Position numbers and translations under genes: made by a program | The notes under the pieces: generated by a model | The model's input: only the letters and a program-made list of their open reading frames with translations | The model's database searches: none | Told to the model about the DNA's origin: nothing | NCBI RefSeq assembly: GCF_036365525.1 | Contig: NC_090399.1 | Span: 32,892,430-32,956,429 of the forward strand | Length of the DNA stretch: 64,000 bases | Source of the DNA: Heterodontus francisci | Lineage: Eukaryota | Direction: 5' to 3' | Shown here: positions 1-64,000 of the stretch, in pieces | Numbering within the stretch: position 1 is the first letter of the stretch | Layout: each line of letters begins with the position of its first letter

Positions 1-59
1 ATTCTCTGACTTACTATCTTTTTGTTCTTTATCTTCTAATTCATCTTCTAATCATGCCA

Positions 60-260
60 AAGATTTGCAGGTTGATAGGTAAATTGGCCATTGTAAATTG
101 CCCCTAGTGTAGGTAGGTGGTAGGAGAATTGAGGGAAGATGGGAGAGGGAAATGGGATTAATGTAAGATTAGTATAAATGGGTGGTTGATGGTTGGCACT
201 GACTCGGTGGACCAAAGGGCCTGTTTCAGTGCTATATCTCTCTATGGCTCTGTGACTCTA
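60..260 (+). mobile_element. 3' part of an elasmobranch HE1-like SINE with a CR1-type tail
   Basis: Ends in gactcggtggaccaaagggcctgtttcagtgctata...ctctatggctctgtgactcta, which resembles the reverse complement of the CR1 3' tail at 4432-4472 (gggccgaagggcctgttcctgtgctgtaa). The SINE family name is from recall. Confidence 0.6.
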
Positions 261-592
261 ATTTTAAATGTTGGGCTATTATGTCAATTACCTGCTTTTT
301 AGCACCTTATTTCAACTCTCATCCCAATTGTGCTGCCAATTCTTTCAGTTTATTTTTAAAGTTCACACAGCACTGAGGGATATTCTCCTCTCCCAGAAAA
401 AAAAACTACTGCAACTGCTAATGCCAGTCTGATGGCATAGCCTTTATTGTAGAAGAAACCTGGTTCCTTTTATTTATTTTTTCTTTCAAATTATTGCTCC
501 CTTTATAAATAAGGTCATTGGTATTGGATTTAGATTGGAGACCAGACATAAGAGCAATTTATGTGATCCCAGAGACAAGCCCCCAATTAATA

Positions 593-1559
593 TGTTGTGA
601 CTGAGGCGGGAGAAATGCACTGCCAATTCAATCCCAATACGCGATAGGTTGTAGCATAATAAACTTTTCCCACTTACCAGAAATTAGCCAAATTAAAAAC
701 TTGAGTAACCCCCAGAATAAAACAGACAAAACCATGTTTCTTTCAACAACAAACTAATTATTAATAAACTAAATTTGGAGATAAATCTATGTCTAAAGAC
801 CTTAGAACTTTTTAGTTTATCCTAACCTTCATGCACACACATCGTATATTCAACAACTAACTGTTAACTTTATTTTTTTAAAAAAACAAGAGCTGTTTCT
901 TCGGAATAAATAGGTGGGATGTAAGTCCTGGTGAGTTATGTTCCCAATTGGTGAGGTGTCCCAGCATTGAGTCATCAGATGCAACTCAAAGTCTCCAGGT
1001 GAATTTGATGAACAGATTTTACTGGATAGGTATTCAAAGCACTCCGGTTGCAGTAGGTGTTGCATAGTTCTTTTAATAAAGAATGTAGCAACAGTATTAT
1101 TTGGATTTTAAAACTGGTAGTCTTTCAGGAGAAACTCTACTGAGAATTCCAGTAAACACAAACAGATAACAGAGTCACTCTTGAAGCAGAGAATTCTTAT
1201 AATTTTGAAGTGAAAAGGAATTTACTACCTTCAACAATGCAAATGTTCTTTTTCTAGGGTTTTTTCCTCTCCTTAGACAATATAGAACCTGAAAATAAAT
1301 GTAGATTTTCCTACCAAGAGAGGACACCTTCCTTTTAGTGAAACACACTTTACTAGTCTCCAGTTCAAACTGGTCTTAGCCAGTTTTTATACAGTCAAAA
1401 GTCACAGTACAGCATGTGACTTCCCTCTCCTGCTGTTGCCTAGGAAACAGATGCAGCTGCTGGCACATTGCCCCTTAGTTTTTAAAGGCACACCATTTTC
1501 AAACAAAGTCTTAAAGGTAGACTGTTTTAAACAGAGGAGAAAAAAAAAGTTCTATAACA
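593..1559 (-). mobile_element. LTR-like (solo-LTR-like) interspersed repeat
   Basis: Termini TGTTGTGA...TATAACA (TGTT/AACA inverted). Its reverse complement shares motifs with 2500-3746, e.g. gaaacatggtt..ttttattctg vs gaaacctggtt..tttttattctg and gaagtcacatgc vs gaagtcacatgt. No TSD recognised. Confidence 0.45.
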
Positions 1560-1573
1560 GTGTGAGTGGGCAG

Positions 1574-1715
1574 GTCTCCCAGTGGGAGTGGGTCTGATTT
1601 GTCTTTGTGTGGGTGGATGGGCAAACTTTCCCAATGGGACTAGCTCTGATTGGCTGCATGTGGGTGTGGTCTCCCAATGGGACTGGGTCTGATTGGCTCT
1701 GTGTGTCTGATTGAC
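1574..1715 (+). repeat. Three degenerate ~40-50 bp tandem copies just upstream of the alpha2 acceptor
   Basis: A motif like tcccaatgggactggctctgattggct recurs at ~1577, ~1629 and ~1672; the last copy runs into ctgattgacag. Confidence 0.7.
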
Positions 1716-1717
1716 AG

Positions 1718-1990
1718 GGATCCACACATACCAGCTGATGACTGGCTGTGACCTGCGGGACGATGGGACCAGCACTGGATTCAACCAGTATGGCTGGGAT
1801 GGGCAAGACTACCTCAGCTTTGACAAGGATCACATGGTGTGGGTGACACCGGTCCCATGGGGGCAAATCATCCGAAACATATGGAACCAGGACACAGGTG
1901 ACAACCTGCGGTGGAAGAATTACCTGGAGGAGGAGTGTATTGATTGGTTGAGGAAATACCTGCAGTATGGACAGCGAGAATTGAGATTCG
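1718..1990 (+). CDS. MHC class I heavy chain, alpha2-domain exon
   Basis: Acceptor ttgacAG (1716-1717) and donor GTGAGT (1991); 273 bp, phase 1/1. Encodes (G)IHTYQLMTGCDLRDDG...QYGWDGQDYLSFD...W...YLEEECIDWLRKYL, with the class I alpha2 landmarks H93, Q96, G100, C101, D119-G120, W147, Y159, C164, W167 and Y171 (HLA-A2 numbering, aligned by eye). Confidence 0.96.
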
Positions 1991-2495
1991 GTGAGTGAGT
2001 GAGTGGGGGAGGTGACTGAGAGTTGGCGGGTGAGGGGGGGCGGACTGAGGGTCGGCAAGTGGGGGACTGAGAGTTGGTGAATGAAGGAGGACTGAGAGTC
2101 GGTGTGTAGGGTGGGAAGAGACAGAGACTTGCTGAGTGAGGGGCAATGAGAGTCGGTGAGTGCGAGTGCGGGGGGTGGGACTGAGAGTCGGTGAGTGCGA
2201 GTGGGGGGGGGGACTGAGACTTGGTGAATGAGGGGGAAACAGACAGTCGGTGAGTGAGGAAAGGGATTGAGAGTCGGCAAATGAGGCAAGGTACTGAGAG
2301 TCGGCAAATGAGGGAAGGTACTGAGAGTCGGTGACTGAGGGGGTCCTGAGATTCGGCGCCTGGGGTGGTCCTGTGGGTCGGTGCGTGGGGGCTGGAACCG
2401 AGAGTCAGCGAGTGAGGGCGGGAATAGAGAGCGAGTGAGGGGTGACTGAGAATCGGTGACTGGGGTGAGGGAATGGAGAGTTGGTGAATGGAGGG
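1991..2495 (+). repeat. Degenerate purine-rich minisatellite (~26-30 bp unit, gactgagagtcggtgagtgaggggg)
   Basis: Roughly 15-18 copies of ctgagagtcggtga-like motifs starting at the alpha2 donor. Confidence 0.85.
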
Positions 2496-2499
2496 GCCA

Positions 2500-3746
2500 T
2501 GTCATGAAGGTGCTTCCATTGTTAATATTTTTTGAGACTCGTGTAAAAGACTGGTAAATATTTGAGAAGATGCTAGACTTGTTTTTTTTTAAAGGGTCAC
2601 TGGGTGGACACTTGGGACTTTGTTTATAAACAAACACTTACTGGAAGTCATATGTCTTAAGCTAAGTAAGCAGCAGGAGCCTTGCTGGCTATTGGAATTG
2701 TTTACAGAGAAGTCACATGTTGAGGTTAATGGTTCACGAGTTTTGGGTTTCATTTTTGGATATTGTTTGGAGTTCAGTTGGGGTGCAAGCCTGCTAAGGT
2801 AGAGAGGCAACCAGCTCATCTTGTTCCACCTCTTAGAGAAACCCTGAGAATCCAGTGAGGACTGGAAAAACTGATGCAGAAGCTTCTCAGGAGAAATGTT
2901 GCAAGACTTTCTTCCGGCATCTCCTGAACAACTGCTTCTGAAAAGATCCCAGTGACTACCACATGTGTCTAGTGACACTTGTCAATGTGTACCTGGATGC
3001 TAGACTACAGCACCATCTGGAACAATTCATATCTTATTCTTTTTCTTCAAGAATTAACAAGTATTTGGCCATAGAGGCCTGCTACCAGACCTGAACCCGA
3101 CGAGCGGGCAGGGTCGGGCCCAACTTCAGGGTACGGCTTCCGGGCTCAGGTCAGGTCGGACTGAGTCCAGGTTGGGTCAGGTCGGGTCAGGCCGGACACA
3201 CACGGTAAGTGCTCTGCTAGTAAGTATTGAAATTTTAAAAACTTACCTGAGCTGGGAGTCCGGGACGAAACTGTCTGCGGAGTGAGTGAGTGACATCACT
3301 CTCTCTTCGTGGAGCTTCCCAGTTGGAAGATAAGTGAAGGGATGCTCGGGTTGGGTTCGGGGCAAAATTGGAGGGACTCGGGCCTGGTCGGGCTCAGGTC
3401 CGCTGTGGTTCTGTCGGGTTCAGGTTGGGTTCTTTTTTCCCGAACTGAGCAGGCCTCTATTTGGCCAAAGTATTTTTTGTTGTTTTGTAAAGCTGATCTC
3501 TGCAGAGAAAGCTTATTTATTTTTCCTTTAACTGGTGTGTGTGTGTGTTCTTGTTTTATAATAAATTAATAATTTTGTTGTTTATTAAAGAAACCTGGTT
3601 GGCAGATTTTTATTCTGAAACTAGAATGGATGAGGTGTATAATTTGCTGTATCGGTAACTGGGTAAGACATTTAAATATATGTTGTGACCCATGAAGCCG
3701 TGGAACTTGACAAAGACCGTACACTCCTCATTCCTGGGAAGCAACA
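2500..3746 (+). mobile_element. LTR-like repeat interrupted by a MITE
   Basis: Starts TGTCATGA and ends GCAACA. About 850 bp after removing the 3072-3459 insertion and one TSD copy. Related in inverted orientation to 593-1559. Confidence 0.45.
3072..3459. mobile_element. Non-autonomous hAT-type DNA transposon (MITE), 388 bp
   Basis: Perfect 12-bp TIRs TAGAGGCCTGCT (3072-3083) / AGCAGGCCTCTA (3448-3459). Perfect 8-bp TSD TTTGGCCA (3064-3071 and 3460-3467). Subterminal ggtcggg/ggtcagg repeats. Confidence 0.9.
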
Positions 3747-3813
3747 TATAATTGAGGACCGGGTCGCTCTATCCTGATCTTCCTGTACTGATTCCTCTTT
3801 CTCTCTCTTTCAG

Positions 3814-4077
3814 TCGCCCCCATAGTGTCCTTTACCCGTCTGGGTGATTCTAACCGGCTGTCCTGTGTCGTCACTGGGTTTTACCCTCAGGCCATCGAGG
3901 TGACTCTGTGGAGAGATGGAGTGATGATCGATGAGACCCTGTCCTCTGGGATCTTGCCCAATCACAACAGAACCTACCAGATCCGGAAATGGATAGAGTT
4001 TGATCCGGAAGACCAGGCTGAGTATTCCTGTCGGGTGGAGCACAGTGGGCTGACGGAGATGATGGTGATGATTTACG
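3814..4077 (+). CDS. MHC class I heavy chain, alpha3 (Ig C1-set) exon
   Basis: Long pyrimidine tract plus CAG (3811-3813) and donor GTAAGA (4078); 264 bp, phase 1/1. Encodes VAPIVSFTRLGDSNRLSCVVTGFYPQAIEVTLW...ILPNHNRTYQIRKW...YSCRVEHSGL, with the C1-set motifs LxC..GFYP and YxCxVxHxxL. Confidence 0.96.
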
Positions 4078-4280
4078 GTAAGACTGTCTCTCACTGTTAG
4101 AGCCTCAGAACAGGAGCACAGGAGGGAGGGTCAGTGCTGTGCAACCAGCCTGGGACAGGCTGAGGCCCAGGATACAGAGTGTTTCCGTCTCAGTGAGACC
4201 GTTAATAGTAAAACACAAGATATGAACTCCCCGGAGCAATTTAAAGAACTGCATGACAAGATTTCACGTTTGAAGGATTC

Positions 4281-6108
4281 TGTTGTGACAACTAAACTAA
4301 AAGTAATCCCCATTTACTAAATGATACTTTGAAGGTAGTAATATCCCAAGTTACAGAAAAAGGTATTTTCTTCATTTATTAAAACACTTGAAAGCCTCAC
4401 ACCACACTTATATAAAGAAAAGAACAAAGAAAATTACAGCACAGGAACAGGCCCTTCGGCCCTCCAAGCCTGCGCCGATCCAAATCCTCTATCTAAACAT
4501 GACGCCTATTCTCTAAGGGTCTGTATCTCTTTACTTCCTGCCCATTCATGTATCTGTCTAGATACATCTTAAAAGACGCTACCGTGCCCGTGTCTACCAC
4601 CTCCGCTGGCAATGCGTTCCAGGCACCCACCACCCTCTGCGTAAAGAACTTTCCACGCATATCCCCCCTAAACTTTTCCCCTCTCACTTTGAACTCGTGA
4701 CCCCTAGTAATTGAATCCCCCACTCTGGGGAAAAAGCTTCTTGCCATCCACCCTGTCTATACCTCTCATGATTTTGTCCACCTCAATCAGGTCCCCCCTC
4801 AACCTTCGTCTTTCTAATGAAAATAATCCTAATCTACTCAACCTCTCTTCATAGCTAGCGCCCTCCATACCAGGCAACATCCTGGTGAACCTCCTCTGCA
4901 CCCTCTCCAAAGCATCCACATCCTTTTGGTAATGTGGCGACCAGAACTGCACGCAGTATTCCTAATGTGGCCGAACCAAAGTCCTATACAACTGTAACAT
5001 GACCTGCCAACTCTTGTACTCAATACCCCGTCCGATGAAGGAAAGCATGCCGTATGCCTTCTTGACCACTCTATTGACCTGCGTTGCCACCTTCAGGGAA
5101 CAATGGACCTGAACACCCAAATCTCTCTGTACATTAATTTTCCCCAGGACTTTTCCATTTACTGTATAGTTCACTCTTGAATTGGATCTTCCAAAATGCA
5201 TCACCTCGCATTTTCCCTGATTGAACTCCATCTGCCATTTCTCTGCCCAACTCTCCAATCTATCTATATTCTGCTGTATTCTCTGACAGTCCCCGTCACT
5301 ATCTGCTACTCCACCAATCTTAGTGTCGTCTGCAAACTTGCTAATCAGACCACCTATACTTTCCTCCAAATCATTTATGTATATGTTACACAGTCATCCT
5401 TAATGGTGAAATCGCTGCAGCTAAAAGTCCCAAGCTCCTCCCAGTTGCAATGGGTTGGATCTCCCAGACCTTGTCCTCTTTGCTCACTTCTTCTGAGCAC
5501 TTCTGACCCGAATGTCTGTGAATAAGGTGATCCCTGGGGATCCTGTTGGTCTTTTGCTTTTTTGCAAACCTCAACTTTCAAAACAGGTTCAATTCTTCGT
5601 AGCCTTTCGCTGTCTCAGTCTTCTAAGAGCAGGTGTTCTCTCTCTTTCTCCTTTCTGAGGCTGACACCACTGGTCTTCTTCCTTACAGCCTGCTGGCTTC
5701 TCAAAATCTGTTGAATTTATCTGGAATCAACAGTCAGTAGCCAATTGTCTCTTCCAATATGCAAAATCCACAAGTCTGCCTGCAGCAGAGCTACCTGGAC
5801 TTTCCTTTGTTTGCTGGTGTTAGGTTGCTAACACCATTCGTGTTTACATTCTCAGAGTCACAGGCTCCTTGTTTATGATCTAAATGTATGGGAGGGTGAA
5901 ACCAATTGTTCTTGAGATGTTATACCCTTCTAGTCTCTGCTTTTCAAAAAGATCTTTGATCTGGGTGCTTTATTGTCTTGCTAACCAAGATCCCTGTCTT
6001 GAGGCAGAATTGATGTGATGTCACTTGACTTTTCTGACTGCATCATAAACTGTTAACAATCTCAGTTTTTAAAACATAATCATGTTACAAAGTTCAGCAT
6101 TCATAACG
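4281..6108 (-). mobile_element. LTR-like host element split by the CR1 insertion
   Basis: Begins TGTTGTGA (same 8-mer as 593) and ends CATAACG; minus-strand AATAAA (tttatt at 4375-4380). About 860 bp once the CR1 is removed. Boundaries are inferred. Confidence 0.35.
4415..5384 (-). mobile_element. 5'-truncated CR1-clade LINE (end of ORF2 RT, 3'UTR and tail)
   Basis: The minus strand encodes YINDLEE..ISKFADDTKIGG..WAEKWQMEFN..KCEVMHFG..LYRTLVRPH*EYCVQFWSPHY..LERVQRRFTRMLPG..RRLRGDLIEV..FFTQRVVGAWNALP. There is one in-frame stop (4962-4964) and a frameshift near 4730. The 3' tail gggccgaagggcctgttcctgtgctgtaa is followed by a (ttct/ttgt) microsatellite at 4415-4432. Confidence 0.95.
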
Positions 6109-6253
6109 AGAGAGGGAAGTAAATGTGAACTGTCAATGTTTCAAAGTCTTCACACCAATTATAGAGGGCAGTAATCGAGTCAGTGTATTCTGGAATATTA
6201 CAGTACGACAGGACCTGGTGTATTCTCTCTCTGATTCGCTCTCTCGCCAACAG

Positions 6254-6361
6254 GACTAAAGTCTGGCTCCCAGGTCCCTTTTACTGTTGGGATTGTACTT
6301 GGGATCCTTGGGCTGATCATCGTTCTCGCCATTCTGGCTGTCATCATCTACAAGTGGAAAG
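6254..6361 (+). CDS. MHC class I connecting peptide / transmembrane exon
   Basis: Acceptor ctctcgccaaCAG (6251-6253) and donor GTAGGA (6362); 108 bp, phase 1/1. In the frame continuing alpha3 it reads GLKSGSQVPFTVGIVLGILGLIIVLAILAVIIYKWK: a hydrophobic span followed by a basic stop-transfer. This frame is not in the ORF track. Confidence 0.93.
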
Positions 6362-6502
6362 GTAGGAATTGGAGAGAATATGGACAGGACCTCATTGTGG
6401 GTGAGGAGTCTGTGGGCTCCAGAGTGTGGGGCTTAGGATGTAGTGGGGGAGGCTCAGGATAATGGGGAGGTGCCCAGATTGGGATTGGAGCGGCTGAGCT
6501 TA

Positions 6503-7130
6503 GGGGCCGGGGCCTGGGGGTGGTGATGAGGGACCCAGGGCTGGGGGCCTGGGGGTGGTGATGAGGGGCCCAGGGCTGGGGGCCTGGGAGGTGGTGATGA
6601 GGGGCCCAGGGCATCGCCTGGGGGTGGTGATGAGGGGCTGGGGGCCTGGGCGTTGGTGATGAGGGGCCCAGGGCTGGATCCTGGCGGGTGGTGATGAGGG
6701 GCCCAGGGCTGGGGGCCTGGGGGGTGGTGATGAGGGGCCCAGGGCAGGGGCCTGGGGGGTGGTGATGAGGGGCCCAGGGCTGGGGGCCTGGGGGTGGTGA
6801 TGAGAGGCCCAGGGCATCGCCTGGGGTTGGTGATGACAGGCCCAGGGCTGGGGGCCTGGGGGGTGGTTATGGGGGGCCCAGGGCTGGGGACCTGGGGGGT
6901 GGTGATGAGGGGCCCAGGGCTGGGGGCCTGGGGGTTGGTGATGAGGAGCCCAGGGCTGGGGCCTGGGGGGTGGTGATGAGGGGCCCAGGGCTGGGGGCCT
7001 GGGGGGTGGTTATGAGGGGCCCAGGGCTGGGGGCCTGGGGGGTGGTGATGAGGGGCCCAGGGCTGGGGGCCTGGGGGTTGGTGTTGAGGGGCCCAGGGCT
7101 GGGGCCTGGGGACTGGTGATGAAGGGCCCA
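6503..7130 (+). repeat. G-rich ~36-bp minisatellite in the TM-cytoplasmic intron
   Basis: About 17 copies of gggggcctggggggtggtgatgaggggcccagggct. Confidence 0.95.
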
Positions 7131-7238
7131 TTGTGGGATGAAGAGTCCATCTATCCCTTTTACTCGGAATTCTAGCCTCTCTCCTCTCTGATTTCCTGTT
7201 GCTGTCTCGTCACTCACTGAGTATTCCTTGTTTTTCAG

Positions 7239-7271
7239 TGACAGGGAAGAGCGGCTACAATCCTACCAAGA
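7239..7271 (+). CDS. MHC class I cytoplasmic exon 1 (33 bp)
   Basis: Acceptor ttgtttttCAG (7236-7238) and donor GTAAGC (7272); phase 1/1. Encodes VTGKSGYNPTK, with the conserved class I cytoplasmic Tyr. Confidence 0.88.
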
Positions 7272-7354
7272 GTAAGCTGACCATCAAACATTGTCTGGAT
7301 CTCTGTGTAACTGTGAATCATTGATCATTGTGTGTCTGATACACTCAACAGCTC

Positions 7355-7535
7355 ATTGCTCTGTCTCCCTCTGTCCCTGTGTCTATATGTGTGTGTGTCT
7401 CTCTCTCTCCCTATCTGTCTTTGTATCTTGCGTGCTAGCTCTATCTCTGTCTATGTGTGCATCTGTGTCTCTGCCTCCATCTCTCTCTCTATCTGTCTTT
7501 GTATCTTGCTCACTGACTCTGTCTCTGTCTCTCTG
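7355..7535 (+). repeat. CT/GT low-complexity microsatellite
   Basis: Runs of ctctgt/ctct/gtgt, with a duplicated ctatctgtctttgtatcttgc (7411 and 7489). Confidence 0.8.
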
Positions 7536-7575
7536 ATAGTGAACAGTTGGTTAATGCCTGTCCTTCCATTAACAG

Positions 7576-7622
7576 TTTCTGATAAAGGGGAATCCTCATC
7601 CAGCTCCTCCGCCAATGCCTGA
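7576..7622 (+). CDS. MHC class I cytoplasmic exon 2 with stop codon
   Basis: Acceptor ccattaaCAG (7573-7575). Encodes ISDKGESSSSSSANA then TGA (7620-7622), a Ser-rich class I tail. A donor-like GTATGA follows at 7624, giving a 48-bp exon. Confidence 0.87.
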
Positions 7623-7753
7623 GGTATGAATCGTGTTGATCAATAGTGTGAGCAGATCCTTCCCTGACCTTCTAACTGGGCTATTACAGCTGGTGTTAAC
7701 TGTACAATCTGGTGGGTGGAATGTGAGTGCAGTGTCTGTCTCTCCCTGTATAG

Positions 7754-8490
7754 TCACTAAAGACCAGCTCATACAATTCAACATGAGCTTTGAGACTGGC
7801 CCTCTGGAGATGAGTGCTCCTGTCTGGTCTGAGGCTGGAGACATCTTGGGGGAGGAGAGGGTAGGGATTTGGGCATCAAGACCCTGGATGTGGACTCCTC
7901 TCAACTGTTCACTTTCCTTAAGCGAATCGAAATAGTCAGAGTTTTCCCTGAATTTGGTCATTGGGGTTTCGAGTTGTTGCTTCCCCAGGATCAGTATTGT
8001 GGTGTTTGGGAAGTGGGACTGATGGGTTTTGCTGGTGTTTGTGGGACTGTGCTGGATCTGCTGTGTTTTCCTTGCTCTGTAACCATTTATTTAATTCTTT
8101 TCCCCAGTGGCCTCCGTGTCTCGGCTGGTATTCCAGAGACTTCAGTTCCCCCGACATTAGCAGGAGAAGTGGATGAGAGTATCAGGCAGTGTGTGATTTC
8201 ATTGCGGTGACAGCAAGTGACTGATCGTGGATCCAGATCTGTGTGGAGTGGGAGTGGGAGGTGGTGTTTAAGTGTCTTGAGTGTGCTGTCTGCTCCCCCA
8301 GACTGTCCCACAGGCTGAGATCAGGAAGGGTTGGCTTATCACTGCGGGATCAGAAAATTTTGCAGTGGGGGAGGGGGAAGAGGAGGAGGAGGAGGTGGTG
8401 GGTTGGGTTGTGCTTTGCAAACTGGGATCTGTTCCTGTAATTTTGTCTTCCCTGTAATTTCCACAATAAATGAGTCCCATTTCCCACTTT
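7754..8490 (+). other. Probable terminal 3'UTR exon of the class I gene
   Basis: Candidate acceptor tgtctgtctctccctgtaTAG (7751-7753) downstream of the donor at 7624. Unique non-repeat sequence runs to AATAAA at 8465-8470. Boundaries are inferred. Confidence 0.5.
8465..8470 (+). terminator. Polyadenylation signal AATAAA
   Basis: Canonical hexamer ~840 bp after the stop codon, followed by pyrimidine/T-rich sequence. Confidence 0.6.
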
Positions 8491-8518
8491 CTGACTCTGT
8501 CCTCAGTTCGTAACTAAT

Positions 8519-8812
8519 TTTTTTTTTATTTGTTCATGGGATGTGGGCATCGCTGGCTGGGACAACTTTTATTACCCATCCCTAATTGCCCTTGAACTGA
8601 TTGGCTTGTTATGCCATTTCAAGGGGCATTTAAGAGACAACCCCATTGCTGTGGCTCTGGAGTCACATGGAGGCCAGACCAGGTAAAGACAGAAGATTTG
8701 CTTCTCTAAAGGACATTAGTGAACCAGATGGGTTTTTACAACAATGGTTTCATGACCGTCGTTAGACTTGTTTTTAATTCCAGATTTTTATTAATTGAAT
8801 TCAACTCCACCT
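8519..8812 (-). mobile_element. Elasmobranch SINE-like interspersed repeat (family not assigned)
   Basis: A poly-T start (poly-A tail on the minus strand) is followed by catgggatgtgggcatcgctggc...aaggacattagtgaaccagatgggttttt, recalled as an abundant shark SINE body. Confidence 0.65.
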
Positions 8813-8947
8813 CCCCAAGCAGTGATTCCTGACTTTGATAACCCACCACGAATCCAGTTGGGTGGGACATTTCCAGTATTTCCATATGGAAGTGAATCAC
8901 CCTGGACAGTTGGATGTGGAAAGGCAATATAAACAAAACGCCCCATT

Positions 8948-9060
8948 TTAAAGTGGGTGCAGGAACAGAGAGACCTGCGGGTGGCTGTACACAAATCTCT
9001 GAAGGTGTCAGGACAAATTGAGAAGGGCTGTTAGAAAAGCATCACACTCCGGGGCTTTAT
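8948..9060 (+). mobile_element. Short degraded CR1 ORF2 fragment
   Basis: Translates LKWVQEQRDLRVAVHKSLKVSGQIEK, matching INVQRDLGVQVHCSLKVATQVNR in the CR1 copy at 4962-5369. Confidence 0.75.
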
Positions 9061-9061
9061 A

Positions 9062-9167
9062 GTGTCAGCCTTGGATCAGTGGTTAACACACTCACTGCTG
9101 AGTTAGAAGGTGGTGGTTTGTAGAGATTCCATTGACTGGAGCACGAAGATCTCGTCTGACAAGGGAG
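9062..9167 (+). mobile_element. tRNA-derived SINE head (Deu-domain/SacSINE1-like), cut off by the satellite
   Basis: gtgtcagccttggatcagtggttaacacactcactgctgagttagaaggtggtggttt...gagcac..atct..gtctgaca has an A-box-like TGGATCAGTGG and a degenerate B-box region. It resembles the 5' end of shark Deu-domain SINEs as recalled. Confidence 0.6.
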
Positions 9168-12100
9168 CGGTGGGAGGGTCAGTGCTGCACGATGTGAGGG
9201 TCAGCGCTGCACGATGTGAGGGTCAGCGCTGCACGATGTGAGGGTCAGCGCTGCACGATGTGAGGGTCAGCGCTGCACGGTGGGAGGGTCAGCGCTGCAC
9301 GGTGGGAGGGTCAGCGCTGCACGGTGGGAGGGTCAGCGCTGCACGGTGGGAGGGTCAGCGCTGCACGGTGGGAGGGTCAGCGCTGCACGGTGGGAGGGTC
9401 AGCGCTGCACGATGTGAGGGTCAGCGCTGCACGGTGGGAGGGTCAGCGCTGCACGGTGGGAGGGTCAGCGCTGCACGGTGGGAGGGTCAGCGCTGCACGG
9501 TGGGAGGGTCAGCGCTGCACGGTGGGAGGGTCAGCGCTGCACGGTGGGAGGGTCAGCGCTGCACGGTGGGAGGGTCAGCGCTGCACGGTGGGAGGGTCAG
9601 CGCTGCACGGTGTGAGGGTCAGCGCTGCACGCTGTGAGGGTCAGCGCTGCACGCTGTGAGGGTCAGCGCTGCACGCTGTGAGGGACAGGGCTGCACGCTG
9701 TGAGGGACAGGGCTGCACGCTGTGAGGGACAGGGCTGCACGCTGTGAGGGACAGGGCTGCACGCTGTGAGGGTCAGGGCTGCACGCTGTGAGGGTCAGGG
9801 CTGCACGCTGTGAGGGTCAGGGCTGCACGCTGTGAGGGTCAGGGCTGCACGGTGGGAGGGTCAGGGCTGCACGGTGGGAGGGTCAGGGCTGCACGATGGG
9901 GGGGGGGTCAGCGCTGCACGATGCGGGGGGGTCAGTGCTGAAAGGTGGGAGGGTCAGTGCTGCACAATGGGGGGGTCAGTGCTGCACGATGTAGGGGTCA
10001 GTGCTGGAAGGTGGGAGGGTCAGTGCTGCACGATGGGGGGGTCAGTGCTGAAAGGTGGGAAGGTCAGTGCTGCACGGCGTGAGGGTCAGCGCTGCACAAT
10101 GTGAGGGTCAGCGCTGCACAATGTGAGGGTCAGCGCTGCAAGGTGGGAGGGTCAGTGCTGCACGATGTGAGGGTCAGTGCTGCACGATGTGAGGGTCAGT
10201 GCTGCAAGGTGGGAGGGTCAGTGCTGCAAGGTGGGAGGGTCAGTGCTGCACGATGTGAGGGTCAGTGCTGCACGATGTGAGGGTCAGTGCTGCACGATGT
10301 GAGGGTCAGTGCTGCACGATGTGAGGGTCAGTGCTGCACGATGTGAGGGTCAGCGCTGCACGATGTGAGGGTCAGCGCTGCACAGTGGGAGGGTCAGCGC
10401 TGCACAGTGGGAGGGTCAGCGCTGCACGCTGTGAGGGTCAGCGCTGCACGCTGTGAGGGTCAGCGCTGCACGATGGGGGGGTCAGGGCTGCACGATGGGG
10501 GGATCAGTGCTGAAAGGTGGGAGGGTCAGTGCTGCACAATGGGGGGGTCAGTGCTGCACGATGTAGGGGTCAGTGCTGGAAGGTGGGAGGGTCAGTGCTG
10601 AAAGGTGGGAGGGTCAGTGCTGCACGATGTGGGGGTCAGTGCTGCACGATGTAGGGGTCAGTGCTGGAAGGTGGGAGGGTCAGTGCTGCACGATGGGGGG
10701 TCAGTGCTGCACGATGGGGGGGTCAGTGCTGCAAGGTGGGTGGGTCAGTGCTGCAAGGTGGGTGGGTCAGTGCTGCAAGGTGGGTGGGTCAGTGCTGCAC
10801 GATGGGGGGTCAGTGCTGCAAGGTGGGTGGGTCAGTGCTGCACGATGGGGGGTCAGTGCTGCACGATGGGGGGGTCACTGCTGCAAGGTGGGTGGGTCAG
10901 TGCTGCAAGGTGGGTGGGTCAGTGCTGCAAGGTGGGTGGGTCAGTGCTGCACGATGGGGGGTCAGTGCTGCAAGGTGGGTGGGTCAGTGCTGCACGATGG
11001 GGGGGTCAGTGCTGCACGATGGAGGGTCAGTGCTGCACGATGGGGGGGTCAGTGCTGCACGATGGGGGGGTCAGTGCTGCACGATGGGGGGGTCAGTGCT
11101 GCACGATGGGGGGGTCAGTGCTGCACGATGGAGGGTCAGTGCTGCACGATGGTGGGGTCAGTGCTGCAAGGTGGGAGGGTCAGTGCTGCACGATGTGAGG
11201 GTCAGCGCTGCACGATGTGAGGGTCAGCGCTGCACGATGTGAGGGTCAGCGCTGCACGATGTGAGGGTCAGCGCTGCACGATGTGAGGGTCAGCGCTGCA
11301 CGATGTGAGGGTCAGCGCTGCACGATGTGGGGATCAGCGCTGCACGATGTGGGGATCAGCGCTGCACGCTGTGAGGGTCAGCGCTGCACGATGGGGGGGT
11401 CAGCGCTGCACGATGGGGGGGTCAGCGCTGCACGGTGGGAGGGTCAGCGCTGCACGATGTGCGGGTCAGCGCTGCACGATGGGGGGGTCAGTGCTGAAAG
11501 GTGGGACGGTCAGTGCTGTACGATGGGGGGGGTCAGTGCTGAAAGGTGGGAGGGTCAGTGCTGCACGATGTGGGGGTCAGTGCTGCACGATGTGGGGGTC
11601 AGTGCTGCACGATGTGGGGGTCAGTGCTGCACGCTGTGAGGGTCAGTGCTGCACGCTGTGAGGGTCAGTGCTGCACGGTGGGGGGGTCAGTGCTGCAAGG
11701 TGGGAGGGTCAGTGCTGCACGATGTGAGGGTCAGTGCTGCACGATGTGAGGGTCAGTGCTGCACGATGGGGGGGTCAGTGCTGAAAGGTGGGAAGGTCAG
11801 TGCTGTACGATGGGGGGGGGGTCAGTGCTGAAAGGTGGGAGGGTCAGTGCTGCACGATGTGGGGGTCAGTGCTGCACGATGGGGGGGGTCAGTGCTGAAA
11901 GGTGGGAGGGTCAGTGCTGCACAATGGGGGGGTCAGTGCTGCACGATGTAGGGGTCAGTGCTGGAAGGTGGGAGGGTCAGTGCTGCACGATGGTGGGGTC
12001 AGTGTTGAAAGGTGGGAGGGTCAGTGCTGCACAATGGGGGGGTCAGTGCTGCACGATGTAGGGGTCAGTGCTGGAAGGTGGGAGGGTCAGTGCTGCACAA

Positions 12101-15100
12101 TGGGAGGGTCAGTGCTGCACAATGGGAGGGTCAGTGCTGCACAATGGGAGGGTCAGTGCTGCACAATGGGGGGGTCAGTGCTGCACAATGGGGGGGTCAG
12201 TGCTGCACGATGTAGGGGTCAGTGCTGGAAGGTGGGAGGGTCAGTGCTGGAAGGTGGGAGGGTCAGTGCTGCAAGATGGGAGGGTCAGGGCTGCAAGATG
12301 GGAGGGTCAGGGCTGCAAGATGGGAGGGTCAGGGCTGCAAGATGGGAGGGTCAGGGCTGCAAGATGGGAGGGTCAGGGCTGCAAGATGGGAGGGTCAGGG
12401 CTGCACGATGGGGGGGTCAGGGCTGCACGATGGGGGGGTCAGTGCTGCACGATGGGGGGGTCAGTGCTGAAAGATGGGAGGGTCAGTGCTGCACGGTGGG
12501 GGGGTCAGAGCTGAAAGGTGGGAGGGTCAGCGCTGCACAGTGGGAGGGTCAGCGCTGCACAGTGGGAGGGTCAGCGCTGCACAGTGGGAGGGTCAGCGCT
12601 GCACAGTGGGAGGGTCAGCGCTGCACAGTGGGAGGGTCAGCGCTGCACAGTGGGAGGGTCAGCGCTGCACAGTGGGAGGGTCAGCGCTGCACGATGGGGG
12701 GGTCAGCGCTGCACGATGGCGGGGTCAGTGCTGCACGATGGCGGGGTCAGTGCTGCAAGGTGGGAGGGTCAGTGCTGCAAGGTGGGAGGGTCAGTGCTGC
12801 AAGGTGGGAGGGTCAGTGCTGCAAGGTGGGAGGGTCAGTGCTGCAAGGTGGGAGGGTCAGTGCTGCAAGGTGGGAGGGTCAGTGCTGCACGATGTGAGGG
12901 TCAGTGCTGCACGATGTGAGGGTCAGTGCTGCACGATGTGAGGGTCAGAGCTGCACGATGTGAGGGTCAGTGCTGCAAGGTGGGAGGGTCAGTGCTGCAA
13001 GGTGGGAGGGTCAGTGCTGCACGATGTGAGGGTCAGCGCTGCACGGCGTGAGGGTCAGCGCTGCACGGCGTGAGGGTCAGCGCTGCACGGCGTGAGGGTC
13101 AGCGCTGCACGGCGTGAGGGTCAGCGCTGCACGGCGTGAGGGTCAGCGCTGCACGGCGTGAGGGTAAGCGCTGCACGGCGTGAGGGTCAGCGCTGCACGG
13201 CGGGAGGGTCAGCGCTGCACTGTGGGAGGGTCAGCGCTGCACGCTGTGAGGGTCAGGGCTGCACGCTGTGAGGGTCAGGGCTGCACGCTGTGAGGGTCAG
13301 GGCTGCACGGTGGGAGGGTCAGCGCTGCACGATGGGGGGGGTCAGCGCTGCACGATGGGGGGGTCAGTGCTGCACGGTGGGGGGATCAGTGCTGAAAGGT
13401 GGGAGGGTCAGTGCTGCACAATGGGGGGGTCAGTGCTGCACGATGTAGGGGTCAGTGCTGGAAGGTGGGAGGGTCAGTGCTGCACGATGGGGGGGTCAGT
13501 GCTGAAAGGTGGGAAGGTCAGTGCTGCACGGCGTGAGGGTCAGCGTTGCACAATGTGAGGGTCAGCGCTGCACAATGTGAGGGTCAGTGCTGCAAGGTGG
13601 GAGGGTCAGTGCTGCACGATGTGAGGGTCAGTGCTGCACGATGTGAGGGTCAGTGCTGCACGATGTGAGGGTCAGTGCTGCAAGGTGGGAGGGTCAGTGC
13701 TGCACGATGTGAGGGTCAGCGCTGCACGGCGTGAGGGTCAGCGCTGCACGGCGGGAGGGTCAGCGCTGCACGGCGGGAGGGTCAGCGCTGCACGGCGGGA
13801 GGGTCAGCGCTGCACGGCGGGAGGGTCAGCGCTGCACGGCGGGAGGGTCAGCGCTGAACGGCGGGAGGGTCAGCGCTGCACGCTGTGAGGGTCAGCGCTG
13901 CACGCTGTGAGGGTCAGCGCTGCACGATGGGGGGATCAGTGCTGAAAGGTGGGAGGGTCAGTGCTGCACAATGGGGGGGTCAGTGCTGCACGATGTAGGG
14001 GTCAGTGCTGGAAGGTGGGAGGGTCAGTGCTGCACGATGTGGGGGTCAGTGCTGCACGATGTAGGGGTCAGTGCTGCACGATGTAGGGGTCAGTGCTGGA
14101 AGGTGGGAGGGTCAGTGCTGCACGATGGGGGGGTCAGTGCTGCAAGGTGGGTGGGTCAGTGCTGCAAGGTGGGTGGGTCAGTGCTGCACGATGGGGGGTC
14201 AGTGCTGCAAGGTGGGTGGGTCAGTGCTGCACGATGGGGGGGTCAGTGCTGCACGATGGAGGGTCAGTGCTGCACGATGGGGGGGTCAGTGCTGCACGAT
14301 GGGGGGGTCAGTGCTGCACGATGGGGGGGTCAGTGCTGCACGATGGGGGGGTCAGTGCTGCACGATGGAGGGTCAGTGCTGCACGATGGTGGGGTCAGTG
14401 CTGCAAGGTGGGAGGGTCAGTGCTGCACGATGTGAGGGACAGCGCTGCACGATGTGAGGGACAGCGCTGCACGATGTGAGGGTCAGCGCTGCACGATGTG
14501 AGGGTCAGCGCTGCACGATGTGAGGGTCAGCGCTGCACGATGTGAGGGTCAGCGCTGCACGATGTGGGGATCAGCGCTGCACGCTGTGAGGGTCAGCGCT
14601 GCACGATGGGGGGGGTCAGCGCTGCACGGTGGGAGGGTCAGCGCTGCACGATGTGAGGGTCAGTGCTGCACGATGGGGGGGTCAGTGCTGAAAGGTGGGA
14701 AGGTCAGTGCTGTACGATGGGGGGGGGTCAGTGCTGAAAGGTGGGAGGGTCAGTGCTGCACGATGTGGGGGTCAGTGCTGCACGCTGTGAGGGTCAGTGC
14801 TGCACGGTGGGGGGATCAGTGCTGAAAGGTGGGAGGGTCAGTGCTGCACAATGGGGGGGTCAGTGCTGCACGATGTAGGGGTCAGTGCTGGAAGGTGGGA
14901 GGGTCAGTGCTGCACGATGGTGGGGTCAGTGCTGAAAGGTGGGAGGGTCAGTGCTGCACAATGGGGGGGTCAGTGCTGCACGATGTAGGGGTCAGTGCTG
15001 GAAGGTGGGAGGGTCAGTGCTGCACAATGGGAGGGTCAGTGCTGCACAATGGGGGGGTCAGTGCTGCACGATGTAGGGGTCAGTGCTGGAAGGTGGGAGG

Positions 15101-18100
15101 GTCAGTGCTGGAAGGTGGGAGGGTCAGTGCTGGAAGGTGGGAGGGTCAGTGCTGCACGATGTGGGGGTCAGTGCTGCACGATGTGGGGGTCAGTGCTGCA
15201 CGCTGTGAGGGTCAGTGCTGCACGCTGTGAGGGTCAGTGCTGCACGGTGGGGGGGTCAGTGCTGCAAGGTGGGAGGGTCAGTGCTGCACGATGTGAGGGT
15301 CAGTGCTGCACGATGTGAGGGTCAGTGCTGCACGATGGGGGGGTCAGTGCTGAAAGGTGGGAAGGTCAGTGCTGTACGATGGGGGGGGTCAGTGCTGAAA
15401 GGTGGGAGGGTCAGTGCTGCACGATGTGGGGGTCAGTGCTGCACGATGGGGGGGTCAGTGCTGCACGATGGGGGGATCAGTGCTGAAAGGTGGGAGGGTC
15501 AGTGCTGCACAATGGGGGGGTCAGTGCTGCACGATGTAGGGGTCAGTGCTGGAAGGTGGGAGGGTCAGTGCTGCACGATGGTGGGGTCAGTGCTGAAAGG
15601 TGGGAGGGTCAGTGCTGCACAATGGGGGGGTCAGTGCTGCACAATGGGGGGGTCAGTGCTGCACGATGTAGGGGTCAGTGCTGGAAGGTGGGAGGGTCAG
15701 TGCTGCACAATGGGAGGGTCAGTGCTGCACAATGGGAGGGTCAGTGCTGCACAATGGGGGGGTCAGTGCTGCACAATGGGGGGGGTCAGTGCTGCACGAT
15801 GTAGGGGTCAGTGCTGGAAGGTGGGAGGGTCAGTGCTGGAAGGTGGGAGGGTCAGTGCTGGAAGGTGGGAGGGTCAGTGCTGCAAGATGGGAGGGTCAGG
15901 GCTGCAAGATGGGAGGGTCAGGGCTGCAAGATGGGAGGGTCAGGGCTGCACGATGGGGGGGTCAGGGCTGCACGATGGGGGGGTCAGTGCTGCACGATGG
16001 GGGGGTCAGTGCTGAAAGATGGGAGGGTCAGTGCTGCACGGTGGGGGGGTCAGAGCTGAAAGGTGGGAGGGTCAGCGCTGCACAGTGGGAGGGTCAGCGC
16101 TGCACAGTGGGAGGGTCAGCGCTGCACAGTGGGAGGGTCAGCGCTGCACGATGGGGGGGTCAGTGCTGCACGATGGCGGGGTCAGTGCTGCACGATGGCG
16201 GGGTCAGTGCTGCAAGGTGGGAGGGTCAGTGCTGCAAGGTGGGAGGGTCAGTGCTGCAAGGTGGGAGGGTCAGTGCTGCACGATGTGAGGGTCAGTGCTG
16301 CACGATGTGAGGGTCAGAGCTGCACGATGTGAGGGTCAGAGCTGCACGATGTGAGGGTCAGTGCTGCAAGGTGGGAGGGTCAGTGCTGCACGATGTGAGG
16401 GTCAGCGCTGCACGGCGTGAGGGTCAGCGCTGCACGGCGTGAGGGTCAGCGCTGCACGGCGTGAGGGTCAGCGCTGCACGGCGTGAGGGTCAGCGCTGCA
16501 CGGCGTGAGGGTAAGCGCTGCACGGCGTGAGGGTCAGCGCTGCACAGCGGGATGGTCAGCGCTGCACTGTGGGAGGGTCAGCGCTGCACTGTGGGAGGGT
16601 CAGCGCTGCACGCTGTGAGGGTCAGGGCTGCACGCTGTGAGGGTCAGGGCTGCACGCTGTGAGGGTCAGGGCTGCACGGTGGGAGGGTCAGCGCTGCACG
16701 ATGGGGGGGGGTCAGCGCTGCACGATGGGGGGGTCAGCGCTGCACGATGGGGGGATCAGTGCTGAAAGGTGGGAGGGTCAGTGCTGCACAATGGGGGGGT
16801 CAGTGCTGCACGATGTAGGGGTCAGTGCTGGAAGGTGGGAGGGTCAGTGCTGCACGATGTAGGGGTCAGTGCTGGAAGGTGGGAGGGTCAGTGCTGCACG
16901 ATGGGGGGGTCAGTGCTGAAAGGTGGGAAGGTCAGTGCTGCACGGCGTGAGGGTCAGCGTTGCACATTGTGAGGGTCAGCGCTGCACAATGTGAGGGTCA
17001 GTGCTGCAAGGTGGGAGGGTCAGTGCTGCACGATGTGAGGGTCAGTGCTGCACGATGTGAGGGTCAGTGCTGCTCGATGTGAGGGTCAGTGCTGCAAGGT
17101 GGGAGGGTCAGTGCTGCAAGGTGGGAGGGTCAGTGCTGCACGGCGTGAGGGTCAGCGCTGCACGGCGTGAGGGTCAGCGCTGCACGGCGTGAGGGTCAGC
17201 GCTGCACGGCGGGAGGGTCAGCGCTGCACGGCGGGAGGGTCAGCGCTGAACGGCGGGAGGGTCAGCGCTGCACGCTGTGAGGGTCAGCGCTGCACGCTGT
17301 GAGGGTCAGCGCTGCACGCTGTGAGGATCAGCGCTGCACGCTGTGGGGGTCAGGGCTGCACGATGGGGGGGTCCGGGCTGCACGATGGGGGGATCAGTGC
17401 TGAAAGGTGGGAGGGTCAGTGCTGCACAATGGGGGGGTCAGTGCTGCACGATGTAGGGGTCAGTGCTGGAAGGTGGGAGGGTCAGTGCTGCACGATGTGG
17501 GGGTCAGTGCTGCACGATGTGGGGGTCAGTGCTGCACGATGTAGGGGTCAGTGCTGCACGATGTAGGGGTCAGTGCTGGAAGGTGGGAGGGTCAGTGCTG
17601 CACGATGGGGGGGTCAGTGCTGCAAGGTGGGTGGGTCAGTGCTGCAAGGTGGGTGGGTCAGTGCTGCACGATGGGGGGTCAGTGCTGCAAGGTGGGTGGG
17701 TCAGTGCTGCACGATGGGGGGGTCAGTGCTGCACGATGGAGGGTCAGTGCTGCACGATGGGGGGGTCAGTGCTGCACGATGGGGGGGTCAGTGCTGCACG
17801 ATGGGGGGGTCAGTGCTGCACGATGGGGGGGTCAGTGCTGCACGATGGAGGGTCAGTGCTGCACGATGGAGGGTCAGTGCTGCACGATGGAGGGTCAGTG
17901 CTGCACGATGGTGGGGTCAGTGCTGCAAGGTGGGAGGGTCAGTGCTGCACGATGTGAGGGACAGCGCTGCACGATGTGAGGGACAGCGCTGCACGATGTG
18001 AGGGTCAGCGCTGCACGATGGGGGGGGTCAGCGCTGCACGATGGGGGGGGTCAGCGCTGCACGGTGGGAGGGTCAGCGCTGCACGGTGGGAGGGTCAGCG

Positions 18101-21100
18101 CTGCACGATGTGAGGGTCAGTGCTGCACGATGGGGGGGTCAGTGCTGAAAGGTGGGAAGGTCAGTGCTGTACGATGGGGGGGGGTCAGTGCTGAAAGGTG
18201 GGAGGGTCAGTGCTGCACGATGTGGGGGTCAGTGCTGCACGCTGTGAGGGTCAGTGCTGCACGGTGGGGGGATCAGTGCTGAAAGGTGGGAGGGTCAGTG
18301 CTGCACAATGGGGGGGTCAGTGCTGCACGATGTAGGGGTCAGTGCTGGAAGGTGGGAGGGTCAGTGCTGCACGATGGTGCGGTCAGTGCTGAAAGGTGGG
18401 AGGGTCAGTGCTGCACAATGGGGGGGTCAGTGCTGCACGATGTAGGGGTCAGTGCTGGAAGGTGGGAGGGTCAGTGCTGCACAATGGGAGGGTCAGTGCT
18501 GCACAATGGGGGGGTCAGTGCTGCACGATGTAGGGGTCAGTGCTGGAAGGTGGGAGGGTCAGTGCTGGAAGGTGGGAGGGTCAGTGCTGGAAGGTGGGAG
18601 GGTCAGTGCTGCAAGATGGGAGGGTCAGTGCTGCAAGATGGGAGGGTCAGTGCTGCAAGATGGGAGGGTCAGGGCTGCACGATGGGGGGGTCAGTGCTGC
18701 ACGATGGGGGGGTCAGTGCTGAAAGATGGGAGGGTCAGGGCTGCACGATGGGGGGGTCAGTGCTGCACGGTGGGGGGATCAGAGCTGAAAGGTGGGAGGG
18801 TCAGCGCTGCACAGTGGGAGGGTCAGCGCTGCACGGTGGGGGGGTCAGTGCTGAAAGGTGGGAGGGTCAGTGCTGCACGATGGGGGGGTCAGTGCTGAAA
18901 GGTGGGAGGGTCTGGGATGCACGATGGGGGGGGTCAGTGCTGAAAGGTGGGTGGGTCAGTGCTGCACGATGTGGGGGTCAGTGCTGCACGATGTGGGGGT
19001 CAGTGCTGCACGATGTGGGGGTCAGTGCTGCAAGGTGGGAGGGTCAGTGCTGCACGATGGGGGGGTCAGTGCTGCACGATGGGGGGGTCAGTGCTGCACG
19101 ATGTGAGGGTCAGTGCTGCACGATGTGAGGGTCAGTGCTGCAAGGTGGGAGGGTCAGTGCTGCAAGGTGGGAGGGTCAGTGCTGCAAGGTGGGAGGGTCA
19201 GTGCTGCACGATGGGGGGATCAGTGCTGAAAGGTGGGAGGGTCAGTGCTGCACAATGGGGGGGTCAGTGCTGCACGATGTGGGGGTCAGTGCTGGAAGGT
19301 GGGAGGGTCAGTGCTGCACGATGGGGGGGGTCAGTGCTGAAAGGTGGGAAGGTCAGTGCTGCACGGCGTGAGGGTCAGCGCTGCACAATGTGAGGGTCAG
19401 TGCTGCACGATGTGAGGGTCAGTGCTGCACGATGTGAGGGTCAGTGCTGCACGATGTGAGGGTCAGTGCTGCACGATGTGAGGGTCAGTGCTGCAAGGTG
19501 GGAGGGTCAGTGCTGCACGGTGGGAGGGTCAGTGCTGCACGATGTGAGGGTCAGTGCTGCACGATGTGAGGGTCAGTGCTGCACGATGTGAGGGTCAGTG
19601 CTGCACGACGTGAGGGTCAGCGCTGCACGGCGTGAGGGTCAGCGCTGCACGGCGTGAGGGTCAGCGCTGCACGGCGGGAGGGTCAGCGCTGCACGGCGGG
19701 AGGGTCAGCGCTGCACGGCGGGAGGGTCAGCGCTGCACGCTGTGAGGGTCAGCGCTGCACGCTGTGAGGGTCAGCGCTGCACGATGGGGGGGTCAGGGCT
19801 GCACGATGGGGGGATCAGTGCTGAAAGGTGGGAGGGTCAGTGCTGCACAATGGGGGGGTCAGTGCTGCACGATGTAGGGGTCAGTGCTGGAAGGTGGGAG
19901 GGTCAGTGCTGAAAGGTGGGAGGGTCAGTGCTGCACGATGTGGGGGTCAGTGCTGCACGATGTAGGGGTCAGTGCTGGAAGGTGGGAGGGTCAGTGCTGC
20001 ACGATGGGGGGTCAGTGCTGCACGATGGGGGGGTCAGTGCTGCAAGGTGGGTGGGTCAGTGCTGCAAGGTGGGTGGGTCAGTGCTGCACGATGGGGGGTC
20101 AGTGCTGCAAGGTGGGTGGGTCAGTGCTGCAAGGTGGGTGGGTCAGTGCTGCACGATGGGGGGGGTCAGTGCTGCACGATGGGGGGGTCAGTGCTGCACG
20201 ATGGGGGGGTCAGTGCTGCACGATGGGGGGGTCAGTGCTGCACGATGGAGGGTCAGTGCTGCACGATGGAGGGTCAGTGCTGCACGATGGAGGGTCAGTG
20301 CTGCACGATGGTGGGGTCAGTGCTGCAAGGTGGGAGGGTCAGTGCTGCACGATGGGGGGGTCAGTGCTGCACGATGGGGGGGTCAGTGCTGCACGATGGG
20401 GGGGTCAGTGCTGCACGATGGGGGGGTCAGTGCTGCACGATGGAGGGGTCAGTGCTGCACGATGGAGGGGTCAGTGCTGCACGATGGAGGGTCAGTGCTG
20501 CACGATGGAGGGTCAGTGCTGCACAATGGTGGGGTCAGTGCTGCAAGGTGGGAGGGTCAGCGCTGCACGATGTGAGGGTCAGCGCTGCACGATGTGAGGG
20601 TCAGCGCTGCACGATGTGAGGGTCAGCGCTGCACGATGTGAGGGTCAGCGCTGCACGATGGGGGGGTCAGTGCTGAAAGGTGGGAAGGTCAGTGCTGTAC
20701 GATGGGGGGGGGTCAGTGCTGAAAGGTGGGAGGGTCAGTGCTGCACGTTGTGGGGGTCAGTGCTGCACGCTGTGAGGGTCAGTGCTGCACGATGGGGGGG
20801 TCAGTGCTGCAAGGTGTGAGGGTCAGTGCTGCACGATGTGAGGGTCAGTGCTGCACGATGGGGGGGTCAGTGCTGAAAGGTGGGAAGGTCAGTGCTGTAC
20901 GATGGGGGGGGGTCAGTGCTGAAAGGTGGGAGGGTCAGTGCTGCACGATGTGGGGGTCAGTGCTGCACGATGGGGGGGTCAGTGCTGCACGACGGGGGGA
21001 TCAGTGCTGAAAGGTGGGAGGGTCAGTGCTGCACAATGGGGGGGTCAGTGCTGGAAGGTGGGAGGGTCAGTGCTGCACGATGGTGGGGTCAGTGCTGAAA

Positions 21101-24100
21101 GGTGGGAGGGTCAGTGCTGCACAATGGGGGGGTCAGTGCTGCACGATGTAGGGGTCAGTGCTGGAAGGTGGGAGGGTCAGTGCTGCACAATGGGAGGGTC
21201 AGTGCTGCACAATGGGAGGGTCAGTGCTGCACAATGGGAGGGTCAGTGCTGCACAATGGGAGGGTCAGTGCTGCACAATGGGGGGGTCAGTGCTGCACGA
21301 TGTAGGGGTCAGTGCTGCACGATGTAGGGGTCAGTGCTGGAAGGTGGGAGGGTCAGTGCTGGAAGGTGGGAGGGTCAGTGCTGCAAGATGGGAGGGTCAG
21401 GGCTGCACGATGGGGGGGTCAGTGCTGCACGATGGGGGGGTCAGTGCTGAAAGATGGGAGGGTCAGGGCTGCACGATGGGAGGGTCAGGGCTGCACGATG
21501 GGAGGGTCAGGGCTGCACGATGGGAGGGTCAGGGCTGCACGATGGGGGGGGTCAGTGCTGCACGGTGGGGGGGTCAGAGCTGAAAGGTGGGAGGGTCAGC
21601 GCTGCACAGTGGGAGGGTCAGCGCTGCACGGTGGGGGGGTCAGTGCTGAAAGGTGGGAGGGTCAGTGCTGCACGATGGGGGGGTCAGTGCTGAAAGATGG
21701 GAGGGTCAGGGCTGCACGATGTGGGGGTCAGTGCTGCACGATGTGGGGGTCAGTGCTGCACGATGTGGGGGTCAGTGCTGCACGGTGGGGGAGTCAGAGC
21801 TGAAAGGTGGGAGGGTCAGTGCTGAAAGGTCTGAGGGTCAGTGCTGCACGATGGAGGGTCAGTGCTGCACGATGGTGGGGTCAGTGCTGCAAGGTGGGAG
21901 GGTCAGTGCTGCACGATGTGAGGGACAGCGCTGCACGATGTGAGGGACAGCGCTGCACGATGTGAGGGTCAGCGCTGCACGATGTGAGGGTCAGCGCTGC
22001 ACGATGGGGGGGGTCAGCGCTGCACGGTGGGAGGGTCAGCGCTGCACGATGTGAGGGTCAGTGCTGCACGATGGGGGGGTCAGTGCTGAAAGGTGGGAAG
22101 GTCAGTGCTGTACGATGGGGGGGGGGTCAGTGCTGAAAGGTGGGAGGGTCAGTGCTGCACGATGTGGGGGTCAGTGCTGCACGCTGTGAGGGTCAGTGCT
22201 GCACGGTGGGGGGATCAGTGCTGAAAGGTGGGAGGGTCAGTGCTGCACAATGGGGGGGTCAGTGCTGCACGATGTAGGGGTCAGTGCTGGAAGGTGGGAG
22301 GGTCAGTGCTGCACGATGGTGCGGTCAGTGCTGAAAGGTGGGAGGGTCAGTGCTGCACAATGGGGGGGTCAGTGCTGCACGATGTAGGGGTCAGTGCTGG
22401 AAGGTGGGAGGGTCAGTGCTGCACAATGGGAGGGTCAGTGCTGCACAATGGGGGGGTCAGTGCTGCACGATGTAGGGGTCAGTGCTGGAAGGTGGGAGGG
22501 TCAGTGCTGGAAGGTGGGAGGGTCAGTGCTGGAAGGTGGGAGGGTCAGTGCTGCAAGATGGGAGGGTCAGTGCTGCAAGATGGGAGGGTCAGTGCTGCAA
22601 GATGGGAGGGTCAGTGCTGCAAGATGGGAGGGTCAGGGCTGCACGATGGGGGGGTCAGTGCTGCACGATGTGGGGGTCAGGGCTGAAAGATGGGAGGGTC
22701 AGGGCTGAAAGATGGGAGGGTCAGGGCTGCACGATGGGGGGGTCAGGGCTGCACGATGGGGGGGTCAGTGCTGCACGGTGGGGGGATCAGAGCTGAAAGG
22801 TGGGAGGGTCAGCGCTGCACAGTGGGAGGGTCAGCGCTGCACGGTGGGGGGGTCAGTGCTGAAAGGTGGGAGGGTCAGTGCTGCACGATGGGGGGGTCAG
22901 TGCTGAAAGGTGGGAGGGTCTGGGATGCACGATGGGGGGGGTCAGTGCTGAAAGGTGGGTGGGTCAGTGCTGCACGATGTGGGGGTCAGTGCTGCACGAT
23001 GTGGGGGTCAGTGCTGCACGATGTGGGGGTCAGTGCTGCAAGGTGGGAGGGTCAGTGCTGCACGATGGGGGGGTCAGTGCTGCACGATGGGGGGGTCAGT
23101 GCTGCACGATGTGAGGGTCAGTGCTGCACGATGTGAGGGTCAGTGCTGCACGATGTGAGGGTCAGTGCTGCAAGGTGGGAGGGTCAGTGCTGCAAGGTGG
23201 GAGGGTCAGTGCTGCAAGGTGGGAGGGTCAGTGCTGCACGATGGGGGGATCAGTGCTGAAAGGTGGGAGGGTCAGTGCTGCACAATGGGGGGGTCAGTGC
23301 TGCACGATGTGGGGGTCAGTGCTGGAAGGTGGGAGGGTCAGTGCTGCACGATGGGGGGGGTCAGTGATGAAAGGTGGGAAGGTCAGTGCTGCACGGCGTG
23401 AGGGTCAGCGCTGCACAATGTGAGGGTCAGTGCTGCACGATGTGAGGGTCAGTGCTGCACGATGTGAGGGTCAGTGCTGCAAGGTGGGAGGGTCAGTGCT
23501 GCACGATGTGAGGGTCAGTGCTGCACGATGTGAGGGTCAGTGCTGCACGATGTGAGGGTCAGTGCTGCACGATGTGAGGGTCAGTGCTGCACGATGTGAG
23601 GGTCAGCGCTGCACGGCGGGAGGGTCAGCGCTGCACGGCGGGAGGGTCAGCGCTGCACGGCGGGAGGGTCAGCGCTGCACGCTGTGAGGGTCAGCGCTGC
23701 ACGCTGTGAGGGTCAGCGCTGCACGATGGGGGGGTCAGGGCTGCACGATGGGGGGATCAGTGCTGAAAGGTGGGAGGGTCAGTGCTGCACAATGGGGGGG
23801 TCAGTGCTGCACGATGTAGGGGTCAGTGCTGGAAGGTGGGAGGGTCAGTGCTGAAAGGTGGGAGGGTCAGTGCTGCACGATGTGGGGGTCAGTGCTGCAC
23901 GATGTAGGGATCAGTGCTGGAAGGTGGGAGGGTCAGTGCTGCACGATGGGGGGTCAGTGCTGCACGATGGGGGGGTCAGTGCTGCAAGGTGGGTGGGTCA
24001 GTGCTGCAAGGTGGGTGGGTCAGTGCTGCACGATGGGGGGTCAGTGCTGCAAGGTGGGTGGGTCAGTGCTGCAAGGTGGGTGGGTCAGTGCTGCACGATG

Positions 24101-27100
24101 GGGGGGTCAGTGCTGCACGATGGGGGGGTCAGTGCTGCACGATGGGGGGGTCAGTGCTGCACGATGGAGGGTCAGTGCTGCACGATGGAGGGTCAGTGCT
24201 GCACGATGGTGGGGTCAGTGCTGCAAGGTGGGAGGGTCAGTGCTGCACGATGGGGGGGTCAGTGCTGCACGATGGGGGGGTCAGTGCTGCACGATGGGGG
24301 GGTCAGTGCTGCACGATGGAGGGGTCAGTGCTGCACGATGGAGGGGTCAGTGCTGCACGATGGAGGGTCAGTGCTGCACGATGGAGGGTCAGTGCTGCAC
24401 GATGGAGGGTCAGTGCTGCACAATGGTGGGGTCAGTGCTGCAAGGTGGGAGGGTCAGTGCTGCACGATGTGAGGGTCAGCGCTGCACGATGTGAGGGTCA
24501 GCGCTGCACGATGTGAGGGTCAGCGCTGCACGATGTGAGGGTCAGCGCTGCACGATGGGGGGGTCAGTGCTGAAAGGTGGGAAGGTCAGTGCTGTACGAT
24601 GGGGGGGGGTCAGTGCTGAAAGGTGGGAGGGTCAGTGCTGCACGTTGTGGGGGTCAGTGCTGCACGCTGTGAGGGTCAGTGCTGCACGATGGGGGGGTCA
24701 GTGCTGCAAGGTGTGAGGGTCAGTGCTGCACGATGTGAGGGTCAGTGCTGCACGATGGGGGGGTCAGTGCTGAAAGGTGGGAAGGTCAGTGCTGTACGAT
24801 GGGGGGGGGTCAGTGCTGAAAGGTGGGAGGGTCAGTGCTGCACGATGTGGGGGTCAGTGCTGCACGATGGGGGGGTCAGTGCTGCACGACGGGGGGATCA
24901 GTGCTGAAAGGTGGGAGGGTCAGTGCTGCACAATGGGGGGGTCAGTGCTGCACGATGTAGGGGTCAGTGCTGGAAGGTGGGAGGGTCAGTGCTGCACGAT
25001 GGTGGGGTCAGTGCTGAAAGGTGGGAGGGTCAGTGCTGCACAATGGGGGGGTCAGTGCTGCACGATGTAGGGGTCAGTGCTGCACGATGTAGGGGTCAGT
25101 GCTGGAAGGTGGGAGGGTCAGTGCTGCACAATGGGAGGGTCAGTGCTGCACAATGGGAGGGTCAGTGCTGCACAATGGGAGGGTCAGTGCTGCACAATGG
25201 GGGGGTCAGTGCTGCACAATGGGGGGGTCAGTGCTGCACGATGTAGGGGTCAGTGCTGCACGATGTAGGGGTCAGTGCTGGAAGGTGGGAGGGTCAGTGC
25301 TGGAAGGTGGGAGGGTCAGTGCTGCAAGATGGGAGGGTCAGGGCTGCACGATGGGGGGGTCAGTGCTGCACGATGGGGGGGTCAGTGCTGAAAGATGGGA
25401 GGGTCAGGGCTGCACGATGGGAGGGTCAGGGCTGCACGATGGGAGGGTCAGGGCTGCACGATGGGGGGGTCAGTGCTGCACGGTGGGGGGGTCAGTGCTG
25501 AAAGGTGGGAGGGTCAGTGCTGCACGATGGGGGGGTCAGTGCTGAAAGATGGGAGGGTCAGGGCTGCACGATGTGGGGGTCAGTGCTGCACGATGTGGGG
25601 GTCAGTGCTGCACGATGTGGGGGTCAGTGCTGCACGGTGGGGGAGTCAGAGCTGAAAGGTGGGAGGGTCAGTGCTGAAAGGTCTGAGGGTCAGTGCTGCA
25701 CGATGTGAGGGTCAGTGCTGCACGATGTGAGGGTCAGAGCTGCACGGTGGGGGGGGTGTGCTGCACGGTGGGGGGGGGTGTGCTGCACGGTGGGGGGGTC
25801 AGAGCTGAAAGGTGGGCGGGTCAGAGCTGAAAGGTGGGCGGGTCAGCGCTGCACGGTGGGGGGGTCCGCGCTGCACGGTGGGGGGGTCAGTGCTGAAAGG
25901 TGGGAGGGTCAGTGCTGCACGATGGGGGGGGTCAGTGCTGAAAGGTGGGAGGGTCAGGGCTGCACGATGTGAGGGTCAGTGCTGCACGGTGGGGGGGTCA
26001 GAGCTGAAAGGTGGGAGGGTCAGAGCTGAAAGGTGGGAGGGTCAGAGCTGAAAGGTGGGAGGGTCAGTGCTGCACGGTGTGAGGGTCAGTGCTGCACGGT
26101 GTGAGGGTCAGAGCTGCACGGTGTGAGGGTCAGTGCTGCACGGTGGGGGGGTCAGAGCTGAAAGGTGGGAGGGTCAGAGCTGAAAGGTGGGAGGGTCAGT
26201 GCTGCACGATGTGAGGGTCAGTGCTGCACGATGTGAGGGTCAGCGCTGCACGGTGGGGGGGGGGTGTGCTGCACGGTGGGGGGGTCAGTGCTGCACGGTG
26301 GGGGGGTCAGAGCTGAAAGGTGGGAGGGTCAGAGCTGAAAGGTGGGAGGGTCAGTGCTGCACGATGTGAGGGTCAGTGCTGCACGATGTGAGGGTCAGCG
26401 CTGCACGGTGGGGGGGGGGTGTGCTGCACGGTGGGGGGGTCAGTGCTGCACGGTGGGGGGGTCAGAGCTGAATGGTGGGAGGGTCAGCGCTGCACGGTGG
26501 GAGGGTCAGCGCTGCACGGTGGGGGGGTCAGTGCTGCACGATGGGGGTGTCAGTACTGAAAGGTGGGAAGGTCAGTGCTGCACGATGGGAGGGTCAGAGC
26601 TGCACGGTGGGGGGGTCAGTGCTGAAAGGTGGGAGGGTCAGTGCTGCACGATGGGGGGGTCAGTGCTGAAAGGTGGGAGGGTCAGGGCTGCACGATGGGG
26701 GGGGGTCAGTGCTGAAAGGTGGGTGGGTCAGTGCTGCACGATGTGGGGGTCAGTGCTGCACGATGGGGGGGTCAGTGCTGCACGATGGGAGGGTCAGAGC
26801 TGCACGATGTGAGGGTCAGAGCTGCACGATGTGAGGGTCAGTGCTGCACGGTGGGGGAGTCAGAGCTGAAAGGTGGGAGGGTCAGTGCTGAAAGGTCTGA
26901 GGGTCAGTGCTGCACGATGTGAGGGTCAGCGCTGCACGGTGGGGGGGTCAGCGCTGCACGGTGGGGGGGTCAGCGCTGCACGGTGGGGGGGTCAGAGCTG
27001 AAAGGTGGGCGGGTCAGAGCTGAAAGGTGGGCGGGTCAGCGCTGCACGGTGGGGGGGTCAGCGCTGCACGGTGGGGGGGGTCAGTGCTGAAAGGTGGGAG

Positions 27101-30100
27101 GGTCAGGGCTGCACGATGGGGGGGTCAGTGCTGAAAGGTGGGTGGGTCAGTGCTGCACGATGTGGGGGGGTCAGAGCTGAAAGGTGGGCGGGTCAGAGCT
27201 GAAAGGTGGGCGGGTCAGCGCTGCACGGTGGGGGGGTCAGTGCTGCACGGTGGGGGGGGTCAGTGCTGAAAGGTGGGAGGGTCAGGGCTGCACGATGGGG
27301 GGGTCAGTGCTGAAAGGTGGGTGGGTCAGTGCTGCACGATGTGGGGGTCAGTGCTGCACGATGGGGGGGTCAGAGCTGCACGGTGTGAGGGTCAGAGCTG
27401 CACGGTGTGAGGGTCAGAGCTGCACGGTGTGAGGGTCAGTGCTGCACGGTGGGGGCTGAGAGCTGAAAGGTGGGAGGGTGAGAGCTGAAAGGTGGGAGGG
27501 TCAGAGCTGAAAGGTGGGAGGGTCAGTGCTGCACGATGTGAGGGTCAGCGCTGCACGGTGGGGGGGGGGTGTGCTGCACGGTGGGGGGGTCAGAGCTGAA
27601 AGGTGGGAGGGTCAGCGCTGCACAGTGGGAGGGTCAGTGCTGCACGATGGGGGTGTCAGTACTGAAAGGTGGGAAGGTCAGTGCTGCACGATGGGGGGGG
27701 GTCAGTGCTGCACGATGGGGGTGTCAGTGCTGAAAGGTGGGAAGGTCAGTGCTGAAAGGTGGGAGGGTCAGTGCTGAAAGGTGGGAGGGTCAGTGCTGCA
27801 CGATGGGGAGGGTCAGTGCTGCACGATGGGGAGGGTCAGTGCTGCACGATGGGGAGGGTCAGTGCTGCACGATGGGGAGGGTCAGTGCTGCACGATGGGG
27901 AGGGTCAGTGCTGCACGATGGGGAGGGTCAGTGCTGCACGATGGGGGGGGGTCAGTGCTGCACAATGGGGGGGGTCAGAGCTGCACAATGGTGGGGTCAG
28001 TGCTGCAAGGTGGGAGGGACAGTACTGCACGATGGGGGGGTCAGTGCTGCACAATGGGGGGGGTCAGTGCTGCACGATGGGGGGGCTCAGTGCTGAAAGG
28101 TGGGAAGGTCAGCGCTGCACAGTGGGAGGGACAGCACTGCACGATGTGAGGGACAGCACTGCACGATGTGAGGGTCAGTGCTGCACGATGTGAGGGTCAG
28201 TGCTGCACGATGGGGGGGGTCAGTGCTGCAAGGTGGAAGAGTCAGTGCTGCACGATGTGGGGGGTCAGTGCTGCACGATGGGGGGTCAGTGCTGCACGAT
28301 GGGGGGTCAGTGCTGCACGATGGGGGTGTCAGTGCTGCACGATGGGGGTGTCAGTGCTGCAAGGTGGGTGGGTCAGTGCTGCACGATGGGGGGTCAGTGC
28401 TGCACGGTGGGTGGGTCAGTGCTGCACGATGGGGGGGGTCAGTGCTGCACGATGGGGGGGTCAGTGCTGCACGATGGGGGGGTCAGTGCTGCACGATGGG
28501 GGGGTCAGTGCTGCACGATGGGAGGGACAGCGCTGCACGATGTGAGGGTCAGCGCTGCACGATGTGAGGGTCAGCGCTGCACGATGTGAGGGTCAGCGCT
28601 GCACGATGTGAGGGTCAGCGCTGCACGATGTGAGGGTCAGCGCTGCACGATGTGGGGATCAGCGCTGCACGATGGGGGGTGTCAGTGCTGAAAGGTGGGA
28701 AGGTCAGTGCTGCACGATGGGGGGGGGGTCAGTGCTGAAAGGTGGGAGGGTCAGCACTGCACAGTGGGAGGGACAGCGCTGCACGCTTTGAGGGTCAGTG
28801 CTGCACGATGGGGGGGGTCAGTGCTGCAAGGTGGGAGGGTCAGTGCTGCACGATGTGGGGGTCAGTGCTGCACGGTGGGGGGGTCAGTCCTGAAAGGTGG
28901 GAAGGTCAGTGCTGCACGATGGTGGGGTCAGTGCTGCACGATGTTGGGGTCAGTGCTGAAAGGTGTGAGGGTCAGTGCTGCACGATGGTGGGGTCAGTGC
29001 TGCACAATGGGGGGGTCAGTCCTGAAAGGTGGGAGGGTCAGCACTGCACGATGTGAGGGTCAGTGCTGCACAATGGAGGGTCAGTGCTGCATGATGTGGG
29101 GGGTCAGTGCTGCAAGGTGGGATGGTCAGTACTGCACGATGGGGGGGTCAGTGCTGCACGATGGAGGGTCAGTGCTGCACGATGTGAGGGACAGCGCTGC
29201 ACGATGTGAGGGACAGCGCTGCACGATGTGAGGGACAGCGCTGCACGATGTGAGGGACAGCGCTGCACGATGTGAGGGACAGCGCTGCACGATGTGAGGG
29301 ACAGCGCTGCACGATGTGAGGGTCAGTGCTGCAAGGTGGAAGGGTCAGTACTGCACGATGTCGGAGTCAGTGCTGCAAGGTGGGAGGGTCAGTGCTGCAC
29401 AGTGGGAGGGACAGCGCTGCACGATGGAGGGTCAGTGCTGCACGATGTGAGGGACAGTACTGCACGATGTGAGGGACAGCGCTGCACGATGTGAGGGACA
29501 GCGCTGCACGATGTGAGGGACAGCGCTGCACGATGTGAGGGTCAGTGCTGCAAGGTGGAAGGGTCAGTGCTGCACGATGGGGGGGGTGTCAGTGCTGAAA
29601 GGTGGGAGGGTCAGTGCTGCACGATGGGGGGGGGTCAGCGCTGCTCTGTGGGAGGGTCAGCGCTGCTCTGTGGGAGGGACAGCACTGCACGATGGGAGGG
29701 TCAGTGCTGCACGATGGGAGGGTCAGTGATGCAAGGTGGGAGGGTCAGTACTGCACGATGGGGGGGTCAGTGCTGCAAGGTGGAAGGGTCAGTGCTGCAC
29801 GCTGTCAGGGTCAGTGCTGCACGATGGGGGGGTCAGTGCTGAAAGGTGGGAGGGTCAGTGCTGCACGATGGTGGGGTCAGTGCTGCACGATGGTGGGGTC
29901 AGTGCTGCACGATGGTGGGAGGGTCAGTGCTGCACGATGGGGGGGACAGTGCTGCAAGGTGGAAGGGTCAGTGCTGCAAGGTGGAAGGGTCAGTGCTGCA
30001 CGATGGTGGGGTCAGTGCTGCACGATGGTGGGAGGGTCAGTGCTGCACGATGGGGGGGACAGTGCTGCAAGGTGGAAGGGTCAGTGCTGAAAGGTGGGAA

Positions 30101-33100
30101 GGTCAGTGCTGCACGATGGGGGGGGCTCAGTGCTGAAAGGTGGAAGGGTCAGCGCTGCACAGTGGGAGGGACAGCACAGCACGATGTGAGGGACAGCGCT
30201 GCACGATGTGAGGGTCAGCGCTGCACGATGTGGGGGTCAGTGCTGAAAGGTGGGAGGGTCAGCGCTGCACGATGTGGGGGTCAGCGCTGCACGATGTGGG
30301 GGTCAGCGCTGCACGATGGGGTGGTCAGTGCTGCACGATGGCGTGGTCAGTGCTGCAAGGTGGGAGGGTCAGTGCTGCAAGGTGGGAGGGTCAGTGCTGC
30401 ACGATGGCGTGGTCAGTGCTGCAAGGTGGGAGGGTCAGTGCTGCAAGGTGGGAGGGTCAGTGCTGCACGATGGCGTGGTCAGTGCTGCAAGGTGGGAGGG
30501 TCAGTGCTGCAAGGTGGGAGGGTCAGTGCTGCAAGGTGGGAGGGTCAGTGCTGCACGATGGCGTGGTCAGTGCTGCAAGGTGGGGGGGGGTCAGTGCTGC
30601 ACGATGGGGGGGTCAGGGCTGCACGATGGGGGGGTCAGGGCTGCACGATGGGGGGGTCAGTGCTGCAAGGTGGGAGGGTCAGTGCTGCAAGGTGGGAAGG
30701 TCAGTGCTGCAAGGTGGGGGGGTCAGTCCTGAAAGGTGGGAAGGTCAGTGCTGCACGATGGGAGGGGTCAGTGCTGCACGATGTGGGGGTCAGTGCTGCA
30801 AGGTGGGGGGGTCAGTGCTGCAAGGTGGGGGGGTCAGTGCTGCAAGGTGGGGGGGTCAGGGCTGCACGATGTGGGGGTCAGTGCTGCAAGGTGGGAGGGT
30901 CAGTGCTGCACGATGTGGGGGTCAGTGCTGCAAGGTGGGAGGGTCAGTGCTGCAAGGTGGGGGGGTCAGTCCTGAAAGGTGGGAAGGTCAGTGCTGCACG
31001 ATGGGGGGGTCAGTGCTGCAAGGTGGAAGGGTCAGTGCTGCAAGGTGGAAGGGTCAGTGCTGCACGATGGGGGGGTCAGTGCTGCACGATGGGGGGGTCA
31101 GTGCTGCACGATGGGGGGGTCAGTGCTGCAAGGTGGGAGGGTCAGTGCTGCACGATGGCGTGGTCAGTGCTGCAAGGTGGGGGGGGGTCAGTGCTGCACG
31201 ATGGGGGGGTCAGGGCTGCACGATGGGGGGGTCAGGGCTGCACGATGGGGGGGTCTGTGCTGCAAGGTGGGAGGGTCAGTGCTGCAAGGTGGGAAGGTCA
31301 GTGCTGCAAGGTGGGGGGGTCAGTGCTGCACGATGGGGGGGGTCAGTGCTGCACGATGGGGGGGTCAGTGCTGCACGATGGGGGGGGGGGGGGGTCAGTG
31401 CTGCAATGTGGGAGGGTCAGTGCTGCATGATGGGACGGTCAGTGCTTCACGATGGGAGGGTCACTGCTGCACGATGGGGGGGTCAATGCTGCAAGGTGAA
31501 GGGTCAATGCTGCAAGGTGGGAGGGTCAGTGCTGCACGATGGGGGGGTCAGTGCTGCACGATGGAGGGTCAGTGCTGCAAGGTGGGAGGGTCAGGACTGC
31601 ACGATGTGGGGGTCCGTGCTGCAAGGTGGGAGGGTCAGTGCTGCACGATGGGGGGGTCAGTGCTGCACGATGTGAGGGTCAGTGCTGCACGATGGGGGGC
31701 TCAGTGCTGCACGATGGGGGGCTCAGTGCTGCAAGGTGGAAGGGTCAGTGCTGCACGATGTTGGGGTCAGTGCTGCAAGGTGGGATGGTCAGGACTGCAC
31801 GATGGGGGGGTCAGTGCTGCACGATGGAGGGTCAGTGCTGCAAGGTGGGAGGGTCAGTACTGCACGATGTGGGGGTCAGTGCTGCAAGGTGGGAGGGTCA
31901 GTGCAGCACGATGGGGGTTAGTGCTGCAAGGTGGGAGGGTCAGTACTGCACGATGTGGGGGTCAGTGCTGCAAGGTGGGAGGGTCAGAGCTGCACGATGG
32001 GGGGGGTCAGTGCTGCACGATGTGGGGTCAGTGCTGCACGATGTGGGGTTCAGTGCTGCAAGGTGGGATGGTCAGTGCTGCACGATGGAGGGTCAGTGCT
32101 GCAAGGTGGGAGGGTCAGTGCTGCACGATGGGGGGGGTCAGTGCTGCACGATGGGGGGGGTCAGTGCTGCACGATGGGGGGGGGTCAGTGCTGCACGATG
32201 TGGGGTTCAGTGCTGCACGATGGGGGGGGTCAGTGCTGCACGATGTGAGGGTCAGAGCTGCAAGGTGGGAGGGTCAGTGCTGCACGATGGGGGGGGGTCA
32301 GTGCTGCACGATGGGGGGGGGTCAGTGCTACACGCTGTGAGGGTCAGTGCTGCACGATGGAGGGTCAGTGCTGCAAGGTGGGAGGGTCAGTGCTGCACGA
32401 TGGGGGGGGGGGGTCAGTGCTACACGCTGTGAGGGTCAGTGCTACACGCTGTGAGGGTCAGTGCTACACGCTGTGAGGGTCAGTGCTGCACGATGGAGGG
32501 TCAGTGCTGCAGGATGGAGGGTCAGTGCTGCAAGGTGGGAGGGTCAGTGCTGCACGATGGGGGGGGGTCAGTGCTGCACGATGGGGGGGGTCAGTGCTGC
32601 ACGATGTGGGGTTCAGTGCTGCACGATGGAGGGTCAGAGCTGCACGATGGAGGGTCAGAGCTGCACGGTGAGGGTCAGTGCTGCAAGGTGGGAGGGTCAG
32701 TGCTGCACGATGGAGGGTCAGAGCTGCACGGTGAGGGTCAGTGCTGCAAGGTGGGAGGGTCAGTGCTGCACGATGGGGGGGTCAGTGCTGCAATGTGGGA
32801 TGGTCAGTACTGCACGATGGGGGGGTCAGTGCTGCACGATGGAGGGTCAGAGCTGCACGATGGAGGGTCAGAGCTGCACGGTGAGGGTCAGTGCTGCAAG
32901 GTGGGATGGTCAGTACTGCACGATGGGGGGGGTCAGTGCTGAATGGTGGGAGGGTCAGCGCTGCACAGTTGGAGGGACAGCACTGCACGATGTGAGGGTC
33001 AGTGCTGCACGATGTGAGGGTCAGTGCTGCACAATGGAGGGTCAGTGCTGCACGATGGGGGGGGTCAGTGCTGCACGATGTGAGGGTCAGTGCTGCACGC

Positions 33101-36100
33101 TGTGAGGGTCAGTGCTGCACGATGTGAGGGTCAGTGCTGCACGATGTGAGGGTCAGTGCTGCACGATGGAGGGTCAGTGCTGCACGATGGGGGGCTCAGT
33201 GCTGCAAGGTGGAAGGGTCAGTGCTGCACGATGTTGGGGTCAGTGCTGCAAGGTGGGATGGTCAGGACTGCACGATGGGGGGGTCAGTGCTGCACGATGG
33301 AGGGTCAGTGCTGCAAGGTGGGAGGGTCAGTGCAGCACGATGGGGGTTAGTGCTGCAAGGTGGGAGGGTCAGTACTGCACGATGTGGGGGTCAGTGCTGC
33401 AAGGTGGGAGGGTCAGAGCTGCACGATGGGGGGGGTCAGTGCTGCACCATGTGGGGTCAGTGCTGCACGATGTGGGGTCAGTCCTGCACGATGTGGGGGT
33501 CAGTGCTGCACGATGTGAGGGTCAGTGCTGCACGATGGAGGGTCAGTGCTGCACGATGGAGGGTCAGTGCTGCAAGGTGGGAGGGTCAGTGCTGCAAGGT
33601 GGGAGGGTCAGTGCTGCACGATGGGGGGGGTCAGTGCTGCACGATGTGAGGGTCAGTGCTGCACGATGTGAGGGTCAGAGCTGCACGATGTGAGGGTCAG
33701 AGCTGCACGATGTGAGGGTCAGTGCTGCAAGGTGGGAGGGTCAGTGCTGCACGTTGGAGGGGTCAGTGCTGCACGGTGGGGGGGTCAGTGCTGCACGGTG
33801 GGGGGGTCAGTGCTGCACGGTGGGGGGGTCAGTGCTGCAAGGTGGGAGGGTCAGTGCTGCACGATGGGGGGGTCAGTGCTGCACGATGTGGGGGTCAGTC
33901 CTGAAAGGTGGGAAGGTCAGTGCTGCACGATGGGCGGGACAGCGCTGCACGATGGGGGGGTCAGTGCTGCACGATGGGGGGGTCAGTCCTGAAAGGTGGG
34001 AAGGTCAGTGCTGCACGATGGGGGGGTCAGTGCTGCACGATGTGGGGGTCAGTCCTGAAAGGTGGGAAGGTCAGTGCTGCAAGGTGGGAGGGTCAGTGCT
34101 GCAAGATGTGGGGTTCAGTGCTGAAAGGTGGGAAGATCAGTGCTGCACGCTGTCAGGGTCAGTGCTGCAAGGTGGGAGGGTCAGTGCTGCACGATGTGGG
34201 GGTCAGTGCTGCAAGGTGGGAGGGTCAGTGCTGCACGATGTGGGGGTCAGTGCTGCAAGGTGGGAAGGTCAGTGCTGCACGATGGGGGGGTCAGTGCTGC
34301 AAGGTGGGAAGATCAGTGCTGCAAGGTGGGGGGGTCAGTCCTGAAAGGTGGGAAGGTCAGTGCTGCACGATGGGGGGGTCAGTGCTGCAAGGTGGGGGGC
34401 TCAGTGCTGAAAGGTGGGGGGCTCAGTGCTGAAAGGTGGGGGGCTCAGTGCTGAAAGGTGGGAGGGTCAGTGCTGCATGATGGGGGGGTCAGTGCTGCAA
34501 GGTGGGGGGCTCAGTGCTGAAAGGTGGGAGGGTCAGTGCTGCATGATGGGGGGGTCAGTGCTGCACGATGGGGGGGTCAGTGCTGCATGGTGGGAGGGTC
34601 AGTGCTGCACGATGGGGGGGTCAGTGCTGCAAGGTGGGGGGCTCAGTGCTGAAAGGTGGGAGGGTCAGTGCTGCACGATGGGGGGGGGGGGTCAGTGCTG
34701 AAAGGTGGGAGGGTCAGCGCTGCACAGTGGGAGGGACAGCACTGCACGATGTGGGGGTCAGTGCTGCACGATGTGGGGGTCAGTGCTGCACGATGTGGGG
34801 GTCAGTGCTGCAAGGTGTGAGGGTCAGTGCTGCACCATGTGGGGGTCAGTGCTGCACGATGGGGGGGTCAGTCCTGAAAGGTGGGAGGGTCAGCGCTGCA
34901 CGATGTGGGGGTCAGTGCTGCACGATGTGGGGGTCAGTCCTGAAAGGTGGGTAGGTCAGTGCTGCACGATGGTGGGGTCAGTGCTGCACGATGGGGGGTC
35001 AGTCCTGAAAGGTGGGAAGGTCAGTGCTGCACGATGTTGGGGTCAATGATGCACGATGGGGGGGTCAGTCCTGAAAGGTGGGAAGGTCAGTGCTGCACGA
35101 TGTTGGGGTCAGTGCTGCACAATGGAGGGTCAGTGCTGCAAGGTGGGAGGGTCAGTGCTGCACGATGGCGTCGTCAGTGCTGCACAATGGAGGGTCAGTG
35201 CTGCAAGGTGGGAGGGTCAGCGCTGCACGATGTGAGGGTCAGTGCTGCACGATGTGAGGGTCAGTGCTGCACGATGTGAGGGTCAGTGCTGCACGATGGG
35301 GGGGTCAGTCCTGAAAGGTGGGAAGGTCAGTGCTGCACAATGGAGGGTCAGTACTGCAAGGTGGGAGGGTCAGCGCTGCACTGTGGGAGGGACAGCACTG
35401 CACGATGTGAGGGTCAGAGCTGCAAGGTGGGAGGGTCAGTGCTGCAAGGTGGGAGGGTCAGTGCTGCACGATGGGGGGGTCAGTGCTGCACGATGTGGGG
35501 GTCAGTCCTGAAAGGTGGGAAGGTCAGTGCTGCACGATGGGCGGGACAGCGCTGCACGATGGGGGGGTCAGTGCTGCACGATGGGGGGGTCAGTCCTGAA
35601 AGGTGGGAAGGTCAGTGCTGCACGATGGGAGGGACAGCACTGCACGATGGGGGGGTCACTGCTGCACGATGTGGGGGTCAGTCCTGAAAGGTGGGAAGGT
35701 CAGTGCTGCACGCTGTCAGGGTCAGTGCTGAAAGGTGGGAGGGTCAGTGCTGCACGATGGGTGGGTCAGTCCTGAAAGGTGGGTAGGTCAGTGCTGCACG
35801 ATGGTGGGGTCAGTGCTGCACGATGGGGGCGTCAGTCCTGAAAGGTGGGAAGGTCAGTGCTGCACGATGTTGGGGTCAGTGCTGCACAATGGAGGGTCAG
35901 TGCTGCAAGGTGGGAGGGACAGCACTGCACGATGTGAGGGTCAGTGCTGCACGGTGGGAGGGTCAGTGCTGCACGATGTGAGGGTCAGTGCTGCACGATG
36001 TGAGGGTCAGTGCTGCACGATGGGGGGGGTCAGTGCTGAAAGGTGGGAGGGTCAGCACTGCACGATGTGAGGGACAGCGCTGCACGATGTGAGGGTCAGC

Positions 36101-39100
36101 GCAGCACGCTGTGAGGGTCAGTGCTGGACGATGGGGGGGGTCAGTGCTGCACGCTGTCAGGGTCAGTGCTGCACGATGTGGGGGTCAGTGCTGCAAGGTG
36201 GAAGGGTCAGTGCTGCACGATGGGGGGGTCATTGCTGCACGATGGGGGGCTCAGTGCTGCACGCTGTCAGGGTCAGTGCTGCACGATGGGGGGGTCAGTG
36301 CTGCAAGGTGGGAGGGTCAGTGCTGCACGATGGGGGGGGGGTCAGTGCTGCAAGGTGGGAGGGTCAGTGCTGCACGATGTGGGGGTCAGTGCTGCAAGGT
36401 GGGAAGGTCAGTGCTGCACGATGGGGGGGTCAGTGCTGCAAGGTGGGAAGATCAGTGCTGCAAGGTGGGGGGGTCAGTCCTGAAAGGTGGGAAGGTCAGT
36501 GCTGCACGATGGGGGGGTCAGTGCTGCAAGGTGGGGGGCTCAGTGCTGAAAGGTGGGGGGCTCAGTGCTGAAAGGTGGGAGGGTCAGTGCTGCATGATGG
36601 GGGGGTCAGTGCTGCAAGGTGGGGGGCTCAGTGCTGAAAGGTGGGAGGGTCAGTGCTGCATGATGGGGGGGTCAGTGCTGCAAGGTGGAAGGGTCAGTGC
36701 TGCACGATGGGGGGGTCAGTGCTGCATGGTGGGAGGGTCAGTGCTGCACGATGGGGGGGTCAGTGCTGCAAGGTGGGGGGCTCAGTGCTGAAAGGTGGGA
36801 GGGTCAGTGCTGCACGATGGGGGGGGGGGGTCAGTGCTGAAAGGTGGGAGGGTCAGCGCTGCACAGTGGGAGGGACAGCACTGCACGATGTGGGGGTCAG
36901 TGCTGCACGATGTGGGGGTCAGTGCTGCACGATGTGGGGGTCAGTGCTGCAAGGTGTGAGGGTCAGTGCTGCACCATGTGGGGGTCAGTGCTGCACGATG
37001 GGGGGGTCAGTCCTGAAAGGTGGGAGGGTCAGCGCTGCACGATGTGGGGGTCAGTGCTGCACGATGTGGGGGTCAGTCCTGAAAGGTGGGTAGGTCAGTG
37101 CTGCACGATGGTGGGGTCAGTGCTGCACGATGGGGGGTCAGTCCTGAAAGGTGGGAAGGTCAGTGCTGCACGATGTTGGGGTCAATGATGCACGATGGGG
37201 GGGTCAGTCCTGAAAGGTGGGAAGGTCAGTGCTGCACGATGTTGGGGTCAGTGCTGCACAATGGAGGGTCAGTGCTGCAAGGTGGGAGGGTCAGTGCTGC
37301 ACGATGGCGTCGTCAGTGCTGCACAATGGAGGGTCAGTGCTGCAAGGTGGGAGGGTCAGCGCTGCACGATGTGAGGGTCAGCGCTGCACGATGTGAGGGT
37401 CAGTGCTGCACGATGTGAGGGTCAGTGCTGCACGATGTGAGGGTCAGTGCTGCACGATGGGGGGGTCAGTCCTGAAAGGTGGGAAGGTCAGTGCTGCACA
37501 ATGGAGGGTCAGTACTGCAAGGTGGGAGGGTCAGCGCTGCACTGTGGGAGGGACAGCACTGCACGATGTGAGGGTCAGAGCTGCAAGGTGGGAGGGTCAG
37601 TGCTGCAAGGTGGGAGGGTCAGTGCTGCACGATGGGGGGGTCAGTGCTGCAAGGTGGGAGGGTCAGTGCTGCACGATGGGGGGGTCAGTGCTGCACGATG
37701 TGGGGGTCAGTCCTGAAAGGTGGGAAGGTCAGTGCTGCACGATGGGCGGGACAGCGCTGCACGATGGGGGGGTCAGTGCTGCACGATGGGGGGGTCAGTC
37801 CTGAAAGGTGGGAAGGTCAGTGCTGCACGATGGGAGGGACAGCACTGCACGATGGGGGGGTCACTGCTGCACGATGTGGGGGTCAGTCCTGAAAGGTGGG
37901 AGGGTCAGTGCTGCAAGGTGGGAGGGTCAGTGCTGCAGGATGTGGGGGTCAGTGCTGAAAGGTGGGAAGGTCAGTGCTGCACGCTGTCAGGGTCAGTGCT
38001 GAAAGGTGGGAGGGTCAGTGCTGCACGATGGGTGGGTCAGTCCTGAAAGGTGGGTAGGTCAGTGCTGCACGATGGTGGGGTCAGTGCTGCACGATGGGGG
38101 CGTCAGTCCTGAAAGGTGGGAAGGTCAGTGCTGCACAATGGAGGGTCAGTGCTGCAAGGTGGGAGGGACAGCACTGCACGATGTGAGGGTCAGTGCTGCA
38201 CGGTGGGAGGGTCAGTGCTGCACGATGTGAGGGTCAGTGCTGCACGATGTGAGGGTCAGTGCTGCACGATGGGGGGGGTCAGTGCTGAAAGGTGGGAGGG
38301 TCAGCACTGCACGATGTGAGGGACAGCGCTGCACGATGTGAGGGTCAGCGCAGCACGCTGTGAGGGTCAGTGCTGGACGATGGGGGGGGTCAGTGCTGCA
38401 CGCTGTCAGGGTCAGTGCTGCACGATGTGGGGGTCAGTGCTGCAAGGTGGAAGGGTCAGTGCTGCACGATGGGGGGGTCATTGCTGCACGATGGGGGGCT
38501 CAGTGCTGCACGCTGTCAGGGTCAGTGCTGCACGATGGGGGGGTCAGTGCTGCAAGGTGGGAGGGTCAGTGCTGCACGATGGGGGGGGGGTCAGTGCTGA
38601 AACGTGGGAGGGTCAGCGCTGCACTGTGGGAGGGACAGCACTGCACGATGTGAGGGACAGTGCTGCACGATGTGGGGGGTCAGTGCTGCACGATGTGAGG
38701 GTCAGTGCTGCACGATGGGGGGGGTCAGTGCTGCACGATGTGAGGGTCAGTGCTGCACGATGGGGGGGTCAGTGCTGCACGATATGGGGGGGTCAGTGCT
38801 GCACGATGTGAGGGTCAGTGCTGCACGATGGGGGGGGGTCAGTGCTGCACGATGGAGGGTCAGAGCTGAAAGGTGGGAGGGACAGCACTGCACGATGTGA
38901 GGGACAGCACTGCACGATGAGGGACAGCGCTGCACGATGTGAGGGTCAGCGCTGCACGATGGGGGGGTCAGTGCTGCACGATGGAGGGGTCAGTGCTGCA
39001 AGGTGGGAGCTCAGTGCTGCACGATGGCGTGGTCAGTGCTGCAAGGTGGGGGGGTCAGGGCTGCACGATGTGGGGGTCAGTCCTGAAAGGTGGGATGGTC

Positions 39101-42100
39101 AGTGCTGCACGATGGGGGGGGTCAGTGCTGCACGATGGGGGGGGGTCAGTGCTACACGCTGTGAGGGTCAGTGCTACACGCTGTGAGGGTCAGTGCTGCA
39201 CGATGGAGGGTCAGTGCTGCAAGGTGGGAGGGTCAGTGCTGCACGATGGGGGGGGGGTCAGTGCTACACGCTGTGAGGGTCAGTGCTACACGCTGTGAGG
39301 GTCAGTGCTGCACGATGGAGGGTCAGTGCTGCAAGGTGGGAGGGTCAGTGCTGCACGATGGGGGGGGTCAGTGCTGCACGATGGGGGGGGTCAGTGCTGC
39401 ACGATGTGGGGTTCAGTGCTGCACGATGGGGGGGGTCAGAGCTGCACGATGGAGGGTCAGAGCTGCACGGTGGAGGGTCAGAGCTGCACGGTGAGGGTCA
39501 GTGCTGCAAGGTGGGAGGGTCAGTGCTGCACGATGGAGGGTCAGAGCTGCACGGTGAGGGTCAGTGCTGCAAGGTGGGAGGGTCAGTGCTGCACGATGGG
39601 GGGGTCAGTGCTGCACGATGGAGGGTCAGAGCTGAAAGGTGGGAGGGACAGCACTGCACGATGTGAGGGACAGCACTGCACGATGAGGGACAGCGCTGCA
39701 CGATGTGAGGGACAGTGCTGCACGATGGGCGGGAGTCAGTGCTGCACGATGGCGTGGTCAGTGCTGCAAGGTGGAAGGGTCAGCGCTACACGATGTGAGG
39801 GTCAGTGCTGCAAGGTGGGAGGGTCAGTGCTGCACGATGGCGTGGTCAGTGCTGCAAGGTGGAAGGGTCAGCGCTACACGATGTGAGGGTCAGCGCTGCA
39901 CGATGTGAGGGTCAGCGCTGCACGATGGGGGGGTCAGCGCTGCACGATGGGGGGGTCAGTGCTGCAAGGTGGGAGGGTCAGTGCTGCACGATGGCGTGGT
40001 CAGTGCTGCAAGGTGGGGGGGTCAGGGCTGCACGATGGGGGGGTCAGTGCTGCAAGGTGGGAGGGTCAGTGCTGCACGATGGGGGGGTCAGTGCTGCACG
40101 ATGTGGGGGTCAGTCCTGAAAGGTGGGATGGTCAGTGCTGCACGATGGGGGGGGTCAGTGCTGCACGATGGGGGGGGGTCAGTGCTACACGCTGTGAGGG
40201 TCAGTGCTACACGCTGTGAGGGTCAGTGCTGCACGATGGAGGGTCAGTGCTGCAAGGTGGGAGGGTCAGTGCTGCACGATGGGGGGGGGATCAGTGCTAC
40301 ACGCTGTGAGGGTCAGTGCTACACGCTGTGAGGGTCAGTGCTGCACGATGGAGGGTCAGTGCTGCAAGGTGGGAGGGTCAGTGCTGCACGATGGGGGGGG
40401 TCAGTGCTGCACGATGGGGGGGGTCAGTGCAGCACGATGTGGGGTTCAGTGCTGCACGATGGGGGGGGTCAGTGCTGCACGATGGAGGGTCAGAGCTGCA
40501 CGATGGAGGGTCAGAGCTGCACGGTGAGGGTCAGTGCTGCAAGGTGGGAGGGTCAGTGCTGCACGATGGAGGGTCAGAGCTGCACGGTGAGGGTCAGTGC
40601 TGCAAGGTGGGAGGGTCAGTGCTGCACGATGGGGGGGTCAGTGCTGCAAGGTGGGAGGGTCAGTGCTGCACGATGGGGGGGTCAGTGCTGCACGATGTGG
40701 GGTTCAGTGCTGCAAGGTGGGATGGTCAGTACTGCACGATGGGGGGGGTCAGTGCTGAATGGTGGGAGGGTCAGTGCTGCACGATGTGAGGGTCAGTGCT
40801 GCACGATGTGAGGGTCAGTGCTGCACAATGGAGGGTCAGTGCTGCACGATGGGGGGGGTCAGTGCTGCACGATGTGAGGGTCAGTGCTGCACGCTGTGAG
40901 GGTCAGTGCTGCACGATGTGAGGGTCAGTGCTGCACGATGTGAGGGTCAGTGCTGCACGATGGAGGGTCAGTGCTGCACGATGGAGGGTCAGTGCTGCAA
41001 GGTGGGAGGGTCAGTGCTGCAAGGTGGGAGGGTCAGTGCTGCACGATGGGGGGGGTCAGTGCTGCACGATGTGAGGGTCAGTGCTGCAAGGTGGGAGGGT
41101 CAGTGCTGCAAGGTGGGAGGGTCAGTGCTGCACGATGGGGGGGGTCAGCGCTGCACGATGTGAGGGTCAGAGCTGCACAATGTGAGGGTCAGAGCTGCAC
41201 GATGTGAGGGTCAGTGCTGCAAGGTGGGAGGGTCAGTGCTGCACGATGGAGGGGTCAGTGCTGCACGGTGGGGGGGTCAGTGCTGCACGGTGGGGGGGTC
41301 AGTGCTGCACGGTGGGGGGGTCAGTGCTGCACGATGGGGGGGTCAGTGCTGCACGATGTGGGGGTCAGTCCTGAAAGGTGGGAAGGTCAGTGCTGCACGA
41401 TGGGCGGGACAGCGCTGCACGATGGGGGGGTCAGTGCTGCACGATGGGGGGGTCAGTCCTGAAAGGTGGGAAGGTCAGTGCTGCACGATGGGGGGGGTCA
41501 GTGCTGCACGATGTGGGGGTCAGTCCTGAAAGGTGGGAAGGTCAGTGCTGCAAGGTGGGAGGGTCAGTGCTGCAAGATGTGGGGGTCAGTGCTGAAAGGT
41601 GGGAAGATCAGTGCTGCACGCTGTCAGGGTCAGTGCTGCAAGGTGGGAGGGTCAGTGCTGCACGATGTGGGGGTCAGTGCTGCAAGGTGGGAGGGTCAGT
41701 GCTGCACGATGTGGGGGTCAGTGCTGCAAGGTGGGAAGGTCAGTGCTGCACGATGGGGGGGTCAGTGCTGCAAGGTGGGAAGATCAGTGCTGCAAGGTGG
41801 GGGGGTCAGTCCTGAAAGGTGGGAAGGTCAGTGCTGCACGATGGGGGGGTCAGTGCTGCAAGGTGGGGGGCTCAGTGCTGAAAGGTGGGAGGGTCAGTGC
41901 TGCATGATGGGGGGGTCAGTGCTGCAAGGTGGGGGGCTCAGTGCTGAAAGGTGGGAGGGTCAGTGCTGCATGATGGGGGGGTCAGTGCTGCAAGGTGGAA
42001 GGGTCAGTGCTGCACGATGGGGGGGTCAGTGCTGCAAGGTGGGAGGGTCAGTGCTGAATGATGGGGTGTCAGTGCTGCAAGGTGGAAGGGTCAGTGCTGC

Positions 42101-45100
42101 ACGATGGGGGGGTCAGTGCTGCAAGGTGGGGGGCTCAGTGCTGAAAGGTGGGAGGGTCAGTGCTGCACGATGGGGGGGGGGGGGGGTCAGTGCTGAAAGG
42201 TGGGAGGGTCAGCGCTGCACAGTGGGAGGGACAGCACTGCACGATGTGGGGGTCAGTGCTGCACGATGTGGGGGTCAGTGCTGCACGATGTGGGGGTCAG
42301 TGCTGCAAGGTGTGAGGGTCAGTGCTGCACCATGTGGGGGTCAGTGCTGCACGATGGGGGGGTCAGTCCTGAAAGGTGGGAGGGTCAGCGCTGCACGATG
42401 TGGGGGTCAGTGCTGCACGATGTGGGGGTCAGTCCTGAAAGGTGGGAGGGTCAGCGCTGCACGATGTGGGGGTCAGTCCTGAAAGGTGGGTAGGTCAGTG
42501 CTGCACGATGGTGGGGTCAGTGCTGCACGATGGGGGGTCAGTCCTGAAAGGTGGGAAGGTCAGTGCTGCACGATGTTGGGGTCAATGATGCACGATGGGG
42601 GGGTCAGTCCTGAAAGGTGGGAAGGTCAGTGCTGCACGATGTTGGGGTCAGTGCTGCACAATGGAGGGTCAGTGCTGCAAGGTGGGAGGGTCAGTGCTGC
42701 ACGATGGCGTCGTCAGTGCTGCACAATGGAGGGTCAGTGCTGCAAGGTGGGAGGGTCAGCGCTGCACTGTGGGAGGGACAGCACTGCACGATGTGAGGGT
42801 CAGTGCTGCACGATGTGAGGGTCAGTGCTGCACGATGGGGGGGTCAGTCCTGAAAGGTGGGAAGGTCAGTGCTGCACAATGGAGGGTCAGTACTGCAAGG
42901 TGGGAGGGTCAGTGCTGCACGATGGGGGGGTCAGTGCTGCAAGGTGGGAGGGTCAGTGCTGCACGATGGGTGGGTCAGTCCTGAAAGGTGGGTAGGTCAG
43001 TGCTGCACGATGTTGGGGTCAATGCTGCACAATGGAGGGTCAGTGCTGCAAGGTGGGAGGGACAGCACTGCACGATGTGAGGGTCAGTGCTCCACGGTGG
43101 GAGGGTCAGTGCTGCACGATGTGAGGGTCAGTGCTGCACGATGTGAGGGTCAGTGCTGCACGATGGGGGGGGGTCAGTGCTGAAAGGTGGGAGGGTCAGC
43201 ACTGCACGATGTGAGGGACAGCGCTGCACGATGTGAGGGACAGCGCTGCACGCTGTGAGGGTCAGCGCTGCACGCTGTGAGGGTCAGTGCTGGACGATGG
43301 GGGGGGGTCAGTGCTGCACGCTGTCAGGGTCAGTGCTGCACGATGTGGGGGTCAGTGCTGCAAGGTGGAAGGGTCAGTGCTGCACGATGGGGGGGTCATT
43401 GCTGCACGATGGGGGGCTCAGTGCTGCACGCTGTCAGGGTCAGTGCTGCACGATGGGGGGGTCAGTGCTGCAAGGTGGGAGGGTCAGTGCTGCACGATGG
43501 GGGGGTCATTGCTGCACGATGGGGGGCTCAGTGCTGCACACTGTCAGGGTCAGTGCTGCACGATGGGGGGGTCAGTGCTGCACGATGGGGGGGGGTCAGT
43601 GCTGAAACGTGGGAGGGTCAGCGCTGCACTGTGGGAGGGACAGCACTGCACGATGTGAGGGACAGTGCTGCACGATGTGGGGGGTCAGTGCTGCAAGGTG
43701 GGATGGTCAGTACTGCACGATGGGGGGGTCAGTGCTGCACGATGTGGGGGTCAGTGCTGCAAGGTGTGAGGGTCAGTGCTGCACCATGTGGGGGTCAGTG
43801 CTGCACGATGGGGGGGTCAGTCCTGAAAGGTGGGAGGGTCAGCGCTGCACGATGTGGGGGTCAGTGCTGCACGATGTGGGGGTCAGTCCTGAAAGGTGGG
43901 AGGGTCAGCGCTGCACGATGTGGGGGTCAGTGCTGCAAGGTGGGATGGTCAGTACTGCACGATGGGGGGGTCAGTGCTGCACGATATGGGGGGGTCAGTT
44001 CTGCACGATGTGAGGGTCAGTGCTGCACGATGGGGGGGGGTCAGTGCTGCACGATGGAGGGTCAGAGCTGAAAGGTGGGAGGGACAGCACTGCACGATGT
44101 GAGGGACAGCACTGCACGATGAGGGACAGCGCTGCACGATGTGAGGGACAGCACTGCACGATGAGGGACAGCGCTGCACGATGTGAGGGTCAGTGCTGCA
44201 CGATGGAGGGGTCAGTGCTGCAAGGTGGGAGGGTCAGTGCTGCACGATGGCGTGGTCAGTGCTGCAAGGTGGGGGGGTCAGGGCTGCACGATGGGGGGGT
44301 CAGTGCTGCAAGGTGGGAGGGTCAGTGCTGCACGATGGGGGGGTCAGTGCTGCACGATGTGGGGGTCAGTCCTGAAAGGTGGGATGGTCAGTGCTGCACG
44401 ATGGGGGGGGTCAGTGCTGCACGATGGGGGGGGGGTCAGTGCTACACGCTGTGAGGGTCAGTGCTACACGCTGTGAGGGTCAGTGCTGCACGATGGAGGG
44501 TCAGTGCTGCAAGGTGGGAGGGTCAGTGCTGCACGATGGGGGGGGGGTCAGTGCTACACGCTGTGAGGGTCAGTGCTACACGCTGTGAGGGTCAGTGCTG
44601 CACGATGGAGGGTCAGTGCTGCAAGGTGGGAGGGTCAGTGCTGCACGATGGGGGGGGTCAGTGCTGCACGATGGGGGGGGTCAGTGCTGCACGATGGAGG
44701 GTCAGAGCTGCACGATGGAGGGTCAGAGCTGCACGGTGAGGGTCAGTGCTGCAAGGTGGGAGGGTCAGTGCTGCACGATGGAGGGTCAGAGCTGCACGGT
44801 GAGGGTCAGTGCTGCAAGGTGGGAGGGTCAGTGCTGCACGATGGGGGGGGTCAGTGCTGCAAGGTGGGAGGGTCAGTGCTGCACGATGGGGGGGTCAGTG
44901 CTGCACGATGGAGGGTCAGAGATGAAAGGTGGGAGGGACAGCACTGCACGATGTGAGGGACAGCACTGCACGATGAGGGACAGCGCTGCACGATGTGAGG
45001 GACAGTGCTGCACGATGGGCGGGAGTCAGTGCTGCAAGGTGGGAGGGTCAGTGCTGCACGATGGCGTGGTCAGTGCTGCAAGGTGGAAGGGTCAGCGCTG

Positions 45101-48100
45101 CACGATGGGGGGGTCAGTGCTGCAAGGTGGAAGGGTCAGCGCTACACGATGTGAGGGTCAGCGCTGCACGATGGGGGGGTCAGTGCTGCACGATGGGGGG
45201 GTCAGTGCTGCAAGGTGGAAGGGTCAGCGCTACACGATGTGAGGGTCAGCGCTACACGATGTGAGGGTCAGCGCTGCACGATGGGGGGGTCAGCGCTGCA
45301 CGATGGGGGGGTCAGTGCTGCACGATGGGGGGGTCAGTGCTGCAAGGTGGGAGGGTCAGTGCTGCACGATGGCGTGGTCAGTGCTGCAAGGTGGGGGGGT
45401 CAGGGCTGCACGATGGGGGGGTCAGTGCTGCAAGGTGGAAGGGTCAGCGCTACACGATGTGAGGGTCAGCGCTGCACGATGTGAGGGTCAGCGCTGCACG
45501 ATGGGGGGGTCAGTGCTGCACGATGGGGGGGTCAGTGCTGCAAGGTGGGAGGGTCAGTGCTGCACGATGGCGTGGTCAGTGCTGCAAGGTGGGGGGGTCA
45601 GTGCTGCACGATGGGGGGGGTCAGTGCTGCACGATGTGGGGGTCAGTCCTGAAAGGTGGGATGGTCAGTGCTGCACGATGGGGGGGGTCAGTGCTGCACG
45701 ATGGGGGGGGTCAGTGCTGCAAGGTGGGAGGGTCAGGGCTGCAAGGTGGGAGGGTCAGTGCTGCACGATGGGGGGGGTCAGTGCTGCACGATGTGGGGGT
45801 CAGTCCTGAAAGGTGGGATGGTCAGTGCTGCACGATGGGGGGGGTCAGTGCTGCACGATGGGGGGGGTCAGTGCTGCAAGGTGGGAGGGTCAGTGCTGCA
45901 AGGTGGGAGGGTCAGTGCTGCACGATGGGGGGGTCAGTGCTGCACGATGGAGGGTCAGTGCTGCAAGGTGGGAGGGTCAGTACTGCACGATGTGGGGGTC
46001 CGTGCTGCAAGGTGGGAGGGTCAGTGCTGCACGATGTGGGGTTCAGTGCTGCACGATGTGAGGGTCAGTGCTGCACGATGGAGGGTCAGTGCTGCACGAT
46101 GGAGGGTCAGTGCTGCACGATGGAGGGTCAGTGCTGCACGATGGAGGGTCAGTGCTGCACGATGGGGGGCTCAGTGCTGCAAGGTGGAAGGGTCAGTGCT
46201 GCACGATGGGGGGCTCAGTGCTGCAAGGTGGGAGGATCAGTGCTGCACGATGTTGGGGTCAGTGCTGCAAGGTGGGATGGTCAGGACTGCACGATGTGGG
46301 GGTCAGTGCTCCACGATGGAGGGTCAGTGCTGCAAGGTGGGAGGGTCAGTGCAGCACGATGGGGGTTAGTGCTGCAAGGTGGGAGGGTCAGTACTGCACG
46401 ATGTGGGGGTCAGTGCTGCAAGGTGGGAGGGTCAGAGCTGCACGATGGGGGGGTCAGTGCTGCACCATGTGGGGTTCAGTGCTGCACGATGTGAGGGTCA
46501 GTGCTGCACGATGTGGCGGTCAGTGCTGCAAGGTGGGAGGGTCAGTGCTGCACGATGGGGAGTTCAGTGCTGAATGGTGGGAGGGTCAGCGCTGCACAGT
46601 TGGAGGGACAGCACTGCACGATGTGAGGGTCAGTGCTACACGATGGGGAGTTCAGTGCTGAATGGTGGGAGGGTCAGCGCTGCACAGTTGGAGGGACAGC
46701 ACTGCACGATGTGAGGGTCAGTGCTGCACGATGTGAGGGTCAGTGCTGCAAGGTGGGAGGGTCAGTGCTGCAAGGTGGGAGGGTCAGTGCTACACGCTGT
46801 GAGGGTCAGTGCTACACGATGGGGAGTTCAGTGCTGAATGGTGGGAGCGTCAGCGCTGCACAGTTGGAGGGACAGCACTGCACGATGTGAGGGTCAGTGC
46901 TGCACGATGTGAGGGTCAGTGCTGCACGATGTGAGGGTCAGTGCTGCAAGGTGGGAGGGTCAGTGCTGCAAGGTGGGAGGGTCAGTGCTGCACGATGGGG
47001 GGGGTCAGTGCTGCACGATGGGGGGGTCAGTGCTGCACGATGGGGGGTTCAGTGCTGCACGATGGGGGGTTCAGTGCTACACGCTGTGAGGGTCAGTGCT
47101 ACACGCTGTGAGGGTCAGTGCTACACGATGGAGGGTCAGTGCTACACGATGGAGGGTCAGTGCTGCACGATGGGGGGATCAGTGCTGCAAGGTGGGAGGG
47201 TCAGTGCTGCACGATGGGGGGGGTCAGTGCTGCACGATGGGGGGGTCAGTGCTGCACGATGGGGGGTTCAGTGCTGCACGATGGGGGGGGGTCAGTGCTG
47301 CACGATGGAGGGTCAGAGCTGCACGATGTGAGGGTCAGTGCTGCAAGGTGGGAGGGTCAGTGCTGCACGATGGGGGGGTCAGTGCTGCAAGGTGGGAGGG
47401 TCAGTGCTGCACGATGTGAGGGTCAGTGCTGCAAGGTGGGAGGGTCAGTGCTGCACGATGGGGGGGTCAGTGCTGCACGATGTGGGGGTCAGTCCTGAAA
47501 GGTGGGAAGGTCAGTGCTGCACGATGGGAGGGACAGCACTGCACGATGGGGGGGTCAGTGCTGCACGATGTGGGGGTCAGTGCTGCAAGGTGGGAAGGTC
47601 AGTGCTGCACGATGGGGGGGTCAGTGCTGCACGATGGAGGGTCAGAGCTGAAAGGTGGGAGGGACAGCACTGCACGATGTGAGGGACAGCGCTGCACGAT
47701 GGGCGGGAGTCAGTGCTGCAAGGCGGAAGGGTCAGTGCTGCACGATGGGGGGGTCAGTGCTGCAAGGTGGGAGGGTCAGTGCTGCACGATGGCGTGGTCA
47801 GCGCTGCAAGGTGGAAGGGTCAGCGCTGCACGATGTGAGGGTCAGCGCTGCACGCTGTCAGGGTCAGTGCTGCACGATGGGGGGGTCAGTGCTGCAAGGT
47901 GGAAGGGTCAGTGCTGCACGATGGGGGGGTCAGTGCTGCAAGGTGGGGGGGTCAGGGCTGCACGATGGGGGGGTCAGGGCTGCACGATGGGGGGGTCAGT
48001 GCTGCACGATGGAGGGTCAGTGCTGCACGATGGAGGGTCAGAGCTGCACGATGTGAGGGTCAGAGCTGCACGGTGGGAGGGTCAGTGCTGCACGATGTGA

Positions 48101-51100
48101 GGGTCAGTGCTGCACGATGGGGGGGTCAGTGCTGCAAGGTGGGAGGGTCAGTGCTGCACGATGGGGGGGTCAGTGCTGCAAGGTGGGAGGGTCAGTACTG
48201 CACGATGTGGGGGTCCGTGCTGCAAGGTGGGAGGGTCAGTGCTGCACGATGGGGGGGGTCAGTGCTGCACGATGTGAGGGTCAGTGCGGCAAGGTGGGAG
48301 GGTCAGTGCTGCACCATGTTGGGGTCAGTGCTGCACGATGGGAGGGTCAGTGCTGCACCATGTTGGGGTCAGTGCTGCACGATGGGGGGCTCAGTGCTGC
48401 AAGGTGGAAGGGTCAGTGCTGCACGATGTGGGGGTCAGTGCTGAAAGGTGGGAAGGTCAGTGCTGCACGCTGTCAGGGTCAGTGCTGCACGATGTGGGGG
48501 TCAGTGCTGCAAGGTGGAAGGGTCAGTGCTGCACGATGTGGGGGTCAGTGCTGAAAGGTGGGAAGGTCAGTGCTGCACGCTGTCAGGGTCAGTGCTGCAC
48601 GATGTGGGGGTCAGTGCTGCAAGGTGGGAGGGTCAGTGCTGCACGATGTGGGGGTCAGTGCTGCAAGATGGGGGGGTCAGTCCTGAAAGGTGGGTAGGTC
48701 AGTGCTGCACGATGGTGGGGTCAGTGCTGCACGATGGGGGGGTCAGTCCTGAAAGGTGGGAAGGTCAGTGCTGCACGATGTTGGGGTCAGTGCTGCACAA
48801 TGGAGGGTCAGTGCTGCAAGGTGGGAGGGACAGCACTGCACGATGTGAGGGTCAGTGCTGCACAATGGAGGGTCAGTGCTGCACGGTGGGAGGGTCAGTG
48901 CTGCACGATGTGAGGGTCAGTGCTGCACGATGGGGGGGGGTCAGTGCTGAAAGGTGGGAGGGTCAGCACTGCACGATGTGAGGGACAGCGCTGCACGATG
49001 TGAGGGACAGCGCTGCACGATGTGAGGGTCAGTGCTGCACGCTGTGAGGGTCAGTGCTGCACGATGGGGGGGGTCAGTGCTGCACGCTGTCAGGGTCAGT
49101 GCTGCACGATGTCGGGGTCAGTGCTGCACGATGGGGGGGTCAGTGCTGCAAGGTGGAAGGGTCAGTGCTGCATGATGGGGGGGTCATTGCTGCACGATGG
49201 GGGGCTCAGTGCTGCACGCTGTCAGGGTCAGTGCTGCACGATGTCGGGGTCAGTGCTGCACGATGGGGGGGTCAGTGCTGCAAGGTGGGAGGGTCAGTGC
49301 TGCACGATGGGGGGTTCAGTGCTGAAAGGTGGAAGGGTCAGTGCTGCACGATGGGGGGTTCAGTGCTGAAACGTGGGAGGGTCAGCGCTGCACTGTGGGA
49401 GGGACAGCAATGCACGATGTGAGGGTCAGTGCTGCAAGGTGGGAGGGTCAGTGCTGCACGATGTGAGGGTCAGTGCTGCACGATGTGGGGGGTCAGTGCT
49501 GCACGATGGGGGGGGTCAGTGCCGCACGATGGAGGGTCAGAGCTGAAAGGTGGGATGGTCAGTACTGCACGATGGGGGGGGGTCAGTGCTGCACGATGGA
49601 GGGTCAGTGCTGCAAGGTGGGAGGGTCAGTGCTGCACGATGTGAGGGTCAGTGCTGCACGATGGAGGGTCAGAGCTGAAAGGTGGGAGGGACAGCACTGC
49701 ACGATGTGAGGGACAGCGCTGCACGATGGGCGGGAGTCAGTGCTGCAAGGTGGAAGGGTCAGCGCTGCACGATGTGAGGGTCAGCGCTGCACGATGGGGG
49801 GGTCAGTGCTGCAAGGTGGAAGGGTCAGTGCTGCAAGGTGGAAGGGTCAGCGCTGCACGATGTGAGGGTCAGTGCTGCACGATGGGGGGGTCAGTGCTGC
49901 AAGGTGGAAGGGTCAGTGCTGCAAGGTGGAAGGGTCAGCGCTGCACGATGTGAGGGTCAGCGCTGCACGATGGGGGGGTCAGTGCTGCAAGGTGGGAGGG
50001 TCAGTGCTGCACGATGGGGGGGTCAGTCCTGAAAGGTGGGAAGGTCAGTGCTGCACGATGGGGGGGTCAGTGCTGCAAGGTGGGAGGGTCAGTACTGCAC
50101 GATGTGGGGGTCCGTGCTGCAAGGTGGGAGGGTCAGTGCTGCACGATGGGGGGGTCAGTGCTGCACGATGTGAGGGTCAGTGCGGCAAGGTGGGAGGGTC
50201 AGTGCTGCACCATGTTGGGGTCAGTGCTGCACGATGGGGGGGTCAGTGCTGCAAGGTGGGAGGGTCAGTGCTGCAAGGTGGAAGGGTCAGTGCTGCACGA
50301 TGTTGGGGTCAGTGCTGCAAGGTGGGATGGTCAGTACTGCACGATGGGGGGGTCAGTGCTGCACGGTGGAGGGTCAGTGCTGCAAGGTGGGAGGGTCAGT
50401 GCTGCACGATGGGGGGGTCAGTGCTGCAAGGTGGGAGGGTCAGTGCTGCAAGGTGGGAGGGTCAGTACTGCAAGGTGGGAGGGTCAGTGCTGCACGATGG
50501 GGGGGTCAGTGCTGCAAGGTGGAGGGTCAGTGCTGCAAGGTGGGAGGGTCAGTGCTGCACGATGGGGGGGTCAGTGCTGCAAGGTGGGAGGGTCAGTACT
50601 GCACGATGTGGGGGTCCGTGCTGCAAGGTGGGAGGGTCAGTGCTGCACGATGTGAGGGTCAGTGCTGCACGATGGGGGGGTCAGTGCTGCACGATGGGGG
50701 GCTCAGTGCTGCACGATGGGGGGGTCAGTGCTGCAAGGTGGGAGGGTCAGTACTGCACGATGTGGGGGTCCGTGCTGCAAGGTGGGAGGGTCAGTGCTGC
50801 ACGATGTGAGGGTCAGTGCTGCACGATGGGGGGGTCAGTGCTGCACGATGGAGGGCTCAGTGCTGCAAGGTGGGAGGGTCAGTGCTGCACCATGTTGGGG
50901 TCAGTGCTGCACGATGGGAGGGTCAGTGCTGCACGATGGGGGGGTCAGTGCTGCACGATGGGGGGCTCAGTGCTGCAAGGTGGAAGGGTCAGTGCTGCAA
51001 GGTGGGAGGATCAGTGCTGCACGATGTTGGGGTCAGTGCTGCAAGGTGGGATGGTCAGTACTGCACGATGGGGGGGGTCAGTGCTGCAAGGTGGGATGGT

Positions 51101-54100
51101 CAGGACTGCACGATGGGGGGGACAGTGCTGCACGATGGAGGGTCAGTGCTGCAAGGTGGGAGGGTCAGTGCAGCACGATGGGGGTTAGTGCTGCAAGGTG
51201 GGAGGGTCAGTACTGCACGATGTGGGGGTCAGTGCTGCAAGGTGGGAGGGTCAGAGCTGCACGATGTGGGGTTCAGTGCTGCACGATGTGGGGGTCAGTG
51301 CTGCAAGGTGGGATGGTCAGTGCTGCACGATGGGGGGGTCAGTGCTGCACGATGTGGGGTTCAGTGCTGCAAGGTGGGATGGTCAGTACTGCACGATGGG
51401 GGCGGTCAGTGCTGAACGGTGGGAGGGTCAGCGCTGCACAGTTGGAGGGACAGCACTGCACGATGTGAGGGTCAGTGCTGCAAGGTGGGAGGGTCAGTGC
51501 TGCACGATGGGGGGGGGTCAGTGCTGCACGATGGAGGGTCAGTGCTGCAAGGTGGGAGGGTCAGTGCTGCACGATGGGGGGATCAGTGCTGCAAGGTGGG
51601 AGGGTCAGTGCTGCAAGGTGGGAGGGTCAGTGCTGCACGATGGGGGGGGTCAGTGCTGCACGATGTGGGGTTCAGTGCTGCACGATGGGGGGGTCAGTGC
51701 TGCAAGGTGGGAGGGTCAGTGCTGCACGATGTGAGGGTCAGTGCTGCACGATGTGGGGGTCAGTCCTGAAAGGTGGGAAGGTCAGTGCTGCAAGGTGGGA
51801 GGGTAAGTGCTGCACGATGTGGGGGTCAGTGCTGAAAGGTGGGAAGGTCAGTGCTGCACGCTGTCAGGGTCAGTGCTGCACGATGTGGGGGTCAGTGCTG
51901 CAAGGTGGGAGGGTCAGTGCTGCACGATGTGGGGGTCAGTGCTGCAAGATGGGGGGGTCAGTCCTGAAAGGTGGGTAGGTCAGTGCTGCACGATGGTGGG
52001 GTCAGTGCTGCACGATGGGGGGGTCAGTCCTGAAAGGTGGGAAGGTCAGTGCTGCACGATGTTGGGGTCAGTGCTGCACAATGGAGGGTCAGTGCTGCAA
52101 GGTGGGAGGGACAGCACTGCACGATGTGAGGGTCAGTGCTGCACGGTGGGAGGGTCAGTGCTGCACGGTGGGAGGGTCAGTGCTGCACGGTGGGAGGGTC
52201 AGTGCTGCACGATGTGAGGGTCAGTGCTGCACGATGGGGGGGGTCAGTGCTGAAAGGTGGGAGGGTCAGCGCTGCTCAGTTGGAGGGACAGCACTGCACG
52301 ATGTGAGGGTCAGCACTGCACGATGTGAGGGACAGCGCTGCACGATGTGAGGGTCAGTGCTGCACGCTGTGAGGGTCAGTGCTGCACGATGGGGGGGGTC
52401 AGTGCTGCACGATGTCGGGGTCAGTGCTGCACGATGGGGGGGTCAGTGCTGCAAGGTGGAAGGGTCAGTGCTGCACGATGGTGGGGTCATTGCTGCACGA
52501 TGGGGGGCTCAGTGCTGCACGCTGTCAGGGTCAGTGCTGCACGATGTCGGGGTCAGTGCTGCACGATGGGGGGGTCAGTGCTGCAAGGTGGGAGGGTCAG
52601 TGCTGCACGATGGGGGGTTCAGTGCTGAAAGGTGGAAGGGTCAGTGCTGCACGATGGGGGGTTCAGTGCTGAAACGTGGGAGGGTCAGCGCTGCACTGTG
52701 GGAGGGACAGCAATGCACGATGTGAGGGTCAGTGCTGCAAGGTGGGAGGGTCAGTGCTGCAAGGTGGGAGGGTCAGTGCTGCACGATGTGAGGGTCAGTG
52801 CTGCACGATGTGAGGGTCAGTGCTGCACGATGTGGGGGGTCAGTGCTGCACGATGGGGGGGGTCAGTGCTGCACGATGGAGGGTCAGAGCTGAAAGGTGG
52901 GATGGTCAGTACTGCACGATGGGGGGGGGGTCAGTGCTGCACGATGGAGGGTCAGTGCTGCAAGGTGGGAGGGTCAGTGCTGCACGATGTGAGGGTCAGT
53001 GCTGCACAATGTGAGGGTCAGTGCTGCACGATGGGGGGGGTCAGTGCTGCACGATGGAGGGTCAGAGCTGAAAGGTGGGAGGGACAGCACTGCACGATGT
53101 GAGGGACAGCGCTGCACGATGGGCGGGAGTCAGTGCTGCAAGGTGGAAGGGTCAGTGCTGCAAGGTGGAAGGGTCAGCGCTGCACGATGTGAGGGTCAGT
53201 GCTGCACGATGGAGGGTCAGAGCTGAAAGGTGGGAGGGACAGCACTGCACGATGTGAGGGACAGCGCTGCACGATGGGCGGGAGTCAGTGCTGCAAGGTG
53301 GAAGGGTCAGCGCTGCACGATGTGAGGGTCAGCGCTGCACGATGGGGGGGTCAGTGCTGCAAGGTGGAAGGGTCAGTGCTGCAAGGTGGAAGGGTCAGCG
53401 CTGCACGATGTGAGGGTCAGTGCTGCACGATGGGGGGGTCAGTGCTGCAAGGTGGAAGGGTCAGCGCTGCACGATGTGAGGGTCAGCGCTGCACGATGGG
53501 GGGGTCAGTGCTGCAAGGTGGGAGGGTCAGTGCTGCACGATGGGGGGGTCAGTCCTGAAAGGTGGGAAGGTCAGTGCTGCACGATGGGGGGGTCAGTGCT
53601 GCAAGGTGGGAGGGTCAGTACTGCACGATGTGGGGGTCCGTGCTGCAAGGTGGGAGGGTCAGTGCTGCACGATGGGGGGGTCAGTGCTGCACGATGTGAG
53701 GGTCAGTGCGGCAAGGTGGGAGGGTCAGTGCTGCACCATGTTGGGGTCAGTGCTGCACGATGGGGGGGTCAGTGCTGCAAGGTGGGAGGGTCAGTGCTGC
53801 AAGGTGGAAGGGTCAGTGCTGCACGATGTTGGGGTCAGTGCTGCAAGGTGGGATGGTCAGTACTGCACGATGGGGGGGTCAGTGCTGCACGGTGGAGGGT
53901 CAGTGCTGCAAGGTGGGAGGGTCAGTGCTGCACGATGGGGGGGTCAGTGCTGCAAGGTGGGAGGGTCAGTGCTGCAAGGTGGGAGGGTCAGTGCTGCACG
54001 ATGGGGGGGTCAGTGCTGCAAGGTGGGAGGGTCAGTACTGCAAGGTGGGAGGGTCAGTGCTGCACGATGGGGGGGTCAGTGCTGCAAGGTGGAGGGTCAG

Positions 54101-57100
54101 TGCTGCAAGGTGGGAGGGTCAGTGCTGCACGATGGGGGGGTCAGTGCTGCAAGGTGGGAGGGTCAGTACTGCACGATGTGGGGGTCCGTGCTGCAAGGTG
54201 GGAGGGTCAGTGCTGCACGATGTGAGGGTCAGTGCTGCACGATGGGGGGGTCAGTGCTGCACGATGGGGGGCTCAGTGCTGCACGATGGGGGGGTCAGTG
54301 CTGCAAGGTGGGAGGGTCAGTACTGCACGATGTGGGGGTCCGTGCTGCAAGGTGGGAGGGTCAGTGCTGCACGATGTGAGGGTCAGTGCTGCACGATGGG
54401 GGGGTCAGTGCTGCACGATGGAGGGCTCAGTGCTGCAAGGTGGGAGGGTCAGTGCTGCACCATGTTGGGGTCAGTGCTGCACGATGGGAGGGTCAGTGCT
54501 GCACGATGGGGGGGTCAGTGCTGCACGATGGGGGGCTCAGTGCTGCAAGGTGGAAGGGTCAGTGCTGCAAGGTGGGAGGATCAGTGCTGCACGATGTTGG
54601 GGTCAGTGCTGCAAGGTGGGATGGTCAGTACTGCACGATGGGGGGGGTCAGTGCTGCAAGGTGGGATGGTCAGGACTGCACGATGGGGGGGACAGTGCTG
54701 CACGATGGAGGGTCAGTGCTGCAAGGTGGGAGGGTCAGTGCAGCACGATGGGGGTTAGTGCTGCAAGGTGGGAGGGTCAGTACTGCACGATGTGGGGGTC
54801 AGTGCTGCAAGGTGGGAGGGTCAGAGCTGCACGATGTGGGGTTCAGTGCTGCACGATGTGGGGGTCAGTGCTGCAAGGTGGGATGGTCAGTGCTGCACGA
54901 TGGGGGGGTCAGTGCTGCACGATGTGGGGTTCAGTGCTGCAAGGTGGGATGGTCAGTACTGCACGATGGGGGCGGTCAGTGCTGAACGGTGGGAGGGTCA
55001 GCGCTGCACAGTTGGAGGGACAGCACTGCACGATGTGAGGGTCAGTGCTGCAAGGTGGGAGGGTCAGTGCTGCACGATGGGGGGGGGTCAGTGCTGCACG
55101 ATGGAGGGTCAGTGCTGCAAGGTGGGAGGGTCAGTGCTGCACGATGGGGGGATCAGTGCTGCAAGGTGGGAGGGTCAGTGCTGCAAGGTGGGAGGGTCAG
55201 TGCTGCACGATGGGGGGGGTCAGTGCTGCACGATGTGGGGTTCAGTGCTGCACGATGGGGGGGTCAGTGCTGCAAGGTGGGAGGGTCAGTGCTGCACGAT
55301 GTGAGGGTCAGTGCTGCACGATGTGGGGGTCAGTCCTGAAAGGTGGGCAGGTCAGTGCTGCACGATGTGGGGGTCAGTCCTGAAAGGTGGGAAGGTCAGT
55401 GCTGCAAGGTGGGAGGGTAAGTGCTGCACGATGTGGGGGTCAGTGCTGAAAGGTGGGAAGGTCAGTGCTGCACGATGTGGGGGTCAGTGCTGCAAGGTGG
55501 GAGGGTCAGTGCTGCACGATGTGGGGGTCAGTGCTGCAAGATGGGGGGGTCAGTCCTGAAAGGTGGGTAGGTCAGTGCTGCACGATGGTGGGGTCAGTGC
55601 TGCACGATGGGGGGGTCAGTCCTGAAAGGTGGGAAGGTCAGTGCTGCACGATGTTGGGGTCAGTGCTGCACAATGGAGGGTCAGTGCTGCAAGGTGGGAG
55701 GGACAGCACTGCACGATGTGAGGGTCAGTGCTGCACGGTGGGAGGGTCAGTGCTGCACGGTGGGAGGGTCAGTGCTGCACGGTGGGAGGGTCAGTGCTGC
55801 ACGATGTGAGGGTCAGTGCTGCACGATGGGGGGGGGTCAGTGCTGAAAGGTGGGAGGGCCAGCGCTGCTCAGTTGGAGGGACAGCACTGCACGATGTGAG
55901 GGACAGCACTGCACGATGTGAGGGACAGCACTGCACGATGTGAGGGTCAGCGCTGCACGATGTGAGGGACAGCGCTGCACGATGTGAGGGTCAGTGCTGC
56001 ACGCTGTGAGGGTCAGTGCTGCACGATGGGGGGGGTCAGTGCTGCACGATGTCGGGGTCAGTGCTGCACGATGGGGGGGTCAGTGCTGCAAGGTGGAAGG
56101 GTCAGTGCTGCACGATGGTGGGGTCATTGCTGCACGATGGGGGGCTCAGTGCTGCACGCTGTCAGGGTCAGTGCTGCACGATGTCGGGGTCAGTGCTGCA
56201 CGATGGGGGGGTCAGTGCTGCAAGGTGGGAGGGTCAGTGCTGCACGATGGGGGGTTCAGTGCTGAAACGTGGGAGGGTCAGCGCTGCACTGTGGGAGGGA
56301 CAGCAATGCACGATGTGAGGGTCAGTGCTGCAAGGTGGGAGGGTCAGTGCTGCAAGGTGGGAGGGTCAGTGCTGCACGATGTGAGGGTCAGTGCTGCACG
56401 ATGTGAGGGTCAGTGCTGCACGATGTGGGGGGTCAGTGCTGCACGATGGGGGGGGTCAGTGCTGCACGATGGAGGGTCAGAGCTGAAAGGTGGGATGGTC
56501 AGTACTGCACGATGGGGGGGGGGTCAGTGCTGCACGATGGAGGGTCAGTGCTGCAAGGTGGGAGGGTCAGTGCTGCACGATGTGAGGGTCAGTGCTGCAC
56601 AATGTGAGGGTCAGTGCTGCACGATGGGGGGGGTCAGTGCTGCACGATGGAGGGTCAGAGCTGAAAGGTGGGAGGGACAGCACTGCACGATGTGAGGGAC
56701 AGCGCTGCACGATGGGCGGGAGTCAGTGCTGCAAGGTGGAAGGGTCAGTGCTGCAAGGTGGAAGGGTCAGCGCTGCACGATGTGAGGGTCAGCGCTGCAC
56801 GCTGTCAGGGTCAGTGCTGCACGATGGGGGGGTCAGTGCTGCAAGGTGGAAGGGTCAGTGCTGCACGATGGGGGGGTCAGTGCTGCAAGGTGGGAGGGAC
56901 AGTGCTGCAAGGTGGAAGGGTCAGTGCTGCACGATGGGGGGGTCAGTGCTGCACGATGTGGGGGTCAGTGCTGCAAGGTGGGAGGGTCAGTGCTGCACGA
57001 TGGAGGGTCAGTGCTGCAAGGTGGGAGGGTCAGTGCTGCAAGGTGGGGGGGTCAGGGCTGCACGATGGGGGGGTCAGGGCTGCACGATGGGGGGGTCAGG

Positions 57101-60100
57101 GCTGCACGATGTGAGGGTCAGAGCTGCACGATGTGAGGGTCAGAGCTGCACGATGTGAGGGTCAGTGCTGCACGATGGGGGGGTCAGTGCTGCAAGGTGG
57201 GAGGGTCAGTGCTGCACGATGGGGGGGTCAGTGCTGCACGATGTCAGGGTCAGTGCTGCACGATGGGGGGGTCAGTGCTGCAAGGTGGAAGGGTCAGTGC
57301 TGCACGATGGGGGGGTCAGTGCTGCAAGGTGGGAGGGACAGTGCTGCAAGGTGGAAGGGTCAGTGCTGCACGATGGGGGGGTCAGTGCTGCACGATGTGG
57401 GGTTCAGTGCTGCAAGGTGGGAGGGTCAGTGCTGCACGATGGAGGGTCAGTGCTGCAAGGTGGGAGGGTCAGTGCTGCACGATGGCATGGTCAGTGCTGC
57501 AAGGTGGGGGGGTCAGGGCTGCACGATGGGGGGGTCAGGGCTGCACGATGTGAGGGTCAGGGCTGCACGATGTGAGGGTCAGAGCTGCACGATGTGAGGG
57601 TCAGAGCTGCACGATGTGAGGGTCAGTGCTGCACGATGTGGGGGTCAGTCCTGAAAGGTGGGAAGGTCAGTACTGCACGATGTGGGGGTCAGTCCTGAAA
57701 GGTGGGAAGGTCAGTGCTGCACGATGTGGGGGGTCAGTGCTGCAAGGTGGGAGGGTCAGTGCTGCACGATGGGGGGGTCAGTGCTGCAAGGTGGGAGGGT
57801 CAGTGCTGCACGATGGGGGGGTCAGTGCTGCACGATGTGGGGGTCAGTCCTGAAAGGTGGGAAGGTCAGTACTGCACGATGTGGGGGTCAGTCCTGAAAG
57901 GTGGGAAGGTCAGTGCTGCACGATGTGGGGGTCAGTGCTGCAAGGTGGGAGGGTCAGCGCTGCACGATGTGGGGGTCAGTGCTGCAAGGTGGGAGGGTCA
58001 GTGCTGCACGATGTGGGGGTCAGTGCTGCAAGGTGGGAGGGTCAGTGCTGCACGATGGGGGGGGTCAGTGCTGCAAGGTGGGAGGGTCAGTGCTGCAAGG
58101 TGGGGGGGTCAGTCCTGAAAGGTGGGAAGGTCAGTGCTGCACGATGGGGGGGTCAGTGCTGCAAGGTGGCAGGGTGAGTGCTGCACGATGGCGTGGTCAG
58201 TGCTGCAAGGTGGGGGGGGTCAGTGCTGCACGATGGAGGGGTCAGGGCTGCACGATGGGGGGGTCAGTGCTGCACGATGGGGGGGTCAGTGCTGCAAGGT
58301 GGGAGGGTCAGTGCTGCAAGGTGGGAAGGTCAGTGCTGCAAGGTGGGGGGGTCAGTCCTGAAAGGTGGGAAGGTCAGTGCTGCACGATGGGCGGGTCAGT
58401 GCTGCACGATGGGGGGGTCAGTGCTGCACGATGGAGGGGGGTCAGTGCTGCAATGTGCAGGGTCAGTGCTGCATGATGGGAGGGTCAGTGCTGCAAGGTG
58501 GGAGGGTCAGTGCTTCACGATGGGAGGGTCACTGCTGCACGATGGGGGGGTCAGTGCTGCAAGGTGGGAGGGTCAGTGCTGCAAGGTGGGAGGGTCAGTG
58601 CTGCAAGGTGGGAGGATCAGTGCTGCAAGGTGGGAGCGTCAGTGCTGCACGATGGGGGGGTTCAGTGCTGCACGATGGGGGGGTCAGTGCTGCACGATGG
58701 AGGGTCAGTGCTGCAAGGTGGGAGGGTCAGTGCTGCACGATGTGGGGTTCAGTGCTGCACGATGTGGGGTTCAGTGCTGCATGATGTGAGGGTCAGTGCT
58801 GCACGATGGGGGGCTCAGTGCTGCACGAGGGGGTGCTCAGTGCTGCAAGGTGGGAGGGTCAGTGCTGCAAGGTGGGAGGGTCAGTGCTGCAAGGTGGGAG
58901 GGTCAGTGCTGCACGATGTTGGGGTCAGTGCTGCACGATGTTGGGGTCAGTGCTGCAAGGTGGGATGGTCAGTACTGCACGATGGGGGGGGTCAGTGCTG
59001 CAAGGTGGGATGGTCAGGACTGCACGATGGGGGGGTCAGTGCTGCACGATGGAGGGTCAGTGCTGCAAGGTGGGAGGGTCAGTGCAGCACGATGGGGGTT
59101 AGTGCTGCAAGGTGGGAGGGTCAGTACTGCACGATGTGGGGGTCAGTGCTGCAAGGTGGGAGGGTCAGAGCTGCACGGTGGGGGGGTCAGTGCTGCAAGG
59201 TGGGAGGGTCAGAGCTGCACGGTGGGGGGGTCAGAGCTGCACGATGTGAGGGTCAGTGCGGCAAGGTGGGAGGGTCAGTGCTGCACGATGGGGGGGTCAG
59301 TGCTGCACGATGGGGGGGGGTCAGTGCTGCACGATGTGAGGGTCAGTGCTGCAAGGTGGGAGGGTCAGTACTGCACGATGGGGGGGTCAGTGCTGCAAGG
59401 TGGGAGGGTCAGTACTGCACGATGGGGGGGTCAGTGCTGCAAGGTGGGAGGGTCAGTACTGCACGATGGGGGGGTCAGTGCTGCACGATGTGGGGTTCAG
59501 AGATGCAAGGTGGGATGGTCAGTACTGCACGATGGGGGGGGGTCAGTGCTGAATGGTGGGAGGGTCAGCGCTGCACAGTTGGAGGGACAGCAGTGCACGA
59601 TGTGAGGGTCAGTGCTGCACGATGTGAGGGTCAGTGCTGCACGATGGAGGGTCAGTGCTGCACGATGGAGGGTCAGTGCTGCAAGGTGGGAGGGTCAGTG
59701 CTGCACGATGGGGGGGTCAGTGCTGCACGATGGGGGGGTCAGTGCTGCAAGGTGGGAGGGTCAGTGCTGCACGATGGGGGGGGTCAGTGCTGCAAGGTGG
59801 GAGGGTCAGTGCTGCAAGGTGGGAGGGTCAGTGCTGCACGATGTGAGGGTCAGTGCTGCACGATGTGAGGGTCAGTGCGGCAAGGTGGGAGGGTCAGTGC
59901 GGCAAGGTGGGAGGGTCAGTGCTGCACGATGGGGGGCTCAGTGCTGCAAGGTGGGAGGGTCAGTGCTGCAAGGTGGGAGGATCAGTGCTGCACGATGTTG
60001 GGGTCAGTGCTGCAAGGTGGGATGGTCAGGACTGCACGATGGGGGGGTCAGTGCTGCACGATGGGGGTTAGTGCTGCAAGGTGGGAGGGTCAGTACTGCA

Positions 60101-63100
60101 CGATGGGGGGGTCAGTGCTGCACGATGTGGGGGTCAGTGCTGCAAGGTGGGAGGGTCAGTACTGCACGATGGGGGGGGTCAATGCTGCACGATGGGGGGG
60201 GGGTTCAGTGCTGCACGATGTGGGGTTCAGTGCTGCACAATGGGGGGGGTCAGTGCTGCACGATGGGGGGGGGTCAGTCCTGAAAGGTGGGAAGGTCAGT
60301 GCTGCACGCTGTCAGGGTCAGTGCTGCACGATGTGGGAGGGTCAGTGCTGCACGATGTGAGGGTCAGTGCTGCACGATGTGAGGGTCAGTGCGGCAAGGT
60401 GGGAGGGTCAGTGCTGCACGATGGGGGGCTCAGTGCTGCAAGGTGGGAGGGTCAGTGCTGCAAGGTGGGAGGATCAGTGCTGCACGATGTTGGGGTCAGT
60501 GCTGCAAGGTGGGATGGTCAGGACTGCACGATGGGGGGGTCAGTGCTGCACGATGGGGGTTAGTGCTGCAAGGTGGGAGGGTCAGTACTGCACGATGGGG
60601 GGGTCAGTGCTGCACGATGTGGGGGTCAGTGCTGCAAGGTGGGAGGGTCAGTACTGCACGATGTGGGGGTCAGTGCTGCAAGGTGGGAGGGTCAGAGCTG
60701 CACGATGGGGGGGTCAGTGCTGCACGATGTGAGGGTCAGTGCGGCAAGGTGGGGGGGTCAGTGCTGCACGATGTGGGGTTCAGTGCTGCACGATGTGGGG
60801 GTCAGTGCTGCACGATGGAGGGTCAGAGCTGCACGATGTGAGGGTCAGTGCTGCACGATGGAGGGTCAGAGCTGCACGATGTGAGGGTCAGTGCTGCACG
60901 GTGGGAGGGTCAGTGCTGCACGGTGGGAGGGTCAGTGTTGCCCGATGGGGGGTCAGTGTTGCAAGGTGGGAGGGTCAGTGCTGCACGATGCGGGGGGTCA
61001 GTGCTGCACGATGCGGGGGGTCAATGCTGCACGATGCGGGGGGTCAGTGCTGCACGATGGCGGGGGTCAGTGCTGCACGATGGCGGGATCAGTGCTGCAC
61101 GGTGGGAGGGTCAGTGCTGCACGATGGGGAGGGACAGTGCTGCACGATGGGGAGGGACAGTGCTGCACGATGTGAGGGTCGGTGCTGCACGGTGGGAGGG
61201 TCAGTGCTGCACGGTGGGAGGGTCAGTGTTGCAAGGTGGGAGGGTCAGTGCTGCACGATGTGGGGGGTCAGTGCTGCACGATGTGGGGGGTCAGTGCTGC
61301 ACGATGGCGGGGGTCAGTGCTGCACGATGGGGGGGGTCAGTGCTGCACGATGGCGGGGGTCAGTGCTGCACGATGGCGGGGGTCAGTGCTGCACGATGTG
61401 GGGGGTCAGTGCTGCACGATGTGGGGGGTCAGTGCTGCACGATGGCGGGGGTCAGTGCTGCACGGTGGGGGGGTCAGTGCTGCAAGGTGGGGGGGTCAGT
61501 GCTGCACGATAGGGGGGTCAGTGCTGCAAGGTGGGAGGGTCAGTGCTGCACGATGTGAGGGTCAGTGCTGCAAGGTGGGAGGGTCAGTGCTGCACGATGG
61601 GGGGGGGTCAGTGCTGAAATGTGGGCAGGTCAGTGCTGCACGATGGGGGGGGTCAGTGCTGAAAGGTGGGAGGGTCAGCGCTGCTCAGTTGGAGGGACAG
61701 CACTGCACGATGCGAGGGTCAGCGCTGCACGATGGAGGGTCAGTGCTGCAAGGTGGGGGGGTCAGTGCTGCAAGGTGGGAGGGTCAGTGCTGCACGGTGG
61801 GAGGGTCAGTGCTGCACGGTGGGAGGGTCAGTGCTGCCCGATGGGGTAGTCAGTGCTGAAAGGTGGGAGGGTCAGTGCTGCACGATGGAGGGTCAGTGCT
61901 GCACGGTGGGAGGGTCAGTGTTGCACGATGGGGGGGGTCAGTGCTGCACGATGGGGGGGGTCAGTGCTGCACGATGGGGGGGGTCAGTGCTGCACGATGT
62001 GGGGTTCAGTGCTGCACGCTGTGAGGGTCAGTGCTGCACGCTGTGAGGGTCAGTGCTGCACGATGGAGGGTCAGTGCTGCAAGGTGGGAGGGTCAGTGTT
62101 GCACGATGGTGGGGGTCAGTGCTGCAAGGTGGGAGGGTCAGTGCTGCAAGGTGGGAGGGTCAGTGCTGCACGATGGGGGGGGTCAGTGCTGCACGATGGG
62201 GGGGGTCAGTGCTGCACGATGTGGGGTTCAGTGCTGCACAATGAGGGGTCAGTGCTGCACGATGTGAGGGTCAGTGCTGCACGATGGGGTAGTCAGTGCT
62301 GAAAGGTGGGAGGGTCAGTGCTGCACGATGTGAGGGTCAGTGCTGCACGATGTGAGGGTCAGTGCTGCACGATGGAGGGTCAGAGCTGCACGATGTGAGG
62401 GTCAGTGCTGCACGGTGGGAGGGTCAGTGCTGCACGGTGGGAGGGTCAGTGCTGCCCGATGGGGGGTCAGTGTTGCAAGGTGGGAGGGTCAGTGCTGCAC
62501 GATGCGGGGGGTCAGTGCTGCACGATGCGGGGGGTCAATGCTGCACGATGCGGGGGGTCAGTGCTGCACGATGGCGGGGGTCAGTGCTGCACGGTGGGAG
62601 GGTCAGTGCTGCACGATGGGGAGGGACAGTGCTGCACGATGGGGGGGTCAGTGCTGCACGGTGGGAGGTTCAGTGCTGCACGGTGGGAGGGTCAGTGCTG
62701 CACGGTGGGAGGGTCAGTGTTGCAAGGTGGGAGGGTCAGTGCTGCACGATGTGGGGGGTCAGTGCTGCACGATGGCGGGGGTCAGTGCTGCACGATGTGG
62801 GGGGTCAGTGCTGCACGATGGCGGGGGTCAGTGCTGCACGATGTGGGGGGTCAGTGCTGCACGATGTGGGGGGGTCAGTGCTGCACGATAGGGGGGTCAG
62901 TGCTGCAAGGTGGGAGGGTCAGTGCTGCACGATGTGAGGGTCAGTGCTGCAAGGTGGGAGGGTCAGTGCAGCACGATGGGGGGTCAGTGCTGAAATGTGG
63001 GAAGGTCAGTGCTGCACGATGGGGGGGGGGGGGTCAGTGCTGAAAGGTGGGAAGGTCAGCGCTGCACAGTTGGAGGGACAGCACTGCACGATGTGAGGGT

Positions 63101-64000
63101 CAGTGCTGCACAATGGAGGGTCAGTGCTGCACGATGGGGGGGTCAGTGCTGTAAGGTGGGAGGGTCAGTGCTGCACGATGTGGGGGTCAGTGCTGTAAGG
63201 TGGGAGGGTCAGTGCTGCACGATGGGGGGGTCAGTCCTGCAAGGTGGGAGGGTCAGTCCTGCAAGGTGGGAGGGTCAGTGCTGCACGATGGGGGGGTCAG
63301 TGCTGCACGATGGGTGGGTCAGTGCTGAAAGGTGGGAGGGTCAGCACTGCACGATGGGGGGGTCAGTGCTGCAAGGTGGGAGGGTCAGTGCTGCACGATG
63401 GAGGGTCAGTGCTGCACAATGGGGGTGTCAGAGCTGCACGATGTGAGGGTCAGCGCTGCACGATGGGGGGGGTCTGTGCTGCAAGGTCGGAGGGTCAGTG
63501 CTGCACGATGGTGGGGTCAGTGCTGCAAGGTGGGAGGGTCAGTGCTGCACGATGGTGGGGTCAGTGCTGCACGATGTTGGGGTCAGTGCTGCAAGGTGGG
63601 AGGGTCAGTGCTGCACGATGGGGGGCTCAGTGCTGCAAGGTGGGAGGGTCAGTGCTGCAAGGTGGGAGGGTCAGTGCTGCAAGGTGGGAGGGTCAGTGCT
63701 GCACGATGTTGGGGTCAGTGCTGCACGATGTTGGGGTCAGTGCTGCAAGGTGGGAGGGTCAGTGCTGCACGATGTTGGGGTCAGTGCTGCAAGGTGGGAG
63801 GGTCAGTGCTGCACGAAGGGGGGTTCAGTGCTGAAAGGTGGGAGGGTCAGCGCTGCACTGTGGGAGGGACAGCACTGCACGATGTGAGGGTCAGTGCTGC
63901 ACAATGGAGGGTCAGTGCTTCACGATGTGAGGGTCAGTGCTGCACGATGGGGGGGTCAGTGCTGCACGATGGGGGGTCAGTGCTGCACGATGGGGGGTCA
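9168..64000 (+). repeat. 22-bp G-rich satellite array, >54.8 kb, running off the window end
   Basis: Continuous head-to-tail units GGGTCAG(T/C)GCTG(CAC/CAA/AAA)G(A/G)TG(T/G)G(A/G), e.g. gagggtcagtgctgcacgatgt and gagggtcagtgctgcaaggtgg. Roughly 2,500 units in one orientation, with no interruption seen. Confidence 0.99.

Follow-up and report, generated by a model that had tools for sequence, protein, structure and literature searches.

Where does a giant satellite array come from, and can the place of its birth still be recognised? The question is raised by the window (the whole 64,000-nucleotide stretch of DNA analysed here), in which a tandem array of 22-bp units runs to the last letter and is preceded by what the first-pass annotation took for the head of a tRNA-like SINE. 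We find that the array most probably does begin in a decayed tRNA-type SINE, behind an MHC class I gene, and that it likely arose in place, a 33-bp unit having formed there before losing 11 bases and multiplying. We give this reading a probability of roughly three in four.

The class I gene lies upstream of the array, on the same strand, and is followed by a LINE fragment:

1718..1990, + strand: alpha-2 exon of an MHC class I heavy chain (Pfam MHC_I, E 5.1e-25; best PDB match 6lup_A, E 1.2e-32; boundaries by eye)
3812..4078, + strand: MHC class I alpha-3 exon (Pfam C1-set, E 4.4e-16)
about 6255-6361, + strand: transmembrane exon of the class I gene (translation and splice context; by eye)
about 7240-7271, + strand: short cytoplasmic exon of the class I gene (translation and splice context; by eye)
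7576..7622, + strand: likely last coding exon of the class I gene, stop at 7620-7622 (translation and splice context; by eye)
8465..8470, + strand: AATAAA, candidate poly(A) signal of the class I gene, the sole AATAAA/ATTAAA in 7200-9200 and about 0.6 kb before the SINE head
8925..9061, + strand: decayed LINE reverse-transcriptase fragment, which we take to be of the CR1 type, ending where the SINE head begins (translation)

For the class I exon, 6lup is the best PDB match by 24 bits, and we take it to be a shark protein. At two positions of the gene (1718-7622) where 6lup has T and K, presumably its peptide C-terminus anchors T143 and K146, the translation reads I and I, which suggests a non-classical class I molecule as far as a translated sequence can tell. 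The introns hold G-rich minisatellites at 2140-2462 and 6509-7130 (27-35 bp and 36 bp, respectively), the 36-bp one scoring high in G4Hunter (mean 1.43). The intron that follows the alpha-3 exon also contains a lone copy, 18 of 19 letters, of the junction between two units of the array (4121-4139, + strand; blastn against 1-9050, E 0.001). The word thus exists outside the array, and this copy is either a stray minisatellite relic or a converted patch. Two further stretches, 8520-8810 and 55-250, look like what we presume to be common shark LINE/SINE 3' ends.

Downstream of the LINE fragment, which the SINE head appears to cut at 9061, the window can be divided as follows:

9062..9135, + strand: decayed tRNA-type head of an interspersed repeat (SINE), its B box at about 9116-9125 destroyed (dispersed records, box scan, B-box word in tRNA T-arms)
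9136..9161, + strand: linker after the head, tracking the family continuation to about 9144 and gapless with the sister record described below (by-eye alignment)
9162..9179, + strand: shortened half-unit keeping AGGGAG, the spacer word of the 33-bp unit, at 9162-9167; the first full unit starts at 9180
9171..64000, + strand: G-rich 22-bp tandem array of at least 2,486 units, containing identical neighbours in runs and duplicated blocks of 2.1-4.0 kb, and still continuing where the window stops
9260..9600, + strand: junction-proximal units nearest to the sister's 33-bp unit (enriched in CGGTGGGAG)

Sequencing records from four of the 24 listed runs were aligned to 9040-9214 at 80% likeness (X1, 123 records; X5, 3; X21, 11; X10, 29), other runs with a share below 0.2 being left out. 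In all four, dispersed records covered 9058-9118, with a sharp rise in depth there, and the same alternative letters over the head were common to as many as 31 contigs of X1 and as many as 19 of X10. The listed pieces begin at 9056-9072, while their loose ends upstream agree at just 0.48-0.70 where several records were pooled; a common start with disagreeing upstream flanks marks the 5' boundary of a family of interspersed copies. From the window copy the family departs at 9111-9116, where it goes on with a word starting GTTCAAGTCC (10 of 11 X21 reads, agreement 0.81), and this B-box word was found inside a same-strand ARAGORN tRNA in 19 of the 29 prokaryotic loci fetched with it. By eye, window positions 9117-9144 track the family continuation at 18 of 28 letters with one 2-nt gap.

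The box scan found an A box at 9072-9082 with one mismatch, most family copies having the matching letter at 9075. At 9116-9125, where a B box would be expected, it found none within two mismatches; by eye, five of the first nine letters there differ from the family's word, the conserved C included. ARAGORN and Rfam returned no match in the head itself, and the head folds no better than its shuffles (z +0.37). The family thus has what defines a tRNA-derived SINE, namely interspersed copies with a common 5' end and unrelated 5' flanks together with A and B boxes, and the claim that a tRNA-like SINE head precedes the array is borne out. The window copy itself lacks the intact B box of an active Pol III template, and the head at 9062 reads, from its letters, as that of a tRNA-type SINE, decayed and with its B box dead.

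TRF reports period 22, 2486.5 copies and 84% matches for 9171-64000 on the + strand. It is still repeating at position 64000 and so is open there; the giant 22-bp array is real, but of the ">55-kb satellite" that had been announced, only a length of at least 54,830 bp is demonstrable within the window. Splitting yielded 2,482 units, which fall into 314 variants. A length of 22 nt is shared by 2,087 of these units; G-run expansions and splitting artefacts account for the longer ones, of which none measures 33 nt. The composition is about 64% GC with a strong G skew on the + strand, units start in the T-type in 77% of cases and in the C-type in 15%, and the word AGYGC comes back with a spacing of 22 nt 1,497 times. 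As had been said of the parts first read, the array contains no TTTT, on either the + or the - strand, the only TTT on the + strand lying at 28787; a 22-mer without a T run cannot, by construction, contain one. The box scan found no exact B box in it. Frames free of stops reach 566 codons, as repeated units predict. We regard the array as satellite DNA that most likely neither codes for protein nor has its own promoter.

What links head and array is a second version of the locus, hereafter the sister, seen in X1 record 1 (439 nt; 17 differences and 0 gaps against window 9040-9182) and X5 record 17 (953 nt; 16 differences and 0 gaps over the same span), two records that come from one sample. 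Identity to the window is 88-89% over 9040-9182, flank included, and six of the 16 X5 differences have no given position, 9152-9182 being a possible place for them. At 9075, 9086, 9090 and 9097 the X5 record agrees with the window against most of the family, and since these window-specific letters are kept and the flank aligns, the sister carries the same SINE insertion. No difference is listed for it at 9117-9124, which argues that the loss of the B box predates the split between the two versions. Directly past 9182, 11 additional letters stand in the X5 record, which then, by eye, matches a window unit at 17 of 19 letters (chance 2e-7, or at most 8e-4 after allowing for 12 offsets and 314 variants). 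The sister therefore has a 33-nt unit exactly where the window's 22-mers start, judging from one unit and from 30 of the 65 loose letters of X5. Both records stop 65 letters past 9182, as records running into a repeat should do. The sister could represent a paralog, allele or ortholog; organism A contains only 0.37 of the words.

The first-pass annotation had derived the 22-mer from a 33-bp unit by removal of 11 bp, and the sister, with a unit 11 nt longer at the same position, provides just such a unit. Its two AGYGC words lie 11 bases apart, and its 11 extra letters include AGGGAG, which is present at 9162 in the window and occurs 0 times in the array, where no unit retains the 11-nt spacer; the chance of AGGGAG sitting in the half-unit is about 0.006. 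The units next to the junction resemble the sister most closely. Of the first 24, 22 have the C-type start, and the sister-like word CGGTGGGAG is found in 14 of them, against 38 of the other 2,458 units (0-8% in later bins), although these 14 form one homogenised run and are not independent. With the half-unit gapless against the sister and the first units closest to its unit, an origin in place, as first proposed, is favoured. The three array variants that had been offered as relics of the longer unit do exist (52, 12 and 120 copies) but turned out to be substitution variants of the 22-mer; the first two appear for the first time at 26,551 and 13,214, far from the junction, and we set them aside as evidence. 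The preferred reading is tempered by the sister coming from a single sample, by the homogenised state of the CGGTGGGAG run and by the rise of this word again at 60-64 kb.

Could the junction be an arrival rather than a birthplace? In such a scenario the 22-mer would have been born at another SINE-derived 33-bp array and copied here by ectopic recombination or gene conversion. The lone copy at 4121-4139 and the small number of array-like contigs seen in organism D, at depths of up to 30, would sit well with it, but it has to account for the locus-specific letters that the first units share with the sister's 33-bp unit and for a half-unit that is gapless in both, and we consider it rather unlikely. 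A SINE fragment and an unrelated satellite might also adjoin by chance or through an assembly join, given that among the listed records none crosses the window's own junction and that 9124-9165 is covered solely by the 88% sister record. Considering that directly past 9182 the sister carries on with the motif and stays in phase (the chance of at most 8e-4 given above), and that the spacer word stands at 9162, a fortuitous join seems very unlikely. Least probable of all to us is that the change ran the other way, with an older 22-mer and 11 bases gained by the sister: two states without an outgroup would permit it, but the window's half-unit keeps AGGGAG, otherwise found only in the 11-nt spacer, and a 33-mer presumably resides inside shark SINEs, so that we regard a gain as close to negligible.

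A different kind of alternative concerns not the origin of the array but its activity, the head being a live Pol III promoter that would drive terminator-free transcripts through it, as the first-pass annotation had held possible. The A box with its single mismatch and the lack of TTTT over 54.8 kb would be compatible with this. On the other hand, the B box at 9116-9125 is destroyed, with the same damage in the sister, the array offers no exact B box as a substitute, and the freedom from TTTT follows from the make-up of the 22-mer. Moreover, the sister contig in X5, a run that may be RNA, reaches about 745 nt upstream of 9040 and marks no start at 9062, which fits a longer molecule, or DNA, rather than initiation there, although contigs show neither starts nor strand. 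We therefore judge a promoter still active at this copy, as read from its sequence, to be highly improbable.

Returning to an origin in place, the array's internal structure indicates how it may have grown. Neighbouring units are identical in 371 of 2,481 cases (15%, against 2.7% expected), and 150-mers recurring more than 500 bp away cover 51% of the array, mostly at offsets of 2.1-4.0 kb; identical neighbours together with repeated blocks of this size fit slippage plus unequal exchange. The stretch of first units folds better than shuffles on both strands (z -2.4 and -3.5), while a later stretch does not (z -1.2), and the self-complementary core of the first units may have aided growth. G-quadruplex potential is modest (2 canonical motifs, G4Hunter mean 0.93), and with no window (0%) of the first 500 bp scoring 1.2 or more we found quadruplexes a weak candidate for the driver of growth. 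In the last part of the window, 60000-64000, the long repeated blocks are missing and the junction-type word CGGTGGGAG is back in 14 of 179 units; this part may be a new sub-domain or the approach to the array's other end.

The amount of array-type DNA differs between samples. Array-type contigs have a summed depth near 2,000 in run X1, against 5.6 for the sister record, summed depth not being the same as copy number and X1 possibly being the source sample. In run X10, from another species (organism D), array-like contigs are few, with depth up to 30, and in X21, raw reads of a capture library from another individual of organism A, 11 reads fall on the head and 0 on the array units (9171-9214). 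This contrast gives only a hint of lineage or individual specificity; it may reflect presence/absence variation or library bias.

Taken together, we propose the following history. The SINE would have landed in the CR1 fragment downstream of an ancestral class I gene and have lost its B box to decay. A 33-bp piece of the SINE body may then have turned into a tandem unit. This piece we assume to be the SINE's own body (SacSINE1/Deu); the 22-mer is linked to the sister's 33-bp unit by sequence, and that unit presumably to the SINE body, the family copies being readable to about 9146, short of the 33-mer. The locus would next have split into the two versions that are now 11-12% apart, and in the window lineage 11 bases were probably lost by slippage between the two AGYGC words, as their arrangement suggests; a break sliding along the AGYGC microhomology yields both the C-type and the T-type unit starts. 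Local slippage and unequal exchange of 2-4-kb blocks would finally have enlarged the array.

This history can be taken further, to a scenario that we regard as unlikely when taken as a whole. The window's 22-mer satellite would have been born after the class I lineage split and on some haplotypes only, while an expressed sister kept the 33-bp state; a heterochromatic block of more than 55 kb, 0.7 kb behind the poly(A) signal, would silence or rearrange an immune gene; and the Deu SINE body of sharks would act as a satellite factory over several generations. If true, the two versions would let the birth of a satellite inside the MHC be compared before and after, as in a natural experiment. The class I neighbourhood would be of consequence only if the array had an effect on expression or copy number.

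The origins of satellites are usually erased. Here the end of the SINE can be set beside a half-deleted intermediate, a sister whose unit is longer and the array in its expanded form, and with these stages in line the origin of a monomer by microhomology deletion becomes datable and testable. It would also extend SINE-derived satellites from reptiles to a shark-type genome. Satellites of this kind with a preserved SINE end have already been published for reptiles, to go by the portions of that work available to us; what is new here is the shortened, second-generation unit and the class I neighbourhood.

Among known elements, the head resembles SacSINE1 and other DeuSINEs in being of the tRNA type, in its high copy number and in its presumably shark-type host (PMC5499810 and PMC2746220, both available as partial texts). 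According to the same part of PMC5499810, the Deu homology of SacSINE1 starts at consensus position 124, which, counted from 9062, falls approximately at the array start, a likeness by position only. Unlike those elements, the window copy has a dead B box, and the window contains no Deu domain or L2-type tail. The word 'tandem' is absent from the PMC5499810 text accessible to us, and the SacSINE1 consensus does not occur in the accessible parts of the supplements of PMC5804259, PMC4824008 and PMC11481361. PMC10620051, in the portion available, describes simple tandem repeats as more abundant on short shark chromosomes and names no SINE source there. We found no paper on such a repeat in sharks, most subscription journals being outside the search.

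Scans of contigs for SINE copies or further arrays of this kind gave 13, 19, 1 and 0 loci in viral sets, 2 in metagenomes and 29 in genomes, none with shark-type DNA, and the plasmid scan gave one 30-nt chance match only. In blastn of the head against 63 of the 64 collected loci, the matches listed were all of 11-22 letters, and four loci inspected as candidate relatives (L009, L014, L015 and L064) proved unrelated. One of these, the metagenome contig end L014:1440-1955, consists of an unrelated repeat of about 57 bp in tandem, with a 19-letter match to the unit inside it that we treated as chance.

In its unit, the array is reminiscent of the Alu- and B1-derived minisatellites described in the part of PMC6947457 seen by us, where an origin by slippage between direct repeats of 5-10 bp is discussed (Jurka and Gentles 2006, Bois 1998, and Haber and Louis 1998 are cited there). 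Both have a short G-rich unit, in the window presumably also from inside a SINE, and point to microhomology-mediated slippage. The Alu and B1 minisatellites of that text are short, up to about 100 units, whereas the window array is of satellite length and contains multi-kb block duplications.

The closest parallel is with the SINE-derived satellites sSat1-3, surveyed across 56 squamate genomes by Vassetzky, Kosushkin and Ryskov (2023; PMC10702118, here as a partial text). Most sSat loci in that text keep a longer terminal unit that reaches a SINE end, their arrays attain nearly 950 and over 1,200 units, and long loci can be dominated by shortened forms of the unit, as in the gecko sSat3Gja1a. 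The window array likewise has at least four middle monomers and, on its 5' side, a terminal unit keeping the SINE to its end (9062-9179). Part of the original claim of a preserved birth junction thus stands, in that the SINE end is kept on the 5' side; in the light of the sSat terminal units described there, such preservation is to be expected and makes this locus an instance of the published rule rather than an exception to it. The differences lie in the monomer and the setting. In the sections available, sSat units are about 70-290 nt long, come directly from Squam1-3 and are mostly subtelomeric, while the window array has at least 2,486 units of 22 nt, shows an apparent internal deletion of a 33-mer and lies beside a class I gene. 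Having no 70-290-nt unit derived from Squam1-3, the array works like an sSat but stands outside those families.
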